Of a stretch of 64,000 nucleotides of DNA, positions 1 through 64,000 are shown piece by piece (position 1 is the stretch's first letter; each line of letters opens with the position of its first letter). A model generated the notes under the pieces. It saw only the letters and a list, made by a program, of their open reading frames with translations. It was not told the origin of the DNA and did not search any database. The position numbers and the translations under genes were made by a program. Source of the DNA: a virus; IMG/VR virus record IMGVR_UViG_3300020419_000859; one strand, 5' to 3'.

Positions 1-1
1 T

Positions 2-328
2 GAATTAGATCCTTTATGTTTTAAAGACGCCATTGCTTTAGCAGTGACAAACAAAGGTGTATTAATACCTTGTTGTAGAATGGACGACCCACACACCATG
101 AATGATCCTAGAATGCAACAATTTTTAAAAGTATCTGTTATAAATGATAACAATAGTATTGAAGATATATTAAAATCAAAAGAGTGGAAAGAATTTGCAG
201 ATAATCTATCCAAGAATATAGGACCTAATGCATGTAGGACTACTTGTGCAAAACAAAAAAAATATACACAAGTTGTAGAATGGGTAGATACTGAAAAGGG
301 AGAAACCAAACACGTTGAAAAGAAATAA
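2..328 (+). CDS. Stand-alone SPASM/twitch-like Fe-S-binding protein, 5'-truncated by the window edge
   Basis: Frame is open from nt 2. LAVTNKGVLIPCC...SIEDIL..KEWKEF...CRTTC parallels ORF 31326-31706 (LAIDNRGHLLPCC...SIDDIL..KEWKKF...CLHHC). Confidence 0.6.
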   Translation, partial: ELDPLCFKDAIALAVTNKGVLIPCCRMDDPHTMNDPRMQQFLKVSVINDNNSIEDILKSKEWKEFADNLSKNIGPNACRTTCAKQKKYTQVVEWVDTEKGETKHVEKK

Positions 329-1182
329 TGAGAAAAAAACTTGTAGTATCCGGTTGTAGTTTTACAGATAAAAATTATTATATTGTCACTGATAACGAAG
401 AACACCATTGTTTAACATGGGGAGAAATATTAGCAAAAGAATTAGATATGGACTTTGTATGTTTAGCAAAGAACGGTGCAGGTAACGAATATATTTTTTC
501 ATCTATACAAGATTATATTTTATCACACGATCCAAAAGAAATAGGTTTATGTATTGTAGGTTGGTCAAAATGTCAAAGAGTAGATTGGCAAAAGAAAAGA
601 TTAGATTGGGCTGATACAAAACCTAATATGTATGGAGATGTAAGAGGTTGGATATTAAAAACTTTAAGGTATCAATATTCGTTTCAAACTTTAATGGAAC
701 AAAATAGAATACCATACAGACATTTTCAAATGATTTCATTATTTGTAGATCATATCTATGAATATGAATTTAAAGATCAAGGTGGTAATTATGAAAAGAT
801 AAGAGACGAATGTATAGAAGTAATTAAAAACTCACCACAATATAATAACATGAAAAACTTTATTGGTTGGCCTATATTCAATGAAGAAAATGGTTTTGTT
901 GTAGGAGATTTACAATTACACAAAGATTGGGGAGTAGAAGATAGATTAGCAAACAAATTACCAAAATCCACTTTTAATCCTGATAATAGAGAGTATGATC
1001 AAAAGATATACTTTCACGATAAATATGGCAAACCTGTTGGTCTAGCACCAAAAGGAACAATTAATTATGATTATGTTGTGAGTAAACATAATCCACACCC
1101 AAATAAAAAAGGACATGAATGGCTTGCAAACTATATTAAGTTGCATGGATTTAATAGTCAAAGAGTAGAGGAGAAAAAATGA
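328..1182 (+). CDS. SGNH/GDSL-hydrolase-like protein
   Basis: N-terminal KKLVVSGCSFT, G-x-GN block and C-terminal HPNKKGH. Paralogue of 29188-29970. Confidence 0.55.
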   Translation: MRKKLVVSGCSFTDKNYYIVTDNEEHHCLTWGEILAKELDMDFVCLAKNGAGNEYIFSSIQDYILSHDPKEIGLCIVGWSKCQRVDWQKKRLDWADTKPNMYGDVRGWILKTLRYQYSFQTLMEQNRIPYRHFQMISLFVDHIYEYEFKDQGGNYEKIRDECIEVIKNSPQYNNMKNFIGWPIFNEENGFVVGDLQLHKDWGVEDRLANKLPKSTFNPDNREYDQKIYFHDKYGKPVGLAPKGTINYDYVVSKHNPHPNKKGHEWLANYIKLHGFNSQRVEEKK

Positions 1183-1589
1183 AAGTAGGTTTTACTTGTA
1201 GCACGTTTGATTTACTACATGCTGGCCATGTACAAATGTTAAAAGACGCAAAAGAAGAATGCGATTACTTAATTGTTGGATTACAAACCGATCCTACACT
1301 TGATAGACCAGATACAAAGAAACGACCAATACAAACATTGGTTGAACGTAGTATACAATTAAAAGCTGTAAGATATGTTGATGATGTTATACCATATGAA
1401 ACTGAAAAAGATTTAGAGGATATATTACAAATGTATAATATTTCAGTTAGAATAATTGGCGAAGAATATCAAGGTAAGAGTTTTACTGGTAAAGATATAT
1501 GCGTTAAGAAACATATAAAGATAGTTTATAATAAACGTGAACATAGATTTAGTTCAACGGATTTAAGAGAACGTATTAAGAATAGTTAA
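1179..1589 (+). CDS. tagD: Glycerol-3-phosphate cytidylyltransferase-like (TagD family)
   Basis: HxGH motif in FDLLHAGH, LIVGLQTD, and C-terminal RxHxFSST. Confidence 0.85.
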   Translation: MKVGFTCSTFDLLHAGHVQMLKDAKEECDYLIVGLQTDPTLDRPDTKKRPIQTLVERSIQLKAVRYVDDVIPYETEKDLEDILQMYNISVRIIGEEYQGKSFTGKDICVKKHIKIVYNKREHRFSSTDLRERIKNS

Positions 1590-1668
1590 TATTAAACTTT
1601 TATTACAATATAATTTCCTGTGATATATATTATTGTATAAACTCTAAAGTAAAACATAGGAAACCTAA

Positions 1669-2610
1669 ATGAGAATATTAAGTATTATATTAATGTGTTT
1701 GATGACAACTATATCATATGCAAGAGATCAAATTAACATAGTCGGTAGTTCTACCGTTTATCCTTTTTCAACAGTAGTAGCAGAAAGATTTGGTAAGTCA
1801 GGTAAGTTTAAAACACCTGTAATTGAATCAACTGGTACTGGTGGTGGAATGAAACTATTTTGTAAAGGCATTGGTGTAAATACACCTGATATGTCAAATG
1901 CAAGTAGAAAAATAAAAGCAAAAGAAATCAAACTTTGTAAAGACAATGGTGTCACTGAAATTACCGAAGTAATGGTAGGTTTAGATGGTATTGCTTTTAC
2001 AAGTTCAGTAAAAGGCAAATTATATAACTTTACAAAAGAACATCTTTGGAAAGCAATGGCTGATTTAGGTCCAAAACCTGAAAAATGGTCAGACATTGAT
2101 CCTTCTTTACCAGATTTTAAAATAGCAATTTTAACACCACCAGCAACAAGTGGTACAAGAGACGCTTGGAATAGTTTAGTAATGAAAAAAGGATGTCCAG
2201 AAAGTATCTTAAAAGAACAAGGTAAAAAAGCTTGTTATATGTTAAGAGAAGACGGACCTGTAATTGAAGTTGGCGAAAACGATACTTTGATTATCAATAA
2301 GTTAGTAGGTGAACCACAATACTTTGGTATTTTTGGTTTTAGTTATTATGATAATTCAAAAGACAAAGTTCAAGCACATACAATTGAGGGTGTTAAAATA
2401 AGTTTAAAAGCAATACAAGATGGTTCTTATCCAATAAGTAGACCATTATACTTTTATGTAAAAGATCAACACATTGGTGTTATACCAGGAGTTGAGGAAT
2501 ATGTAAAAGAGTTTACTTCTAAAAGAGCTGCAGGTAAGAGAGGTTACCTTTTAGATTTAGGACTAGTGCCTTTAGAAAACTTAAAAGAAGCTATTTCTAA
2601 AATAGATTAA
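1669..2610 (+). CDS. pstS: Phosphate ABC transporter periplasmic binding protein PstS (auxiliary metabolic gene)
   Basis: Signal peptide followed by IVGSSTVYPF, ESTGTGGG, NASR, SGTRD and YPISRPLYFY motifs. Confidence 0.93.
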   Translation: MRILSIILMCLMTTISYARDQINIVGSSTVYPFSTVVAERFGKSGKFKTPVIESTGTGGGMKLFCKGIGVNTPDMSNASRKIKAKEIKLCKDNGVTEITEVMVGLDGIAFTSSVKGKLYNFTKEHLWKAMADLGPKPEKWSDIDPSLPDFKIAILTPPATSGTRDAWNSLVMKKGCPESILKEQGKKACYMLREDGPVIEVGENDTLIINKLVGEPQYFGIFGFSYYDNSKDKVQAHTIEGVKISLKAIQDGSYPISRPLYFYVKDQHIGVIPGVEEYVKEFTSKRAAGKRGYLLDLGLVPLENLKEAISKID

Positions 2611-2948
2611 CTATATCTGAAATAGTTGTTATTAGTATTTCTGTAATAGATAGCAAAAGTATCAGCGCCGTCCATATGACAGAAAGATTGAGGTCTTTGA
2701 TAATAATTTGTTTTACCAGTTGTCATGTTCTTTTTCATACCTGACTTACCTCTGTATCTGTATCTAATCTTCTTTGCATTTTTACTAGCAGATACTTCTT
2801 TAAAATATTTTAAATATTTAATAGGTATATCATATGCTATACAAGAGCCTTGATGTTTGAAAGGATCCACCATATATTTTAATATTACTTTATTGACAAT
2901 CCTTTCAAAAACTTTTCTTCGTCTGTCTTTTTTTAAACTCATATTCAT
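2607..2948 (-). CDS. Hypothetical basic protein
   Basis: ORF track; start moved to ATG 2948, which follows an AGGAG RBS. Confidence 0.6.
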   Translation of the reverse strand: MNMSLKKDRRRKVFERIVNKVILKYMVDPFKHQGSCIAYDIPIKYLKYFKEVSASKNAKKIRYRYRGKSGMKKNMTTGKTNYYQRPQSFCHMDGADTFAIYYRNTNNNYFRYS

Positions 2949-2956
2949 ATTTTCTC

Positions 2957-3313
2957 CTATTTTAAGTATAATGGACCAGTCCAATTAATTGCATAATTAC
3001 CAGATAATACATTACCTCTTGCTTGATTAAGAGCAGGAGCTTGCCAACCAGCAGGTTTTAATATATCACCCATTTTAAATCTACCGAAGTCAATCATAGA
3101 AATAAAAGCTTTTACACCACCGTTGTTTACAACTTTAATAAACTTTTTACCAGTTTTGATAGAAAAACCAGTGGCATATTCTTTACACATTTTTTCTCTA
3201 ACTTCGTTATTATCACTAGCGCCAAAGTTCTTTGTATAGTCTTCAACCATAGCGTTAGTCATATTCATTATTCCTTCTTTTAAAGTTTCTGCTTTAACGT
3301 TTACTGTAATCAT
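2957..3313 (-). CDS. Conserved phage hypothetical protein
   Basis: GDILKPAGWxAPAxxxARGN motif recognised from small phage proteins; GGAGG RBS. Confidence 0.7.
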   Translation of the reverse strand: MITVNVKAETLKEGIMNMTNAMVEDYTKNFGASDNNEVREKMCKEYATGFSIKTGKKFIKVVNNGGVKAFISMIDFGRFKMGDILKPAGWQAPALNQARGNVLSGNYAINWTGPLYLK

Positions 3314-3495
3314 TATTTGTCCTCCTTGTATAATTCTTGAGCATATAAAGCTAAAATGTATGACGCAATACCTATCAAGGCCATTGAAGCACCTTGTAAA
3401 TATTTGTCTATTTCAATTGATCCTACGGCACCAACCATTGCTAAAGTACCGACTGTTGCCATTATTACTGACATGTATTCTATTATTTTTTTCAT
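3313..3495 (-). CDS. Small membrane protein with two hydrophobic segments
   Basis: Two hydrophobic stretches; AAGGA RBS before ATG 3495 (alternative start 3519). Confidence 0.6.
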   Translation of the reverse strand: MKKIIEYMSVIMATVGTLAMVGAVGSIEIDKYLQGASMALIGIASYILALYAQELYKEDK

Positions 3496-3530
3496 AGTGT
3501 ATCCTTTGTTGTTTTTCATATTACTCGTCC

Positions 3531-3559
3531 ATCCTATAACATAAATACACTAAAAGCAA
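3531..3559 (-). promoter_or_regulatory. Sigma70-type (early) promoter for the three minus-strand genes
   Basis: TTGCTT-N17-TAGGAT on the minus strand. Confidence 0.55.
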
Positions 3560-3566
3560 GCAAAAA

Positions 3567-3758
3567 ATGAAAAAAAATACAAAAAAATTTGCATTTTTTC
3601 TTGTCTGTTCTCTTTTTGTTCTCGTTTCCTGCTCAAAAACTGTTAAGGATTGCAAAATTGAGCCGGATTATGAAAAAATTGGCGAATCAGCGTTAGAAAA
3701 TAAAGAAAATTTAAGTGAAACTGAGCTAAAATCTGCTCAAATGTCATGTAAATTTTAA
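3567..3758 (+). CDS. Small putative lipoprotein
   Basis: Basic N-terminus, hydrophobic core and lipobox-like LVSC. Confidence 0.55.
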   Translation: MKKNTKKFAFFLVCSLFVLVSCSKTVKDCKIEPDYEKIGESALENKENLSETELKSAQMSCKF

Positions 3759-3772
3759 GGATAAATATTTTT

Positions 3773-3934
3773 ATGACGTATTGTATGAATTGTGGACATT
3801 CCTGTCATTGTGACAAGGTTTGCTGGCAAAAATATGATGAAGGAGGCGATACTTTGTGTTGTAAACACTGTCGGCACGAAGAAAAAGAAGAAAAATCAGT
3901 AAATTTTAACGAAGATTTATTTAATGGAGCATAA
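3773..3934 (+). CDS. 53-aa Cys/His-rich putative metal-binding protein (not in ORF track)
   Basis: Hand translation: MTYCMNCGHSCHCDKVCWQKYDEGGDTLCCKHCRHEEKEEKSVNFNEDLFNGA. Preceded by GATAAATA and fills the gap between neighbours. Confidence 0.7.
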   Translation: MTYCMNCGHSCHCDKVCWQKYDEGGDTLCCKHCRHEEKEEKSVNFNEDLFNGA

Positions 3935-3935
3935 A

Positions 3936-4193
3936 ATGAGTAAAATGAGAATATTTAAGTTTTGGAATGAAGCAGGAGAAGAAAAAGAGAAAGAAGCGAT
4001 GAGTTTAAAAAAGGCAGTCATGTCTGTTCAAGGGGATTATAAGGATAATTTCATAAGTGTTGAGTATATGACTAAAAAAGGCAAAAATATTAGTCAATCT
4101 ATAAAAATACCTATGGGTAGAAAAATAAGACAATCAATATTAGTTGAAAAACGAAGAGCTGAAGCAAAAGCGGCTAGAGAAGCGAGAAGATAA
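3936..4193 (+). CDS. Hypothetical basic protein
   Basis: ORF track; probable start at ATG 3936 after GGAG. Confidence 0.6.
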   Translation: MSKMRIFKFWNEAGEEKEKEAMSLKKAVMSVQGDYKDNFISVEYMTKKGKNISQSIKIPMGRKIRQSILVEKRRAEAKAAREARR

Positions 4194-4492
4194 TGCCGGC
4201 AATCTGTAGAAAAGGCGATAGTTTGAGTACCGGTCATATATGTACAGGTACAACAACGTTAAATACGCCTGGTCAATCTACAGTTAGAGCAAATAGTATA
4301 TTAATTGCAAGAGTAGGTGATCCTACAGTAAGTCACCCTTTTCCACCGGCACCACCTTGTGCGCCACATGTTGCAAACGTTAATGTTGGTAGTTCAACAG
4401 TTAGTGTTTGTGGTAGTCCAATTGCAAGAATAGGAGATAGTGCAGACGCTGGAGCAATGACTTCAGGTTCTTCTAATGTTTTCTCGGGATAA
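4193..4492 (+). CDS. PAAR-repeat spike tip protein (T4 gp5.4-like)
   Basis: MPAICRKGD...IARVGD...PIARIGD repeats with His/Cys metal ligands. Confidence 0.9.
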   Translation: MPAICRKGDSLSTGHICTGTTTLNTPGQSTVRANSILIARVGDPTVSHPFPPAPPCAPHVANVNVGSSTVSVCGSPIARIGDSADAGAMTSGSSNVFSG

Positions 4493-4494
4493 CG

Positions 4495-4502
4495 TATAAA
4501 TA
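4495..4502 (+). promoter_or_regulatory. T4-type late promoter
   Basis: Exact TATAAATA, 7 nt before the gp25 ATG. Confidence 0.8.
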
Positions 4503-4509
4503 TATACGT

Positions 4510-4935
4510 ATGCCAAATTACGATTCAAGTTCTACGAACAACAGTAAAAGATCAAATAGAATCTATAGTGATCTAGATTTAAATTTTGGTCGTAATACTG
4601 TGACGAATGATGTAAATAAACTGACGGATGTAGAGGCCGTAAAGAGAAGTGTTAGAAACTTAATTAATACTTCACACTTTGAGAGACCTTTTCATCCTGA
4701 AATTGGTAGTGATGTAAGAAGAATGTTGTTTGAACCAATGACACCACTTACAGCACTTAATTTACAAAGAAAAGTTAACGAAGTTCTAGCTAATTTTGAA
4801 CCAAGAATAAAATTAGTTCAAGTTTTGGCAAGGCCAGACATAGATAGAAATAGTTATCATTTAACAATTATGTTTTACGTTATAGGAACATCGGAACCGG
4901 TAACAGTAGAAGCATTTTTAGAAAGATTAAGATAA
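4510..4935 (+). CDS. g25: Baseplate wedge subunit gp25
   Basis: YSDLDL, AVKRSVRNLI, ERPFHPEIGS and FEPRI motifs. Confidence 0.92.
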   Translation: MPNYDSSSTNNSKRSNRIYSDLDLNFGRNTVTNDVNKLTDVEAVKRSVRNLINTSHFERPFHPEIGSDVRRMLFEPMTPLTALNLQRKVNEVLANFEPRIKLVQVLARPDIDRNSYHLTIMFYVIGTSEPVTVEAFLERLR

Positions 4936-4936
4936 A

Positions 4937-6778
4937 ATGGCAAGTAATAAACTCATAGTATCAGATTTTGACTTTGATAACGTCAAAGCAAACTTAAAAA
5001 CATTTTTACAAAATCAACCAGAATTTTCAGACTATAATTTTGAAGGATCAGGCTTCGCCGTTCTTTTAGATACGTTAGCATACAATACACACTATCTTGG
5101 TTTCAATGCCAACATGTTTGTAAATGAATCTTATTTAGATTCTGCTGACATAAGAAAAAATGTAGTCGCATTAGCAAAAGCAATTGGTTATACACCATCA
5201 AGTGTAAGAGCACCAATGGCCGAAGTAGATATTACAATTAACAACGCAAGTGGTTCAAGTGTGTTAATGAATAAAGGTACAACATTTACAAGTTCAGTAG
5301 AAGGAACAGGTTATAACTTTTTAACTAACGAAGATATTACAATTACACCATCTGCTGGCGTTTATAAGTTTTCAGGAGTTAATTTATACGAAGGTACTTT
5401 AGTCACTTTTAAATATACAGTAGATAGTTCAGACGCAGATCAAAAGTTTTTGATACAAAACGTAAATGCTGATACATCTACTTTAAAAGTCACTGTACAA
5501 AACTCAATTTCAGATTCTACATTAACAACTTACTCTTTAGCAACAGGTTTAAGAGGTATCAATGATGAATCAAAAATATATTTCTTACAAGAAACAGATA
5601 ACGGTAAATTTGAAGTATATTTTGGTGATGGTGTTATCGGTAGAAAATTAGAAGATGGTAATATAGTTATTTTAGAATATATTGTCACAAATAAAACAGA
5701 AGCTAACGGTGCAAGTACTTTTGAATTAGGTTCAAACATTGGTGGTTTTACTAATGTCACTATAACAACAAAATCAAGTGCTCAAGGTGGTTCAGAACCA
5801 GAATCAAAAGAATCAATTAGATACAATGCGCCTTTACAATATACATCACAAGATAGAGCAGTCACAGCAACAGATTATGAATCAATTGTTAAGACTTTAT
5901 ATCCTAATGCATTATCAGTTAGTGCTTGGGGTGGGGAAGATGATGAAACGCCAGTTTACGGTGTTGTAAAAATTTCTATTAAGGCTGCTTCAGGTTCAAC
6001 TCTAACAGAGGCAACTAAAGCGTCTATCGTTAAAGGTTTAATACCTTACAATGTAGCTTCAGTAAGACCACAAATAATTGATCCAGAAACAACAAGTATT
6101 TTAATAACATCAAACGCTAAATTTGATAAAAAAGGAACAAGTAAAACAGCAGACACTTTAAAATCAGAAATAATATCTGCTATAACAAATTACAATACAA
6201 CTACTTTACAAAAGTTTGATGGTGTATTCAGATTTTCTAAATTAACAGGTTTAATTGATGATGTTGATACAAGTATTTTATCTAATATCACAACTATTAA
6301 TATGAGAAAGAATTTTACACCTACTATAGGTTCATCTACAAAATATGATATGTATTTTAGAAATTCTGTTTACAATCCACATTCAGGACACTTATCAATT
6401 TTATCATCAACAGGTTTCAAAGTTTCAGGAAGTGATTTTGAAATGTTTTTAGATGATGACAGTAATGGTAATATTAGAAGATATTATCTAGTAAGTGGTG
6501 TTAAGACTTATGCTAACAATACACAAGGTACTATTAATTACGAAACAGGTCAAGTCACATTAAATTCTTTAAACGTTGCTTCTATTTCTAATATAAGAGG
6601 TAGTACTTCAAACGTTATAGAAATTACTGTACAACCTAATTCAAACGATATTGTGCCAGTTAGAAATCAAGTAGTAGAAATAGATGTAGCAAATTCAAAT
6701 ATAACTGTAGAGGAAGATACATTTGTTGGTGGTTCATCTGAAGCCGGTGTAGGTTACAGTACAACAACAAGTTATTAA
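4937..6778 (+). CDS. g6: Baseplate wedge subunit gp6
   Basis: DFDNVKANL, DYNFEGS, LAYNTHY, FGDGVIG and QDRAVTATDY motifs. Confidence 0.95.
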   Translation: MASNKLIVSDFDFDNVKANLKTFLQNQPEFSDYNFEGSGFAVLLDTLAYNTHYLGFNANMFVNESYLDSADIRKNVVALAKAIGYTPSSVRAPMAEVDITINNASGSSVLMNKGTTFTSSVEGTGYNFLTNEDITITPSAGVYKFSGVNLYEGTLVTFKYTVDSSDADQKFLIQNVNADTSTLKVTVQNSISDSTLTTYSLATGLRGINDESKIYFLQETDNGKFEVYFGDGVIGRKLEDGNIVILEYIVTNKTEANGASTFELGSNIGGFTNVTITTKSSAQGGSEPESKESIRYNAPLQYTSQDRAVTATDYESIVKTLYPNALSVSAWGGEDDETPVYGVVKISIKAASGSTLTEATKASIVKGLIPYNVASVRPQIIDPETTSILITSNAKFDKKGTSKTADTLKSEIISAITNYNTTTLQKFDGVFRFSKLTGLIDDVDTSILSNITTINMRKNFTPTIGSSTKYDMYFRNSVYNPHSGHLSILSSTGFKVSGSDFEMFLDDDSNGNIRRYYLVSGVKTYANNTQGTINYETGQVTLNSLNVASISNIRGSTSNVIEITVQPNSNDIVPVRNQVVEIDVANSNITVEEDTFVGGSSEAGVGYSTTTSY

Positions 6779-6786
6779 TTTAGCCA

Positions 6787-9369
6787 ATGGCAAAATTTGA
6801 TAATAAAATATCCAATTTAATAAACACTCAATTACCAGATTTTGTTGTTGATGATCACCCAAAATTTGTAGAGTTTTTAAAAACATACTTTCAATTCATG
6901 GAAGCTGCCGAGTTATCGGTAACTTCTATTGAATCTACAGACGGTATAACTTTAGAAAATCAAACAGGTGTTGCAAACAATCTAGTATTAGATGGTGGTT
7001 CACTTGGTGCAGAAAAAACACAACTAGATTTAGGCGATAAAATAATTTTAGAAGATAGTTCTTTTGGTAAATTTACTTTTAAAGAAACTGTCACAGGTGC
7101 AACTTCAAAAGCAACTGCTACTGTATTAGCTGAAGATTTAAATAACAATAGATTATTCATATCATCACAAGATAAATTTATAGTAGGAGAAACAATTACT
7201 GGTGGCAGTTCAGGTGCTCAAGCCGTAGTTAATAAGTACAGACCTAATCCAGTTCAAACTATTCAACAGTTAACAAACTTTAGAGATCCAGATAAAGTTA
7301 TTAATGACTTTTTAAATAACTTTAGAGACGAGTTTTTTAAAACTATACCAGAAAATTTAACTTCAGGTGTAAACAAAAGAAATTTAATTAAAAATATTAA
7401 ATCACTATACAAATTAAAAGGCACACAAAAAGGCCACGAATTATTTTTTAGAATACTTTTTAACGATCAATCAGAAACATTTTATCCTAGAGAACAAATG
7501 TTAAAAGTATCTGATGGTAAATGGTCTTCTACAAAAATTTTAAGAGTATTAAGTTCACAAGGAGAAACTTTAAGTTTAGTTGGTAGATCAATTAAAGGTA
7601 GAACATCTAACGCAACAGCTATAGTAGAAAACGTATCTAAATTTTATATAGGTGCAAGTGAAGTTTCTGAAATAACATTAAACGATGATACTATAGTCGG
7701 TACTTTTCAAGTAGATGAAATTATTGAAGGAACAGAAAATGATCAATCAGATTATTATATTTTAGCAACTGTCACAGGTGTACCAGGAGAAAAAACAATT
7801 ACTAACGGTGGTGCTCTTTATAGTACAGACGATATTGTAAAAGTTACCGGTGGTGGTGAGCAGGCTGCATTTAATATTAATGATGTTAGTTCAGGTAAAA
7901 TAACAGACATTGTTGTAGATGGTGGCGGATCAGGTTATGAAATAGGTGATACTTTATCTTTTACAAATACAGGAACATTTGGTGGTAATGCTTCAGGTGT
8001 TGTCACTGTAGTTAATGGTGCTATTGCTAACGAAGATACAGATCATATAGTATTAGAAGATGAAACATCAGCAGGCGATCACTTAACAGGAAATAAAATT
8101 GTACAAGAAACTGGTTCAGGCACAGGAGATATTACAGACATTTATTTAATAAGTGGTGGTGACGGATATAAATCTTTACCTACAGTTTCGGTAACATCTA
8201 CATTAGGTTCAGGTGCAAACGTATTATCACATGGTACAGGAATAGGAAAAGTTTTAGGAATAGAAACATCTAATTTAGGTATTAAATATCAAAATTCTCC
8301 AGCACCTACATTATCATTTGTTAATTGTTTATTCATAACTGGTATTACAGGATCGTTTACAGCAGGAGAAACAGTAAACGGTGGTACTTCAAGTGCTTCA
8401 GGTTTAGTTTCAAGTTATAATTCATCAACACAAGTTTTAAAATTAAAAGAAGTTTCAGGTACTTTTCAATTAAATGAAATTGTATCTTCAAGTGGTGGTA
8501 GTGCTACTGTTAATAAATTAGATGTCACTGTTGCAACTGTAGATGTAAGAGCAGTTGTAGATACAAAAGGCGTATTCTTAAATGAAAAAGGACATATTTC
8601 AGAAAGTACAATGAAAGTACAAGATAGTTTATACTATCAAGATTTTTCATATGTACTAAAAGTAGGTAACTCAATTAATTTATGGAGAGACGCATTTAAA
8701 AAAACAATGCATACTTCAGGTTTTTATTTTACAGGTCAAGTTGATTTAGAAAGTAGATTAAATGCAAAAGTTCAAGTAGCAACAGGTTTCAATACTGGTA
8801 CAGTTGGCGAACCATTACTTGCAATGATGAAATTAATATTTGAAACTGTATTTGGTAGAAGAACAGGAACAGTAGATGATGGTACATCAAAATCTATTCA
8901 ACCAAATCAACCAAATCCAAATAACAATAGAGACGTGACTTTAACAAGAGCACCTATTGGTATTAGATTAAATTTAAGATTAAGAAGAACGTTTTTAGGG
9001 GCTACTGTTGCAGGTAACGTAAATGTTGCTCAAGGTTTTGCATATTGTGGTCCTAGATTTAACTCAATAAATAAATGGGCTGGTACAGCATATGGTATTA
9101 CGGCTAACAGATCAAGTGGTATTAATGGTACAAGTGGTGTCACTTTTCAAAGATTGAGTGAATTAAAGGTAACAGGTACTAGAACAAGTTTAGATGGTAA
9201 ATCAGCGTTGTTAGAAATGATAGCTGGTGACGATCTTAATGCCGGTAGACAATTTAAGACCAACTTTACTTTTCCAGCGGATATTACATTCCCAGGAGAA
9301 GAATCGTTTAGTGGTTCAAGTATAACTTTTGATAGCGGTGTTAAGAAATTTGACCAAACAAACGTATAA
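6787..9369 (+). CDS. Baseplate wedge protein (gp7-like)
   Basis: Follows gp6. QLPDFV..DHPKFVEFLKTYFQF, LIKNIKSLYKLKGT and QDSLYYQDFSYV motifs. Confidence 0.75.
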   Translation: MAKFDNKISNLINTQLPDFVVDDHPKFVEFLKTYFQFMEAAELSVTSIESTDGITLENQTGVANNLVLDGGSLGAEKTQLDLGDKIILEDSSFGKFTFKETVTGATSKATATVLAEDLNNNRLFISSQDKFIVGETITGGSSGAQAVVNKYRPNPVQTIQQLTNFRDPDKVINDFLNNFRDEFFKTIPENLTSGVNKRNLIKNIKSLYKLKGTQKGHELFFRILFNDQSETFYPREQMLKVSDGKWSSTKILRVLSSQGETLSLVGRSIKGRTSNATAIVENVSKFYIGASEVSEITLNDDTIVGTFQVDEIIEGTENDQSDYYILATVTGVPGEKTITNGGALYSTDDIVKVTGGGEQAAFNINDVSSGKITDIVVDGGGSGYEIGDTLSFTNTGTFGGNASGVVTVVNGAIANEDTDHIVLEDETSAGDHLTGNKIVQETGSGTGDITDIYLISGGDGYKSLPTVSVTSTLGSGANVLSHGTGIGKVLGIETSNLGIKYQNSPAPTLSFVNCLFITGITGSFTAGETVNGGTSSASGLVSSYNSSTQVLKLKEVSGTFQLNEIVSSSGGSATVNKLDVTVATVDVRAVVDTKGVFLNEKGHISESTMKVQDSLYYQDFSYVLKVGNSINLWRDAFKKTMHTSGFYFTGQVDLESRLNAKVQVATGFNTGTVGEPLLAMMKLIFETVFGRRTGTVDDGTSKSIQPNQPNPNNNRDVTLTRAPIGIRLNLRLRRTFLGATVAGNVNVAQGFAYCGPRFNSINKWAGTAYGITANRSSGINGTSGVTFQRLSELKVTGTRTSLDGKSALLEMIAGDDLNAGRQFKTNFTFPADITFPGEESFSGSSITFDSGVKKFDQTNV

Positions 9370-9385
9370 ATATAATATATAAATA
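9365..9385 (+). promoter_or_regulatory. Tandem T4-type late promoters
   Basis: TATAAATA at 9365-9372 and 9378-9385. Confidence 0.75.
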
Positions 9386-9395
9386 AAGAGAGATC

Positions 9396-10322
9396 ATGGC
9401 AAAACAAACAATAAACATAGGTTCAACACCAAACGACGGACAAGGTTCTACTATCAGAGTCGGTGGTGATATAATTAACGATAACTTTAACGAAATCTAT
9501 ACTGCTTTCGGAGACGGCTCTAATTTAAGTTCAGGTTTTATCACAGGTAAACAAGAGGGTACCAATTTTTCAAATTCTATAATGGTTGGACATAGTACAA
9601 CAGGTACTTTAAGTTCAGCAGAAAATAATGTCGCTGTAGGTAAAGGTTCTTTAGAATCTATAACTTCAGGAAATGAAAATACAGCCGTAGGTTTTGACAC
9701 TTTAAAAGTGGTAACAGGACAATCAGGAAATGTTGCTGTAGGTAACTCAGCAGGTAAAGCTGTTGCAAGTGTTAATAATACTTTAGTAGGAGAAAATGCA
9801 GGTTTAAAAGTATCTTCAGGAAGTACCAATACTTTTGTAGGTCATAATGCTGGTAATGCAATTGAAACTGGTTCAGGAAACGTAATTATAGGAAACGCAG
9901 TAGGTAACTCTGCTTCTACAACTAAACAATTTACTATTGCAGGATCAGACGGTTCTAGTTTGACAACTTGGTTAGAAGGAGACTCTACAGGTAAAGTTGT
10001 AGTGGCTGCTGATCCAACAGCTGCTATGGGTATCGCAACGAAACAATACGTAGACGCTCAGGTTGCTGGTGAAAACGAAATATCAGAAATGAACGATGTC
10101 ACTTTGACTAGTATTCAAACTGGTGATATTTTACAGTGGAACGGTAGTGCTTTTGTTAATTTTGCTTTAGGTACAATAGGTACTATGGCTGCTCAAAATG
10201 CCAATGCAGTCAATATTTCTGGTGGTTCTATCACTATGGGATCATTATCTAACACGTCAACTTTACTAGTTAAAAACTCTAGTGGTACAACATTAAAAAC
10301 AATTATTGGAACAACATCATAG
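9396..10322 (+). CDS. Baseplate-attached fibre/connector with gp9/gp10-type N-terminus and beta-roll repeats
   Basis: KQTINIGSTPNDGQG...INDNFNEIY N-terminus; repeated N-x-x-V/I-G motifs at about 14-aa spacing. Confidence 0.7.
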   Translation: MAKQTINIGSTPNDGQGSTIRVGGDIINDNFNEIYTAFGDGSNLSSGFITGKQEGTNFSNSIMVGHSTTGTLSSAENNVAVGKGSLESITSGNENTAVGFDTLKVVTGQSGNVAVGNSAGKAVASVNNTLVGENAGLKVSSGSTNTFVGHNAGNAIETGSGNVIIGNAVGNSASTTKQFTIAGSDGSSLTTWLEGDSTGKVVVAADPTAAMGIATKQYVDAQVAGENEISEMNDVTLTSIQTGDILQWNGSAFVNFALGTIGTMAAQNANAVNISGGSITMGSLSNTSTLLVKNSSGTTLKTIIGTTS

Positions 10323-10330
10323 GAAAGTAT

Positions 10331-10338
10331 TATAAATA
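10331..10338 (+). promoter_or_regulatory. T4-type late promoter
   Basis: TATAAATA upstream of gp8. Confidence 0.75.
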
Positions 10339-10350
10339 GGAATAAGAATT

Positions 10351-11820
10351 ATGCCAGCGATAATAACAACAAAATTCAGAATAAACAACAGTGAGCAATT
10401 TCACGAGTCTTTTAGTGAATCTGCTCCAAACGTTTACTATCTTGGTCTAGCAAGACCACAGGCTTTCGGTACTATCACAAGAGCAGATGGCCGAACAGAT
10501 TACGAAGGAACAGACTCAAATCCAATAACTCCAGGTGATACAGTTGTTGCAGAGTTTAATACTTTTGATGATCTTTTAGCAGCTAAAAAAATAACAAGTT
10601 CAGATGTTTCTTTTGCAATACCAAGAAGAAATTGGGCAACAGGAACAACATACGATATTTACAGACACGACTATGGCGAATATGTGACTGGTAGTACATC
10701 TACTAGAAATACAGCTAATGGTGGTGCAACTACTTTACATGACGCTAATTTTTATGTTTTAACTACAGACAGAAATGTATACAAATGTATTGACAATGAT
10801 GGTAATACTACTTCAACAACAGAGCCATCTGGTACAGGTACAAGTGTAATTACAACTGCTGATGGTTACAAATGGAAATATATGTACACTTTATCGGCGT
10901 CTCAACAATCTAATTTCTTATCAACAGATTTCATGGCAGTATCAACTAACTCAACAGTTAGTTCAGCCGCTGTAGACGGATCAATTGATTGTATTAAAAT
11001 TAAATCAGCAGGTTCGGGTGGTTCTAACGGTACTCACTCTGTCACTATTAAAGGTGACGGTTCAAGTGCAACTGCTAACGTAGTAGTTTCAGGTGGAACA
11101 ATTACATCGGTAACTATGACTAACGTTGGAGCAGGTTATACTTTTGGTACAGTTTCAAATGCAGAAATAGTATCTGCTGGTGCAACAGGTTTAACTGGTG
11201 CAGAATTAGATGTGATTATATCTCCAAAAGGTGGTCACGGTAAAAATGCAGTAGAAGAATTAGGTGGTTTCTTTGTAATGTTAAATGTAAATTTAGAAGG
11301 AACAGAATCAGCAAACTCTGGAGATTTTCATGCTGGTAACGACTTTAGAAAAATTTGTTTAATAAGAGATCCTGCTTCAGGTGGTTCAGCTGCTTCAGCA
11401 AACACTTTAAGAGGAACAAAAGCAATCAGAATTAACTCAACTCCAACACCAGGTACTTTTACAGTTGATGAAGAAATAAATCAAGCAACTACAGGTGCAG
11501 TAGGTAAAGTTGTAGAATGGGACGCAACAAACAGAATTTTATATTATATTCAAACAAGACACAATGACGCCGGCGTTGACGCTAATGGTAACTTGACAGC
11601 ATTTTCTAGTACACATGTAATTACTGGTCAATCATCTTCAGCAACAGGTACACCGGAGACTAGTGTATCATCAACAATTAACAATGTTGTATTTTCAGGT
11701 GGTTATTCTACTCCGGAAATAGATCATGACTCTGGCGATGTATTGTACATAGAGAACAGAGCACCTATTCAAAGAGCAACAGATCAAACGGAAAATATTA
11801 AACTAGTCATTGAGTTTTAA
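10351..11820 (+). CDS. g8: Baseplate wedge subunit gp8
   Basis: IPRRNW, FYVL...VYKCIDN, DGYKWKYMY, NDFRKI and C-terminal ENRAPIQRATDQTENIKLVIEF. Confidence 0.9.
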   Translation: MPAIITTKFRINNSEQFHESFSESAPNVYYLGLARPQAFGTITRADGRTDYEGTDSNPITPGDTVVAEFNTFDDLLAAKKITSSDVSFAIPRRNWATGTTYDIYRHDYGEYVTGSTSTRNTANGGATTLHDANFYVLTTDRNVYKCIDNDGNTTSTTEPSGTGTSVITTADGYKWKYMYTLSASQQSNFLSTDFMAVSTNSTVSSAAVDGSIDCIKIKSAGSGGSNGTHSVTIKGDGSSATANVVVSGGTITSVTMTNVGAGYTFGTVSNAEIVSAGATGLTGAELDVIISPKGGHGKNAVEELGGFFVMLNVNLEGTESANSGDFHAGNDFRKICLIRDPASGGSAASANTLRGTKAIRINSTPTPGTFTVDEEINQATTGAVGKVVEWDATNRILYYIQTRHNDAGVDANGNLTAFSSTHVITGQSSSATGTPETSVSSTINNVVFSGGYSTPEIDHDSGDVLYIENRAPIQRATDQTENIKLVIEF

Positions 11821-11831
11821 GGAAGGAAACT

Positions 11832-14800
11832 ATGCCAAGTCCAACAGACTTTAACCTTTCGCCTTACTACGATGACTTTAGCGAGTCAAAAAAGTTCCAT
11901 AGAGTTCTTTTTAGACCGTCTTTTGCAGTACAAGGTAGAGAGTTAACACAATCACAATCAATCTTACAAAATCAAATTGAAAGATTATCAGATCACGTCT
12001 TTGAACAAGGCGCTATGGTTATACCTGGCGATATTTCTTACGACTTAAATTACTATGCAGTTAAATTAACTTCATTTACAGATTCAGCAGCTGTTGGTGT
12101 TACCCTAAATGATTTTGTAGGTTTAACTTTAACAGGTGCAAGTTCAGGAGTAAAAGGAAGAGTTGTTAAAGTATCAGCAACAGATGGTACTGACCCTAAT
12201 ACATTATTTGTAAAATATTTAAATTCAGGTACAAATAAAACTTCAACAGCTTTTTCAAACGCAGAAACAATTTCAGTTGCAACTACTTTACAGTCTACAT
12301 CAACAACAGTTTCAGCAGTAGTATCTGCTACAGCAACAGGTAGTGCAGCTTCAGTAAAATCAGGTGTATACTACATAAACGGATTTCATGTACAAGTAAG
12401 TGATCAAGATTTAATATTAGACAAGTACACAAACACACCATCATACAGAGTAGGCTTATTAATATCAGAAAGTTTTGTCACACAAAACGATGATCTTTCT
12501 TTAAATGATAATGCTCAAGGAGTTTCAAACACAAATGCTCCAGGTGCTCACAGATTTAAAATAGATTTAACATTAACTAAAAAATCTTTATCTGCTACAG
12601 ACGATTCAAACTTTGTAGAGTTATTAAGATTAAAAAATGGTATTATACAAAATCAAGTTAGAACAACTGAATACGCTATATTAGAAGACACTATGGCTCG
12701 TAGAACGTTTGACGAGTCTGGCGATTATGCAGTAAGAGATTTTGATTTAGATTTAAGAGAACATTTAATTAACGGAACAAACAGAGGTATTTACACTTCA
12801 AGTGCTGGTGGTGTTGAAAGTAAGATTGCAGCTGGTTTAGCACCAGGTAAAGCATACGTTAAAGGTTACGAAATAGAAACTATTGGTACAACTTTTGTTG
12901 ACGTTGATAAAGCAAGAGACTTTGATACACAAAATAATTCAAATACAAGATTTGATGTAGGTAACTTTGTTCATGTTAATAATGTATTTGGTTCTCCAGA
13001 TGTAGGATTTGTATCAGGCGATGTTGAGTCATTTAAAAAAGTAGGTTTATATAGTACAGAAACATCGGTAAGAGGAACAGAAAACGCAGGATCAGGTTCT
13101 AACATAACTACAATTGGTCGTGCTAAGTCTAGAGGATTTGAATATAATAACGGTTCAGCAGTTAGTGGTTTCTTTTCTAGTTCAAGTACAACATCAAATA
13201 TATTCAAACATTATCTTTTTGATATTGTTATGTTCACACACTTAAGCTGTCCTAAAAATCAAGCATTTACAAATGGGGAAGAAATTACAGGAGGTACTTC
13301 AGGTGCTAAAGGTACATATGAAAGTATTTCTACTGAACAAGGTCACACAATCACAGGTGCAACAAAAGCTAATCCTGTAGTAATAACTGCTTCAAACACT
13401 TTACAAGATGGTCAACAAGTGACAATTAATAGTGTTGGTGGTATGACACAATTAAATGGTAACACATATACAGTTAAAAATCCAACTAGTTCAAATTTTG
13501 AATTAGATGTAGACGGTACAGGTTTTAGTACATATACAAGTGGTGGTACAGCAGATCATTCTGTTGTTGTTTTATCTAGTGTATCAGGAACATTTATACC
13601 AGGAGAAACAATTACTGGTGGTGTTTCATCAAGCACTGCTACTATTCAAGCAAATGCTAGAGGTTATAAAGGTGTCACTTCATACGATTTCTCATCTACA
13701 AAACAACTTGGTATGGCTAGTTCACAATGTACATACACAGCTGATACTACTTTAGATAATACATACGGAGAAAGTTTACAAATTTCAGGTACAATATCAG
13801 TAGCAAACTCTAATAATTCAATTACAGGTTTTGGTACTAGATTTACTACAGAGTTAAGAATAGGTGACTCAATTACATTTACTACAGACGCAGGTACTTC
13901 AATAACAAAAATTGTTGAGGCAATAATTTCAGATACTTCTTTAGAGTTAACAACTAACGTTGGTGGTTCAGACGTATCAACTAAATCAAATGCAAATAGA
14001 AATAGAGCAACACTAAAAGAAACTGATAAGAACGTTGCATTATTTGAATTGCCATATGAAACAGTTAAAACATTAAAAACAACTTCAAACTCTGGTGCTA
14101 GTGATACTAACTTTAAAATAAGAAGACACTTTACACAAACTTTAGGTTCAAATGGTGACGCAACTATTTCAGCAGGTACAAATGAAACTTTTGTTTCTTT
14201 AGATGAAAAAGATTATGCAGTTTCAATTATGACAACTGGTTCTGGTGGAACAGGTGCAGCTGGAGATTTCTTATCTTTAACTGGTAATAACCACGAAGGA
14301 GATCCGATCTTTACATTAAGTGGTTCTCCATCAGGAAAATCTTTAATACTAGATTTTGGTTCTAACTTTGCAAATCATAAAGTTAAAATTTTAGCAACTG
14401 TTAGTAGATCAGTTGTAGAAGAAAAATCAAAAACTTTAGTCACTAATAAATTATTAGAAGTTGAAACATTAGCAAATATTACAAAACAAGGTGGTGTTAG
14501 ATTAATTAATTCTGATATTCATAGAATAGTATCAATAAAAATGGCAACAGCTTTTGGTACATACAATAATAGTGGTGAAGTAGATATTACAGATAGATAC
14601 GATTTAGATAATGGCCAAAGAGATAACTTCTATGATATAGGTAGAATTATATTGAAAAAAGGTGCTTTAGTACCTACAGGTTCAATTGAAATAATTTATG
14701 ATTATTTCTCTCATGGTTCAGGCGATGTATTTACAGTAGATAGTTATTCAGGTGCTGTTAGTTATGAAGAAATACCTTCTCACACTTCAGACACTACAGG

Positions 14801-17800
14801 AAAAACTTATGAGTTAAGAGACTGTCTAGATTTTAGACCAAGAGTAGATGACGCTTCAACAATCAATAAAGGAGAACAAGATAGATACTTTAATGGTGCT
14901 GGCGCTTCAGTTGTTGACGTTGCTAAATTTGGTACAGATATAACTTCAGATTTAGAATACTATTTACCAAGAATAGATAAAATATTTTTAGATAAAGATG
15001 GTGGATTTAAAATTGCAAAAGGGGCTAGTGCATTAGTACCTCAAGCACCGAAAAGTTTAGATGGTGCAATGCATTTATACACATTAGAAATTCCAGCATA
15101 CACATTAGATACAGACGATATTACTATTACTAAAGTTGACAATCAAAGATATACTATGAGAGATATTGGTAAATTAGAAAACAGAATAGAAAATTTAGAA
15201 TACTATACTCAATTGTCATTATTAGAAATGCAAGCAGAAAATTTACAAGTACAAGACGCAGACGGTTTTGATAGATTTAAAAATGGTTTCATAGTTGATA
15301 ACTTTACAGGTCATGGTGTTGGTGATGTAAGAAATTTAGATTACAGAGCTGCTATGGATATGGCAAGAGGAGAAATGAGACCTATGTTTAATGAGGACGC
15401 CGTACAATTAATTGAAGCTGATGATGATGGCACAACAATTACAGCGTCTGATAGAACAGCGGCTAATTATCAAAAAACAGGTGATTGTTTAACCTTACCT
15501 TATACAGAAACAACTTTAATAGATCAACCTTTTGCAAGTAAATTTGTTAATGTAAATCCATTTGACGTATTCTCATGGACAGGTAGTATTCAATTAACAC
15601 CACCAAGTGATGAGTGGAAAGAAACAGAAAGAACACCTGAATTAGTAATTAATAGAATAGGTAGTTTTGACACACTAGTACAAAATTTAGGAAATCCAAA
15701 CTTAGCAAGTGTTGAGATTGGTACTGTATGGAATGACTGGCAAGAGTTTTGGTCAGGAACACCAACAGAAATCGGCAGACGAAATATGGGTAACCATAGA
15801 GCTGGTAGAAGAATATTCAGACGAGAAGAAATTACAAGCAGAGGTCAAATGTCTGCTACAAGAACAGGTGTAAGAACAAGAATAGTTCCACAAGTAGTAA
15901 GAAATTCAATTGGCGACAGAGTTGTTAGTGTTGGTTTTGTTCCTTTCATAAGAAGTAGAACATTAACATTTAACGCAACAAGATTAAAACCTGAAACAAG
16001 AGTATATCCTTTCTTTGATAATATTGATATAACAAGTTATGTCACACCAAACGGTGGTTCTCTAGGTGGTAACCTAGTGACAGACGTTAACGGTGCAGTT
16101 TCAGGAACGTTTGCAATACCTGATCCAAAAGTAAATAGTAATCCAAGATGGAGAACAGGTCAAAGAGTATTCAGATTAACAAGTTCATCTACAAATAATT
16201 TAAGTTCAGCTGTTCAAACTTCAGGTGAGGCAGATTATCTTGCTAAAGGCGCTTTAGAAACTGTACAAGAAACAATTATTTCTACAAGAGAAGCACAAAC
16301 TGTTAGAGAAAGTACAGTTGAAACAGTTAGTAGAGGAACACAATCAAGAACAAGAATTACAGAAACAACAATAGGTTGGACTGATCCATTAGCACAAACA
16401 TTTTTAGTTGACGATCCAGGTGGAGTTTTCTTAACATCACTTGATTTATATTTCAGTTCAAAAGACGACAATATTCCGGTAACAGTACAGATTAGAGAAG
16501 TAGTAAACGGATATCCAGGAAAAAGAATAGTTCCTTTTTCTGAAAAAACTTTAAATCCAGGTTCAGTAAATACAAGTACAGACGCAACAACGGCTACTAC
16601 ATTTACCTTTGATAGTCCAGTTTATTTACAAGAAAATACAGAATACTGTTTTGTTGTAATGGCAAATACTAATAATTACAACTGCTATGTTGGTAGATTA
16701 GGAGAAAGAGTAATAAATTCAGATAGAACAATATCACAACAACCATACGCTGGTGTTCTATTTAAATCACAGAATGGTTCAACTTGGACGGCTGAACAAA
16801 ACGAGGACATAAAGTTCAAAATAAAGAGAGCAGAATTTGAAAACGTGACTGGTACAGTGACATTGTGCAATGACACTTTACCTACTAGAACATTAAAAAC
16901 TAATCCGTTAAGAACAACAAATAGTTCAGGCGTAATTAGAGTTTATCATCCAAATCATGGAATGCATGGTACATCAAACAATGTCACAATTGCTGGTATA
17001 CCATCAGGTACTTACAATGGTATTGCTCATTCAGACATAAACGGAACATACACAAGTATTTCAAACGTCACTTTAGATAGCTATGATATAACAACTACAG
17101 GTACAGCAAATGCAACAGGAGATATAGGGGGCTCTGTTGTGACTGCAACTCAAAATAGATTGTACGATCTATTAAATTTAAACTTATCTACAGCGACAGT
17201 TCCAGGCACAAGCATTGCTTACACAATGAGACCAACTACAGGTAAATCTGTACATGGTTCGGAAACAGAATTTAGTTTAACGACATCAACTAATGCAGTT
17301 TCAGTTATAGCAAATGATAATATTTACTTCACAGCACCAAATATGGTCGCAAGTGATATAAATCAAACAAATGAAATGTCAGGAAGTAAATCTTTATTTG
17401 TAAACTTAACAATGACAACTAACAACACTAAACTTTCGCCAGTATTAGACTTGCAAAGAATTAGTGCATACACAATTCAAAATAGATTAAACTCATGTAC
17501 ATCAAGTAATACACCTGATTATGTAAGTGATGAAGAAAGCACAGGCACATCATCTGCTGGTGTTTACGTGACTAAACCAATTGTGTTAGAAAACTTGTCA
17601 ACTGCTTTAGATGTAAGATTAACTCAAAACGTAAGATCAACTTCTAGTGTCCTCGTTTACTACAGATTATCATCATCTGAAGAATCAAGAAATATAAATG
17701 ATATAGGCTGGACACCTTTCAATTCAGCAGGCGAAGAAGACACTACAGTGACGCCAGCTCAAGATGATGAAACATTTAAAGAATACAAATATAGTGCAAG

Positions 17801-17909
17801 TGGTCTAAATGAATTTAGTACTTTCCAATTAAAAATTGTTATGAAAGGTACAAATTCTGCTTATCCACCTGTAGTTAAAGATTTAAGAGGTATTGCATTG
17901 GCAGTATAA
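11832..17909 (+). CDS. Large virion structural protein (VrlC-like / DUF4815-type)
   Basis: N-terminal PYYDDF...RVLFRP..AVQGRELTQ.Q, PGAHRFKI, ARRTFDESGDY, LENRIENLEYYT and DPLAQTF motifs typical of marine T4-like phages. Confidence 0.8.
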   Translation: MPSPTDFNLSPYYDDFSESKKFHRVLFRPSFAVQGRELTQSQSILQNQIERLSDHVFEQGAMVIPGDISYDLNYYAVKLTSFTDSAAVGVTLNDFVGLTLTGASSGVKGRVVKVSATDGTDPNTLFVKYLNSGTNKTSTAFSNAETISVATTLQSTSTTVSAVVSATATGSAASVKSGVYYINGFHVQVSDQDLILDKYTNTPSYRVGLLISESFVTQNDDLSLNDNAQGVSNTNAPGAHRFKIDLTLTKKSLSATDDSNFVELLRLKNGIIQNQVRTTEYAILEDTMARRTFDESGDYAVRDFDLDLREHLINGTNRGIYTSSAGGVESKIAAGLAPGKAYVKGYEIETIGTTFVDVDKARDFDTQNNSNTRFDVGNFVHVNNVFGSPDVGFVSGDVESFKKVGLYSTETSVRGTENAGSGSNITTIGRAKSRGFEYNNGSAVSGFFSSSSTTSNIFKHYLFDIVMFTHLSCPKNQAFTNGEEITGGTSGAKGTYESISTEQGHTITGATKANPVVITASNTLQDGQQVTINSVGGMTQLNGNTYTVKNPTSSNFELDVDGTGFSTYTSGGTADHSVVVLSSVSGTFIPGETITGGVSSSTATIQANARGYKGVTSYDFSSTKQLGMASSQCTYTADTTLDNTYGESLQISGTISVANSNNSITGFGTRFTTELRIGDSITFTTDAGTSITKIVEAIISDTSLELTTNVGGSDVSTKSNANRNRATLKETDKNVALFELPYETVKTLKTTSNSGASDTNFKIRRHFTQTLGSNGDATISAGTNETFVSLDEKDYAVSIMTTGSGGTGAAGDFLSLTGNNHEGDPIFTLSGSPSGKSLILDFGSNFANHKVKILATVSRSVVEEKSKTLVTNKLLEVETLANITKQGGVRLINSDIHRIVSIKMATAFGTYNNSGEVDITDRYDLDNGQRDNFYDIGRIILKKGALVPTGSIEIIYDYFSHGSGDVFTVDSYSGAVSYEEIPSHTSDTTGKTYELRDCLDFRPRVDDASTINKGEQDRYFNGAGASVVDVAKFGTDITSDLEYYLPRIDKIFLDKDGGFKIAKGASALVPQAPKSLDGAMHLYTLEIPAYTLDTDDITITKVDNQRYTMRDIGKLENRIENLEYYTQLSLLEMQAENLQVQDADGFDRFKNGFIVDNFTGHGVGDVRNLDYRAAMDMARGEMRPMFNEDAVQLIEADDDGTTITASDRTAANYQKTGDCLTLPYTETTLIDQPFASKFVNVNPFDVFSWTGSIQLTPPSDEWKETERTPELVINRIGSFDTLVQNLGNPNLASVEIGTVWNDWQEFWSGTPTEIGRRNMGNHRAGRRIFRREEITSRGQMSATRTGVRTRIVPQVVRNSIGDRVVSVGFVPFIRSRTLTFNATRLKPETRVYPFFDNIDITSYVTPNGGSLGGNLVTDVNGAVSGTFAIPDPKVNSNPRWRTGQRVFRLTSSSTNNLSSAVQTSGEADYLAKGALETVQETIISTREAQTVRESTVETVSRGTQSRTRITETTIGWTDPLAQTFLVDDPGGVFLTSLDLYFSSKDDNIPVTVQIREVVNGYPGKRIVPFSEKTLNPGSVNTSTDATTATTFTFDSPVYLQENTEYCFVVMANTNNYNCYVGRLGERVINSDRTISQQPYAGVLFKSQNGSTWTAEQNEDIKFKIKRAEFENVTGTVTLCNDTLPTRTLKTNPLRTTNSSGVIRVYHPNHGMHGTSNNVTIAGIPSGTYNGIAHSDINGTYTSISNVTLDSYDITTTGTANATGDIGGSVVTATQNRLYDLLNLNLSTATVPGTSIAYTMRPTTGKSVHGSETEFSLTTSTNAVSVIANDNIYFTAPNMVASDINQTNEMSGSKSLFVNLTMTTNNTKLSPVLDLQRISAYTIQNRLNSCTSSNTPDYVSDEESTGTSSAGVYVTKPIVLENLSTALDVRLTQNVRSTSSVLVYYRLSSSEESRNINDIGWTPFNSAGEEDTTVTPAQDDETFKEYKYSASGLNEFSTFQLKIVMKGTNSAYPPVVKDLRGIALAV

Positions 17910-17913
17910 TAAT

Positions 17914-18135
17914 ATGGCTAGTTCTACATTAAAAGTTGAAGGTTTTGAAAGTTTAGTAAGAGACGTTAATACGAAGGCTATTATTAATACTAATAGAGCG
18001 GAATATAATAACTACATGAAAAGAGTTAAGGCTAGAGAAAATAGTGCTGATACAATAAGAGGTCTTTGTAAAGAGATAAATAACTTAAAGAAAGAATTAT
18101 TTGAAATTAAAAATAGTATAAAAGGTAAAAAATAA
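17914..18135 (+). CDS. Small coiled-coil protein of the structural module
   Basis: VEGFESLVRD..TKAIIN motif and heptad-like C-terminus; ATG at 17914. Confidence 0.65.
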   Translation: MASSTLKVEGFESLVRDVNTKAIINTNRAEYNNYMKRVKARENSADTIRGLCKEINNLKKELFEIKNSIKGKK

Positions 18136-18671
18136 TGGCAGTTAAAAACATAGCAGTAACCGATACACTAGAAACATTTAGAACGCAATTTAATGATTTA
18201 GCGGCTAATGATTTTGGTGACGCAGCTGCTTTATCAGCTGCTGGTATTTCAGCAACATCTGTTGTTGGTGCAGTTGTAGAGTTATCTGCTCAAATAGGTA
18301 CTGGAGAAGGACATTACATAAGAGACGCAAGTTCAACAGTTCAGTTGATTGCTCCAGGTAATACTATATCTTTTCTAGGTACAAGTAATCAAATAACTGC
18401 TACAGTTTCAAGTCCAGATACAGTGACGTTGGCGTTTCCAACTAACGTGACGGTTACTAACTTAACAGTTAATGGTACATTGAACGGACAAACAATTACT
18501 TTTCCAAGTGCAACAGGAGAAATTATAACAACTGGATCAATTGATAAAGTTAGTGAAAGTATGATGGCTAATGACGCAATTAGTTCAACTGAATTGAAAT
18601 CATTATCTACATTATTAATTAAAAACAGTTCAGGTACTACATTAAAAACAGTACACGGCGCTGGCGTTTAA
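18135..18671 (+). CDS. Short fibre/structural protein
   Basis: DTLETFRTQFN N-terminus; ends in the shared LLIKNSSGTTLKT motif. Confidence 0.6.
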   Translation: MAVKNIAVTDTLETFRTQFNDLAANDFGDAAALSAAGISATSVVGAVVELSAQIGTGEGHYIRDASSTVQLIAPGNTISFLGTSNQITATVSSPDTVTLAFPTNVTVTNLTVNGTLNGQTITFPSATGEIITTGSIDKVSESMMANDAISSTELKSLSTLLIKNSSGTTLKTVHGAGV

Positions 18672-18705
18672 AAACTAGTCACTTAATTGTGACATAAATA
18701 AAATT

Positions 18706-19437
18706 ATGAATATATTATTAACAGGCAGTGAAGGATTTATAGGAAAACACCTTTACAAATTTTTAGAACAAAACAATCACAATATAATACCAATAGATAA
18801 ACTATCAGGCAACGATTTAATTGCTTGTGATCTTAAATACAATGTAGACATGGTTGTACATCTTGCTGGTCTTTCGGGAGTTAGAGACAGTTTAGATAGA
18901 CCAACAGAATATTGGACAAATAACGTAATAGCAGGTCAAAGATTATTTGAGTATTTTCCAAATACAAGAATACTATATGCAAGTTCATCAACGGCTGTAG
19001 AGCCTTGGAGAAACCCTTATGCTATGAGTAAATATTCTTTAGAACGTTTAGCACCAGAGAATAGTGTTGGTATGAGATTTACAACAGTATACGGTCCAGG
19101 CGCAAGAGAACATATGTTAATACCAAGAATATTAAGAAATGATGTTCCGTTTGTACATACTAATCATACAAGAGACTTTATACATGTAGATGATGTATTA
19201 AGTGCTGTAGATACTTTGATGAAAAGTGATTACAAAGGAGTATTAGATGTTGGTTGTGGTAAATCTTATAACTTACAAGAATTATTACAACATAATGGTA
19301 TAGATTGTGAAAAACGGATCGGGAACGAATCTGAACGTACAGATAACAGAGCAAACAACGAAGATTTAATAAACTTAAATTGGTCACCTAAATGTGATCT
19401 ATATAACTATATAAAGGAGAATAAAAATGTCCAATGA
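18706..19437 (+). CDS. NAD-dependent epimerase/dehydratase (extended SDR)
   Basis: TGSEGFIG, HLA, YASSS, YxxxK (YAMSK), VYGP and RDFIHVDD motifs. Confidence 0.92.
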   Translation: MNILLTGSEGFIGKHLYKFLEQNNHNIIPIDKLSGNDLIACDLKYNVDMVVHLAGLSGVRDSLDRPTEYWTNNVIAGQRLFEYFPNTRILYASSSTAVEPWRNPYAMSKYSLERLAPENSVGMRFTTVYGPGAREHMLIPRILRNDVPFVHTNHTRDFIHVDDVLSAVDTLMKSDYKGVLDVGCGKSYNLQELLQHNGIDCEKRIGNESERTDNRANNEDLINLNWSPKCDLYNYIKENKNVQ

Positions 19438-19945
19438 AATAAAATCATTTGAACATAAGACGGTTGGCTACAGCGAAGAATTATTAAAAAACAATTTCGT
19501 TGAAGCTAGATTTACAAATAACGAAAGAACGTGGATAGAAGTACTTACTAATGAAAAGGGAGATTCTTTAACGTCTACACATATTGAATTTGATGAAAAT
19601 GCTTGGCAGTATAAAGCTTTAATGACTGTCACTGATATTGATAAGATACATGAGGCAACATATATTCATAATGAAAAACAAAGAAAAGAATTTGAAGAAG
19701 TTGCAATCAATATTGCTAAAAGAGAAGGACTTGTTCAAACAGATCAACAAGATCCAACAAAAATTTTAAATTTACTTTTTAATGATCAAGAGGCAGACGA
19801 AGACGAAATGTTTGCTTTAAAAATTGCTGTATTTGAAATAGATAAAATTAAAGATTCAACAAACCTTGAAGCTAAGAAAGCATTAAGAAAATCTAAATCT
19901 AGATTAGAATTAATTAGAGGTGCTATTGATCTCTATGAGGGATAA
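19427..19945 (+). CDS. Hypothetical phage protein
   Basis: ORF with AAGGAG RBS. Confidence 0.65.
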   Translation: MSNEIKSFEHKTVGYSEELLKNNFVEARFTNNERTWIEVLTNEKGDSLTSTHIEFDENAWQYKALMTVTDIDKIHEATYIHNEKQRKEFEEVAINIAKREGLVQTDQQDPTKILNLLFNDQEADEDEMFALKIAVFEIDKIKDSTNLEAKKALRKSKSRLELIRGAIDLYEG

Positions 19946-20507
19946 TATAATCTGACCACCAACCTTGCCAACCTGGTTCTAATAGGTGGTTCATCTGGCC
20001 TAAAGTACATATACTATATTCTTTTGGTGGTATTTCATACATGTGATTCTTTATAGAAGGACAAACTTTGTCATAACAATTGTATTCTATTTCTCTATAG
20101 TAAAATTCGTCACTACCTTTATCGTATTTTTCTAAATAGACATCTTCATCTTCTTTAAACTTATCCCATATATGAGATACATCACCTGTCCATGAAACGA
20201 TAGTTGAGTTAAGTGGTGTATGAGCTTCTTCTCTCCACCATAGGTCATTTAATAATGTAAAATCTTTTCTGAATAAATTTGGTAGTTCTTTCCATATAAT
20301 AACATCTAAATCAAAGTATAAGTTTTCTCCGTCTCTAAACTTATCGTACATTTGAAACTTATTGTACCAATTACCATAAATGTCATTTTCAATAACTTCA
20401 AAACTATCATAAGATATTCCAGAATGGAAATCTATCATATATTTTAAGTTATCAACATGCCATTGAGTAAACTTATTACCGAATCTACAGGCTATTATTC
20501 TTCTCAT
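19923..20507 (-). CDS. GT-A-fold glycosyltransferase-like protein
   Basis: DxD motif in LYFDLDVII, NSTIVSW and GSDEF. Start at ATG 20507 overlaps the upstream gene. Confidence 0.65.
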   Translation of the reverse strand: MRRIIACRFGNKFTQWHVDNLKYMIDFHSGISYDSFEVIENDIYGNWYNKFQMYDKFRDGENLYFDLDVIIWKELPNLFRKDFTLLNDLWWREEAHTPLNSTIVSWTGDVSHIWDKFKEDEDVYLEKYDKGSDEFYYREIEYNCYDKVCPSIKNHMYEIPPKEYSICTLGQMNHLLEPGWQGWWSDYIIPHRDQ

Positions 20508-21258
20508 CTTCAAACGCCCATTCTTTTTCATTACACCAAAAACATTTACCACAAGTTTCTAGTGTAGTTGACCAGGCACATGATTTAGTTTTAGGAAGTA
20601 AAGTATCCATTAGATTATGTTCTTTGAATACACCTGCTACGAATTTTTTATCAACACGTAAGTAAGGTGCATAAGTTTGGCCACCAGCAGGAATATTATC
20701 CATAATATTGGCGCCAGTATCTCCTGGATCTCTTTTTCTTTCAGCAACGTCATAAAATCCTCTTTCTTTTTGTACTTCAATAGGAGGATTACAAGTCATA
20801 GCAACAGTTGATGGTACACCATGTTTAACAGACATAACTGATCTAGCGTTTCTGTTTTGCAAGGCCTTTGAACAACCATTTTTTGTTCTCCACATAGATT
20901 GCTCTTTACCATTTACCATAATTTTTCCTTTTGGCGATGCCATTGCTTCTTCAGCTTTCTTTTGCCATTCAGGATCAGTTGTTCTTACTGTAAAAATTTC
21001 TAAATCATTAACAGTAGGAAAAGTATCTTGTAAAAATTTATGTACGTCTATTGCTCTTTCTGTATCTATTGTACCATCTTCATCTTTCATATGAAAAGGG
21101 TAAATTTGTGTATTTGGAAAGTTTGTTCCAATTAAATAAACTAATGAAGATGAATCACAGCCGCCAGATAAAGACACTACTGCTTTTTCAGGTGCTCCAT
21201 CAGGAAAATATTTTTCATCAAATAAATCAATAGTTTGATTACCATATGTAAGTTTCAT
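20485..21258 (-). CDS. QueC-like PP-loop ATPase (adenine nucleotide alpha-hydrolase)
   Basis: SLSGGCDSS PP-loop and C-terminal Zn motif SC-x7-CGKCFWC. Confidence 0.75.
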   Translation of the reverse strand: MKLTYGNQTIDLFDEKYFPDGAPEKAVVSLSGGCDSSSLVYLIGTNFPNTQIYPFHMKDEDGTIDTERAIDVHKFLQDTFPTVNDLEIFTVRTTDPEWQKKAEEAMASPKGKIMVNGKEQSMWRTKNGCSKALQNRNARSVMSVKHGVPSTVAMTCNPPIEVQKERGFYDVAERKRDPGDTGANIMDNIPAGGQTYAPYLRVDKKFVAGVFKEHNLMDTLLPKTKSCAWSTTLETCGKCFWCNEKEWAFEDEKNNSL

Positions 21259-21267
21259 TTTTTCTCC

Positions 21268-22554
21268 TTAATAGTTTGTTTCTCTCTTAGCTTTTAAATA
21301 ATATTCTTCTAACTCCGGATGTGTTGAAAACAAGTCGTGGCCTTCTTTTTTACTAAAACCATTTTGATCTAAATCTTGACAATACTCAATAGTCTTAACA
21401 AATTCTTCCAGGTCTTGCTCTTTGTCTAATGCCTTTAGAATATTAGGATAACCTTTATATAATGGTTTTAGTTTTTCCTTAATTTCTTTAGGCAAATTCT
21501 TTACTTGTAATATTCTTGGGTGTTCAATAATATAAAACGTATGCTGTATACCCATATCTTTTAACATAGCAATTAGTTTATGATTTTCTAATACAGATAG
21601 AAAAGATATTACAGAGTGAACATTAACTCTGGCATTTCTTCTAGCTCTCATAGTTTTCATATTGTCTACAAGAGAAGTCCAATCTGATTTCTTTCTTAAA
21701 TAATCATTGTATTTACCATAACTGTCTATAGATATTTTCATAACAAATTCTTTAAAATGATCAAAGTAATCTCTAAAGTTATATCCGTCCATATCAAATA
21801 CAGATAAGTTTGTTTTGTATATTAAATCTATACCTTTTGAATAACCTGTTGCTACTAATTTATCTAATAGTTTATAATGATTTACCATAACTAAAGGTTC
21901 GCCACCAATTAGTTTGATTGATCTAGTAAACTTTGCTACAGAGGCAACATCGTCTAAATATCTTTCATCATCATGTTTCATTGTATTCATTCTTTCGCCA
22001 TCTTTAGGGTCTAAATCTGGATCATATACTTTTTTTAATTTTTTTAGTGAGAGAGTTCTAGTGTTAGCACTTCTTGGTGTACACATATAACAATCTAAAT
22101 TACAAGCATTACCAAACATTTTCATTTTAATATCTAGTATTCTTTCGTCAAAATCTTTTATATCTCCTTCGTCCATGAATTTTTGAACAGCTCTTAATAA
22201 CTCTGGTACTTTACTATCAAATGTACCTGCTAGTATTTGTTCGGTATATTTTTGTCTGTCTGAACGACCATATTTTTGTTCTTGTTTCCAACAACCTGTA
22301 CAGTGATGTCTAAAGTATTTGGGATCCCAATCTTCTTTCAACATTTCTGCTCTTAATTTGTTTTGATAATCGGAAGTATACCATTCTTTAATAGTTGTAT
22401 CTTCCATATTGTGGCCAGTTCTTGCTAGTGCGTCATAACAAGGTGCATATCTACCACTTAAACTAGAGAATACGTGTGTGAAAGGTAAAGGACAGAACCA
22501 TAGTTTTTTATCCTTTAATTTTTGTTCAAATTCTTTTTTCTGTTTCTCATTCAT
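21268..22554 (-). CDS. Radical SAM protein with N-terminal twitch/SPASM-like domain
   Basis: CPLPFTH...PC...CxxC at the N-terminus; CNLDCYMC and GGEPL. Confidence 0.88.
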   Translation of the reverse strand: MNEKQKKEFEQKLKDKKLWFCPLPFTHVFSSLSGRYAPCYDALARTGHNMEDTTIKEWYTSDYQNKLRAEMLKEDWDPKYFRHHCTGCWKQEQKYGRSDRQKYTEQILAGTFDSKVPELLRAVQKFMDEGDIKDFDERILDIKMKMFGNACNLDCYMCTPRSANTRTLSLKKLKKVYDPDLDPKDGERMNTMKHDDERYLDDVASVAKFTRSIKLIGGEPLVMVNHYKLLDKLVATGYSKGIDLIYKTNLSVFDMDGYNFRDYFDHFKEFVMKISIDSYGKYNDYLRKKSDWTSLVDNMKTMRARRNARVNVHSVISFLSVLENHKLIAMLKDMGIQHTFYIIEHPRILQVKNLPKEIKEKLKPLYKGYPNILKALDKEQDLEEFVKTIEYCQDLDQNGFSKKEGHDLFSTHPELEEYYLKAKRETNY

Positions 22555-22555
22555 A

Positions 22556-23344
22556 CTAACTATTTATCCATATCTTATAAAGTGGACTTTCTGGTAGATT
22601 GTGTATGGCACGATTCGGACCTGTGTAGTGAACAACCTTTAATCTTTCATCTGGTTCATCTAGTATCATATAATCTGTTTTAAATGTTTTTGCATATAGT
22701 TTATTTAAACCTATCATATCTTTTTTATTTTCTGTATACTTTCCTAACCATTCAGGTGGTGTTAACGTAAGTTTACTTTTCTTTTCAAAGATTTTCCAAT
22801 CAACATAGTTTTGTTCTCCATAATATTTAAAATGTACTTTACCTGTATTGTAATAATGCAATTGCCAATAAGGAGGATTAAGTGCAAAATCATCCCATAT
22901 ATGCTTAAACTGTCCTGATTTAAATTTATAGAAACCACCATTTAATGGTAAAATATTATTATCTTTTAATTTTTTTTCTTCGCCGTCTTTTGTTTCATTG
23001 TTCCACCAAGTACCATATGATACTAACTCATCATCGCCAACAGGATGACCTATAAGTTTATCTATATTACCTACTATAACTTGATCTATATCCATTATAA
23101 TAATTTCATCACCTGGTTGTTGACCACCAAATAAAGGACTGAAATATTTTAGTTTGTGCCAGTGTTTTACAACACTACTATGATGATTATATGGTAATAC
23201 TATATCTGCCTTTACGTTAGGGTCGTCACTTATACAAATAGATTGAAAAGGTATTGTACTATTTCTTTTTAGTCCATCATAGAAGTTGGCAACATAGTCT
23301 GGTGTATATGTTCCTTTGAAATAAACAGTGCAGATTTTAAGCAT
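22556..23344 (-). CDS. GT-A-fold glycosyltransferase-like protein
   Basis: WHKLKYF, MDIDQVI, NGGFY, GEQNY and HYTG motifs; same family as 19923-20507. Confidence 0.7.
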   Translation of the reverse strand: MLKICTVYFKGTYTPDYVANFYDGLKRNSTIPFQSICISDDPNVKADIVLPYNHHSSVVKHWHKLKYFSPLFGGQQPGDEIIIMDIDQVIVGNIDKLIGHPVGDDELVSYGTWWNNETKDGEEKKLKDNNILPLNGGFYKFKSGQFKHIWDDFALNPPYWQLHYYNTGKVHFKYYGEQNYVDWKIFEKKSKLTLTPPEWLGKYTENKKDMIGLNKLYAKTFKTDYMILDEPDERLKVVHYTGPNRAIHNLPESPLYKIWINS

Positions 23345-24221
23345 TTATATTTCTCCAGATTATATCAAACTTTTTATTAATGGCATGTATGAGTTTAGCT
23401 TTTGGTGGAATAAAACCTTGTGTATCAAAAAAATAATGCCAATCTTCATCTAGCCATTGTACTGGTATATTATTTTCTTTTAATTTAACAGCAAATATTG
23501 TTTCATTATCATAACCAAAATATTTTGCAATTTTCATAGGAAAGAAATCGTCTTGTCCTATAAGACCTGTCATAAGGTCTAAAGTTTGTTTAAAATCTGT
23601 GAAATAATCTAGTTTTTTTAAATGTTCTCTATTAATACCCACTATACCTGTATTAATAACATCATTTTTTGGACTTAATCCTTTTTCTATCAACATTGCT
23701 TGAGCATTATAAAATTTTGAGTTAGGACTTCTTATTGTTTGTGTGTTCTCCGTTATTCTATGAATAGGACTTACTCTTTCATTATTATTCTTAACGGCCA
23801 CACCTTTTGATAAGTCAAATACTTCAAAAAAGTTTTCTGTTGTGTTAGGTACAACATCAAAGTCTAGATATAACACCTCGTCATAGTCTTTAGCAAATTC
23901 ATATAGTAAATGTATCTTAAAAAAGTTAACTATGTTATAACTTGTAATTTCTGGATAAAACTCTCTCATCCATTTGTAATAATCAACATAACTAGTTTTT
24001 AAACCAGCACATTTTGTATCATTTTCTACCATAGTAAAATCTACACCTATTTTTTTGGCATATTCTACTTTACAGTCTACTAACTGTTGGTAGTTCTTTT
24101 CAAATTCGTTTTTAGTATTATAGTTTGTAAACTCGGCATCCTTTTTTTTAATATGCTCGTCAAACGTATCTAATTCTTCTTTTGGAATATTAATGTATAA
24201 ACTAAATATTTTTCTTTTCAT
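23337..24221 (-). CDS. Glycosyltransferase (GT-A fold)
   Basis: YDEVLYLDFDVV, INTGIV and a C-terminal H in LIHAINK. Confidence 0.7.
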   Translation of the reverse strand: MKRKIFSLYINIPKEELDTFDEHIKKKDAEFTNYNTKNEFEKNYQQLVDCKVEYAKKIGVDFTMVENDTKCAGLKTSYVDYYKWMREFYPEITSYNIVNFFKIHLLYEFAKDYDEVLYLDFDVVPNTTENFFEVFDLSKGVAVKNNNERVSPIHRITENTQTIRSPNSKFYNAQAMLIEKGLSPKNDVINTGIVGINREHLKKLDYFTDFKQTLDLMTGLIGQDDFFPMKIAKYFGYDNETIFAVKLKENNIPVQWLDEDWHYFFDTQGFIPPKAKLIHAINKKFDIIWRNINA

Positions 24222-24873
24222 TTTTCGCCTCTTCCCATGACATAATCGGATCAGGATTACCTTCCATTTTTCCTACTATGATAAATCTTGTACCTCTATA
24301 ATCTGTTACCTTTTCCTCTGATAATACAGTTGCATTACTTGGTAATTGTTTTTTAAATTGTTCTATGTTATCTACACAATTAATATGGCCTTCAATATCA
24401 TACATGTTGTTAGATGTAAAAGCAAAGTGTGTTGGCGATGTTCTTCCCCACCAAGGATTTTTCATTATTGGTGCTGGTCCCCATTCTTTCATTGGTTTCA
24501 TATGTTCGCAAGATGTATTAATAAACAAATCAACACCATCGTACTGATCTCTATATTTTTCAAATACATCACCTGTAATCCAATCAATATTCCATTCTGG
24601 AAATATTCTATATTTTGATCTACTAATTACTTGTGCGTCTGTATCTACACATACTATTTGTTTTACTTTATGATAAAAGGCAGGTATTAATATACTGCCA
24701 TACCAACTACCAAATATAACTATTTTTGAATCTTTATTTAAAAAATCTAATTTATTTACAGATTCAATAAGTTTCATTTTAGTATTGAATTGATTAGGAC
24801 TTAACGAATCTAATAGATCGTCATTCTCTCTAATCTCTGCCATCATATTTTTTAATATTTCTAAATCAATCAT
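24202..24873 (-). CDS. Class I SAM-dependent methyltransferase-like protein
   Basis: VIFGSWYG motif I, acidic end of strand 2 (VDTD), GDV and INTSCEHM. Confidence 0.65.
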   Translation of the reverse strand: MIDLEILKNMMAEIRENDDLLDSLSPNQFNTKMKLIESVNKLDFLNKDSKIVIFGSWYGSILIPAFYHKVKQIVCVDTDAQVISRSKYRIFPEWNIDWITGDVFEKYRDQYDGVDLFINTSCEHMKPMKEWGPAPIMKNPWWGRTSPTHFAFTSNNMYDIEGHINCVDNIEQFKKQLPSNATVLSEEKVTDYRGTRFIIVGKMEGNPDPIMSWEEAKNEKKNI

Positions 24874-26396
24874 TTTCTGTAAATATAATCATTAATAACT
24901 AGTATATCTAGTGCAGTCTTTTTAAAAGTTTTTAATGCATTTTCTGGTGTTTCTACTATTGGCTCTTGACAATTAAAACTTGTATTAAGCAACATAGGAA
25001 CACCAGTAATTTCTCCAAACTCTCTTATAAGTTCATAAAATTTACTGTTATCGTTTTTATTAACTGTTTGTATTCTAGCTGTACCATCAACGTGAGTGAT
25101 ACCTGGTATTACTTCTTTCATTTCTGGTTTTACTTTACATATTCTAGACATGTAAGGACTAGGTAAATTAGTATCAAAATATTGTTTATAATGTTCTTCT
25201 AAAACAGCAGGTGCAAATGGTCTAAAGTCTTCTCTCATTTTTATTGTACTGTTAATGATATCTTTTATGTCTGGATTTCTAACATCAGCCAATATACTTC
25301 TATTACCTAATGCTCTATTACCACTTTCTGATTTACCTTGAAACCAACCTACTATTTTTCCATCAGCGATTGCCTGTGCTACTTCTTTATATGAAGTTAA
25401 TTTTTCATCACCTTTATACCAGTCATATGATTTACCAGCATACAAGTTAGACTTGTGTACATTACCATTGATTGTATAATCAGCGTGTTGATAAGCTCCT
25501 ATGGCTTGGCCTTCGTCACCGATTGCAGGTGGAACAAATACATTATCATAATGTTCAGTAAACATTTCATTACAATAACCGTTGTATGCAACACCACCAG
25601 CAAGACATAAGTTATCGGAAGTTTTTAAAGGATAGACATGTTCTTTAATTCTTTCCATTGTTATTTCTTGTAGTGTATATGCTAAATCATCTATACCATG
25701 TTCAGCAATTTTTATTTGTTTCCATTCTGGATATTTTCTTTCTAAAATAGGTCCTTCTAAAATTTGTGTAAGTACATTGTAATAGTAATCGCTGTGTTTA
25801 CCATAACCAACTTTTCCCATAAGTTTACTTGCACCTAATGTTCCAAATCCTGTTAAGTTAGACATATGATTCCATAACCAACCGATAGGAAGTTTTGATG
25901 ATAGATCAGTTGCCTTACCGTCTCTATCAAAAAATAAACATCTATATCTTGAGCCAATACCATCAATTGCAAGTACATCACTTTGTTTGTAACCTGAATT
26001 TAAAAATGCATAAGCAGCATGTGATTGATGATGATCTATGTAATAGATACCATCTTTATAATGATTTTGCCATAATGTCTTAACTTCATAATCAAAGATT
26101 TCATCGTGACCTTTGAATATGCCGTTCCATAATTCTTCTTTTGATTTTCTTACACCACCATATGTGTATGTAAATGCTAGAACACCGTCTTCCGGTTTTT
26201 TTAAATATTCTTGTATGAATTGATCGTTGAGAGTATAGTCACCAGGATTTAATATATCTGATTGATGATTATAAGCTTCTGCTCTGTATGGTAAGTTATG
26301 TTTAAAACGTGTATGTCTTTCACGTTGATTATGATACTCGCCATCATAAGTATTGTGATCATGTAAGTTTATTGCAACAGCGTAAATTTTCTTCAC
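24870..26396 (-). CDS. O-carbamoyltransferase (NodU/CmcH/TobZ family)
   Basis: HHQSHAAYAF, DGIG, KLMG, LAGGVAYN, GDEG, EsGxRALGNRSILA, REDFRPFAP, HVDGTARIQTV and LLNTSFN. Confidence 0.95.
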   Translation of the reverse strand: MKKIYAVAINLHDHNTYDGEYHNQRERHTRFKHNLPYRAEAYNHQSDILNPGDYTLNDQFIQEYLKKPEDGVLAFTYTYGGVRKSKEELWNGIFKGHDEIFDYEVKTLWQNHYKDGIYYIDHHQSHAAYAFLNSGYKQSDVLAIDGIGSRYRCLFFDRDGKATDLSSKLPIGWLWNHMSNLTGFGTLGASKLMGKVGYGKHSDYYYNVLTQILEGPILERKYPEWKQIKIAEHGIDDLAYTLQEITMERIKEHVYPLKTSDNLCLAGGVAYNGYCNEMFTEHYDNVFVPPAIGDEGQAIGAYQHADYTINGNVHKSNLYAGKSYDWYKGDEKLTSYKEVAQAIADGKIVGWFQGKSESGNRALGNRSILADVRNPDIKDIINSTIKMREDFRPFAPAVLEEHYKQYFDTNLPSPYMSRICKVKPEMKEVIPGITHVDGTARIQTVNKNDNSKFYELIREFGEITGVPMLLNTSFNCQEPIVETPENALKTFKKTALDILVINDYIYRK

Positions 26397-26419
26397 TTCA
26401 TTTCTCCTTATCTTATTTA

Positions 26420-26761
26420 TTATAATCCTAACAACCCTCTAATCTCTGGATCAATCATGTCTCTTGTCCATTGAGGCGTCATTGTGACTCTTACATTGCA
26501 TTTTAGTCCTGGAATACTTTCAACATTCATCTTAACATTATTTACTATTTGATCTGCCGCCGGACAAAAGGCAGACGTTAAACTCATTAACACGTGTACA
26601 TATCTTGACTCTGTGACTTTAACATCATATATTAAACCAAGTGTGTATATATCTGTAGAGATTTCAGGATCGTATACTTCTTTTAGCGCCTCTGTAATCT
26701 TATTAATATATATTAACCTAGTTTCTTGATGATCGTTTATATCGCTCAAATCTGTTTTCAT
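26420..26761 (-). CDS. SufT/PaaD-like (DUF59) Fe-S cluster maturation protein
   Basis: VYDPEI..DIY.LGLIY, LTSAFCP and PQWT motifs. Confidence 0.9.
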   Translation of the reverse strand: MKTDLSDINDHQETRLIYINKITEALKEVYDPEISTDIYTLGLIYDVKVTESRYVHVLMSLTSAFCPAADQIVNNVKMNVESIPGLKCNVRVTMTPQWTRDMIDPEIRGLLGL

Positions 26762-27600
26762 TATACATTCAATATGTTAGCATATTTCTCAATAGGAAAA
26801 TGTCCTTTCGGTTGTACATATTCTTTACAAGTCACACAATATTTTTCATATTTAAATAACTGAAAGTTCATCATCTTATCAATATTTTCTTTAGTCATAG
26901 GAAAAGACCTAGACAATTCGGTGTTGTTAGCAAATTTTTTACTACAGTGTACTATGTGTCTTTTTTCAAAGTCAATAACAGGTACCATAGGAAAAGCAGC
27001 ACACATCTTACGATCTATTTCAGCTGCCTGTTGATGTACTTCTTCTACATCTCCTTTAGATGGTGTTCTACCATTAAACGCTTTGAACATAGTATTTTTG
27101 TGTTCTAATTGCTTTTTAAATTCTGGATAGTTAGCTATGTACTTAAAGTAGTTAGGTGTTTTAAGTACTACATTGTAATTATTCATATCATTTGGTGCTA
27201 GATAGTCATAATTACCTAATTTTTTAATTTTGTCTGGATAAAAATCTAATGTTAAGTGTTCTACATATAATATTTCAGGATCTTCTAATATTTCTGGATA
27301 TCTTTTTCTTATAAAAGAGTTAGATAAAACTTGACAAATAAAATTAGGATATTCTTTTATCATAGATATAACTTCACGTAAGTTTTTAATAAGACCTGGC
27401 TCTCCACCAAGTAAACATATTCTAACTTTATATTTCTTTAAAGCCTCTAATGTTTCTCTTAAAAAATCTAAATCTACTGTTAAGTTTCTCATTTCTAGAG
27501 TATAACTTGTACAATAGTGACAGTCTTTATTACAAGACATTGATAAAAAGAAATCTATTGCCAAATAGTTCTTTTGTGCATATGTTAAATCAAATTTCAT
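26761..27600 (-). CDS. Radical SAM protein with Cys-containing C-terminus
   Basis: CNKDCHYC, LGGEPGL and C-terminal C...C...CxxC. Confidence 0.85.
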   Translation of the reverse strand: MKFDLTYAQKNYLAIDFFLSMSCNKDCHYCTSYTLEMRNLTVDLDFLRETLEALKKYKVRICLLGGEPGLIKNLREVISMIKEYPNFICQVLSNSFIRKRYPEILEDPEILYVEHLTLDFYPDKIKKLGNYDYLAPNDMNNYNVVLKTPNYFKYIANYPEFKKQLEHKNTMFKAFNGRTPSKGDVEEVHQQAAEIDRKMCAAFPMVPVIDFEKRHIVHCSKKFANNTELSRSFPMTKENIDKMMNFQLFKYEKYCVTCKEYVQPKGHFPIEKYANILNV

Positions 27601-27604
27601 ACTA

Positions 27605-28402
27605 CTATTTATCTTTCATCCATTTATTGTCATCCGACCAGTCTTTTGAATTTAACCATTTTTTCTGCGTCAAATTTTCTGGTTCTGGATCCTCATCTTC
27701 GTTTGTCACAACCCAATTAACAACTTTATCAAAATCTGGTTTAGGGTCTAAATGTGTTTGATTAGTTCTTTCCATAAACTGCCATCTAAAAAGTTTACCA
27801 ACACCTGTTGACATTATAATATGTGGCTCTTGATCTACATATGGTATATGTGGCCAATATTTTTTAAATTGTTTAGGAAAACAAGAAGTAAAAGATACAT
27901 CTAAACCTTGTTCACAAAGTAAACCTGTTAGTGTAGAACAAAATAGTCCACACTCAAAAGAAATTAACGTATTTATTACTTCTAACTTTTCTTCAAATTC
28001 TTGTTCCGGATGATGGCTATCTTCGTCAATGGCCATTTTATTAAATTCATTTGATTCACAAACTCTAGACGTAAATATAAAAACATATGGTGCTGTTATT
28101 ATATGTTGATAGTTTCTATTTACAACATGTTTAGAATGATCTAGATAACCACTTTTCATAGCGTCATCTTCAACTTTGTGGTGATTCTTAATACACAATT
28201 TCCATATTCTTTCTTTTTCAGCCTGATCCTCTGGACCGATAACATTTACTCTGTAAGGCATGTATTGTTGTTTAGAAGGAGTTAGTTGCCATGCCTTCTT
28301 CAAACATTCATTTACAGTTTCTTTACTTGGTATATTTTTGTCATCATATATCCAAACGTGTTTTCGTTTTTTAAAAGTTTCGTATATATTACTTTGTGTC
28401 AT
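27605..28402 (-). CDS. Nitroreductase-fold flavoprotein
   Basis: KRKH, AWQLTPSKQ..PY, APYVFIF, ECG...L.EQGLD; paralogue of the neighbouring gene. Confidence 0.7.
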   Translation of the reverse strand: MTQSNIYETFKKRKHVWIYDDKNIPSKETVNECLKKAWQLTPSKQQYMPYRVNVIGPEDQAEKERIWKLCIKNHHKVEDDAMKSGYLDHSKHVVNRNYQHIITAPYVFIFTSRVCESNEFNKMAIDEDSHHPEQEFEEKLEVINTLISFECGLFCSTLTGLLCEQGLDVSFTSCFPKQFKKYWPHIPYVDQEPHIIMSTGVGKLFRWQFMERTNQTHLDPKPDFDKVVNWVVTNEDEDPEPENLTQKKWLNSKDWSDDNKWMKDK

Positions 28403-29216
28403 ATGGTGAGTCGTGTTTTTGGTCCTTTGCTAATTGTATTCGTCTTTTTAATTCTTCTCTATTATCAGTTGAAGTGCCTGGTGTATCTTTAACCCAATTT
28501 ATTATATCTTCAAAGTCTGCTTTTCTATCTAAATCCCAATTACTTCTTCCGTTTTCTATATCAGGACCATTTTCTTTCATCCATTGCTCTTTGTAATATT
28601 TACCATAACCTATAGAACATGTTAATAATGGTATAGTGTTAACAAAAGGTACATCGTGCCACTTTTCTACTCTTTTTGGAAAACAAGTTGTATATGTTAT
28701 GTCAATACCTTGTTCTACTAATATACCTGTTAATGAAGCTGCAAATAATCCAACTTCTATACTTGTTGCTTGTGCCAATGTTTCGTGTTGATCTGAAAAC
28801 TCTGGTTCACTAAAGTGACCGTCTTTAGCAATACACTTTTTATTCCATTCATTTGTTTTTTCTGGATCAACAGTTCTAGATGTAAATACTATTACATATG
28901 GAGCGTCTGATAAATGTTGATATGTTCTATTGACTTTAAATTTTGTTTCTGCTAATTGTTTCTTTTTATGGGCTCTGATTTCTACATCATGGTGGTTAAT
29001 CATCGCCTTATCCCATACTTTTAGTTTTTCATCGTCAAATTCTTTTTCTGGTCCTAATATATTTACTTCATATGGATAATAATTTTGTTTTGATGGTGTA
29101 CAGTGCCAGGCATGCCATAGTGCGTCTGTAATTGTTTCTCTGTTAGGTATCTTATCTTTATGATACTCTATAACGTGTTTTCTTTTTTTAAATATTTGAT
29201 AGGTTTGTGTAGTCAT
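28389..29216 (-). CDS. Nitroreductase-fold flavoprotein
   Basis: KRKH, AWHCTPSKQN.YPY, APYVIVF, IEVG...EQGID and IGY motifs. Confidence 0.7.
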   Translation of the reverse strand: MTTQTYQIFKKRKHVIEYHKDKIPNRETITDALWHAWHCTPSKQNYYPYEVNILGPEKEFDDEKLKVWDKAMINHHDVEIRAHKKKQLAETKFKVNRTYQHLSDAPYVIVFTSRTVDPEKTNEWNKKCIAKDGHFSEPEFSDQHETLAQATSIEVGLFAASLTGILVEQGIDITYTTCFPKRVEKWHDVPFVNTIPLLTCSIGYGKYYKEQWMKENGPDIENGRSNWDLDRKADFEDIINWVKDTPGTSTDNREELKRRIQLAKDQKHDSPYDTK

Positions 29217-29970
29217 TGTTTTTTATTCCTTCTAATATTTCTTTTGCAATTGCCTTGTGTCCTAGTTCGTTAGGGTGGTCGTCTAATTCTGACACTTGCA
29301 AATCTTCTTTTTTTCCATACTTACTTTTCATTTGTGTTATATCTAACATATTGTCGCCATCTAGATAAGAAGAAAGAGGCCAGTTTATAAAGTTATTTAT
29401 ATAATCCTTATAGTTAGTTATTTCTTCACAAATTTTTGTTAAATCTCTTTCTTTGTTTTTGAGTGTTTTATACGGCACTACATTATCTGTTAATTCAGGA
29501 TTTAATAATATATCTTCTTCGGTGGGTTTTAGTCCTTGATACATATTCTCAAATAAATTTCCCATTTGAAAATGACAATAAGGTAAGTTATATCTTTCGC
29601 ATAGTGTTTGAAAACTTATCATATATCTCATAGATTTTTTTACAAGATTTAATAAATCTGATTGAGGATCAACTCTTAAAGAATGCCAAGTGCTAAACCA
29701 ACCTTTTTGATAGTCTTTTCTATGAGATTGTGTCCAACCAGCTATAACCATACCTATTTCTTCTTTAGGTGTTTTCATTATTTCATCTTGTATAGTACTA
29801 TAAATGTAATCATTGCCTTGACCACCTTTACCTAAACAAATTAGTTTCATACCTAATTCTTTTGCAACAAGTTCAGGCCATTTTGGATAAGAAAAGTCCC
29901 ATGTAGGATGGCAGATTGATTCAAAATTTATATCTGAACAACTATCGCCACTAACTATTAATTTTTTCAT
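29188..29970 (-). CDS. SGNH/GDSL-hydrolase-like protein
   Basis: SGDS nucleophile block, GGQGN and DDHPNELGH (DxxH). Confidence 0.65.
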   Translation of the reverse strand: MKKLIVSGDSCSDINFESICHPTWDFSYPKWPELVAKELGMKLICLGKGGQGNDYIYSTIQDEIMKTPKEEIGMVIAGWTQSHRKDYQKGWFSTWHSLRVDPQSDLLNLVKKSMRYMISFQTLCERYNLPYCHFQMGNLFENMYQGLKPTEEDILLNPELTDNVVPYKTLKNKERDLTKICEEITNYKDYINNFINWPLSSYLDGDNMLDITQMKSKYGKKEDLQVSELDDHPNELGHKAIAKEILEGIKNNDYTNLSNI

Positions 29971-30259
29971 AAAATAATTTATTAAACGCTATTTTCAATT
30001 TTTGTTTTGGTTCTTCTTTAAAGTTTAAAGGTCCGTAATCATATTCGGGCATTAAATAAGTTTTCTCTACAATATACTCATACACTGGTTCATGTTCTTT
30101 GTCAACTAGTGTTTCGTCAAAAATGTCACTAGTACCTAATGCTCTTTTCATCATCTGACAAGTCTTAATAAGATTTTGATCTGCTACAGGAACAGGATTG
30201 CCTTTACTGTCTATATAACTAACTTGATCTAATTTTTCGTTTGCTATTATTTCAATCAT
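29951..30259 (-). CDS. Hypothetical protein
   Basis: ORF overlapping both neighbours in the operon. Confidence 0.6.
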   Translation of the reverse strand: MIEIIANEKLDQVSYIDSKGNPVPVADQNLIKTCQMMKRALGTSDIFDETLVDKEHEPVYEYIVEKTYLMPEYDYGPLNFKEEPKQKLKIAFNKLFYEKINS

Positions 30260-31326
30260 AGATTATTTAATATACCATTACAAGTATCTTTTATTTCCTC
30301 ATCTGTTAACCATGGATGTATAGGTAAAGTTAATATAGTTTTACTAACATTTTTGGCATTTTTACAATTGTCACTTCTATGTTCTATATTTTTATACATA
30401 GGTCTTTCTGAAATAGGTTTTTCATAGTGTACTTGAGCACCTATCTTTTGTTTTATTCTATCTCTTGCCTCGCCACCTTCAACAGGATCTCCTTCATCAA
30501 ATCTTATAATATATTTGTGATACGTATGATTGAGACCGTTAGTTGGTTTGTGTACGTACATATAACCATCTAATTGTTCGTCATATTTTTTTGCTATGGC
30601 TTGTTTTGCCTCAATATATTGATTTAATTTTTTTAATCTATAATCTATAAACTTTGCGTTAAAGAATAACATTTTAGAGTTATATCCTAATACCTCGTGG
30701 TTACCATGTTTTCTTAATTTGATACACATATCAGCGTAGTCTTTGTTATCTGTCAATACCACGCCACCTCCGGCGATCCCACCTATTGTTTTGTTCGCAT
30801 TAAAGCTTATTGTACTTAATTCTCCTAGAGTACCTGCTTTAGTGCCATTAAGACTAGAACCTATGGCCTGAGCTGCGTCTTCTACAAACGCTATATTTTT
30901 CTCTTTACAAAATTTTAATATCTCTGTCACATCTGACATACTACCAAATAAATGTGGATAGACAATTGCTTTTACTTTGTCTGAATACATACGTTTGATA
31001 CTGTCAAGTGATATATGATAAGTGTATGGGTCTATATCACAAAATACTGGTGTTGCACCTACCATAGATATACAAGACGCTGTTGATATCCATGAGAAGT
31101 TGGTTGTTAATACTTCGTCTCCTGGTTTTACACCTAAACATTTTAAAGAAAACATTAAAGCGTCTGTACCGTTTTGACATGCAACGGCATATTTTCTTGG
31201 TATTATACTTGTGATTGTTTTTTCTAGAAACTCTATGTTTTGTTCCTGATTTTCTTTCATGCATTCATCAAAGAGTTTAGTATAGTTCTCTTTGTCATGC
31301 TCATATTCATATTTCCATGCGTCCAT
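30256..31326 (-). CDS. DegT/DnrJ/EryC1/StrS PLP-dependent sugar aminotransferase
   Basis: NGTDAL, GDEV, GATPVFCD, EDAAQA, SFNANK (Schiff-base Lys) and LTLPIHP. Confidence 0.93.
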   Translation of the reverse strand: MDAWKYEYEHDKENYTKLFDECMKENQEQNIEFLEKTITSIIPRKYAVACQNGTDALMFSLKCLGVKPGDEVLTTNFSWISTASCISMVGATPVFCDIDPYTYHISLDSIKRMYSDKVKAIVYPHLFGSMSDVTEILKFCKEKNIAFVEDAAQAIGSSLNGTKAGTLGELSTISFNANKTIGGIAGGGVVLTDNKDYADMCIKLRKHGNHEVLGYNSKMLFFNAKFIDYRLKKLNQYIEAKQAIAKKYDEQLDGYMYVHKPTNGLNHTYHKYIIRFDEGDPVEGGEARDRIKQKIGAQVHYEKPISERPMYKNIEHRSDNCKNAKNVSKTILTLPIHPWLTDEEIKDTCNGILNNL

Positions 31327-31706
31327 TATTTTATATCCTTTGCTACTTTTTTACCTTTTTCAAAATACGTTTCAACTTTTACTGCGTCATCTTCTTGTCT
31401 TGCTTTACAATGATGAAGACACGTTTTCAATATACTATTTATGTTGTCTCCTATATCTCTAGCCTGGATCAAGTCATTTTCAAACTTCTTCCATTCTTTC
31501 TGATCTAGTATGTCATCTATACTATTATGATCTTCTAACTTACTAACTTTATAAAGAGGTTGATACTTTTCATCTTTTGTTGTTTTAGGGTGATCACACC
31601 AACAACAAGGTAATAGATGACCTCTGTTATCTATCGCCAAAGGCATAGGCACAAAGCTTTTATCGTCTGGATCAGGCAGACATTTAGGTTTAATTTTTAT
31701 ATACAT
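31326..31706 (-). CDS. Stand-alone SPASM/twitch-like Fe-S domain protein
   Basis: KC...IDNRGHLLPCCWC...CxxxC; lies directly downstream of a short radical SAM gene. Confidence 0.6.
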   Translation of the reverse strand: MYIKIKPKCLPDPDDKSFVPMPLAIDNRGHLLPCCWCDHPKTTKDEKYQPLYKVSKLEDHNSIDDILDQKEWKKFENDLIQARDIGDNINSILKTCLHHCKARQEDDAVKVETYFEKGKKVAKDIK

Positions 31707-32316
31707 CGTTTTTAGATTTTAAAGCTTTTGTTGGCATAAAAGGATCGTCATCACTCAACCACCTTGAAGACTCTACAGATATAAAACTTAATCCTTCGTC
31801 TTCAGCCATTTTTTTACAAGTATCAATATCATTTTCATTATAGTTAAATCTTATACATTGCCATACAGGTGTACTTAATAAATGTTTCTTAGCCTCTTTC
31901 ATTATTTCAAACATTTTCTCCCCATCTTGGTTTTTCCTATACTTGTGGCTGTCTTTTGGTAAACCGTCACAAGCAAAAATCCAAACTGCTTTAGGGTTTG
32001 CTTTCCAAGATTTAATATACCAAGATATTGGTTTAGCTGTAGCTGCATTATGAACAAATACCTCTGGCACATCTTTTAATTCTTTCATTATCTCATTAAA
32101 TTTAGGGTGATGTACAGGATCAGATAACTGACCACAAAAAGCAACATCTTTAAAAAACTTTGCAATCATTTTAATTTCTTTTATAGTTAAGTCACGACCA
32201 TGTGGTACTAGGCCGTTATTAGTAAAAGATGTTTGCCTTTGACAATTAGGACATTCAAGAGGACACCTATGTGTCACATCTAAATTTAATCTACGTCTTT
32301 GTTTAAAGTATGTCAT
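31690..32316 (-). CDS. Radical SAM protein (core domain only)
   Basis: CPLECPNC, CGQLSDP, DGL..SH..YR and FNYNE. Confidence 0.85.
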   Translation of the reverse strand: MTYFKQRRRLNLDVTHRCPLECPNCQRQTSFTNNGLVPHGRDLTIKEIKMIAKFFKDVAFCGQLSDPVHHPKFNEIMKELKDVPEVFVHNAATAKPISWYIKSWKANPKAVWIFACDGLPKDSHKYRKNQDGEKMFEIMKEAKKHLLSTPVWQCIRFNYNENDIDTCKKMAEDEGLSFISVESSRWLSDDDPFMPTKALKSKNDVYKN

Positions 32317-33172
32317 TCATTGCCTTTATAATAACTTCTATATTTGGTTTGTTAACAGGATCAGTAAGACAGTTTGCTGGTCTTTTATAGTAAATAGGTC
32401 CTGCGTCTTTAATATTTTTATCTCTTGCATATATAAAATTCATTCCAAAGAAACGACACTCTTGCATTAATCTTGGTGCCGGATCAAATGTATGTTTAGT
32501 ATAAACGTAAGTATCAAACATGCCTAATAAATTCTTTACAGGTACAAATACATGATTTAAATTATAATCTATGTACTTATCTTTATATGCCAAGATACCA
32601 TGATTTTGGTATTTGTGAATATGTTTTTTTAGTTCAGTATAATAACTTTCGTTTGTACCTAAAAACAAATATTTAAACTTAACTTCTCTGACTATAGGTT
32701 TATATACACTGTAGTTAATAATCTTTTCAAATTGTCTACCAACACCATTAGTATAAACTTCATGGTCGCATAAGTCAATTACTTTTTCTGGTTTAAAAAA
32801 TTCTAGTGCTAAAGGATATTCTTTTGGATGATTTTCTGAATATACTGATATAAGAGGTTTCTTAAATAACAAACGTAAAGTTAATTGTGTGTCTTTATCA
32901 TAATCTTTAATACTCTTATATGCCAGAGTTATCATACTTCTACCCATGATTAAATTTACATCAGCTTCTTCATAATCAAAATACACATGTTTGAAATGTA
33001 TATACTTTTCTGTTAAGGCCTCTATGTAAGTTTCTTTGGTAAATTTATAGTGAGGTATAATTATAAGTTTTGCGTTAATACCTAAATCATTTAGATATTG
33101 TACTTGCTCAAAGCTATAATGCATTAAGCCGTCACCTGGTTTAGAAGTCACTATTACGTTTAATGTACTCAT
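32303..33172 (-). CDS. Hypothetical protein, possibly a GT-B-like fragment
   Basis: First gene after a sigma70 promoter; the FDPAPRLMQEC segment loosely resembles a GT-B donor-binding motif. Confidence 0.5.
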   Translation of the reverse strand: MSTLNVIVTSKPGDGLMHYSFEQVQYLNDLGINAKLIIIPHYKFTKETYIEALTEKYIHFKHVYFDYEEADVNLIMGRSMITLAYKSIKDYDKDTQLTLRLLFKKPLISVYSENHPKEYPLALEFFKPEKVIDLCDHEVYTNGVGRQFEKIINYSVYKPIVREVKFKYLFLGTNESYYTELKKHIHKYQNHGILAYKDKYIDYNLNHVFVPVKNLLGMFDTYVYTKHTFDPAPRLMQECRFFGMNFIYARDKNIKDAGPIYYKRPANCLTDPVNKPNIEVIIKAMNDIL

Positions 33173-33177
33173 ATATT

Positions 33178-33206
33178 AATATAACATATTATAAAATCAA
33201 AGTCAA
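33178..33206 (-). promoter_or_regulatory. Sigma70-type promoter for the minus-strand enzyme operon
   Basis: TTGACT-N17-TATATT with an extended TG. Confidence 0.65.
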
Positions 33207-33829
33207 TGCCAGTTGATTATATCTTTGATTTCTGGTTTATATTCATTATGCTTTTTGTCTCTCCAAAATGGATTATCTTGATTCGTATGTTTATAACCAA
33301 GTGCCATAGCAAACATAATTTCATCATCAATAAATTTTAGTTTTTCATCATTCCATCTTTCATCATTATTGTTAGATAAACACAATATATAAGATACGTC
33401 TAAACCTTTTTCTAAACATAATGCTGATAGTGTTTTAGCAAACATGCCAATTTCTATAGCTACATCAGCTTCATAATCTTTATATCTTTTAGGATCAGTT
33501 AATGGATAATCGTGCCCTAAATTAATTTTTCTTTGTGTTTCTGGATTAGGTTTATCAACAAGTCTTTTTGTAAATACTAAAACATATGGTGCTTGTAGTT
33601 CGTGATTTTTGTTACCACCTTTTGTAGAAGAAGACAATTTATATAATAAGTTTTTTATTTCTTTTTTAGACTTATCTAATACGTGTATTTTATATGGTAT
33701 TAAATTTTGTTTTGAGGCCACACAATCGTATGCTTTTGATAATAATGTTTCAATCATTTCTTTTGATGGCACATTATCTTTAGAGTATACTTTGATTTGT
33801 TTTCTTTTTTTTAATATATCTTCAATCAT
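33203..33829 (-). CDS. Nitroreductase-fold flavoprotein
   Basis: KRKQIKVYS, ASKQN..PY, APYVLVF, IEIG...EKGLD and LGY motifs. Confidence 0.75.
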   Translation of the reverse strand: MIEDILKKRKQIKVYSKDNVPSKEMIETLLSKAYDCVASKQNLIPYKIHVLDKSKKEIKNLLYKLSSSTKGGNKNHELQAPYVLVFTKRLVDKPNPETQRKINLGHDYPLTDPKRYKDYEADVAIEIGMFAKTLSALCLEKGLDVSYILCLSNNNDERWNDEKLKFIDDEIMFAMALGYKHTNQDNPFWRDKKHNEYKPEIKDIINWH

Positions 33830-33834
33830 ACTTC

Positions 33835-33855
33835 TATTTATATCTCATATAAATA
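33835..33855. promoter_or_regulatory. Divergent pair of T4-type late promoters
   Basis: TATAAATA on the minus strand (33835-33842) and on the plus strand (33848-33855). Confidence 0.75.
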
Positions 33856-33878
33856 GTTATATACAGAATGGAGGCTTT

Positions 33879-34037
33879 ATGACCATAAAAGAAACGCATA
33901 AAAACTTAAAAAAGAAAGTTAATGAGTTAATCGGTATAAGAAGATCAACTAGAGATTCTAAAAGTTGGTTAGATTTGAGAGAGTTAAAAAAATGGAAATT
34001 AAGAGCAAAAGACAAACTGTTAAAAAGTAAAAAATGA
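33879..34037 (+). CDS. Small basic coiled-coil protein (DUF465/YdcH-like)
   Basis: GGAGG RBS then ATG 33879; H..L...V.EL...LKK.KL..KD.L pattern. Confidence 0.6.
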   Translation: MTIKETHKNLKKKVNELIGIRRSTRDSKSWLDLRELKKWKLRAKDKLLKSKK

Positions 34038-34495
34038 AAACATATCAATACGATCTAGAAAAAATCAAACAAGAGTTATCTACTCTGCCAAATTATAACA
34101 AACAGTTATACTTACAAGGGTATTCAAAAGACATGAATCCTGAAGAAGGAGCTGGCGATGGCTATGCCATAGATAGCGTAGAACACACTTATAATATACC
34201 TCTTTTTGATATACCTTACATTAATAGTATAATGCAAGAACATAAACTTACTAGAACGAGATTGATGAGAATGAAACCAAAATCATGCTATCTATGGCAC
34301 AACGACTTAACAAAGAGATTACATATACCAATTGAAACACATGAACATTGTTTTTTGATATTAGATAATGACAGATTTCATATATCAGCCACAGGTGAAG
34401 CGTATGTGATAGATACTACAAAAAAACATACGGCGTTAAATTGTTCAACAATAAATCGTGTTCATATTGTTGGAGGTTTGCCAAATGACCAATAG
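34034..34495 (+). CDS. 2OG-Fe(II) oxygenase, aspartyl/asparaginyl beta-hydroxylase-like
   Basis: HxD (WHND), RLHIPIET, distal H (HTALN) and R.H.V. Confidence 0.8.
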   Translation: MKTYQYDLEKIKQELSTLPNYNKQLYLQGYSKDMNPEEGAGDGYAIDSVEHTYNIPLFDIPYINSIMQEHKLTRTRLMRMKPKSCYLWHNDLTKRLHIPIETHEHCFLILDNDRFHISATGEAYVIDTTKKHTALNCSTINRVHIVGGLPNDQ

Positions 34496-35837
34496 ATTTC
34501 CTACGGCCGATGAAAGATGGCCTAGAGCAGGAGAAGTTATAAAAGAAGATATACTTTATGACGCCGTTATTACATCACTGCCAGGCATGGACAAAAGTAA
34601 ACCGGCACCTGGTCCTTCTTTTCTAAAAGGTTACCTAGAACCATTAGGTTTTAAAATTAAAGTTATTGACGGCCATATGTATGACACGTTAGATAATATA
34701 GAAAAAGAAATATCAAAATACAATTTTAAATGGCTAGGTATATCAGTATTTTCTTTTATGCAAAAAGAAGATGGTTTACAATTAGGTAGAAGATTTGAAA
34801 ATGTATTTTATGGTGGTTCAGGTGTTGATATTAAATGGCCAACTCCTTATTACATAGTAGGAGAAGGAGAATATGCTTTACGTGAGTTCTTAAACGGCAA
34901 CTTTGATTATCCAGGTATTAACGGAAAACTACCAGTACAGATAGAAAACATAGAAGACTTACCACCACCAGATTATTCAGACGTAATACAACATCAAAAA
35001 TATAGAAAGTTTATAATATCAGGATCAAGAGGTTGTGTTAGAAACTGTACCTTTTGTGATGTTGCAAGTATATGGCCTAAATTTAGATGGAAGACAGGTA
35101 AAAAAATTGCCGATGAAATGCATACGATATCTGAACAAACAGATATAAACAGAGTACACTTTTCAGACTCATTAATCAATGGTTCTATGAAACATTTTAG
35201 AGATTTGTGTAGAGAGTTATCTAGCAGACCTAAAAAGATTAAATGGGAGGCACAGTTTATTGTGAGAGATAAAAAAACTTTCTCACAAGAAGACTTTGAC
35301 AATCTAGCAAATTCTGGTTGCAATGCTTTAGAAATGGGTATAGAAGCTGGTAATGAAGAAGTTAGAGATCACATGAGAAAAAAGTTTAGCAATGAAGATA
35401 TAAAATACTTTGTAGAAAACCTAGGAAAACGGAATATTAATATGAAGTTCTTACTGATTGTCGGATATCCTACGGAAACGGAAAAAATGTTTGAAGATAC
35501 TCTACAACTATTAAGAGACTATGCAAAGTATTCACATTTAATTGCCGTATCTCACCACGTAATGATGACTTTTAAAAATACTCCATTAGATTTTGATCAT
35601 AGAGAGTTATTTGATAATGAGTTCGGATTTAAATGGAAAAATGAAAACTCTGATTTTGATATAAGATTTGAAAGATTTATAAAAGTATATGAATTAGGAA
35701 AAGAGTTAGGTTACCATTTTCAAGCACACTGTTTAGAGAAAATAGAAAGATACAAATCCGATAAACTTAATGAAGATAGAAAGTCTATAGGATTTGCTCA
35801 CCCTAAAAAGAAAAATCAATTACACGTACAATCTTAA
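34485..35837 (+). CDS. Cobalamin-binding radical SAM enzyme (class B methyltransferase-like)
   Basis: N-terminal B12-binding-type segment (P..GP..L...L, GISV, GG, GEGE), then SRGCVRNCTFC, GIEAG and IVGYPTET. Confidence 0.85.
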   Translation: MTNRFPTADERWPRAGEVIKEDILYDAVITSLPGMDKSKPAPGPSFLKGYLEPLGFKIKVIDGHMYDTLDNIEKEISKYNFKWLGISVFSFMQKEDGLQLGRRFENVFYGGSGVDIKWPTPYYIVGEGEYALREFLNGNFDYPGINGKLPVQIENIEDLPPPDYSDVIQHQKYRKFIISGSRGCVRNCTFCDVASIWPKFRWKTGKKIADEMHTISEQTDINRVHFSDSLINGSMKHFRDLCRELSSRPKKIKWEAQFIVRDKKTFSQEDFDNLANSGCNALEMGIEAGNEEVRDHMRKKFSNEDIKYFVENLGKRNINMKFLLIVGYPTETEKMFEDTLQLLRDYAKYSHLIAVSHHVMMTFKNTPLDFDHRELFDNEFGFKWKNENSDFDIRFERFIKVYELGKELGYHFQAHCLEKIERYKSDKLNEDRKSIGFAHPKKKNQLHVQS

Positions 35838-37441
35838 AAAGATTTATTAAATCCTAAAGTAAACTTTCTTCCTTCTTGACTAAATCCATGAGGTGATTCA
35901 TAATTTTCATCAAGCAGATTTAACAAACTAACACCAAAGTCTATACCATAATAATTATATCCAAGATTTAAATCTAACAAATGTGTTTCAGGCATTGTTA
36001 TAGTTGACCAATTAGAATTATGTACATCTAAATGTCTGCCTTTATATTTGTAATTAGTAGTTATAGAAAAGTTATTTTCTAATTCTTTTGTATGCATAAA
36101 ACCAAGAGACCAGTTAGGTCTTCTTAATTGTACTACATCAATTTTTTTACTATTTAAATGACTAATAAAAAATTTAGAATTTTCTTGATTATAACTAAAC
36201 TCTATACCGTCAGTATTTAAATCGCCAATATCATTTTTAAATATAGTTGTTGCAAAATTATTTTTAGTTAATGTTAACTCTTGTGATTCTCCGTATTCAA
36301 TAGCAGTCCATGTTGTTTTATCTTTATAACTTGTTGATGTACTACCACTTATACTCAAACCATCTTCTATCTCTTTAAAGAAACCTAATTTATATGTTTC
36401 GTGTTCTTCATCAAACCTATGATGATATGAAAATATATTATGTGAAAAATTAAAGAAGTATCCTAAATTATGATGTTGACCTGTTAATGATTCATTATGT
36501 TTGTAATCAAAACCAAATCCATATTTTTGTTTTTGATGTGTGCCTCTTATAGTATAGTTTTCACTTTCATAATGAGCATTATCATAATCTCTATCATATT
36601 CGTGTGTATGAAAAGTTAAACTGTTATTTAAATAATCAACACCTGTTTGTAAGGCAAAGAAAGTATTATCTGCCCATTTGCCGTCTTGTATAGAAACATT
36701 ATGACCATCTATGTCAGTGAAAGTGTTTCTTGCAAACCAAGATGTTCGCCAATGTACAAGATCGTACCATTTACTTACATTAACACCTATTGTTTTATTA
36801 TTTGTTCCATCTTTTTCGTCAGCACCTGATAAAGCAGAAACGTTTTGTGATTTATGCTCACCTGCTGAAACAGATATATCAAAGTCATTTAATCTAGTAT
36901 AATAATTACCACTAATAGTTTTATCATTACCATTACCACCAACACTTAATCTTTTATCATAATCTACTGTTGTTCTAAAATTAATTGCACCACCAACAGC
37001 GTCTGCTCCCCAATGAGCACCTTGTGACCCTTTGTATACATCTATTTGTACAACATTGAACATAAAGTCTTGACCAACATCATGGGCACCTGTAGGTGTA
37101 GAGTAATCATTGATTGGTATTCCATTTAATAATACTAATGTGTGATTAGAGTTTGTGCCTCTTAAAAACACCGATGATTGTTGACCTGTAGGACCCGATT
37201 GAGTTATGTCTAAACCTTGAACATAGTTTAATACTTTAGGTAAATCAATTAGATTATACTTTTCAATTTCAGATTTTTTAATTGTATGAGTAGGTGTTAT
37301 CTTATCGCCTAATGCGTTTGAATTGTTTATGTTTGGATAAATTGTAAGACAAGGAATATCATCATCCCATTTACAATCATTTTCTTTGGAATAGGCAACA
37401 TTAGCCCATACCAAGATTAATATAAGAATTAATCTTATCAT
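35834..37441 (-). CDS. btuB: TonB-dependent outer-membrane receptor, BtuB-like (cobalamin)
   Basis: Signal peptide; plug motifs SSVFLRGTNSNHTLVLLNGIPIND and IDVYKG...WGADAVGGAINF; NLLDENYE and terminal Phe. Cobalamin riboswitch directly upstream. Confidence 0.88.
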   Translation of the reverse strand: MIRLILILILVWANVAYSKENDCKWDDDIPCLTIYPNINNSNALGDKITPTHTIKKSEIEKYNLIDLPKVLNYVQGLDITQSGPTGQQSSVFLRGTNSNHTLVLLNGIPINDYSTPTGAHDVGQDFMFNVVQIDVYKGSQGAHWGADAVGGAINFRTTVDYDKRLSVGGNGNDKTISGNYYTRLNDFDISVSAGEHKSQNVSALSGADEKDGTNNKTIGVNVSKWYDLVHWRTSWFARNTFTDIDGHNVSIQDGKWADNTFFALQTGVDYLNNSLTFHTHEYDRDYDNAHYESENYTIRGTHQKQKYGFGFDYKHNESLTGQHHNLGYFFNFSHNIFSYHHRFDEEHETYKLGFFKEIEDGLSISGSTSTSYKDKTTWTAIEYGESQELTLTKNNFATTIFKNDIGDLNTDGIEFSYNQENSKFFISHLNSKKIDVVQLRRPNWSLGFMHTKELENNFSITTNYKYKGRHLDVHNSNWSTITMPETHLLDLNLGYNYYGIDFGVSLLNLLDENYESPHGFSQEGRKFTLGFNKSF

Positions 37442-37444
37442 GTT

Positions 37445-37546
37445 GAGTCTCCTTGCTCGTTGTATGGCCTAGGTGGCATTCGGAGTATAACCGTATCAAG
37501 TAATCTGAACGAATTTCACGTCACTTTCCCACTACGCTTTTAGGCC
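37445..37546 (-). ncRNA. Class-II cobalamin riboswitch (AdoCbl-variant type), translational
   Basis: Minus strand reads GGCCTAAAAGCGTAGTGGGAAAGTGACGTGAAATTCGTTCAGATTACTTGATACGGTTATACTCCGAATGCCACCTAGGCCATACAACGAGCAAGGAGACTC. It has a closing GGCCTA/TAGGCC stem, GTGG/CCAC, a GGGAA core and a terminal GAG/CTC hairpin whose loop holds the AAGGAG RBS. The hairpin ends 3 nt before the btuB ATG. Confidence 0.93.
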
Positions 37547-37562
37547 ATTATTATATAACTAT

Positions 37563-37591
37563 ATAGTATCACATTTAATCCAAAATGGCAA
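37563..37591 (-). promoter_or_regulatory. Sigma70-type promoter for riboswitch-btuB
   Basis: TTGCCA-N17-TACTAT with an extended TG. Confidence 0.75.
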
Positions 37592-37600
37592 CTTTCCGAA

Positions 37601-37608
37601 TATAAATA
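37601..37608 (+). promoter_or_regulatory. T4-type late promoter
   Basis: TATAAATA, 5 nt before ATG 37614. Confidence 0.75.
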
Positions 37609-37613
37609 ACTGT

Positions 37614-37964
37614 ATGGCTGGCATAGCAAACTTAACAATAGATCAAGGATCAAATTTTACTTACGACCTAGAAGTCACTAACTCTGACGGATCGGCGTTT
37701 GATCTTACTGGATTTACAATGGTTGCTAAAACGGCTCAAGGATATGCAACTACTTACCCTAGAGTATTGTTTACTTGTACTTGTACAAGTGATATGGCAA
37801 AACTAGGTGTTGTGACTATTAGTTTAACTGCTGATCAAACAAAAGCTATGAAAGCTGGTCGTTGGGTTTTTGATGTTGTTGCAACTCACACTGATAGTAC
37901 GGTTACTCGTTTATTAGAGGGTATCGCAATTGTCACACCGTCTGTAGTAAAAGCCTTTACTTAA
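37614..37964 (+). CDS. Small beta-sandwich virion/fibre-associated protein
   Basis: ANLTIDQGSNF...DLTG...ISLTADQT..MKAGR.VFDV...TRLLEG...TP pattern recognised from marine T4-like phages. Confidence 0.65.
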   Translation: MAGIANLTIDQGSNFTYDLEVTNSDGSAFDLTGFTMVAKTAQGYATTYPRVLFTCTCTSDMAKLGVVTISLTADQTKAMKAGRWVFDVVATHTDSTVTRLLEGIAIVTPSVVKAFT

Positions 37965-39357
37965 TATATTCAAATACTGCTTTGTTCATACCTTTGTGAA
38001 TAAGTTTAAACTCTGCTTTGTTCATAAAATTTTCTAAACTAGCCCATTTCAAGCCAGAAATATCGTCAAATACCCATACAGTTTGATCTGCTTTTCTTTG
38101 ATTAAAGAAAACGGCCTCTTTCAAAACAGATAATGTATCATGTGGACCATCAAAGTGTATCATTTCGTATTTGTCTACCATTCTTTTATATTCATCATAG
38201 ACAGGATAACCATCAGGAAATCTATTCATAAATTCAGTGTCTTCAAAATTAACTAAATGAAACTCTGGATAATCTTCAGCAAAGTTTATTATTGTAGTTT
38301 TTCTCATTAAATTATCATAGTTAAACTTTCTTGCTAATACACTATCAGAAGCTGCATAGTCAATATTACCATAAGGGTCAACACCTAAATGAACAAGAGA
38401 AGTTTTAGGGTGATGATGTCTATATGCGTCTATAATAGTTTTACTTCCTAGACCTAATCTAACACCAATCTCCATACTTGCACCTATAGGATTTTTTAAT
38501 CTTTTTACTGCGTCTGCTAATGAATTATATTCAACACTGTCGCCTGTAAATTTTTCTCCTTCGTTTACTTCTAATGCATATTTTCCTGTTTCAGGATCAA
38601 TACCTGGATATACTCTTTTAACTGCTTTTGCAGTCTTATCAATAAATCTAGTATCTTTGGCACCTTTGCCTTCAACTTCCGTTTTATATGTTGTTGTATC
38701 GTGACCTAAATCATTTACTGTTGGTACTTTAGTTTCAGCAAACATATCACGATTATTCATAATTTGACCAACTTGAAACGTACTATTACCTGTGTGTCTA
38801 CAACGTATTGTAGTATCAGCAAATATTTTAAATCCTTTTGATCTTGCTTTTCTACAGAAATCAACATCTTCAGAAACAGTATTGTTATGATCTAGTGCTG
38901 AGTGATAAGTGAAGTAAGGATAACCAACTTTTCTAAAAACTTCACCTTTAATCAAAGCACAACCCATACCACACGCAACTATTTCAAAGAAAGGATTGTC
39001 TTTACAGTTTTCAAATGGTATACGTCTAGAGCCGCCGTTAGGACCTGCTTCGTAAATTTCTAATGAGTGTGTACCTGGTATTCTTTGTATATAAAGACCT
39101 GACACTATATCTACATCATGTTTTACCATTTTGACTAGTGTATCTTTATCAAAAGCGATATCACTATCTACTGAAAACAGATAGTCATAATGTTCAGCCC
39201 ATGAGGCTATTAAATTTCTTATTTGATCTATTTGATATCCATAAAAGAATTGAAACTCTACTTTAAATCCTTCTGGTGCTGTTAAATCGTATATTGCTTT
39301 GTATGTATCCGGCTCAATATACTTGTTTGTTGGAATTGCTATTAATATTTTTTTCAT
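37957..39357 (-). CDS. GT2-like glycosyltransferase fused to a class I methyltransferase
   Basis: N-terminal RN...YLFSVDSD, GMGCALI and SEDVDFC; C-terminal EIGVRLG, GVDPY, IHFDGPH and VFDD. Confidence 0.85.
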   Translation of the reverse strand: MKKILIAIPTNKYIEPDTYKAIYDLTAPEGFKVEFQFFYGYQIDQIRNLIASWAEHYDYLFSVDSDIAFDKDTLVKMVKHDVDIVSGLYIQRIPGTHSLEIYEAGPNGGSRRIPFENCKDNPFFEIVACGMGCALIKGEVFRKVGYPYFTYHSALDHNNTVSEDVDFCRKARSKGFKIFADTTIRCRHTGNSTFQVGQIMNNRDMFAETKVPTVNDLGHDTTTYKTEVEGKGAKDTRFIDKTAKAVKRVYPGIDPETGKYALEVNEGEKFTGDSVEYNSLADAVKRLKNPIGASMEIGVRLGLGSKTIIDAYRHHHPKTSLVHLGVDPYGNIDYAASDSVLARKFNYDNLMRKTTIINFAEDYPEFHLVNFEDTEFMNRFPDGYPVYDEYKRMVDKYEMIHFDGPHDTLSVLKEAVFFNQRKADQTVWVFDDISGLKWASLENFMNKAEFKLIHKGMNKAVFEYIK

Positions 39358-41384
39358 TGGTTAATTATCCTATTTGCATTTTTTGTTTGTTCGTCACTGT
39401 TAATTTTATAATCATTAAGAGGATTTATATCATTATAATTATAGACTATATCAGATACTACTTTTACTTTATTCGGATCGGCTTTTTCTATTAGTGTATA
39501 GAATATAGAACCGTCTCCGCCGGCTTTGTACCATTTTTTATTTTCATCTTGAAAATTGCTGTCATCACAACCATTTAAAAGTCCTGCTTTAAATGTTCTT
39601 AAATGTGTGTATGGCATATTCCAATTGAATTTATATTTTCTATATTCTTTTTTTCTTTTAATTTCTTCTGGATAGTTTTGCGCTACTAAAGGTATTTTGT
39701 CTACCATTGAATAACATGACCCATAAGTAAATTCTGTAGTGCCGTCATAAAGATTATTATAATATTGTAATATCTGATTATCATTTATAAATGAATCATC
39801 GCCATCTAAAAACATAACAATGTCATCTTCATTACAATATTTTCTTATAGACTCTATTTGATTTCTAACAGCGCCTTTATTTTCTTCATTACGAATCACC
39901 TTTATCCTATCAGATTCAAATTGTTTGGCAACGTTGTAAGTATCATCTGTAGAACAATCATCAATTACAATCATTTCGTAATTATCATAATCTTGTGTAA
40001 TAACTGATCTAATACAATTTGCAATATATCTTTCTGAATTATAAGTAGGCGATATAATAACAATTTTTTGTTCTTTTCTTCTAGGTATATAATTTTCTTC
40101 TAAATTTGTAAATCTTCTACCAAATACTTCTCTAACTCTTGAATTGATATAACTTACTTTTCTATATTCATCTACAGGTAAATAATGTCCTAACATTCTG
40201 TAGAAGTGTTGTTTCCATTGTAAAGCAACAGAGTCCCAACCAACAATACCTTTTATCATATTACAAGCATATTGTTTTTGTTGATGTAAATATCTATTGT
40301 GATGTGCCATTAATACTTCGCCTACAAATTTTTCTACTTGTCTTTTTTTAGGTATAAATGGAAATAAAGAGTTTGGCTCTATTGCATAATCAATTAAATA
40401 ACATGCTGATGATACAGCAGTTTCTTCTAAAGCACCAAAACGTGTAGTGATTAAAGGTGTGTTATATGCGATTGCTTCTAAAGAAGATATACCAAACGTT
40501 TCAGGAAAAGCACCTGGAAATAATTTATAACTTGCTTTGGCCATTATATCTGCTATTTCAGATTGTTTAATAACTCCTGTAAATTCTATTCCTAGTTCTT
40601 TGTTTTTAGGGTCTTGTGACATCTTTAGCCATTCTTGACCTTGAGCGTCCATCTGTCCATCTTTAAATGTGTAAAAACCACCAATACATATTAATCTTGC
40701 TTCAGGTATTTTTTGTTTTACTATAGGCCAAATATCTTCTACTAAAGGTTTCATGCCTTTTGTGAAAGCTGCATTGAACACATAAAGATATGGATCTTTT
40801 TTTCTTATATCAATTTCATTATGATATTGTACTATACCATTTCTTGTTTGAAAAAATCTATGTTTTAATACTTCAAAATTTCTACGTTTACCATGATCAC
40901 AATTCATAACATACGTTGAATGAAAATCAGATAAAGTAAATATTTCATCTATATGACCTTGTACTAATAGGTCTTCTAACATAAGATCGCCGTTTGCAAA
41001 TGTGTCATGCATCCAAACTACTTTATGTTTTGCGTTTGCTTTAATATGTCTATATCTTTGAGGTTGATATCCTTCAAAATGTTTATATTGATTAGGTGCT
41101 AAAAAAGGTATAATTGTTCTTAATGAAACAACAATATCAAAGTTAAAATCGTTTTTGTAATCTAAAATAGAATTATCTAGGTACTGTACACCGTCATAAG
41201 TTCCTTCTCTTGCAAGATTAGGATCACTATTACAGTTATTAAATATTGTGACTTTAAAACCTAACTTTGATAAGTTTTTGGCCATTAAGATAGTTGCAGA
41301 CTCGGAACCACCTAGACCTCTCTTTGTCAACGTGTCGCCATCATATGGTAGGCCAATTATGTCTAAAAATGCTATAGAAATCAT
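39354..41384 (-). CDS. Bifunctional glycosyltransferase (GT4-like plus GT2)
   Basis: GGSE, WMHD and ETFGISSLEA (GT-B), then IISPTYN, IDDCSTD and FLDGDD (GT2). Confidence 0.9.
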   Translation of the reverse strand: MISIAFLDIIGLPYDGDTLTKRGLGGSESATILMAKNLSKLGFKVTIFNNCNSDPNLAREGTYDGVQYLDNSILDYKNDFNFDIVVSLRTIIPFLAPNQYKHFEGYQPQRYRHIKANAKHKVVWMHDTFANGDLMLEDLLVQGHIDEIFTLSDFHSTYVMNCDHGKRRNFEVLKHRFFQTRNGIVQYHNEIDIRKKDPYLYVFNAAFTKGMKPLVEDIWPIVKQKIPEARLICIGGFYTFKDGQMDAQGQEWLKMSQDPKNKELGIEFTGVIKQSEIADIMAKASYKLFPGAFPETFGISSLEAIAYNTPLITTRFGALEETAVSSACYLIDYAIEPNSLFPFIPKKRQVEKFVGEVLMAHHNRYLHQQKQYACNMIKGIVGWDSVALQWKQHFYRMLGHYLPVDEYRKVSYINSRVREVFGRRFTNLEENYIPRRKEQKIVIISPTYNSERYIANCIRSVITQDYDNYEMIVIDDCSTDDTYNVAKQFESDRIKVIRNEENKGAVRNQIESIRKYCNEDDIVMFLDGDDSFINDNQILQYYNNLYDGTTEFTYGSCYSMVDKIPLVAQNYPEEIKRKKEYRKYKFNWNMPYTHLRTFKAGLLNGCDDSNFQDENKKWYKAGGDGSIFYTLIEKADPNKVKVVSDIVYNYNDINPLNDYKINSDEQTKNANRIINQ

Positions 41385-41414
41385 TTAAAATTACTTATTA
41401 TATTCACTACAGTT

Positions 41415-41456
41415 TATTTATAAATATACTATAACAGAATAATAAAAAAAAGTCAA
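41415..41456. promoter_or_regulatory. Palindromic back-to-back late promoters plus a minus-strand sigma70 promoter
   Basis: TATTTATAAATA at 41415-41426 gives TATAAATA on both strands. The minus strand also has TTGACT-N17-TATAGT (41456-41428). Confidence 0.7.
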
Positions 41457-41492
41457 TGCTTGGACTTTAATGAGGGGGATTAGTATTCACAC

Positions 41493-43415
41493 ATGCCGGT
41501 AATTAAGAATGCAGGTGTTCGTGTAGGTCTAGGAAGAATAGGTTTCACAGGATCAGCAGGACCACAAGGTTTTACAGGATCAAAAGGGGATAAAGGTAGT
41601 GACGGCTCACCAGGAGGTTACGCCGGTTCACAAGGTTTCACAGGATCACAAGGTTTACAAGGACCTGCCGGTGGTTACACTGGTTCAGAGGGTGCTGTAG
41701 GTTTCACAGGATCACTTGGTTATACTGGTTCATCAGGAACAACAGGTTTCACTGGATCAGTTGGTGCTCAAGGACCTGCCGGAGGTTTTACAGGTTCAGT
41801 TGGTTATACTGGTTCTGCCGGAGCAGGTTACACTGGTTCTAAAGGCGACACAGGTTTTGATGGCTCAGTAGGATTTACAGGTTCAAAAGGCGATATAGGT
41901 TTTAGTGGTTCTAAAGGAGACGCAGGTGCCGATGGATCAGATGGTGCTGTAGGTTTTACAGGATCAAAAGGCGATCAAGGTGTAATAGGATTTTCAGGCT
42001 CTAAAGGAGATACAGGCGCCGTAGGTTTTTCAGGATCAAAAGGAGATACAGGAGCTGCAGGTGCTGATGGTGCTGACGGTGCTGTAGGTTTTACAGGATC
42101 AGCTGGCGTAGGTTATGCCGGTTCAGCAGGAGCAGGATTTACAGGATCTCAAGGTCTTGTTGGTTTTACAGGTTCAGCAGGAACAGGTTCAGATTCACCT
42201 TTAGTATTCACAACTTCAGGAGATTATAGAACACTTACAGGATTTTTAGAAAGTGGTTCAACAAGTACTATAAGAACAGCAGAGTTTCATGGTGACTTAT
42301 TAAGATTAACTCTTGCTACATTTACTCCTTCTTTTTCAGCTTCATCAACTCCAAGTTCATCATTAAATTGGGATGTTTCTTGTACAGGATTTTCTGTATC
42401 AGTAGATAACCCTAGTGATGTCACAAACGATTTTATAAGTTCAGTTTACTCTATCACTCAAACAAGTGGAAGTGTTAACGGTACTTTGTCTAATTATACG
42501 GCAGGTAGTTTTTCACAAACACCAGCAGGTGGTGTAGATTGGAATCAATCTTTCACTGTAGACAATTCAAATTCATATATTAGATCAACATCAACTAATC
42601 GTAGTGGTGGCTCAGCAGGCGCAACAGTTAAATTTAATCATAATGACGGCAGTGAATCAGAATACACGGCTTCTGATACAAGTTTTTCCGTTAACTGGTC
42701 AACAGCGTCTATGAGCGTATCTAAAAATAATGTCAGCGGAAAGACATTTTTAAAAACATATTCAAGTACCTCTTACAGTACAAGTGTAAGCGGCCTCAAT
42801 AGTTCAAGCAATAGTTCACATTCGCTTTCGGCTACTGGAGGTACTTTGAACAATACATCTGGCAGTGGTTATGTCAGTGGAACATTTACATTCACTGATC
42901 CTATCCATAAAGATAACACAGGTACTACTCGTACAATTAGTAATACTTGTACTTTCACAAGACCTGCCAATGTAACCGGTACATCGTACACTGTAGATCA
43001 ATCATCTACAACATCTAGCGTATCTGCTTCGTTCACATATCCAAGTTTTTGGATTTGGACTTCAAGTACAGGATCCCCTCCAACACTTACGGATATAATA
43101 GACGATTCTGAAAGTACCGGTTTTAACTCTAACACGAACCAATTGGCCAATCAGACTCATGATTTTTCCGTCCAAGCAGTGAACAATACTGATTCTAATC
43201 CTCGTGCTTTTTGGTTCGCTGTTAGAAATTCGGTTACACAACCGACAACATTTAAAACTGGTGCAAGTTCAGCTCTATTGAGTGATGTATCTACAACAGA
43301 TGGTGGTACTCTTTCTTTAATACCAAATTCACCACCTAGTGGATTAACAGGTGAATCTTATCACTTATATGGAATTACACTTCAACCAGGAACAACTTAT
43401 GTGGAGATTAGTTAA
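41493..43415 (+). CDS. Collagen-like fibre protein with Ser/Thr-rich C-terminal domain
   Basis: About 220 aa of Gly-X-Y repeats (GFTGSxG), then a beta-rich domain. Confidence 0.85.
   Translation: MPVIKNAGVRVGLGRIGFTGSAGPQGFTGSKGDKGSDGSPGGYAGSQGFTGSQGLQGPAGGYTGSEGAVGFTGSLGYTGSSGTTGFTGSVGAQGPAGGFTGSVGYTGSAGAGYTGSKGDTGFDGSVGFTGSKGDIGFSGSKGDAGADGSDGAVGFTGSKGDQGVIGFSGSKGDTGAVGFSGSKGDTGAAGADGADGAVGFTGSAGVGYAGSAGAGFTGSQGLVGFTGSAGTGSDSPLVFTTSGDYRTLTGFLESGSTSTIRTAEFHGDLLRLTLATFTPSFSASSTPSSSLNWDVSCTGFSVSVDNPSDVTNDFISSVYSITQTSGSVNGTLSNYTAGSFSQTPAGGVDWNQSFTVDNSNSYIRSTSTNRSGGSAGATVKFNHNDGSESEYTASDTSFSVNWSTASMSVSKNNVSGKTFLKTYSSTSYSTSVSGLNSSSNSSHSLSATGGTLNNTSGSGYVSGTFTFTDPIHKDNTGTTRTISNTCTFTRPANVTGTSYTVDQSSTTSSVSASFTYPSFWIWTSSTGSPPTLTDIIDDSESTGFNSNTNQLANQTHDFSVQAVNNTDSNPRAFWFAVRNSVTQPTTFKTGASSALLSDVSTTDGGTLSLIPNSPPSGLTGESYHLYGITLQPGTTYVEIS
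41530..42190 (+). repeat. Gly-X-Y coding repeats (GGW TTY ACW GGW TCW units)
   Basis: Degenerate tandem 9/18/27-nt repeats; the same units recur at about 43745-44340, 45225-45735 and 47224-47310. Confidence 0.85.
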
Positions 43416-44938
43416 TGTCTAGTAATTACGACGGATTAACCAGAAACGTATGGCCAGGTACATGGAGTACCGGGACTAACTCCCCTATAGTACTTGATAC
43501 AGAAATTAGAGGTACTTTACATTCTATCACAGGAGATAGTGGAGATAGATTAACAGATATTCCAGGTGCTAGAATACAAGAAGGTATGTTAGTGTATGTT
43601 AAAACAACTTACACATCAGGATCAACAACATACACAGGAGATAATTACTACACTTACAAACTTCAAGGTTCTGAATCTAGAAATTCATCAACAGGTGCCG
43701 TTCCTAATGCAGACGCAAACTGGTCATTGTTCAGTGTATCAGGTGGTTCGGGTTATACAGGATCAGCAGGTGCAATTGGATTTACAGGTAGTAAAGGTGA
43801 CGTAGGATTTACCGGCAGTAAAGGTGATGACGGCGCTACAGGATTTACAGGATCAAAAGGAGACGCAGGTTCAGCCGGTGCAGTAGGATTTACGGGATCA
43901 AAAGGAGACGCAGGTTCAGCCGGCGCAACAGGATTTACCGGTAGTAAAGGCGATCAAGGTGTAATAGGATTTTCAGGATCAAAAGGAGATACAGGAGCTG
44001 CAGGTGCTGATGGTTCAGATGGTGCAGTAGGATTTACCGGCAGTAAAGGAGATTTAGGATATTCAGGATCAAAAGGCGATATAGGTTTTAGTGGTTCTAA
44101 AGGAGATACAGGAGCTGCTGGCGCTGATGGTTCAGATGGCGCAACAGGATTTACCGGCAGTAAAGGAGATTTAGGTTATACAGGTTCAATTGGTTACAGT
44201 GGTTCAAAAGGCGATCAAGGTGTTATTGGTTACACAGGATCAAAAGGCGATTTAGGATATTCAGGATCAAAAGGCGATACAGGTTTCAGTGGTTCAAAAG
44301 GTGATCAAGGTGTTATTGGTTACACAGGATCGGAAGGAAATTTAGACGTATCAGTTTCGTCAACTCCACCAGGTTCAGCAGGACTTGGCGATGTTTGGAT
44401 TGATGACGCAACAGGTATTCAATATTTCTACATGAACGATGGTAATAGTAATCAATGGGTAGAATTATCCAACCAAGGTGTCGTAGGATTTACCGGCTCT
44501 GCTGGCGCTAGCACATTATCAGCTCTTACAGATACAACTATTAGTACTCCACAAAAAGGTCATACTTTAGTTTATAATGGTTCAGGTTGGGTACAAACAC
44601 AAACTCCAATTTCACAATTTGTGGTGACAGCAAATGGATCAAGTGCATATAGATTTGATGGTGCAGGATTTCCGTCAGGTACAAGTGGCGATAATCCTAC
44701 TATCTATCTTAAAAAAGGTCAAACATACTACTTTAGAAATACAAGTGGTGGTCACCCATTTAGAATACAATCAACAACAGGTACTAGTGGTACAGTATAT
44801 AACACAGGCGTGACAGATAATAACGCTTCAGGACCTAACGGTGTTGTTGTATTTCATGTTCCTATGGACGCTCCTGCGACATTATACTATCAATGTTCAT
44901 CGCACGGTTCTATGGTAGGAACAATTACTATAGTTTAA
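43415..44938 (+). CDS. Collagen-like fibre protein with C-terminal cupredoxin-like domain
   Basis: GFTGSKGD repeats, a GDVWID...QWVE module, and NPTIYL..GQTY.F...HPF...YYQCSSHGSM. Confidence 0.85.
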   Translation: MSSNYDGLTRNVWPGTWSTGTNSPIVLDTEIRGTLHSITGDSGDRLTDIPGARIQEGMLVYVKTTYTSGSTTYTGDNYYTYKLQGSESRNSSTGAVPNADANWSLFSVSGGSGYTGSAGAIGFTGSKGDVGFTGSKGDDGATGFTGSKGDAGSAGAVGFTGSKGDAGSAGATGFTGSKGDQGVIGFSGSKGDTGAAGADGSDGAVGFTGSKGDLGYSGSKGDIGFSGSKGDTGAAGADGSDGATGFTGSKGDLGYTGSIGYSGSKGDQGVIGYTGSKGDLGYSGSKGDTGFSGSKGDQGVIGYTGSEGNLDVSVSSTPPGSAGLGDVWIDDATGIQYFYMNDGNSNQWVELSNQGVVGFTGSAGASTLSALTDTTISTPQKGHTLVYNGSGWVQTQTPISQFVVTANGSSAYRFDGAGFPSGTSGDNPTIYLKKGQTYYFRNTSGGHPFRIQSTTGTSGTVYNTGVTDNNASGPNGVVVFHVPMDAPATLYYQCSSHGSMVGTITIV

Positions 44939-44982
44939 TTTAAAACTATTGTATTATATAAGAATTTGAAGAAGAAATAACT

Positions 44983-44990
44983 TATAAATA
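44983..44990 (+). promoter_or_regulatory. T4-type late promoter
   Basis: TATAAATA in the intergenic region. Confidence 0.65.
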
Positions 44991-45117
44991 GATGGAGGAA
45001 AAAGAAACGAAATACTTTTTTCTTGCAAGAAATTTATAAAATGATTATAACGTTAAAATTATGTATTAAGTGAAAGAGTATTATTTAATTAAATAAAACA
45101 ATTAGGAGAAACACAAA

Positions 45118-46014
45118 ATGGCAATAAACTTTCCAAATTCGCCATCGTTAAACGACATATACACTCTCGGTACAAGACAGTGGAAATGGAACGGTAACGG
45201 TTGGGCGCTACAGCCTTTAACAGCAGGTTTCACTGGATCAATCGGTTATACCGGTTCTAAAGGTGATATTGGTTATACAGGTTCAAAAGGGGACACAGGT
45301 TTAGGTTTTAACATTGCTAAGACTTATACAAGTGTTGCTAACTTATCAGCAGATACATCTCCATCAGGCATTGCGACTGGTGAATTTGCTATCATTGAAA
45401 ACGGGTCATTAACTGACTCAGAAAATTCTAGATTATACCTATGGAACGGTTCAGCATACTCATTCGTATCTGACCTTTCTGGTACAATTGGTTTCACAGG
45501 TTCTAAAGGGGATACTGGTTTCACTGGATCAAAAGGTGATATTGGTTTCACAGGATCTAAAGGAGACATTGGTTACACAGGTTCTAAAGGTTTCACAGGT
45601 TCTAAAGGGGACATTGGTTACACTGGATCAAAAGGTGACATTGGTTACACTGGATCAAAAGGTTTCACAGGTTCTAAAGGGGACACTGGATTCACAGGTT
45701 CTAAAGGTGACATTGGTTACACTGGATCTGAAGGTAATCTTGATATTACAACATCAGCTTCACCGCCAACTTCAGGCGTAGGAGAAGGTGACATTTGGGT
45801 AGATAACGCTACAGGCGTACAATACTTCTACTACAATGATGGTAACTCAACTCAATGGGTTGAATTATCTAACCAAGGTGTTGTTGGATTTACAGGATCA
45901 AAAGGTGATCAAGTAGATACAATCGATTCATCTAACTTTAGTTCAGCAGTGACTTTACTGATTAAAAACAGTTCAGGCACAACTTTAAAAACAATCATAG
46001 GAAACGCTTCGTAA
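45118..46014 (+). CDS. Collagen-like fibre/adaptor protein
   Basis: INFPNSP...WKWNG N-terminus, Gly-X-Y repeats, a GDIWVD...QWVE module and an LLIKNSSGTTLKT C-terminus. Confidence 0.8.
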   Translation: MAINFPNSPSLNDIYTLGTRQWKWNGNGWALQPLTAGFTGSIGYTGSKGDIGYTGSKGDTGLGFNIAKTYTSVANLSADTSPSGIATGEFAIIENGSLTDSENSRLYLWNGSAYSFVSDLSGTIGFTGSKGDTGFTGSKGDIGFTGSKGDIGYTGSKGFTGSKGDIGYTGSKGDIGYTGSKGFTGSKGDTGFTGSKGDIGYTGSEGNLDITTSASPPTSGVGEGDIWVDNATGVQYFYYNDGNSTQWVELSNQGVVGFTGSKGDQVDTIDSSNFSSAVTLLIKNSSGTTLKTIIGNAS

Positions 46015-46042
46015 GAAGTAGAGTAAGAAGGAGAAATAAATT

Positions 46043-46975
46043 ATGGCAACAAGAAACCCATTAGTATATAGCTCGGGAAATCTAGTTGAAATGACTTCAG
46101 CTCAAGTTGACGCTGTTGTAGATAATATTGTTTATCAATATTCGCAATCGCCGTCAGTGACATTATCAGTAGTAGGATCAGGTGGTTCTTTAGGAACAAT
46201 CACTGATACTAGGTTAAAGGCAGGTACGGTTTCAACATCGGCTTCGTCTTTTCCAGGATCAGGTACTACACAAGATCCTCAAACGGTAACAGTCAACTAT
46301 GATAAAGTTAGTCAATCAGTTGCTTCGGTTACACCGACAGCTGACACAGGTACAACATGGCCAGTTTACTACACAAGTGGTGGTGAAATCCATGCTATGC
46401 CTTTAGCAGATATTAAGGACACGTTCTTACATCCTGCTATTGACTTACTTACAAGTGGTTCAACAGGTACACAACAAGGTGGTACATATTTTGTATCGTC
46501 TAACGCCTCTGAATCAGGTGCGACTGAAGTTAGTGGTTCAAGCACACCGATATTTGTAGACACAAGAGCCAATACTGGCGCTTATGCTTCAGGTTCAATC
46601 GGTGATCATGCGTTGGATAACCCGACTACGATTACTAGCTACTATTTGCATAAAGTAAATGGTGCTACTTCATCATACGAGAATCTATTAAATATAGACG
46701 GATCAAATCACTTACAACAAACTGGTTCATCTTTTGATACTTTGTGTCAAGAGTGGATTAGAGCGACTGCAAGTGCTTCAACAGACGGATATACTATTAG
46801 ATATAACTTTAATGGTTCAGGTACTACAAGAGGATCTGGTATGGCTAACACTGTACTTGATGGATCTAATTACCAAACTAGACAAGTTAACGGTGATGAC
46901 TACAGAGCGCAAGAGTTTCCAAGTGGTTCAGTAACCACAGCGGCTACTCACACGCTTAAGATTGTTAAAGCTTAA
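46043..46975 (+). CDS. Putative virion structural protein
   Basis: Strong AAGGAG RBS, Ser/Thr/Gly-rich composition, C-terminal YRAQEFP, followed by a strong terminator. Confidence 0.65.
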   Translation: MATRNPLVYSSGNLVEMTSAQVDAVVDNIVYQYSQSPSVTLSVVGSGGSLGTITDTRLKAGTVSTSASSFPGSGTTQDPQTVTVNYDKVSQSVASVTPTADTGTTWPVYYTSGGEIHAMPLADIKDTFLHPAIDLLTSGSTGTQQGGTYFVSSNASESGATEVSGSSTPIFVDTRANTGAYASGSIGDHALDNPTTITSYYLHKVNGATSSYENLLNIDGSNHLQQTGSSFDTLCQEWIRATASASTDGYTIRYNFNGSGTTRGSGMANTVLDGSNYQTRQVNGDDYRAQEFPSGSVTTAATHTLKIVKA

Positions 46976-47003
46976 TAATCTATAGTAATCAAAGAAAAAG
47001 ATT

Positions 47004-47035
47004 AACCCCCGGCGATTCGTCTCCGGGGGTTTTTT
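47004..47035 (+). terminator. Rho-independent terminator
   Basis: AACCCCCGG...CCGGGGGTT hairpin followed by a T-run. Confidence 0.9.
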
Positions 47036-47062
47036 ATTGGAAAATAGCTGTCCTAAAATTAG

Positions 47063-47079
47063 TATAAATATTATAAATA
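47063..47079 (+). promoter_or_regulatory. Tandem T4-type late promoters
   Basis: TATAAATA at 47063-47070 and 47072-47079. Confidence 0.75.
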
Positions 47080-47115
47080 TGTGGAACGAGAAACTTAAAA
47101 GGATAGAATTATAAT

Positions 47116-48303
47116 ATGCCAACAATAAATTTTCCGAATGGTCCGTCAACAAATGACACATATAATTTAGGTACACGTACTTGGCGATGGAATGGTGAGG
47201 CGTGGGAATTACAACCATTAACAGGTGGATTTACAGGATCACAAGGTTATACAGGTTCAGCAGGTACAACAGGTGCTCAAGGGGCAACTGGTTATACTGG
47301 TTCTGCCGGTACTGCTGATGGTGGCGCTTCGTTAACACTTGACAACACATCAACAGACGATACTATTCTAGCAACAACTACTGAAGATTCAAGTTCAGCA
47401 GGACCTGTTATTACATTAAAAAGAAATTCATCAAGTCCAGCAGACGCAGATTATCTAGGACAATTAAAATTCAAAGGCGAAAATGACGCCGATCAAGAAA
47501 TAGTATACGCTAAAATTACAGCAAAAATTCAGGACGCAAGTGATGGTACCGAAGATGGTATTTTAGAGTTTGCAAATAAAAAAGCAGGTTCTAATGTAAT
47601 CACAGCAAGATTAAAATCAGATAAATTACAATTATTAAATAGTACTAGTTTGGAAGTAGATGGTACATTAACAGTTGGTGGAACACAAATAACTCCTGCA
47701 ACTGTACCTACAATAAGTTCAATAAGTCCTACAGCCGTTGTGACAAGCACAGCAACAGCAATTACAATTACAGGAACAAATTTTGTTTCTATTCCACAAG
47801 TAGAGGCATTAAATCCTTCTACAGGTATTTGGTACACAGCTGATTCAGTTTCATTTAATAATTCAACAAGTATTGTAGCAACTTTTACAATAGGTGTCAA
47901 TGCTAGTTATAAATTAAGAGTAGAAAATCCAGATGGTAATGCCGTATTATCTTCAACAGCTTTGATGTCAGTATCAGCCGCTCCAACTTTTTCAACTTCA
48001 GCAGGTAGTTTAGGTACTTTTGCAGGTGGTTTTTCAGGAACAATTGCAACATTAGCTGGTAGTTCGGATAGTGCTATTACATTTTCTGAAACAACAAGTG
48101 TATTGACAAATGCTTCACAAGCAAACTGTTCACTAAATAGTACTACTGGAGCAATTACAACAACAGATTTAGGTGGCAGTTCAATTACTGCAACAACATA
48201 TAATTTTACCATAAGAATAACGGATGCTGAATCACAAACAGTAGATAGAGCATTTTCAATTACAACAAATTATGGTGCAACAGGAGGAGCTCAGTTTAAC
48301 TAA
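47116..48303 (+). CDS. Fibre protein with short collagen segment and Ig-like (IPT/TIG) domains
   Basis: INFPNGP...WRWNG N-terminus, Gly-X-Y segment, and PTISSISP...ITITGTNF...VENPDG. Confidence 0.75.
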   Translation: MPTINFPNGPSTNDTYNLGTRTWRWNGEAWELQPLTGGFTGSQGYTGSAGTTGAQGATGYTGSAGTADGGASLTLDNTSTDDTILATTTEDSSSAGPVITLKRNSSSPADADYLGQLKFKGENDADQEIVYAKITAKIQDASDGTEDGILEFANKKAGSNVITARLKSDKLQLLNSTSLEVDGTLTVGGTQITPATVPTISSISPTAVVTSTATAITITGTNFVSIPQVEALNPSTGIWYTADSVSFNNSTSIVATFTIGVNASYKLRVENPDGNAVLSSTALMSVSAAPTFSTSAGSLGTFAGGFSGTIATLAGSSDSAITFSETTSVLTNASQANCSLNSTTGAITTTDLGGSSITATTYNFTIRITDAESQTVDRAFSITTNYGATGGAQFN

Positions 48304-49640
48304 TGGCTAATACACATTTAACAAGGACTAACGGTTCACCTACTAATCCTAAAAAATATACATGGAGTAGTTGGAATAAAATTGATAGTAATGCATGGAT
48401 GCCTTTCTTTTCTACTACACATCAAGGTGGTCATTCTTACATCGGATTCAGTGCAAGTAGTGATAGCTTTGGAGTTATAGAACATGGAGATAGTGCAGGT
48501 ACTTTATATTATGTTGCAACGAGTGCTGTTCAAAGGGATAATTCTGGTTGGTACCATGTTGTTGTTCAATTTGATAGTACACAAAGCACAGCGTCGGATA
48601 GAGTAAAATTATATATCAATAATGAATTACAAACAAGTTTATCTCAAACTACTTACCCGTCTCAAAATCTTGACAGTTGGCTTTGTGACGCAACAACTAT
48701 AGAAATAGGAAGAAGAAGTGCAGGTAGTGGTCAATATTATAGTGGACTTATATCTCATGCACATTTTATAGATGGAACAATTTATGGACCATCAACATTT
48801 GGAGAAACAGACAGCACAAATGGAGAATGGAAAATAAAAACTGACCCTGGAATATCTACAGCTAATTATGGAAATAATGGTTTTTGGATGTTTAAAGATG
48901 ATAATTCATATAATGATGATAGTGGTAATGGTAATAACTTTTCACTTGGTGGTGGTACACTTACAAAAACAGAAAGCAATCCAAGTAATGTTTTTGCCAC
49001 GTGGAACCCTTTATGGTCACAATCAAATGGTAATGTAGGTGATGTGACTTTTTCAAATGGTAATACAACAACTATAACATCAGTAAATTATAGAACAACA
49101 CCTGCAAATTTAGGAATGAAAACTGGAAAATATTATTGGGAAGTAAAAAGAAACGAAGACTCTGGAAGTAATGATCTTCACGGAGGAATTATGAGTGAAT
49201 TAGCTACACCTGCTAATACTGCTACTTGGATAGGAAATGCAGCTAATGGTTGGGTAAATGCTGGCGATGGTGGAGAAAAATACACTGGCGGTACAAGTGG
49301 TGGAAGTACAGGCGCTCAAGCTGCTAACTCTGGAGATATTATGATGTTTGCTTATGACGCTGATAACGGAAAATTATATTTTGGAGTTAACGGCTCATGG
49401 GGAAATAGTGCTAATCCAGCTACTGGTGCAAATCCTCATTATGATAGTTTAGATACTACATTATTTTATTTTCCTTGTGTATCAACAGGTTCAGATTGTT
49501 CAGTAAATTTTGGAAATGGATATTTTGGAACAACAGCAATTAGTTCGGCAGGAACAAACGCTTCAGGAATTGGATTGTTTGAGTACAATGTTCCCACAGG
49601 ATTTACGGCCTTGAGCACGAAAGGAATTAACAGTTTTTAA
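48303..49640 (+). CDS. Concanavalin A/LamG-like plus SPRY-like putative receptor-binding protein
   Basis: WYHVVVQFDSTQ...RVKLYIN and GKYYWEV...MFAYDADNGKLYFGVNGSW...NFG. Confidence 0.75.
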   Translation: MANTHLTRTNGSPTNPKKYTWSSWNKIDSNAWMPFFSTTHQGGHSYIGFSASSDSFGVIEHGDSAGTLYYVATSAVQRDNSGWYHVVVQFDSTQSTASDRVKLYINNELQTSLSQTTYPSQNLDSWLCDATTIEIGRRSAGSGQYYSGLISHAHFIDGTIYGPSTFGETDSTNGEWKIKTDPGISTANYGNNGFWMFKDDNSYNDDSGNGNNFSLGGGTLTKTESNPSNVFATWNPLWSQSNGNVGDVTFSNGNTTTITSVNYRTTPANLGMKTGKYYWEVKRNEDSGSNDLHGGIMSELATPANTATWIGNAANGWVNAGDGGEKYTGGTSGGSTGAQAANSGDIMMFAYDADNGKLYFGVNGSWGNSANPATGANPHYDSLDTTLFYFPCVSTGSDCSVNFGNGYFGTTAISSAGTNASGIGLFEYNVPTGFTALSTKGINSF

Positions 49641-49650
49641 AGGAGAAAAT

Positions 49651-50715
49651 ATGGCTTTTACTTCAGTAAATAAATATACAGATCATTTTAGAATAAAACT
49701 CTACACAGGAAACTCTACTAACAATACTGCTATTACTTGGGACGAAAGTTCTAATATGCAACCAGATTGGCTCTGGATTAAAAATCGTAGTGAAGCGCAA
49801 TCTCATGCTCTTTTTGATAGTACAAGAGGTGCAAATAAAAGATTTACTTCAAATGGTAATGGTGCTGAAACAACAGAAAATACAAATTTAGATAGTTTTG
49901 ATACAAATGGATTTACAGTAGATAACGAATTAATAGTTAACGGTAATGGTGATAACATGGTCGCTTGGGGTTGGAAATGTAATGGTGGGACAACATCTAC
50001 TAATACAGACGGAACAATATCATCAACAGTACAAGTTAATAGTACAGCAGGATTCAGTATCGTTCAATGGACAGGCGATGGTTCAGAAAGTGCAACAGTT
50101 GGCCACGGATTAGGCGCAAAGGTAAATTGTATTATAACAAGAGAACGTGATGGTGGTGATTGGTGGCATAATTGGCAAACAGGACTATCAGGAAATTCTT
50201 ATAATTTATTTTTTAATAATAGTGACGCTGAAAGAGCTGAAGTTGGCGATGGTCACATTAAAAATTTAGATAACACAACAACTTTTGGATTTGAAAGTAG
50301 CACGTCAAACGTTAACGCAGTTAATCATAGTGGTATAACCAATATTGCTTATTGCTTTACAGAAAAACCCGGATTTAGTAAGTTCGGATCATATGTCGGG
50401 AACGGCAATAGCAGCGGACCGTTTATTTACACCGGCTTCAAACCGTTTTTCACTATTATAAAAAGAATTGATGTTGGTAATGATTGGAATATGCAGGATT
50501 ATAAAAGAAATGTAAATGGCGTAGATAAAATATTACAAGCTAATAATGATAACGCCGAAAATGTTGGTGGAGGTTATAAAGTAGACAAATTATCAAATGG
50601 TTTTAAATGTAGGGAGTCAGGCACAGAAACAAATGCTGACGGTGGAACATATGCGTATTGGGCTTTTGGCCAAAGTATAGTTGGTTCAAATAACGTTCCA
50701 GCGACAGCAAGATAA
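49651..50715 (+). CDS. Fibre-associated repeat beta-protein
   Basis: YTGN...PDWLWIKNR...FDSTRG, GFSIV.WTG and IYTGFKP repeats, as seen next to ConA-type phage fibre genes. Confidence 0.65.
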   Translation: MAFTSVNKYTDHFRIKLYTGNSTNNTAITWDESSNMQPDWLWIKNRSEAQSHALFDSTRGANKRFTSNGNGAETTENTNLDSFDTNGFTVDNELIVNGNGDNMVAWGWKCNGGTTSTNTDGTISSTVQVNSTAGFSIVQWTGDGSESATVGHGLGAKVNCIITRERDGGDWWHNWQTGLSGNSYNLFFNNSDAERAEVGDGHIKNLDNTTTFGFESSTSNVNAVNHSGITNIAYCFTEKPGFSKFGSYVGNGNSSGPFIYTGFKPFFTIIKRIDVGNDWNMQDYKRNVNGVDKILQANNDNAENVGGGYKVDKLSNGFKCRESGTETNADGGTYAYWAFGQSIVGSNNVPATAR

Positions 50716-50730
50716 GGGATAAATATAAAC

Positions 50731-51543
50731 ATGGCAACACCAACAACAAGAGAACAGTTAAAAGAATACGCTTTAAGAGCATTAGGTCAACCTGTTATAG
50801 AAATTAACGTTGACAATGATCAATTAGAGGATAGACTTGATGAAGCTTTACAATATTATTCTCAATATCACATGAATGCAATAAGAAGATGTTATTTAAA
50901 ATATCAATACACACAGGCAGATTATGATAGAATTGTGACTAATGGAGACGTATCAGAGTCACAAACTAAAAACTCGGTAACTACAACATGGAAAGAAAAT
51001 CAAAATTACATAGTAGTTCCTGAATCAGTTATATCTGTCACTAATATATTTCCTTTTTCAAGTAAAGGAAGTTTGAATTTATTTGATGTAAGATATCAAA
51101 TGAGACTAAATGATCTCTATGATTTTTCTTCAACATCGGTAGTTAATTATGATATAGTAATGAGACAATTAGATTTTTTAGATCATATATTAGTAGGTGA
51201 AAAGCCATTAAGATTTAATCAAAACGATAATAAATTATTCATTGATATGGATTGGAAAGAAGATTTACAAGTAGGTGAATTTTTAGTAATAGATTGTTTT
51301 AGAAAATTAGATCCAGAAACATTTACAGATGTATATAATGACCAATGGTTAAAAAGATATGTCACAACACTATTTAAAAAACAATGGGGAGCAAACCTAT
51401 CTAAATTCAACGGCGTTGCTATGGTGGGTGGTGTGACTCTTAACGGAGGCCAAATATATTCTGAATCACTACAAGAGTGTGAAAAATTAGAAACAGAAAT
51501 ACGTACAACGTTTGAAGAGCCTCATAACTTCATAATAGGGTAA
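50731..51543 (+). CDS. g13: Neck protein gp13
   Basis: LRALGQPVIEINV..DQ..DR..EAL, WLKRY...KKQWG.NL.KF and GGVTLNG. Confidence 0.95.
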   Translation: MATPTTREQLKEYALRALGQPVIEINVDNDQLEDRLDEALQYYSQYHMNAIRRCYLKYQYTQADYDRIVTNGDVSESQTKNSVTTTWKENQNYIVVPESVISVTNIFPFSSKGSLNLFDVRYQMRLNDLYDFSSTSVVNYDIVMRQLDFLDHILVGEKPLRFNQNDNKLFIDMDWKEDLQVGEFLVIDCFRKLDPETFTDVYNDQWLKRYVTTLFKKQWGANLSKFNGVAMVGGVTLNGGQIYSESLQECEKLETEIRTTFEEPHNFIIG

Positions 51544-51549
51544 ACAATT

Positions 51550-52359
51550 ATGGTAGTAATGAATCCATACTTTCAGCACGGAGATGGCATCGGAAATGCA
51601 TCCGAAAAATATCTATACGAAGATTTAATCATAGAAGGATTAAAAATATATGGTAATTTAATTTACTATATGCCGAGAGATATTGTAAATAGAGATTTAG
51701 TATTGGGCGAAGATGTTAATAGTAAATTTAAAAATGCTTTTCCTATTGAAATGTATTTTGAGACTACTGAAGGATTTGCTGGTCAACAAGAATTAATCAA
51801 TAAGTTTGGATTAGAAATTAGAGAAGATACTACATTGATGGTATCTAAAAGACGTTTTCATAATAAGATAGACGTTAGAACAGAATTAAATGTAAAAGGT
51901 AGACCAAACGAAGGAGATATTTTATATTTTCCTTTAATGAATAGTTTTTTTGAAATTCAATTTGTTGAAGATCAAGAGCCATTTTTTCAATTAGGAAATT
52001 TACCAGTTTATAAATTAAGGGTTACACGTTGGGAATACTCAAACGAAGGATTAGACACAGGCGTTCAAGGTATTGATGACAAAGATGAAGCTTATTCTAC
52101 AAACTTATTAGTAGATAGAATACATCTAGAAGATGGCAAAGGTACTATTCAACTTGAACAAGACGACACATCTTCAGGAAATGCTAACTTCTTGATTAAC
52201 GAAAGTTATGATAGTACAAAGGTTACAGTTCAAACACAATCAACGTATGCACAAAATCTGGATTTAGATACAGCAGCTGGCTTTGATACAGCTACTGTAG
52301 CAGATGACGTGTTAGATTTCACAGAAAGAAATCCATTTGGGGAGGTAGATGAAGTATGA
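51550..52359 (+). CDS. g14: Neck protein gp14
   Basis: YYMPR, IEMY, KFGLEIRE, RPNEGDILYFP, PFFQLG and DFTERNPFG. Confidence 0.95.
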   Translation: MVVMNPYFQHGDGIGNASEKYLYEDLIIEGLKIYGNLIYYMPRDIVNRDLVLGEDVNSKFKNAFPIEMYFETTEGFAGQQELINKFGLEIREDTTLMVSKRRFHNKIDVRTELNVKGRPNEGDILYFPLMNSFFEIQFVEDQEPFFQLGNLPVYKLRVTRWEYSNEGLDTGVQGIDDKDEAYSTNLLVDRIHLEDGKGTIQLEQDDTSSGNANFLINESYDSTKVTVQTQSTYAQNLDLDTAAGFDTATVADDVLDFTERNPFGEVDEV

Positions 52360-52532
52360 GAGACGTAAAATTATTAATGTCTTATGCCAGTAAACAAGCC
52401 AAAAAAATAAAAAATATGGAGTTGTTTAAAAATTTAAAAAAAGAAGTAGTTTCTGGTGCTCACGGCACAATGGACTATGTTTTTAAAAAAGGCAAAAATT
52501 CAGGCAAGACTCATAAAACAAAGGAAAAATAA
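52356..52532 (+). CDS. 58-aa lysine-rich protein (not in ORF track)
   Basis: ATGA overlap with the g14 stop and GGAGG upstream; MRDVKLLMSYASKQAKKIKNMELFKNLKKEVVSGAHGTMDYVFKKGKNSGKTHKTKEK. Confidence 0.65.
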   Translation: MRDVKLLMSYASKQAKKIKNMELFKNLKKEVVSGAHGTMDYVFKKGKNSGKTHKTKEK

Positions 52533-52535
52533 TAA

Positions 52536-53483
52536 ATGTTCGGCACACCGTTTTATAATGAAGGATTAAGAAAGATTATTATTGCTTTCGGTCAACTATT
52601 TAATAATATAGTTATTGAAAGTAAGAATAAAGATACTGGTGCCGTATTACAAAGAATAAAGGTGCCTTTAGCATATGCACCTAAAGAAAAGTTTTTAGTT
52701 CGTTTAGATCAACAAGCAGAATTAAACGATAGATCATTTGCAGTCACTTTACCTAGAATGGGATTTGAGATATCAGGTTTATCTTATGATCCATCTAGGA
52801 AATTAACTAGAATGCAAAAATTTAAACATGAAAAAACACCACTAACTAGAGATCAAAGAGTTGCTTTAATGGATCAAATAGCAATGGAAGATGATAGTGG
52901 TTTTATTATGTTAGAAGAAGCAAACACAGCAACAGGTAATGCTGAATATCCATTATTAGAAACATCACAAACAACTTTTGATGATTCTAAAAAAGCGTCT
53001 TTTAATTGGACGCCTGTACCATATAATATAAGTTTAAATGTTTATTGTTTTACAGCAACTGCTGAAAATGGTTTACAAATAGTAGAACAAATATTACCTT
53101 TCTTTCAACCAGACTATACGGTAACAGTTAATGTTTTACCTGAAATGGGAATGAAAAGAGACGTGCCTATTATTTTAAATACTATAAATTATGAGGACAG
53201 TTATGATGGTGCTTTTACAAATAGAAGAGCAGTAATATATACAATGAATTTTACAGCGAAAACATACTTGTTTGGTCCTACAACTAATCAAGGTGTTATC
53301 AAAAAAGTACAATCAGATTTATATGCTGATACAGATACAGTTAATACTCCTAGAGAGGAAAGAATAACTGTTATACCTAATCCACCAACAGCTGATGTGA
53401 CAGATGATTTTGGATTTACAACAACTGTACAAAACTTTACAGATGGTAAAAAATATAATACAACAACAGGTAGTGATGAATAA
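52536..53483 (+). CDS. g15: Tail sheath stabiliser/terminator gp15
   Basis: FG.LFNNI, KVPLAYAPKEKF, LPRMGFE, PVPYN and QIVEQILPFFQP. Confidence 0.95.
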   Translation: MFGTPFYNEGLRKIIIAFGQLFNNIVIESKNKDTGAVLQRIKVPLAYAPKEKFLVRLDQQAELNDRSFAVTLPRMGFEISGLSYDPSRKLTRMQKFKHEKTPLTRDQRVALMDQIAMEDDSGFIMLEEANTATGNAEYPLLETSQTTFDDSKKASFNWTPVPYNISLNVYCFTATAENGLQIVEQILPFFQPDYTVTVNVLPEMGMKRDVPIILNTINYEDSYDGAFTNRRAVIYTMNFTAKTYLFGPTTNQGVIKKVQSDLYADTDTVNTPREERITVIPNPPTADVTDDFGFTTTVQNFTDGKKYNTTTGSDE

Positions 53484-53485
53484 TT

Positions 53486-53953
53486 ATGGCAAATTTAGAA
53501 GACAAAGTAAATGAGATTTTAGGAATTGAGTCTACGGAAAAAGTAGAAGAAGCCAAAGAGTTTCAACCACCTGTGGAAAGACCAAAAGGTGATGTTGAAG
53601 TAAAAACAGAAAAAGATATTAATCAAGATTACTCTTATAGTAGAGATAGTTATTATAATCTAATAGATAAAGGTAATGAAGCTATTGAAGGAATATTAGA
53701 AATTGCAAAAGAAGGCCAACACCCTAGAGCATATGAAGTTGCCGGTCAATTAATTGGACAGGTTGGTGCTACTGTAGATAAATTACAAGATTTACAAAAA
53801 AAATTAAAAGATTTAAAACAGGTACCAAAGACTGCAAATACAAACGTAAAAAATGCTCTTTTTGTTGGATCAACTGCCGAGTTGCAGAAAATGTTAAACA
53901 GAAAACAAGAAGATGAAACAATTGAAAAAAATATTACTCCCGAAAAGGAGTAG
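53486..53953 (+). CDS. g16: Terminase small subunit gp16
   Basis: DY.YSR..Y, HPRAYEVAGQL and NALFVGSTAELQKML. Confidence 0.93.
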   Translation: MANLEDKVNEILGIESTEKVEEAKEFQPPVERPKGDVEVKTEKDINQDYSYSRDSYYNLIDKGNEAIEGILEIAKEGQHPRAYEVAGQLIGQVGATVDKLQDLQKKLKDLKQVPKTANTNVKNALFVGSTAELQKMLNRKQEDETIEKNITPEKE

Positions 53954-53956
53954 AAA

Positions 53957-55588
53957 ATGAGTGAAGCATATTTAGGGAATCCTAACCTTAAAAAGGTTAA
54001 TACTCCTGTTGAATACACACAAGAACAAATAGTAGAATATCAAAAGTGTGCTGGCGATCCAATATACTTTATGGAAAAATATATTCGTATTGTATCTCTT
54101 GATGAGGGTTTAGTGCCTTTTAATATGTACGATTTTCAAAAGAGAATTGTTGAGACTATTCACGATAACAGATTTACAATCTGTAAACTACCAAGACAAT
54201 CAGGTAAATCAACAACAACAATTTCATATCTGTTGCATTTTGCATTATTTAATCCTAATAGTAATATTGCTATTCTAGCAAACAAATCCTCAACAGCAAG
54301 AGATATATTAGGTAGATTACAACTTGCATATGAAAACTTACCAAAATGGTTACAACAAGGTGTAATAAATTGGAACAAAGGTAATATAGAATTAGAAAAT
54401 AAGTCAACTATTGTGGCGGCTGCTACATCATCAAGTGCTATCCGAGGTGGTTCTTTTAATATTATATTTCTTGATGAGTTTGCTTTCGTACCTACTAACA
54501 TTGCCGAAATGTTTTTTAGTTCAGTTTATCCTACAATATCTGCTGGTACAAAAACTAAAATGATTATTGTATCTACACCTTATGGTATGAATATGTACTA
54601 TAAGATTTGGATGGATGCTATCAATAAAAAAAATGATTACAATCCAATTGAAGTACATTGGAGTGAGGTACCAGGCCGTGATGAAAAATGGAAAGAACAA
54701 ACAATACGTAATACAAGTGAGGAACAATTTCAACAAGAGTTTGAGTGTGAATTTTTAGGTTCTGTAAATACTTTAATATCAGCTGCTAAAATAAAATCAA
54801 CACCTTACATGACGCCAATTAAATCGGCACAAGGAGTTGACATATATGAAGACGCAATCAAAGGCAATACTTACGTTTGTTCAGTTGATGTATCACGTGG
54901 TGTAGATAAAGATTATTCTGCTTTTATAATATTTGATGTCACTAAAATGCCTTATAAAGTTGTAGCCAAATATAGAAGTAATGAAATTAAACCTTTTGTA
55001 TTTCCTAATATAATATCTAAAGTTTGTAAGAATTATAATGAGGCACATATATTAACAGAGGTAAACGATATAGGTCAACAAGTTGCAGAAGCTTTACAGT
55101 TTGAGATTGAATATCCTAATATACTAATGACTACTCAAAAAGGCCGTGCTGGTCAAATATTAGGCGCTATGTATAGTGGTCGTGGTTCATCTATAGGTGT
55201 TCGTATGACAAAGGCAATTAAGAAAGTTGGTTGTTCTAATCTAAAGACTTTGGTAGAAGGAGATAAGATAGTTGTTAATGATTTTAACATTATTCAGGAG
55301 ATGTCAACGTTTACTAAAAGAGGCCAAAGCTGGCAGGCTGAAGACGGATCAAATGATGACTTAATGATGTGTTTAGTTATATTTGGTTGGTTGTCTAATC
55401 AACCTTATTTTAAAGAGTTGACTAATACAAATGCACGTCAAAAAATGTATGAGGAACAACGAAATTTAATAGAGCAGGATATGGCACCGTTCGGATTTGT
55501 AGACGATGGTGTGACCGATCCTGAAGACGAGGAAACAGTAGATGAATATGGTACAAGATGGTTTCCTGTCTCTAGAAAAGGGCAATAG
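53957..55588 (+). CDS. g17: Terminase large subunit gp17
   Basis: YLGNPNLK, PRQSGKST, FLDEFAF, STPYG, QEFECEF and DDLMM. Confidence 0.97.
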   Translation: MSEAYLGNPNLKKVNTPVEYTQEQIVEYQKCAGDPIYFMEKYIRIVSLDEGLVPFNMYDFQKRIVETIHDNRFTICKLPRQSGKSTTTISYLLHFALFNPNSNIAILANKSSTARDILGRLQLAYENLPKWLQQGVINWNKGNIELENKSTIVAAATSSSAIRGGSFNIIFLDEFAFVPTNIAEMFFSSVYPTISAGTKTKMIIVSTPYGMNMYYKIWMDAINKKNDYNPIEVHWSEVPGRDEKWKEQTIRNTSEEQFQQEFECEFLGSVNTLISAAKIKSTPYMTPIKSAQGVDIYEDAIKGNTYVCSVDVSRGVDKDYSAFIIFDVTKMPYKVVAKYRSNEIKPFVFPNIISKVCKNYNEAHILTEVNDIGQQVAEALQFEIEYPNILMTTQKGRAGQILGAMYSGRGSSIGVRMTKAIKKVGCSNLKTLVEGDKIVVNDFNIIQEMSTFTKRGQSWQAEDGSNDDLMMCLVIFGWLSNQPYFKELTNTNARQKMYEEQRNLIEQDMAPFGFVDDGVTDPEDEETVDEYGTRWFPVSRKGQ

Positions 55589-55604
55589 TCTATTTCTAGG
55601 TTAT

Positions 55605-55612
55605 TATAAATA
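55605..55612 (+). promoter_or_regulatory. T4-type late promoter
   Basis: TATAAATA upstream of g18. Confidence 0.8.
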
Positions 55613-55705
55613 TCTGTACTGGCTTTAAATATGGATGTAAGAAAACTTACAAAGTTGTGAATTATAATATATTAATAATTAGCTAATTAAAGAGGAGAAT
55701 AACCT

Positions 55706-57628
55706 ATGGCATTTCAAGTATCACCAGGTGTTCTTGTACAGGAAAGAGACTTAACTAGAATCATTCCTGCTGTATCAACTTCAATAGGCGCTTTTGCTGG
55801 AGAATTCCGTAAAGGTCCTTTAGATGAGATTACATCAATCTCTAGTGAACAAGAGTTAGTAAGTGTTTTTGGAAAACCCGATTCAAGTAATTTTGAAGCG
55901 TTTTTTTCAGCTGCAAACTTCTTACAATATTCTAACGCATTAAGAGTAGTACGAGTACAAAATACTGGTTTAGCAAACGCAGCCGTTTCAGGTTCAGCAA
56001 TTGCTATCAAAAATACACAAGACTACCAGGATAATTACAATACTGGTCAAGGTTCTGTCGGAGAATGGGCAGCTAGAACAGCAGGAGTTTGGGGCAACAG
56101 CCTTAAAGTTTCTGCTTGTCACAGCGCAACAGGTTTCCAAGAGGACGCAAAAACAACAGTAAACGATTCTTCTATGGCCGTTGGTCATACGACAGTGACG
56201 TTAACATCAGGAACTGGTTTTGCAGTCGGCGATATCGTTGAGTTTTCAACGAGTTCAGGCGGAACAGATTATGATGGTAGAAAATATAAAATAACAGCTA
56301 TCAACACTAACGACATAAGTTTTGTTAGAGCGGATACACTACAAGGTGGTTTACATCAAGTACCTGCTAACGGTGCAAACGTAAGAAGATTTTGGGAGTT
56401 CCATGAATTTGTTTCAGGAGCACCAGGAACATCTCCTTACGCTGCTACTAAATCAGGTGTAAATGATGAAATGCACGTTGTCGTGATAGACGAAGATGGT
56501 AGTATCACAGGTAAAACAGGAGAAGTAATTGAAGTTTACGATAGAGTATCAAAAGCTTCAGACGCAAAAACACCACAAGGTGATTCAAACTATGTAAGAG
56601 ACGTAATTTACAACAAGTCAAATTACATCTATTGGATGGATCATCATGCTTCAGGATCAAACCATGGTTCAGCAGCTGCAGGAATAACTTTCACAGCAGT
56701 TGATACACCAAAAACTGATTCATTAATAAACGGAGCTAATGGTTCAACAGCAACAGTTGGCGAAATAAAAACTGCTTACGAAAAATTTGCAGACGCAGAA
56801 ACAGTTGATGTTGGTCTAATCATTGGTGGAGCTTGCAACGCTACTCACATTGACGACCTAATAACATTAGCAGAGAACAGAAAAGACGCTATCGCATTCG
56901 TATCTCCAGAGAGAGCAGATGTAGTTAATATAGCTTCTTCAATCACACAAACACAAAACGTTAAAGCATTTATGAGCGGTATTCGTTCTTCATCTTACGT
57001 AGTGTTAGATAGTGGTTACAAATATCAATACGACAGATACAATGACGTATACAGATTTGTACCATTAAATGGTGATATGGCTGGTCTTTCTGCTAGAACA
57101 GATTTAATCGCAGACAGCTGGTTTTCTCCAGCAGGATTAAACAGAGGTGTTATCAGAGGCGCTGTTAAGTTAGCATACAATCCAAGTAAATCACAAAGAG
57201 ACGAATTGTACAAAGCGAGAGTTAACCCAGTGGTTACATTCCCAGGTCAAGGTACAGTATTGTTTGGTGACAAAACTGGATTATCTGCTCCTTCAGCATT
57301 TGATAGAATCAATGTAAGAAGACTGTTTATAGTTTTAGAGAAGGCAATCTCAACTGCTTCTAAATTTCAATTGTTTGAGTTTAACGATGAGTTTACAAGA
57401 GCAAACTTTAGAAACATTGTAGAGCCTTTTTTAAGAGAAGTACAAGGTAGACGAGGGATCACAGACTTTTTAGTAGTTTGTGATGAAACTAACAACACAG
57501 GTGAAGTAATTGATAGAAACGAGTTTATAGCGGAGATTTTCATTAAACCTGCTAGAAGCATTAACTTTATCACTTTACAATTCATCGCAACACGAACAGG
57601 CGTCTCTTTTGAAGAGGTTGCAGGTTAA
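55706..57628 (+). CDS. g18: Tail sheath protein gp18
   Basis: SPGV...E.DLT, WFSPAG.NRG, FDRINVRRLF and KPARSINFI. Confidence 0.97.
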   Translation: MAFQVSPGVLVQERDLTRIIPAVSTSIGAFAGEFRKGPLDEITSISSEQELVSVFGKPDSSNFEAFFSAANFLQYSNALRVVRVQNTGLANAAVSGSAIAIKNTQDYQDNYNTGQGSVGEWAARTAGVWGNSLKVSACHSATGFQEDAKTTVNDSSMAVGHTTVTLTSGTGFAVGDIVEFSTSSGGTDYDGRKYKITAINTNDISFVRADTLQGGLHQVPANGANVRRFWEFHEFVSGAPGTSPYAATKSGVNDEMHVVVIDEDGSITGKTGEVIEVYDRVSKASDAKTPQGDSNYVRDVIYNKSNYIYWMDHHASGSNHGSAAAGITFTAVDTPKTDSLINGANGSTATVGEIKTAYEKFADAETVDVGLIIGGACNATHIDDLITLAENRKDAIAFVSPERADVVNIASSITQTQNVKAFMSGIRSSSYVVLDSGYKYQYDRYNDVYRFVPLNGDMAGLSARTDLIADSWFSPAGLNRGVIRGAVKLAYNPSKSQRDELYKARVNPVVTFPGQGTVLFGDKTGLSAPSAFDRINVRRLFIVLEKAISTASKFQLFEFNDEFTRANFRNIVEPFLREVQGRRGITDFLVVCDETNNTGEVIDRNEFIAEIFIKPARSINFITLQFIATRTGVSFEEVAG

Positions 57629-57645
57629 TAGAGGAGAAATAAAAA

Positions 57646-58173
57646 ATGGCAAACATTAACGATTTCAAAGCTAAACTTGCAGGTGGTGGCGCTAGAGCCA
57701 ATCAGTTTAAGGTAACAATGCCTTTTCCTGGTTACGCACAAGTTGGTGGAGAAATAGAAGACTTAGCATTTTTATGTACAGCTACATCTATACCAAGTAT
57801 GACCGTTGCTAATATCAACGTTCCATTTAGAGGTAGAGCAATTAAAATTGCAGGTGACCGAACAATTCCGTCATGGTCAATTACGGTACTAAACGATACA
57901 AATTTCAAATTAAGAAATGCATTTGAAAGATGGCAGAATGGTATCAATAACATGACTGATAACGAGGGATTAACTAATCCAGTTGATTACCAAGTTGACG
58001 CATTTGTAGATCATCTTGACAGAAATGGTAATAACATTAAATCGTATACTTTGAGAGGTTTATTTCCGACAGAGATCGGTGGTATTGATTTAAGTATGGG
58101 CGAAACGACAGAAATAGAAACTTTTGGCGTGACGTTTGAGTATCAATACTTTGAAACAAACACTACAACGTAA
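57646..58173 (+). CDS. g19: Tail tube protein gp19
   Basis: GGARANQF, FRGR..KIAGDRT and RNAFERW. Confidence 0.95.
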   Translation: MANINDFKAKLAGGGARANQFKVTMPFPGYAQVGGEIEDLAFLCTATSIPSMTVANINVPFRGRAIKIAGDRTIPSWSITVLNDTNFKLRNAFERWQNGINNMTDNEGLTNPVDYQVDAFVDHLDRNGNNIKSYTLRGLFPTEIGGIDLSMGETTEIETFGVTFEYQYFETNTTT

Positions 58174-58184
58174 TACACAAAATT

Positions 58185-58212
58185 AGGAGGCGGCCTCAAA
58201 ACCGCCTTCTTA
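58185..58212 (+). terminator. Putative terminator hairpin after g19
   Basis: AGGAGGCGG-loop-CCGCCTTCT with a short T-tail. Confidence 0.65.
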
Positions 58213-58254
58213 AAACTATTATAAGTAGTAAAAGGAAATAAAAGGAGTTAAATT

Positions 58255-59769
58255 ATGGCAGAGTTTTTTGGATTTAAGATTACAAGAGAAAAACCTAAAT
58301 CCGATCCGAAACAAAGTTTTAGTACACCTCAAGCTGAAGACGGCACACAAGTTGTAGCCGCTGGAGGGTATTTTGCGTCTCATCTTGACATGGAAGGGAA
58401 CGCTAAGACTGAAGCGGACTTAATAAGAAGATATAGAGAAATTTCAATACATCCTGAATGTGATATGGCCATTGAAGATATAATCAATGAGGCTATCGTT
58501 GCCAATGAAAATAGACAGGCTGTAAATTTAAATACAAATAATGTTCCTTACGGTAGGGATATTAAGAGAAGAATAGAAGAAGAATTTTCTGAAGTATTAA
58601 GACTATTACAATTTAATACTAGAGGACATGACATCTTTAGAAGATGGTATGTAGATGGTAGAATATACTATCAAAAAATAATTGATACAGAAACAGGAAA
58701 AAAAGGTATTACAGAATTAAAATATCTTGATCCTCGGAAAATCAAAAAAATCAGAGAAGTAAGAAAGAGAAGACCTGACGGTGTGGCTCCATCGGCTACG
58801 AATTTAGTAGACGAAACTATGGAGTATTTTTTGTATAATGAAAGAGGTGTAGGTGGCGCTAGTTTACAAGGTATTAAAATTGCTGTAGATACTATCGCAT
58901 TTTGTCCATCAGGTTTAATAGATCAGAATAAAAATATAATTTTATCATACTTACATAAAGCAATTAAACCAGTTAATCAATTAAGAATGATTGAAGACGC
59001 TGCTGTTATTTACAGAATAGCAAGAGCACCTGAAAGACGTATATTCAAAATTGATGTTGGTAATTTGCCTAAAATGAAAGCTGAACAATATTTAAGAGAC
59101 GTTATGGCAAGATACAGAAACAAACTTGTATATGACGCAGCTACTGGTGAAATCAGAGACGATAGAAATTATATGTCAATGTTAGAAGACTTTTGGTTAC
59201 CAAGTAGAGAGGGTGGTAGAGGTACAGATATTTCTACTTTACCAGGTGGTCAGAATTTAGGTGAGATTACTGATATAGAATACTTTAGAAGTAAACTATA
59301 CAGATCACTAAACGTACCATCAAGTAGACTTGAAGCTTCTAGTGGATTTAATTTAGGAAGATCAACAGAAATAACTAGAGACGAATTAAAATTTACTAAA
59401 TTTGTTCAAAGATTAAGAAAGAAATTTATTGAATTATTTAATGATATTTTAAGAACTCAACTAGTTTTAAAACAGATTATAGCCGAAGAAGAATGGCCAA
59501 TGATCAGAGATAATATATTCTATGACTTTTTACAAGACGGTCACTTTGCAGAATTAAAGCAAGCTGAAATGTTAAAAGATAGAATACAATTAGCAAATGA
59601 CGTTAGAGACTATGTTGGTAAATATTTCTCTGTTGAATATGTTAGAAAAAATATATTGAAACAGAGCGACGCTGATATAGAGAAAATAGACAAACAAATC
59701 AAAACAGAAATAGATAACGGAATCATATCAAGTCCTGGTAATCAGGTTGTTGATAGTGAGGAGTTATAA
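58255..59769 (+). CDS. g20: Portal protein gp20
   Basis: FRRWYVDGR, YRIARAPERRIF.IDVGN, EDFWLP and ITRDELKF. Confidence 0.97.
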   Translation: MAEFFGFKITREKPKSDPKQSFSTPQAEDGTQVVAAGGYFASHLDMEGNAKTEADLIRRYREISIHPECDMAIEDIINEAIVANENRQAVNLNTNNVPYGRDIKRRIEEEFSEVLRLLQFNTRGHDIFRRWYVDGRIYYQKIIDTETGKKGITELKYLDPRKIKKIREVRKRRPDGVAPSATNLVDETMEYFLYNERGVGGASLQGIKIAVDTIAFCPSGLIDQNKNIILSYLHKAIKPVNQLRMIEDAAVIYRIARAPERRIFKIDVGNLPKMKAEQYLRDVMARYRNKLVYDAATGEIRDDRNYMSMLEDFWLPSREGGRGTDISTLPGGQNLGEITDIEYFRSKLYRSLNVPSSRLEASSGFNLGRSTEITRDELKFTKFVQRLRKKFIELFNDILRTQLVLKQIIAEEEWPMIRDNIFYDFLQDGHFAELKQAEMLKDRIQLANDVRDYVGKYFSVEYVRKNILKQSDADIEKIDKQIKTEIDNGIISSPGNQVVDSEEL

Positions 59770-59789
59770 TAAATTAATGGAGAACAAAA

Positions 59790-60188
59790 ATGAGCAGTGA
59801 AGTAAAAAACTTTATAGACAAATTAGGTGCTGGAAAAAGCGCTGAAGCCGGTGACGCATTTAAAGACGCATTAAGATCAAAAGTAGGTGACGCATTAGAT
59901 CAAAGAAGAAAAGACATGGCGAGTGCTATGTTTAATGGTCAAGCAATGCCTCATAGTGATAACAAACCACAAGTTGCAACACCAGGTCAATTTAATCAAG
60001 ACGGTACAATTACAAATGCCGATGGTACAGATGGTAAATCAGCTGAAGAATTATCAGCAGAAACAAAACCTGAAGTAGCAGAGCCATCAGCTGATACAGC
60101 AAGTACTATTGAAACACAACCTGAAGCACCAGCAGAGGTAGAAACACCAGCAGAAGCACCAGCAGAAGCACCAGCAACGGAACAATAA
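59790..60188 (+). CDS. Prohead core protein (gp67-like) with acidic PAEA-repeat tail
   Basis: Position after g20; acidic low-complexity C-terminus. Confidence 0.55.
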   Translation: MSSEVKNFIDKLGAGKSAEAGDAFKDALRSKVGDALDQRRKDMASAMFNGQAMPHSDNKPQVATPGQFNQDGTITNADGTDGKSAEELSAETKPEVAEPSADTASTIETQPEAPAEVETPAEAPAEAPATEQ

Positions 60189-60189
60189 T

Positions 60190-60453
60190 ATGATAAGAGT
60201 TAGTGACATTGTGGAAAACAATAAACTATTTGACAGTAATGCTTTTAACAGTTTAACACCTGTTATGCAAACAGCAGTAAAAGAAGTCTTTTCAACTATT
60301 GAAAAAGATGAAAGTATTAACGCAGAAAACTTACCTATCAAATTTGAAGAAGCATTAGATAATGTTGCTACTCTTAATCAAATAGAAAAAGAAGCATTAG
60401 AACAATACTTTGATGATGAGATAAGTGAACATTTAGAGAAAATGGGAGAATAA
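60190..60453 (+). CDS. Acidic small protein, possible prohead core component
   Basis: Position between g20 and g21. Confidence 0.55.
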   Translation: MIRVSDIVENNKLFDSNAFNSLTPVMQTAVKEVFSTIEKDESINAENLPIKFEEALDNVATLNQIEKEALEQYFDDEISEHLEKMGE

Positions 60454-60846
60454 ATGGCAGACACGGTAACAACACAAACAATAGCAGATACTTCAGGTAT
60501 CAAGTATGTAGTTAAATTAACAAACGTTTCAGACGGTACTGGTGAAACTACTGTTAAAAAAGTAGACGCTAGCGCTTTAACTTTTATGACCGAAGATGGT
60601 AATAGAAAATTAAGTAAGATATGGTACTCAATAAACACTCACGATAACAAGGCAGCTGTTGAGTTATTATGGGACGGTACTATAAATGCAACTATGGTTT
60701 TATTATCAGGCAACGGTTATTGGGATTTAAGAACGCCAGGAAACGAAATTCCTAACAATTCCACATCGCCTACAGGTGATGTATTACTATCTACTAAAAA
60801 CTTTGCAAGTGGAGATAATTACACAATTATAGCAGAGTTTAGGTAA
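60454..60846 (+). CDS. Conserved hypothetical virion-associated protein
   Basis: SDGTGE....KVDASAL...TGDVLLST pattern; GGGAG RBS. Confidence 0.65.
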   Translation: MADTVTTQTIADTSGIKYVVKLTNVSDGTGETTVKKVDASALTFMTEDGNRKLSKIWYSINTHDNKAAVELLWDGTINATMVLLSGNGYWDLRTPGNEIPNNSTSPTGDVLLSTKNFASGDNYTIIAEFR

Positions 60847-60853
60847 AAACCTT

Positions 60854-60861
60854 TATAAATA
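60854..60861 (+). promoter_or_regulatory. T4-type late promoter
   Basis: TATAAATA upstream of g21. Confidence 0.8.
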
Positions 60862-60888
60862 TACGGTAGAGAAAAACAGAGGGAATTT

Positions 60889-61533
60889 ATGAAATTAATA
60901 TCCGAAGAAGTACAAAACGCCGAGTATCTTGTAGAAGAAACTAACGGTAAAAAGAATTACAAAATTAGAGGAGTCTTCCTACAATCTGAAATCAAAAATA
61001 GAAATGGACGAGTATATGAAAAAGAGATTTTAGAGAAAGAAGTAAGAAGATATAACGCAGAATTTATTAATAAAAAAAGAGCCTTTGGTGAACTTGGACA
61101 TCCAGACAGTCCAACAGTAAATCTAGAGAGAGTAAGTCATATGATTACTTCTTTATATCCAGATGGCACTAATTTTATTGGTGAAGCAAAGATAATGAAT
61201 ACACCTTACGGTAAGATTGTAAAAGGTCTTATTGACGAGGGTGCTCAATTAGGAGTATCATCTAGAGGTATGGGTTCTTTATCTCAAAGAGGTGGTGTTA
61301 ATTATGTAGGTAGAGATTTTTATTTAGCTACAGCCGCTGACATTGTTGCAGATCCAAGCGCTCCAGACGCTTTCGTTGAAGGCATTATGGAAAATAAAGA
61401 ATGGATATGGAACAATGGCGTTCTCGTTGAAAAAGACATAGAGTCTTGGAAACGTGACGTGGAAGCTGCGAAAAGACTTGCTTTAGCAGAAGCTAAGGCT
61501 GATGTCTTTCAAAAGTTTCTTAAAAAACTCTAG
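60889..61533 (+). CDS. g21: Prohead protease gp21
   Basis: KNRNGRVY, GELGHP, GVSSRGMGS and DIVADPSAPDAFV. Confidence 0.97.
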   Translation: MKLISEEVQNAEYLVEETNGKKNYKIRGVFLQSEIKNRNGRVYEKEILEKEVRRYNAEFINKKRAFGELGHPDSPTVNLERVSHMITSLYPDGTNFIGEAKIMNTPYGKIVKGLIDEGAQLGVSSRGMGSLSQRGGVNYVGRDFYLATAADIVADPSAPDAFVEGIMENKEWIWNNGVLVEKDIESWKRDVEAAKRLALAEAKADVFQKFLKKL

Positions 61534-61536
61534 TTT

Positions 61537-61544
61537 TATAAATA
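61537..61544 (+). promoter_or_regulatory. T4-type late promoter
   Basis: TATAAATA upstream of g22. Confidence 0.8.
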
Positions 61545-61597
61545 GTACTACAAGAATTTATAACTAGTTAAATAAAAAAAAATAAGGAGATTTCTCA

Positions 61598-62785
61598 ATG
61601 GCCGAAATAGAAAAAAAGATTGAGGCAGTAAAAGATCAAAAAGAGGTAGCGGAAAACACTGCTAGTCCTAATGCTGATCTTCCGAAGAAAAATGCTGTTG
61701 CAGCTGAACCTACACATCTGAAAAACGATGCTGAGGATTTAGGTGCGGCTGTAGTTAAACCTACAGACAGTAATCCGGACGCTGCTAAATCTACAAAAGA
61801 AGTTTCTGGTCAGGCACCTCAAAAATCAGAAGGTGCTCCTGATCCAATGCCTACTTTGAAAAAAGAAGGTGCAAAAGAAACTGAATCGGAAGATAAAGAA
61901 ACTGTAAAAGAAGGCGAAATGCCGAAAGCTGCTCTTGACGCTTTGAAAAAACATCAAGACAAAAAAGAAGGCTACGGTAAAAAAATGGAAGATTCTAAAG
62001 CAGACGACAAAGAAGTTAAAGCTGAAGAAAAATCTGAAAAAGAGATTGACGTTAAAGAACACGTTGACGCTCTTATCGCTGGACAAACAGACTTATCTGA
62101 AGAATTTAAAAACAAAGCTGCTACTATCTTTGAAACAGCAATCAAATCTAAAGTAAAAGAAATTGCTGAAGACATGGAAGCAGATTACAATAAAAGATTC
62201 GAGGAAGAGACCTCTACAGCAAAAGCTGAGTTAGTTGAAAAAGTTGATTCTTACCTATCATACGTGGTAGAAGAATGGATGAAAGAAAACGAACTTGCTC
62301 TTGAAAGAGGAATCAAAGGCGAAATCGCTGAGGACTTTATCAGTGGTCTTAAAAAATTATTTGAAGATCATTACATAAATGTTCCAGACGAAAAATATAA
62401 TGTACTTGAAGATCAAGCTTCTAAAATAGACGAACTACAGAAAAAGTTAGACGAGTCTATTGAGAAGAATGTTGAACTATCTAAGCAATCAAATAAGTAC
62501 AAAGCTGAAGAAATTAAAATGGAAGCGGCTAAAGACTTAACTGAAACTGCAAAAGAAAAATTTAACAAACTTGCTGAAGAAGTAGATTATTCAACAGAAG
62601 CAGATTACAGACAAAAAATAACTACTATTAAAGAGAGTTATTTCAAATCTAAAGACGTTTCTGGTGACGGTATAGACGAAGTAGCGACTGGCGAAGGAAC
62701 TCAACCTGAGGACCTAAGCAATGCAATGGCTGCTTATAGTGCCGCTATAAGTCAAACTAAAAACATAAAGTTGTCTAACAAATAA
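61598..62785 (+). CDS. g22: Prohead core scaffold gp22
   Basis: LSEEFK.KAATIFE.A, KVDSYL.YVVEEW and LK.LFEDHYI.VP. Confidence 0.93.
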   Translation: MAEIEKKIEAVKDQKEVAENTASPNADLPKKNAVAAEPTHLKNDAEDLGAAVVKPTDSNPDAAKSTKEVSGQAPQKSEGAPDPMPTLKKEGAKETESEDKETVKEGEMPKAALDALKKHQDKKEGYGKKMEDSKADDKEVKAEEKSEKEIDVKEHVDALIAGQTDLSEEFKNKAATIFETAIKSKVKEIAEDMEADYNKRFEEETSTAKAELVEKVDSYLSYVVEEWMKENELALERGIKGEIAEDFISGLKKLFEDHYINVPDEKYNVLEDQASKIDELQKKLDESIEKNVELSKQSNKYKAEEIKMEAAKDLTETAKEKFNKLAEEVDYSTEADYRQKITTIKESYFKSKDVSGDGIDEVATGEGTQPEDLSNAMAAYSAAISQTKNIKLSNK

Positions 62786-62801
62786 TAGGGAGATAAAAAA
62801 C

Positions 62802-64000
62802 ATGTATTTATCAGAACAATACGAAAAAAAATGGCAGCCAGTTTTAGAGCATCCTGATTTACCAAAAATCAGCGACTCTTACAAACGTGCCGTTACCGCT
62901 ACTGTCTTGGAAAACCAAGAAAGAGCAATGAAGGAAGACAGCGCATTTTTAAATGAAGCTGCTCCTACAAACAATACTGCTGGTACTTCAAATTGGGATC
63001 CAATTTTGATTTCACTAGTAAGAAGAGCAATGCCTAACCTTATCGCTTACGATATCGCAGGTGTTCAACCAATGACTGGTCCAACTGGCCTTATTTTCGC
63101 AATGAGATCAAGATACACTTCAGCAACTGGCGGAGAAGCGCTATTTGACGAAGCTGATACTGATTACTCATCTAGAAATGCTGCTGGTGATTCAGTGACT
63201 GCTGACGGAGTGACAGAGCACAGAGGAACTAATCCATCTGTACTTAACGACTCTCCTGCTGGCGAGTACACTAGAGGTCAAGGTATGACTACAGCTGCTG
63301 CTGAGGCATTAGGTGATTCTTCTTCTAACGCATTTGCTGAAATGGCTTTCTCAATTGAGAAAACTACAGTGACTGCAAGAAGCAGAGCTCTTAAAGCAGA
63401 ATACACTATGGAACTTGCTCAAGATTTAAAAGCAATCCACGGTTTAGACGCTGAAACTGAACTAGCAAACATTCTATCTGCTGAAATCTTAGCTGAGATC
63501 AACAGAGAAGTTGTAAGATCAGTTTACATCAATTCAGAAAAAGGCGCTGCTACAAACACAACTACTGCAGGTATCTTTGATTTAGATACTGACTCAAACG
63601 GTAGATGGTCTGTTGAGAGATTCAAAGGTCTTATGTTCCAATTGGAAAGAGACGCAAACAGAATCGCTCAAAGAACGAGAAGAGGTAAAGGGAACATGAT
63701 CATTTGTTCTGCTGACGTTGCTTCTGCTCTTCAAATGGCTGGTGTTTTAGATTACACGCCTGCTTTAAACAACAATCTAAACGTTGATGACACTGGTTCA
63801 ACATTCGCTGGTGTATTAAACGGTAGATTCAAAGTATACATTGATCCATATAGTGCAAACTCAAGCGCTAGCCAATACTACGTTGTTGGTTACAAAGGTA
63901 CTTCACCTTATGACGCTGGTATGTTCTATTGTCCATATGTTCCACTACAAATGGTGAGAGCAGTTGGTCAAGATACTTTCCAACCAAAAATTGGTTTCAA
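62802..64000 (+). CDS. g23: Major capsid protein gp23, 3'-truncated by the window edge
   Basis: Hand translation: MYLSEQYEKKWQPVLEH...DPILISLVRRAMPNLIAYDIAGVQPMTGPTGLIFAMRSRY...SRALKAEYTMELAQDLKAIHGLDAE. Confidence 0.97.
   Translation, partial: MYLSEQYEKKWQPVLEHPDLPKISDSYKRAVTATVLENQERAMKEDSAFLNEAAPTNNTAGTSNWDPILISLVRRAMPNLIAYDIAGVQPMTGPTGLIFAMRSRYTSATGGEALFDEADTDYSSRNAAGDSVTADGVTEHRGTNPSVLNDSPAGEYTRGQGMTTAAAEALGDSSSNAFAEMAFSIEKTTVTARSRALKAEYTMELAQDLKAIHGLDAETELANILSAEILAEINREVVRSVYINSEKGAATNTTTAGIFDLDTDSNGRWSVERFKGLMFQLERDANRIAQRTRRGKGNMIICSADVASALQMAGVLDYTPALNNNLNVDDTGSTFAGVLNGRFKVYIDPYSANSSASQYYVVGYKGTSPYDAGMFYCPYVPLQMVRAVGQDTFQPKIGF

Follow-up and report, generated by a model that had tools for sequence, protein, structure and literature searches.

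The window, a 64,000-nt stretch of viral DNA (IMG/VR record IMGVR_UViG_3300020419_000859), carries a T4 virion module and a host recognition cluster. Two convergent genes meet there with overlapping stop codons in a shared TTAA at 35834–35837, just as an earlier sequence-only reading had described: on the minus strand, a compact BtuB-like TonB-dependent-type receptor of 535 aa (35834–37441) and, on the plus strand, a cobalamin-dependent-type (class B) radical SAM enzyme of 450 aa (34485–35837; alternative GTG start at 34458). Before the receptor gene, on the same strand, lie a sigma70-type (early-type) promoter (37563–37591), an env8-like class-IIa cobalamin riboswitch aptamer (37466–37546) and its P13/L13 expression platform (37445–37458). 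Before the enzyme gene, on the plus strand, lie the T4 late promoter TATAAATA (33848–33855), a 52-aa open reading frame (33879–34037) and a 2OG-Fe(II) oxygenase gene of the Asp/Asn β-hydroxylase family (34034–34495); on the minus strand, a divergent late promoter begins at 33842. A further late promoter with a tail-fibre assembly adaptor gene (37601–37964, plus strand) forms the fixed right border of this variable btuB slot.

The portal protein of the window is 77% identical to that of SAR11 phage Mosig and 62% identical to that of OM43 phage Melnitz, from which we infer a Mosig-like T4-type SAR11 phage (pelagimyophage) as the source, the host being assigned through the nearest isolate, which infects SAR11, the most numerous bacteria in the sea. 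The pelagimyophage host recognition cluster, as in Mosig, likewise occupies the interval from VrlC to the neck genes, with similar order and similar flanking enzymes, except that in Mosig a different enzyme set occupies the slot that holds btuB and the radical SAM gene in the window. The GenBank SAR11 and OM43 phage isolates searched yielded no relative of receptor, enzyme or riboswitch. A chimeric assembly, or a recent and inert host insertion, is a barely credible explanation and already largely refuted: the layout recurs in about 25 independent viral contigs, GC3 falls within the range of core phage genes, the reading frame is intact and the RNA pairs are conserved. In addition, the receptor belongs to a phage-only clade of 27 rows, sister to SAR11 island genes and 30–35% identical to host genes, in a quick tree with no one-clade test, from which we claim no donor or direction of transfer; one contig labelled Flavobacteriaceae (L097) was counted as a misbinned phage contig by its gene content. 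The region therefore stands as T4-like phage DNA.

The riboswitch is the sole Rfam match within the window, aligning to RF01689 (AdoCbl-II) over its full length (model positions 1–81) at 73.5 bits (gathering threshold 36.5; E = 2e-16), which bears out the earlier claim of an intact class-II cobalamin riboswitch at this position. All 28 named base pairs are preserved across 10 variants, with compensatory changes in 4. The hairpin loop of P13 holds AAGGAG, with the btuB ATG at 37441, so the ribosome-binding site of the receptor gene does lie inside the last hairpin loop as proposed. The L5–L13 kissing contacts (U45–A99, and 47–50 with 92–95) are kept in 10 of 10 variants, and the unpaired A97 and G98 are the two bulged purines of this kissing loop. 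MFE folding (z −0.6, no better than shuffles) was left unused because a poor signal is expected for a tertiary-fold RNA.

The window RNA closely resembles env8 (env8HyCbl/env8Cbl-IIa; GenBank AACY021350931.1; PDB 4FRN, 4FRG): compared at published landmarks, the two have in common the 1–81 receptor, a 7-nt J1/13, P13 at 89–102 and the same bases at A9, G12, U13, G19, A20, U45, A46, A68, G96, A97, G98 and A99. We take env8 to differ from the window RNA solely by C at position 39, a variant that occurs in two of the loci (L007 and L019). All 44 env8-like riboswitch matches are located in phage DNA, and the published accounts of env8 that we examined name a marine metagenome only, with phage source and downstream gene unmentioned. 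For env8, pairing of L13 with L5 has been shown as the regulatory mechanism, with ~8.5-fold repression and a preference for methyl and hydroxo cobalamin forms (PMC5028336). By analogy, it is close to demonstrated that the window RNA is a class-IIa cobalamin riboswitch, the kissing loop of which would mask the btuB ribosome-binding site upon binding of methyl- or hydroxocobalamin. One sentence of PMC5028336 gives A48, while its mutants are of A46; the window RNA has A46 and U48.

The receptor possesses a signal peptide (judged by eye), a Plug domain, a 22-strand barrel and a C-terminal aromatic residue. Its top 12 Foldseek matches are all E. coli BtuB (TM 0.72–0.82) and its best NCBIfam models are BtuB, with TIGR01779 at 97.1 bits, below the cut-off of 599.7. 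The HMM and structure checks agree with the earlier assignment of a BtuB-like TonB-dependent receptor, and modelling makes the BtuB fold nearly certain. An N-terminal CxW...PC motif and a strand in TonB-box register (residues 23–37; 37331–37375, minus strand), here CLTIYP accompanied by the Cys pair and a Pro, are common to the phage clade and SAR11 cellular receptors. In E. coli, where the system comprises the btuB riboswitch, BtuB, TonB/ExbBD and BtuCDF, a translational cobalamin switch also precedes a plug and 22-strand-barrel receptor; that switch is of AdoCbl class I rather than class IIa, and the window receptor differs from E. coli BtuB in being shorter (by about 60–80 residues), phage-borne and Cys-paired at its N terminus, with no TonB or BtuF found. 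From the riboswitch and the co-occurrence described below, we infer that the receptor is a cobalamin importer.

The enzyme carries CxxxCxxC at residues 184–191 and matches PF04055 (E = 7e-21). Both domains of its model align with MgmA, OxsB and TsrM, and class B enzymes (MgmA, TsrM, OxsB, TokK, CysS and PhpK) have the same N-terminal Rossmann-like domain and radical SAM barrel (Z 17–27), at 13–20% identity and with no family cut-off reached; the PhpK-type P-methyltransferase model TIGR04479, for example, gave 101 bits against a cut-off of 600. A cobalamin-dependent radical SAM architecture is thus close to established by the model. The earlier claim of a B12-binding radical SAM gene holds for this architecture, with its cobalamin-binding-type N-terminal domain, and for the family, 26 of whose 48 aligned members match the Pfam B12-binding domain PF02310 (E ≤ 0.01); the window protein itself gives no PF02310 match. 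Among solved structures, MgmA (Z 27.4, rmsd 3.6, 365 aligned) ties within 1 Z unit with the cobalamin-free AprD4 (Z 27.2, rmsd 3.2, 373 aligned). This tie and the missing PF02310 match, along with a short receptor far under BtuB cut-offs, would fit a receptor for some other ligand, or an AprD4-like enzyme free of cobalamin, whose adjacency makes no supply chain. We regard this as quite unlikely, given the PF02310 matches of the enzyme's relatives, the strong co-occurrence and the cobalamin riboswitch found before this receptor family both in phages and in most receptor-positive SAR11 genomes.

The late promoter at 33848 precedes the hydroxylase and radical SAM genes, as had been claimed. The 52-aa open reading frame, the first gene after it, has homologues in four other loci (L008, L015, L017 and L018) and no Pfam match. 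The oxygenase (PF05118, E = 3e-7) retains HxD and the distal His, and in almost every close relative its gene lies upstream of that for the radical SAM enzyme. In a separate check of nitroreductase-fold genes, BluB identity received no NCBIfam support in the two tested. The sigma70-type site (TTGCCA-17-TACTAT with a TG extension) is present as proposed; in this AT-rich region, 37 promoter-like sites were found against 32.5 ± 6.8, not above chance. We therefore rest the site on its conserved position, since relatives, whether or not they have the switch, keep it at the same point ahead of btuB. The sequence-only reading overstated the early and late timing and the nature of the modified substrate, which promoter motifs and gene neighbourhood suggest.

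Across phages, the three parts are linked loosely. Among 49 contigs with the radical SAM enzyme, the full set of three parts occurs in 13, the receptor minus the switch in 22, and 14 lack a receptor nearby. Anchored on the adaptor gene, both genes are present at 6 loci, the enzyme only at 3, btuB only at none and neither at 34. These co-occurrence counts, like those for host genomes below, are not phylogenetically independent. At the adaptor slot, btuB is seen solely alongside the radical SAM gene. The slot is occupied by two receptor lineages, of which the second, separate one comes with DUF6580. The sensor–transporter–consumer module put forward earlier survives as a receptor–enzyme linkage in phages and SAR11, and not as a fixed three-part unit: the switch can be missing, and the enzyme is also found by itself. 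Elsewhere, btuB lies close to further B12 radical SAM clades in different arrangements, or adjoins nrdA/nrdB, thyX, pstS or tRNAs; the same switch–btuB unit lies near nrdA at one locus (L016), and 7 of the 27 rows of the phage receptor clade have no B12 enzyme in the fetched locus, 4 of them beside class I nrdA/nrdB (contigs partial). Such placements would suit an importer that meets a general or replication-related need for B12, with the position beside the enzyme as one of several landing sites. We judge this very unlikely, as the reductases in question resemble class I enzymes of two subunits, which do not require B12, and B12-binding proteins are found in 3 of 5 long phage records and on the contig of L020.

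In host genomes, 19 of 151 Pelagibacteraceae (about 13%) carry the receptor, with DUF6580 in 19 of the 19 and the riboswitch in 16. A B12-binding domain (E < 1e-5) occurs in 17 of these 19 and in 14 of 132 receptor-negative genomes. This SAR11 island cassette (AdoCbl-II riboswitch–btuB–DUF6580), for which we found no describing paper, has a receptor of the sister clade with the same Cys-pair motif, the same switch class and a nearby enzyme of the same type; host receptors are ~620 aa, with DUF6580 and a longer expression platform, whereas the phage version combines 535 aa with a minimal env8-type switch and no DUF6580. MetH, methylmalonyl-CoA mutase and BtuF-type proteins were not found in five receptor-positive SAR11 genomes, which suggests that the phage imports a vitamin with no apparent use in the core metabolism of its host. 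Because MetH and the mutase are missing there, the switch probably reads B12 imported by the cassette rather than the host pool; the earlier notion of sensing host B12 was overstated.

In SAR11, glycosyltransferase and epimerase genes surround both the btuB cassette and the B12 radical SAM genes, and O-chain modification by this island has been proposed (PMC7029224). The imported B12 might then mainly serve host island enzymes or a change of host surface (O-chain, superinfection exclusion) instead of the adjacent phage enzyme, and the receptor-negative genomes with a B12-binding domain could use an outside importer. We consider this unlikely, since btuB at the slot comes only with the phage enzyme, twice independently.

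The earlier reading spoke of an uptake-and-use module. Of the uptake path, only the outer-membrane step is encoded: the window showed no TonB, ExbBD, BtuF or DUF6580 partner, and no carrier for the inner membrane came to light. DUF6580 was not found in 5 long phage records, where control searches were likewise without matches. Profile searches for TonB_C found none in 151 Pelagibacteraceae genomes or 5 phage records, at a level that a divergent TonB might escape; TonB_2 gave no matches in five genomes, nor did the control searches. SAR11 genomes do contain TolQ, TolR and TolA. Docked onto the TonB-box region of the receptor, SAR11 TolA reached a model score of 0.63 (best control 0.00), past a mark reached by 58 of 80 solved pairs and 2 of 110 mismatched pairs; runs had at least 76% of contacts in common with partner pLDDT of at least 78, and the interface includes the segment of residues 23–37. 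This pass may reflect resemblance to BtuB:TonB, a complex of known structure (2GSK).

Taken together, we think it probable that the locus is an accessory cassette of SAR11 myophages that provides feedback-controlled B12 import for phage tailoring enzymes. Host RNA polymerase would transcribe btuB early, and the receptor would enter the outer membrane and import cobalamin, with energy probably from host TolQRA, proposed because no TonB was found. The inner-membrane step would use a host or other carrier (DUF6580 in related cassettes). Rising cobalamin would shut off btuB translation, and the late-expressed radical SAM enzyme would consume the imported cofactor, most likely in order to transfer a methyl group to an unactivated carbon or phosphorus in the tailoring pathway of the island, the target being a virion fibre or surface-glycan decoration. 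Such an importer would be worthwhile, as B12 uptake seems to be absent from most SAR11 hosts.

A more far-reaching proposal is possible and is offered tentatively: that SAR11 myophages run a self-regulating B12 line for their own cobalamin radical chemistry, with a receptor driven by TolA and not TonB, like the SAR11-island sister family, and that env8 has its natural place in phages, which would make it the first cobalamin riboswitch linked to viruses. Neither a btuB nor a cobalamin riboswitch of phages was described in the literature searched, which was largely open-access; no riboswitches were found in work on pelagimyophages (PMC7029224), and glutamine riboswitches are the only kind reported in these phages (PMC9004378). 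If true, the auxiliary metabolism of phages would reach beyond nutrients such as phosphate and take in the regulated import of a vitamin cofactor, and infected SAR11 cells, mostly without apparent B12 uptake, could act as a sink for a vitamin that is scarce in the sea. The much-studied env8 would gain a natural home and a target gene; env8-type riboswitches are the basis of an RNA imaging tag. How a TonB-type receptor works in bacteria whose genomes yielded no TonB is also a question of membrane energetics, and the locus draws attention to uncharacterised chemistry of cobalamin radical SAM enzymes in the surface-tailoring islands of phages and hosts. The same three-part logic is present in SAR11 genomic islands, which the earlier reading had missed.

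The switch–receptor–enzyme cassette is a real, widespread and newly recognized phage cassette, although each of its parts is of a known kind. Every feature named in the sequence-only reading was found in the window. The AdoCbl-II aptamer (RF01689) lies on the minus strand at 37466–37546 in the Rfam match, and the receptor gene btuB spans 35834–37441, with its start codon at 37441 and a plug domain in its product. The convergent radical SAM gene (34485–35837) meets btuB at overlapping stop codons in TTAA, and is preceded, in order, by TATAAATA at 33848, a 52-aa open reading frame and a gene of the Asp/Asn hydroxylase family. The proposed sigma70-like site (37591–37563) is present but by itself not enriched over chance; we credit it because relatives retain a promoter-like site at the same position before btuB, with or without the switch. 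At 33842–33855, two back-to-back late promoters with one common AT-rich spacer face a nitroreductase operon one way and the hydroxylase–radical SAM operon the other.

RF01689 is the sole RNA matched by Rfam in the 64 kb window, at 73.5 bits versus a gathering score of 36.5, bearing out the predicted cobalamin riboswitch. On its 3′ side, a 7-nt linker leads to a 14-nt hairpin with AAGGAG in its loop. This is the layout of env8, the crystallized class-IIa cobalamin riboswitch (receptor 1–81, 7-nt J1/13, P13 89–102), and the env8 bases A9, G12, U13, G19, A20, U45, A46, A68, G96, A97, G98 and A99 are all found in the window RNA. Position 39, which we take to be C in env8, is U here; the C39 variant occurs in two fetched loci (L007 and L019), with the pairing to G25 retained. 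All 28 named pairs, including the L5–L13 kissing loop, are kept in 10 of 10 natural variants, and 4 pairs are changed on both sides, which is supportive only, the sequences being few and related. Judged by published landmarks, the sequence strongly suggests that the window RNA is identical to env8. That riboswitch prefers methyl- and hydroxocobalamin and represses about 8.5-fold in E. coli (PMC5028336); its origin is stated only as a marine metagenome (PMC7367189). An env8-specific pattern search returned 27 viral and 17 metagenome stretches. Because all 17 of the latter precede btuB amid phage genes, whereas the switches on SAR11 chromosomes belong to another sequence type and have a longer platform, env8 itself looks like a phage element.

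Some alleles carry further RNA structure. An extra GC-rich element of about 70 nt lies between promoter and cobalamin switch in L008 (983–1052), L009, L010 and L260, whereas the sister allele L272 lacks it. The element is closed by a 9-bp stem, contains a GGCCGG able to pair with a 3′ CCGGCC (pseudoknot), has no Rfam match and forms with the switch a candidate tandem RNA regulator. In SAR11 and some phage switches, a conserved structured extension of about 75 nt on the 3′ side of the aptamer, outside the Rfam model, takes the place of the short P13 (L082:7880–7960, L020:9908–9985 and L072:9375–9460). The sister receptor alleles L028 and L030 have the same promoter, yet one has an exact window-type switch inserted and the other an immediate ATG, which suggests that recombination moves the switch.

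The window carries T4 virion genes, and its portal is 77% identical to that of Pelagibacter phage Mosig, the nearest isolate, from which we infer a SAR11-type host, and 62% to that of OM43 phage Melnitz. A chimeric origin of the region, raised in the sequence-only reading, is very unlikely, as the gene order recurs in around 25 independent IMG/VR contigs and the btuB GC3 of 0.15 is within the core-gene range. With VrlC on one side and the neck genes on the other, the module lies in the interval described as the host recognition cluster, or island, of pelagimyophages (PMC7029224). Mosig has like flanking enzymes and the adaptor gene for tail-fibre assembly, but another enzyme set in the slot, and receptor, enzyme and switch were found in no GenBank SAR11 or OM43 phage isolate. 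A pelagimyophage survey found no riboswitches (PMC7029224), later work found glutamine switches only (PMC9004378), and our literature search returned no phage btuB or phage cobalamin switch.

We compared 49 contigs that carry this enzyme clade with sufficient flank. Between the enzyme and adaptor genes, the slot holds receptor and switch in 13, a receptor without switch in 12 (apparently leaderless where inspected), a second receptor lineage with DUF6580, a receptor-partner candidate, behind a hybrid sigma70/late promoter in 10, and no receptor within the locus in 14. One fetched contig, L163, matches the window throughout this region apart from a gap over the switch and btuB start. Adaptor-anchored loci hold both genes in 6 cases, the enzyme only in 3, btuB only in 0 and neither in 34 (Fisher p 1e-5, ignoring kinship among loci). 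In other layouts, btuB is found near other B12 radical SAM clades, and in 7 of 27 phage-clade rows, from partial contigs, the fetched locus shows no such enzyme. Of the proposed union of sensor, transporter and consumer, the receptor tends to occur where the enzyme does, and the switch is optional. In L041, L047 and L049, the btuB operon includes B12 radical SAM genes, several small oxygenase-like genes, a methyltransferase and a TctA-family transporter.

The receptor is modelled (pLDDT 71) as a barrel of 22 strands with a plug. Its top twelve Foldseek matches are E. coli BtuB throughout (TM 0.72–0.82), and BtuB is its sole solved relative by sequence search. The label BtuB-like therefore holds for the fold but not at the curated BtuB cut-off, which the score falls far below; the protein would work like BtuB while standing, by that measure, outside the family. 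Its nearest cellular relatives are Pelagibacteraceae proteins (30–35% identity). A quick tree places 27 phage rows in one clade (SH-aLRT 99), with 15 SAR11 rows as sister (SH-aLRT 99; joint 100). A CxW...PC motif lies near the N-terminus in both clades, and its second Cys begins a strand in TonB-box register. A separate receptor lineage occurs in another group of large phages (L072–L080), as riboswitch–DUF6580–btuB beside a terminase-like gene. One contig assigned to a Flavobacteriaceae MAG, L097 (PACV01000025.1), shows the phage adaptor–DUF6580–btuB–radical SAM layout; it is probably phage DNA that was misbinned.

Both domains of the enzyme model (pLDDT 87) align with MgmA (Z 27.4), OxsB and TsrM, and equally well with AprD4 (Z 27.2), which is not known to use cobalamin. 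At E ≤ 0.01, the B12-binding Pfam is matched by 26 of 48 family members and not by the window enzyme, which also reaches none of the named family cut-offs. Architecture and context make cobalamin use by the enzyme likely.

How would such a receptor be energized? TonB_C was found in 0 of 151 Pelagibacteraceae genomes and 0 of 5 phage records. In three genomes, tolQ is the one gene of ExbB type; tolQ–tolR–tolA stand together in the one locus read out, and TolA is present in 60 of 61 genomes. When the phage receptor was modelled in complex with the C-terminal domain of a SAR11 TolA, a stand-in for the host's own TolA, the prediction scored 0.63 versus 0.00 for the best control, a mark that 58 of 80 solved pairs reached, as did 2 of 110 mismatched ones. 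The runs had at least 76% of contacts in common and partner pLDDT of at least 78, and receptor residues 23–37 are part of the modelled interface. Because a solved structure exists for BtuB bound to TonB (2GSK) and TolA resembles TonB in fold, this pass may reflect that likeness alone; TolA as energizer is a lead from modelling. No inner-membrane carrier was seen within the window.

The receptor occurs in 19 of the 151 sampled Pelagibacteraceae genomes, all 19 with DUF6580 (20 across the sample) and 16 with an AdoCbl-II switch (17 across the sample). A B12-binding domain (E < 1e-5) is found in 17 of these 19 versus 14 of the 132 others. The host cassettes lie amid glycosyltransferase and epimerase genes. 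In five receptor-positive genomes, full MetH, methylmalonyl-CoA mutase and a BtuF-type protein were not found; the B12 consumers seen there are radical SAM enzymes of the islands. As most potential hosts also seem to lack an importer, a phage carrying such an enzyme would have reason to bring its own. The riboswitch–btuB–DUF6580 cassette of SAR11 genomic islands (about 13% of sampled genomes; L082:7800–9870, L081–L096 and the family sample G002) appeared in no paper found by our literature search.

We consider it probable that these parts serve one pathway, for which we infer timing, transport, energizer and substrate. btuB would be transcribed early, cobalamin would cross the outer membrane through the receptor on host Tol energy, the switch would shut btuB off by feedback, and the radical SAM enzyme would use cobalamin late in island tailoring, probably methylating fibre proteins or surface glycans. 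The ligand preference of the switch would suit an enzyme cycling methylcobalamin.

Elsewhere in the window, a PstS-like phosphate-binding protein is assigned by sequence at 1669–2610; pstS has been described in pelagimyophages (PMC12379486). The island holds three nitroreductase-like paralogues (27605–29216 and 33203–33829), and BluB models matched neither of the two tested. A large tailoring cluster (18706–33829 and 37957–41384) encodes epimerase-like, QueC-like and SufT-like proteins, twitch and other radical SAMs, a carbamoyltransferase, a DegT aminotransferase and glycosyltransferases, and adjoins fibre genes with collagen-like repeats (41493–48303).

Follow-up and report, generated by a model that had tools for sequence, protein, structure and literature searches.

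The env8HyCbl riboswitch has become a standard model of a ligand-stabilised RNA switch. Crystallography, single-molecule FRET and ligand design have all been applied to it, its status so far being that of an anonymous environmental sequence. Its crystal structures (4FRN and 4FRG) are said to have been reported by Johnson et al. in 2012. In the literature consulted, env8 is described only by a GenBank accession given as its source (AACY021350931.1) and by its membership in the 144-sequence AdoCbl-variant family (Polaski 2016, PMC5028336), the taxa of which were listed only as 'Marine' (Weinberg 2010, PMC2864571). According to the published work on env8, including the results attributed to Johnson 2012 and those of Polaski 2016 (PMC5028336), cobalamin with a small upper ligand (HyCbl or MeCbl) is preferred over AdoCbl and is bound at the junction of env8, the corrin touches the kissing loop formed by L5 and L13, and the docked loop occludes the ribosome-binding site (RBS) and represses a reporter approximately 8.5-fold. 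The env8 literature places A20 in the binding pocket.

Riboswitches have also been sought in marine phages. A survey with Riboswitch Scanner identified none in pelagimyophages (PMC7029224), and Melnitz-like phages were found to possess only glutamine riboswitches, a cobalamin riboswitch with btuB being present in the OM43 host and not in the phage (Buchholz 2022, PMC9004378). The literature searched, which left out most subscription journals, yielded no relevant account of cobalamin riboswitches in phages or of btuB as a viral auxiliary gene.

The stretch of DNA analysed here, referred to as the window, consists of 64,000 nucleotides of the IMG/VR virus record IMGVR_UViG_3300020419_000859. The sole RNA family that the Rfam covariance models identified in it was RF01689 (AdoCbl-II, formerly AdoCbl-variant), the aptamer of which was located by cmscan at 37546..37466(-) with a score of 73.5 bits (E 2.1e-16; the gathering score is 36.5 bits) in a match that spans model positions 1-81 of 81. 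The original prediction of a riboswitch in the window was right about the existence of the element and about its coordinates (37445-37546), and had to be corrected as to strand, which is the minus strand. On that strand a linker of 7 nt separates the aptamer from a small hairpin at element nucleotides 89-102, downstream of which is the start codon of the regulated gene (ATG, 37441..37439(-)). The features of the element and its surroundings are listed in Table 1.

Table 1. Positions of the RNA element, the regulated gene, neighbouring genes and phage structural genes in the window.
Feature	Position	Strand	Basis or remark
Class-II cobalamin aptamer, element nt 1-81	37466..37546	-	cmscan, covariation, GOS seed row match
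L5, element nt 45-50	37502..37497	-	UACUUG
U39, only difference from the env8-type sequence	37508	-	
Expression platform: J1/13 linker (nt 82-88) and P13/L13 hairpin (nt 89-102)	37445..37465	-	Read from sequence
L13, eight-base loop CAAGGAGA, nt 92-99, pairs with L5	37455..37448	-	
GGAG ribosome-binding site inside L13	37452..37449	-	7 nt before ATG
Candidate sigma-70-type promoter: TTGCCA, 17-nt spacer, TG-extended TACTAT	37563..37591	-	Consensus scan only
Regulated gene: compact 535-aa BtuB-like TonB-dependent outer-membrane receptor (predicted)	35834..37441	-	Opens at ATG 37441
Class-B-like radical SAM, 459 aa, convergent to receptor gene	34458..35837	+	Radical_SAM E 7.8e-21
Divergent upstream ORF, 116 aa, tail-fibre-assembly-like	37614..37964	+	phrog_1084 E 5e-20
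Methyltransf_24 ORF	37957..39357	-	Upstream of promoter region, separate unit
Baseplate wedge subunits	4937-6778, 10351-11820		PHROGs
Large terminase	53957-55588		PHROGs
Tail sheath	55706-57628		PHROGs
Portal	58255-59769		PHROGs
Scaffold	61598-62785		PHROGs

Between L5 and L13, four Watson-Crick pairs (C47-G95, U48-A94, U49-A93 and G50-C92) and the pair U45-A99 can be drawn, with A46 facing G96 and with A97 and G98 left unpaired. The kissing-loop switch that had been proposed from the complementarity of L5 to the RBS loop is therefore present as a pairing, in the geometry described for env8 (Polaski 2016). The minimum free energy fold of the single sequence was uninformative (z -0.48, the junction not being reproduced), and the structural assignment was based on the covariance model and on covariation.

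The candidate promoter would place the transcript start a few bases 5′ of P1, and other members of the subfamily or clade have a near-consensus TTGACA-N17-TATAAT just upstream of P1. These motifs suggest that the leader may be transcribed by the unmodified polymerase of the host, a suggestion that rests on consensus matches only and is not evidence of function. A perfect TATAAT (37555..37550(-)) was set aside as the -10 element, because the transcript start would then fall inside P1. This TATAAT ends 4 nt before P1; as a -10 element it would produce a leader in which the aptamer cannot form, and it could be an alternative, unregulated start.

For comparison with env8, an env8-type sequence was taken from the AdoCbl-variant Stockholm alignment (Weinberg 2010, PMC2864571, supplementary files 78 and 200). 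With its gaps removed, the GOS (Global Ocean Sampling) row JCVI_SCAF_1096627830159/1185-1300 agrees with the window element in 101 of 102 bases; the exception is position 39, which is C in the GOS row and U in the window, turning a G-C pair into a G25-U39 wobble. The original prediction had held that the element resembles env8 almost base for base and had given CGUCCAG for env8 at the place where the window has CGUUCAG. The row JCVI_SCAF_1096627830159 has exactly that reading, and the low identity to env8 that would have refuted the prediction was not encountered, with the reservation that the comparison was made with an env8-type GOS sequence and not with the PDB or GenBank sequence itself.

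Several lines of evidence connect this GOS row with env8. The env8 residues named in the literature (A20, U45, A46, G96, A97, G98 and A99) fit the numbering of the window element, as does the published position of env8 P13 (89-102), and in the 144-sequence AdoCbl-variant seed only two rows start with 'GGCCUAAAAG', one of which is JCVI_SCAF_1096627830159. Because the residue numbering fits and the row is one of only two such rows, the scaffold may be identified as the source of env8 or its twin, an identification that is very probable and not proven, being indirect in that AACY021350931.1 itself was not compared. A full-text search for the env8 sequence or for AACY021350931 found no paper that prints either, and the supplements of PMC5028336 and PMC10653944 contain no env8 sequence.

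Supplementary file 78 also contains the flanks of the GOS element, 100 nt on the upstream side and 314 nt on the downstream side, which were compared by eye with the window (37646..37131(-)). The upstream flank is identical at all 100 positions and covers the first codons of the divergent phage ORF. The downstream part, comprising the end of the leader and the first approximately 100 codons, is identical at 297 of 314 positions (94.6%), and the GOS/window differences include one two-residue change (TPTYK versus TPTHT). Since the coding part is 94.6% and not 100% identical, the source of the GOS sequence must have been a relative and not the same genome as the window; since no contig among 38 related IMG/VR and JGI contigs exceeds 91% in the upstream flank, the window is the closest known relative of that source at the leader. 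As far as these alignments can tell, the window is thus of a different strain from the GOS source, though its nearest relative in the leader region.

Pattern scans yielded 143 loci with 66 distinct aptamers. For the analysis of covariation, 78 distinct leader sequences were aligned and scored against the Rfam structure and the published kissing loop. Paired cells made up 92.9% of the alignment at paired positions, versus 31-43% when the partners were slid, and the observed covariation score was reached by none of 500 shuffles. In P1, both sides have changed in five of six pairs; in P5, pair 44-51 alternates between U-A and G-C; and the closing pair of P13 (89-102) alternates between G-C and A-U. 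Pair 25-39 is G-C in 62 of the 78 distinct sequences and G-U in the other 16, a recurrence that marks the U39 of the window as a structure-preserving wobble found in nature. The core pairs never vary and hence are uninformative for covariation. L5, L13 and the GGAG motif are invariant in the 78 distinct relatives, so that no covariation of the loops was demonstrated; the invariance of L5 is partly by design because the search pattern fixed it, whereas L13 was unconstrained.

Conservation along the locus is uneven. Across 38 loci of the env8 clade, identity to the window is 98.3% in the element, 80.7% in the upstream 100 nt and 93.8% in the first 600 coding nucleotides. The relatives also keep L13 with its GGAG, at an unchanged distance from the start codon. 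From these comparisons it is inferred that the RNA structure is under selection. In five loci (L006, L014, L017, L075 and L080) the element is identical to that of the window at 102 of 102 positions, the upstream 100 nt are only 64% identical and the receptor gene is 83.5% identical, as might be expected if the RNA is very strongly constrained or if recombination has occurred at the leader.

The protein encoded by the regulated gene begins with a signal-peptide-like N-terminus, followed by a Plug domain (PF07715, residues 50-152, E 1.2e-18). Its best NCBIfam families (TonB-B12) are two BtuB equivalogs, TIGR01779 and NF007926, with scores (97.1 and 91.1 bits) far below the equivalog cut-offs (599.7 and 836). 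When a profile of 35 homologues was searched against the PDB, E. coli BtuB was matched with E 4e-33 and the next protein, Cir, with E 4e-15. The AF2 model of the receptor has a plug inside a barrel of approximately 22 strands (pLDDT 72.8, pTM 0.74), and E. coli BtuB occupies all of Foldseek ranks 1-12 for this model, mostly with TM 0.74-0.79. Homologues carry the source annotation 'outer membrane cobalamin receptor'. A conserved C-x-W...P-C motif is found at the N-terminus, where the confidence of the model is low. On the strength of the profile and structural matches, the protein is predicted to be a compact, BtuB-like receptor and not a BtuB equivalog; its function in the infected cell is unproven, and the host is not established.

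Downstream ORFs are BtuB-like in 117 of the 120 riboswitch loci that could be assessed. In three metagenome contigs (L048:5486-6037, L051 and L060), the riboswitch is followed instead by a 183-aa DUF6580 membrane protein (E 1e-42), possibly another kind of cargo related to cobalamin. In other phage-like contigs, of up to 64 kb, a receptor with 76% identity to that of the window (L021:8828-10447, also in L022-L026) is encoded directly after nrdA/nrdB; its gene overlaps the ORF upstream of it, and RF01689 finds no match there. Accordingly, the receptor exists in phages without the riboswitch too. Searches of GenBank phages found nothing with the leader (blastn) and no marine phage with the receptor (tblastn), close records possibly having been hidden from both searches, and an exact-protein look-up of the receptors of L033 and L035 found none on record.

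The original prediction had supposed that the switch is partnered with a methyltransferase, and this part of it needs correction. The Methyltransf_24 ORF was rejected as the regulated gene by its strand and position; it belongs to another unit, and the gene under control of the switch is that of the BtuB-like receptor. The only possible methyltransferase partner is the convergent radical SAM protein, which is also a possible consumer of the imported cobalamin, and for which B12 dependence has not been demonstrated. Its best NCBIfam matches are B12-binding radical SAM methyltransferases (PhpK-type P-methyltransferases, for example), all of them below cut-off, and its match to the B12-binding domain PF02310 is marginal (E 0.054). 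A homologue in L033 that is 38% identical to it matches PF02310 with E 1.4e-6, which is under the Pfam gathering score. Among its sequence matches in the PDB is AprD4, which is not known to use cobalamin. Elsewhere in the island are three further radical SAM ORFs (21268-22554, 26761-27600 and 31690-32316 (-)) and an Fe-S assembly protein (FeS_assembly_P, 26420-26761(-)); homologues of the genes at 21268, 26420 and 34458 recur beside riboswitch-BtuB cassettes in otherwise unrelated contigs.

The island that contains these genes is flanked by structural and packaging genes (PHROG E 1e-70 to 1e-207). The portal protein is 77% identical to that of Pelagibacter phage Mosig, 62% to that of OM43 phage Melnitz and 59% to that of HTVC008M, and the window is accordingly assigned from its gene content to a T4-like marine myophage of the pelagimyophage type, a SAR11 host not having been demonstrated. 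The block that holds the riboswitch has the baseplate genes on one side and the collagen-like fibre genes on the other. It is rich in glycosyltransferases and also encodes an aminotransferase, a carbamoyltransferase and a number of radical SAM proteins; in position it corresponds to the 'host recognition cluster' of pelagimyophages (PMC7029224). The divergent ORF upstream of the riboswitch also matches phrog_3304 ('L-shaped tail fiber protein assembly') with E 5.7e-16. A PstS-like periplasmic phosphate-binding protein (1669-2610(+), PBP_like_2, E 1.7e-40) is a second uptake-type auxiliary gene of the window.

The distribution of the subfamily was determined with a degenerate 42-mer that has 30 fixed bases and in which L5 is fixed. 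Matches were found in 30 contigs of IMG/VR, the viral label of which is a prediction, in 112 contigs of JGI and other metagenomes, and only once in a collection with one genome per species for 185,579 bacterial and archaeal species. The sole match in the prokaryotic collection is a 2.9-kb phage-like contig binned in a 'Flavobacterium' MAG; its leader and flank are identical to another GOS seed row, and it carries a radical SAM gene of a phage family. In these collections the subfamily is thus not found mainly in bacterial chromosomes; a mainly chromosomal distribution would have pointed to recent capture from a host. No RF01689 match was found in the nearest viral record (G001).

Sixteen loci match the window element at 102 of 102 positions, and four (L005, L013, L086 and L135) have the env8/GOS form with C39. 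If the env8 clade is defined by 0-4 aptamer differences it comprises 46 loci, 43 of which share further island genes of the window (for example the methyltransferase, glycosyltransferase, fibre genes and radical SAM); in the remaining three (L011, L085 and L102), only the receptor gene matches the window. One of these three has an env8-clade cassette (L011:9980-11692) with four aptamer differences and a receptor 90% identical to that of the window. Its backbone differs, with primase and tail assembly chaperone families, and the occurrence of the cassette in a different phage backbone suggests that the cassette moves between phages.

In distant clades (8-15 differences), the riboswitch is followed by BtuB-like proteins of 553-625 aa with 25-60% identity. 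The context of one such locus (L033:1075-10102) includes a radical SAM protein, BtuB, ThyX, a radical SAM protein with a sub-threshold B12-binding match, and PstS, and that of another (L096) includes DNA ligase, a SPASM radical SAM protein, a porin, BtuB, ClpP and an exonuclease. Judged by these genes, both contexts look viral. Their parent records (G002 for L033) are 172 and 115 kb long, with estimated completeness of 47% and 34%, and may represent very large phages of another kind. A T4-type portal was not found in the large riboswitch-bearing viral records G002-G004, so that those carriers have not been shown to be T4-like and their nature is less certain.

That a model riboswitch taken from an anonymous environmental read might come from phages had been raised in the original prediction, and it gains support from the 100/100 flank that extends into the tail-fibre-assembly-like ORF and from the viral and metagenomic distribution of the subfamily. 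As inferred from sequence comparison, the env8HyCbl environmental sequence most likely came from a close relative of the window phage and not from a bacterium. The alternative is that the env8 read derives from a bacterial (host) chromosome and that the phage holds a recently captured riboswitch-btuB cassette. Bacteria commonly have a cobalamin riboswitch ahead of btuB, such an arrangement being present in the OM43 host of Melnitz, a related phage (PMC9004378), and some metagenome contigs have BtuB proteins of 590-625 aa with sigma-70 promoters after riboswitches of the same subfamily; but the upstream flank of the GOS sequence is that of the window and runs into a phage gene, the only match in 185,579 species genomes is 2.9 kb long with a phage-family radical SAM gene, and the divergent-clade contexts sampled hold the phage accessory genes ThyX, PstS, ClpP and DNA ligase. 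Capture from a bacterium is therefore considered very unlikely.

It is harder still to credit that the phage element has lost its activity and survives as a relic, its likeness to env8 having no regulatory meaning. The presence of U39 in place of C39 and the absence of expression data would permit such a view, but the change at position 39 keeps a G-U pair seen in 16 of the 78 distinct sequences, compensatory changes are found in P1, P5 and P13, the element is better conserved than both of its flanks, and L13 is preserved with its GGAG and its distance from the start codon. A question of a different kind is whether the receptor imports a nutrient at all. BtuB is a classical receptor of phages and colicins, and the gene has tail-fibre and glycan genes around it in the host-recognition cluster; moreover, the protein is unusually short and has a Cys pair where a TonB box would be expected, and no partners for transport were noticed. 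The receptor might instead alter the cell surface (by superinfection exclusion or as a decoy for competing phages) or affect the timing of lysis, with B12 merely as a physiological cue. This is judged unlikely, though it deserves to be kept in mind, because the nearest match in both sequence and structure is specifically BtuB, because genes for B12 uptake are normally placed under a cobalamin sensor, and because B12-type radical SAM genes recur beside the cassette in unrelated contexts.

The explanation preferred here, and held with considerable confidence, is that the element, a member of the class-II cobalamin family, acts in a T4-like marine phage to switch translation OFF and that env8 came from a close phage relative. 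This analysis itself established the RNA family, the identity at 101 of 102 positions and in the flank, that the surroundings are those of a phage, that the receptor has a BtuB-like fold and that the subfamily is distributed among viruses; ligand selectivity and control of translation by the kissing loop are borrowed from the env8 literature by analogy and were not demonstrated for the window RNA. Because the window RNA differs from env8 by a single wobble, the env8 mechanism is the default expectation, in the absence of assay data for the U39 variant. By that mechanism, a leader of approximately 110 nt would be transcribed by the host RNA polymerase, and hydroxo- or methyl-cobalamin would bind the four-way-junction aptamer; on binding, L5 would dock on L13, and docking would hold the GGAG in the kissing loop and block translation of the receptor. 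By installing the receptor, the phage would cause the infected cell to import B12 for the phage's B12-type radical SAM enzymes encoded in the same island, and receptor synthesis would stop once B12 is sufficient. That the imported B12 feeds phage enzymes is an inference from the gene neighbourhood.

A broader hypothesis may be offered only tentatively, as one that could well prove wrong: that most marine 'AdoCbl-variant' riboswitches with the L5 sequence UACUUG, including much of the Rfam seed and env8, are viral, and that they belong to a mobile cassette that imports cobalamin for viral enzymes. The hypothesis would further have the cassette carried by diverse marine phages, often beside B12-type radical SAM genes, a conjunction as tentative as the rest, and the hosts would possibly be ones that lack TonB-dependent B12 uptake of their own.

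The RNA itself is already known, or is a one-base variant of a known molecule. What appears to be new is that it comes from a phage and that phages carry cobalamin riboswitches with which a BtuB of their own is gated, prior mention not being excluded. Placement in a phage gives env8 a setting, namely lytic infection, a receptor as cargo and probably early transcription by the host polymerase. In that setting the way the switch is kinetically tuned, and its favouring of hydroxo- and methyl-cobalamin, become open to physiological study. It also points to a class of auxiliary gene that is unreported as far as could be found, a phage-encoded, metabolite-gated vitamin B12 receptor. Considerably more than a hundred contigs, viral and metagenomic, contain the riboswitch-receptor cassette, despite two Riboswitch Scanner surveys in which no cobalamin riboswitch was reported from this phage group. 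The finding also indicates that viral sequences can dominate a riboswitch seed alignment when it is drawn from metagenomes.

Compared with env8HyCbl, the window element has the same length of 102 nt and the same numbering of the residues named in the literature, and it shares the L5-L13 kissing loop, the A46-G96 pair, the bulge of A97 and G98, and the location of the RBS in L13. It differs, as judged from the GOS seed sequence that fits env8, in having U39 for C39. The natural context that it supplies for env8 is the host-recognition cluster of a phage, with a cargo gene that is BtuB-like and with a candidate promoter of the sigma-70 type. The btuB riboswitch of E. coli operates as is proposed here, with an L5-L13 kissing loop that hides the RBS and represses an outer-membrane B12 receptor, but that RNA is a cellular, class-I, AdoCbl-selective riboswitch with peripheral extensions, and the window receptor is approximately 60 residues shorter than E. 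coli BtuB and approximately 19% identical to it in structural alignment. The glutamine riboswitches of Melnitz-like phages, pelagimyophages and cyanophages (PMC9004378) are likewise found in marine T4-like phages of streamlined heterotrophs, but have another class of ligand and another cargo. Finally, the pstS genes of marine myophages resemble the receptor gene of the window in that a host-type uptake component is encoded by a lytic marine phage, whereas the component in the window is an outer-membrane, TonB-dependent vitamin receptor with a metabolite-sensing RNA of its own.
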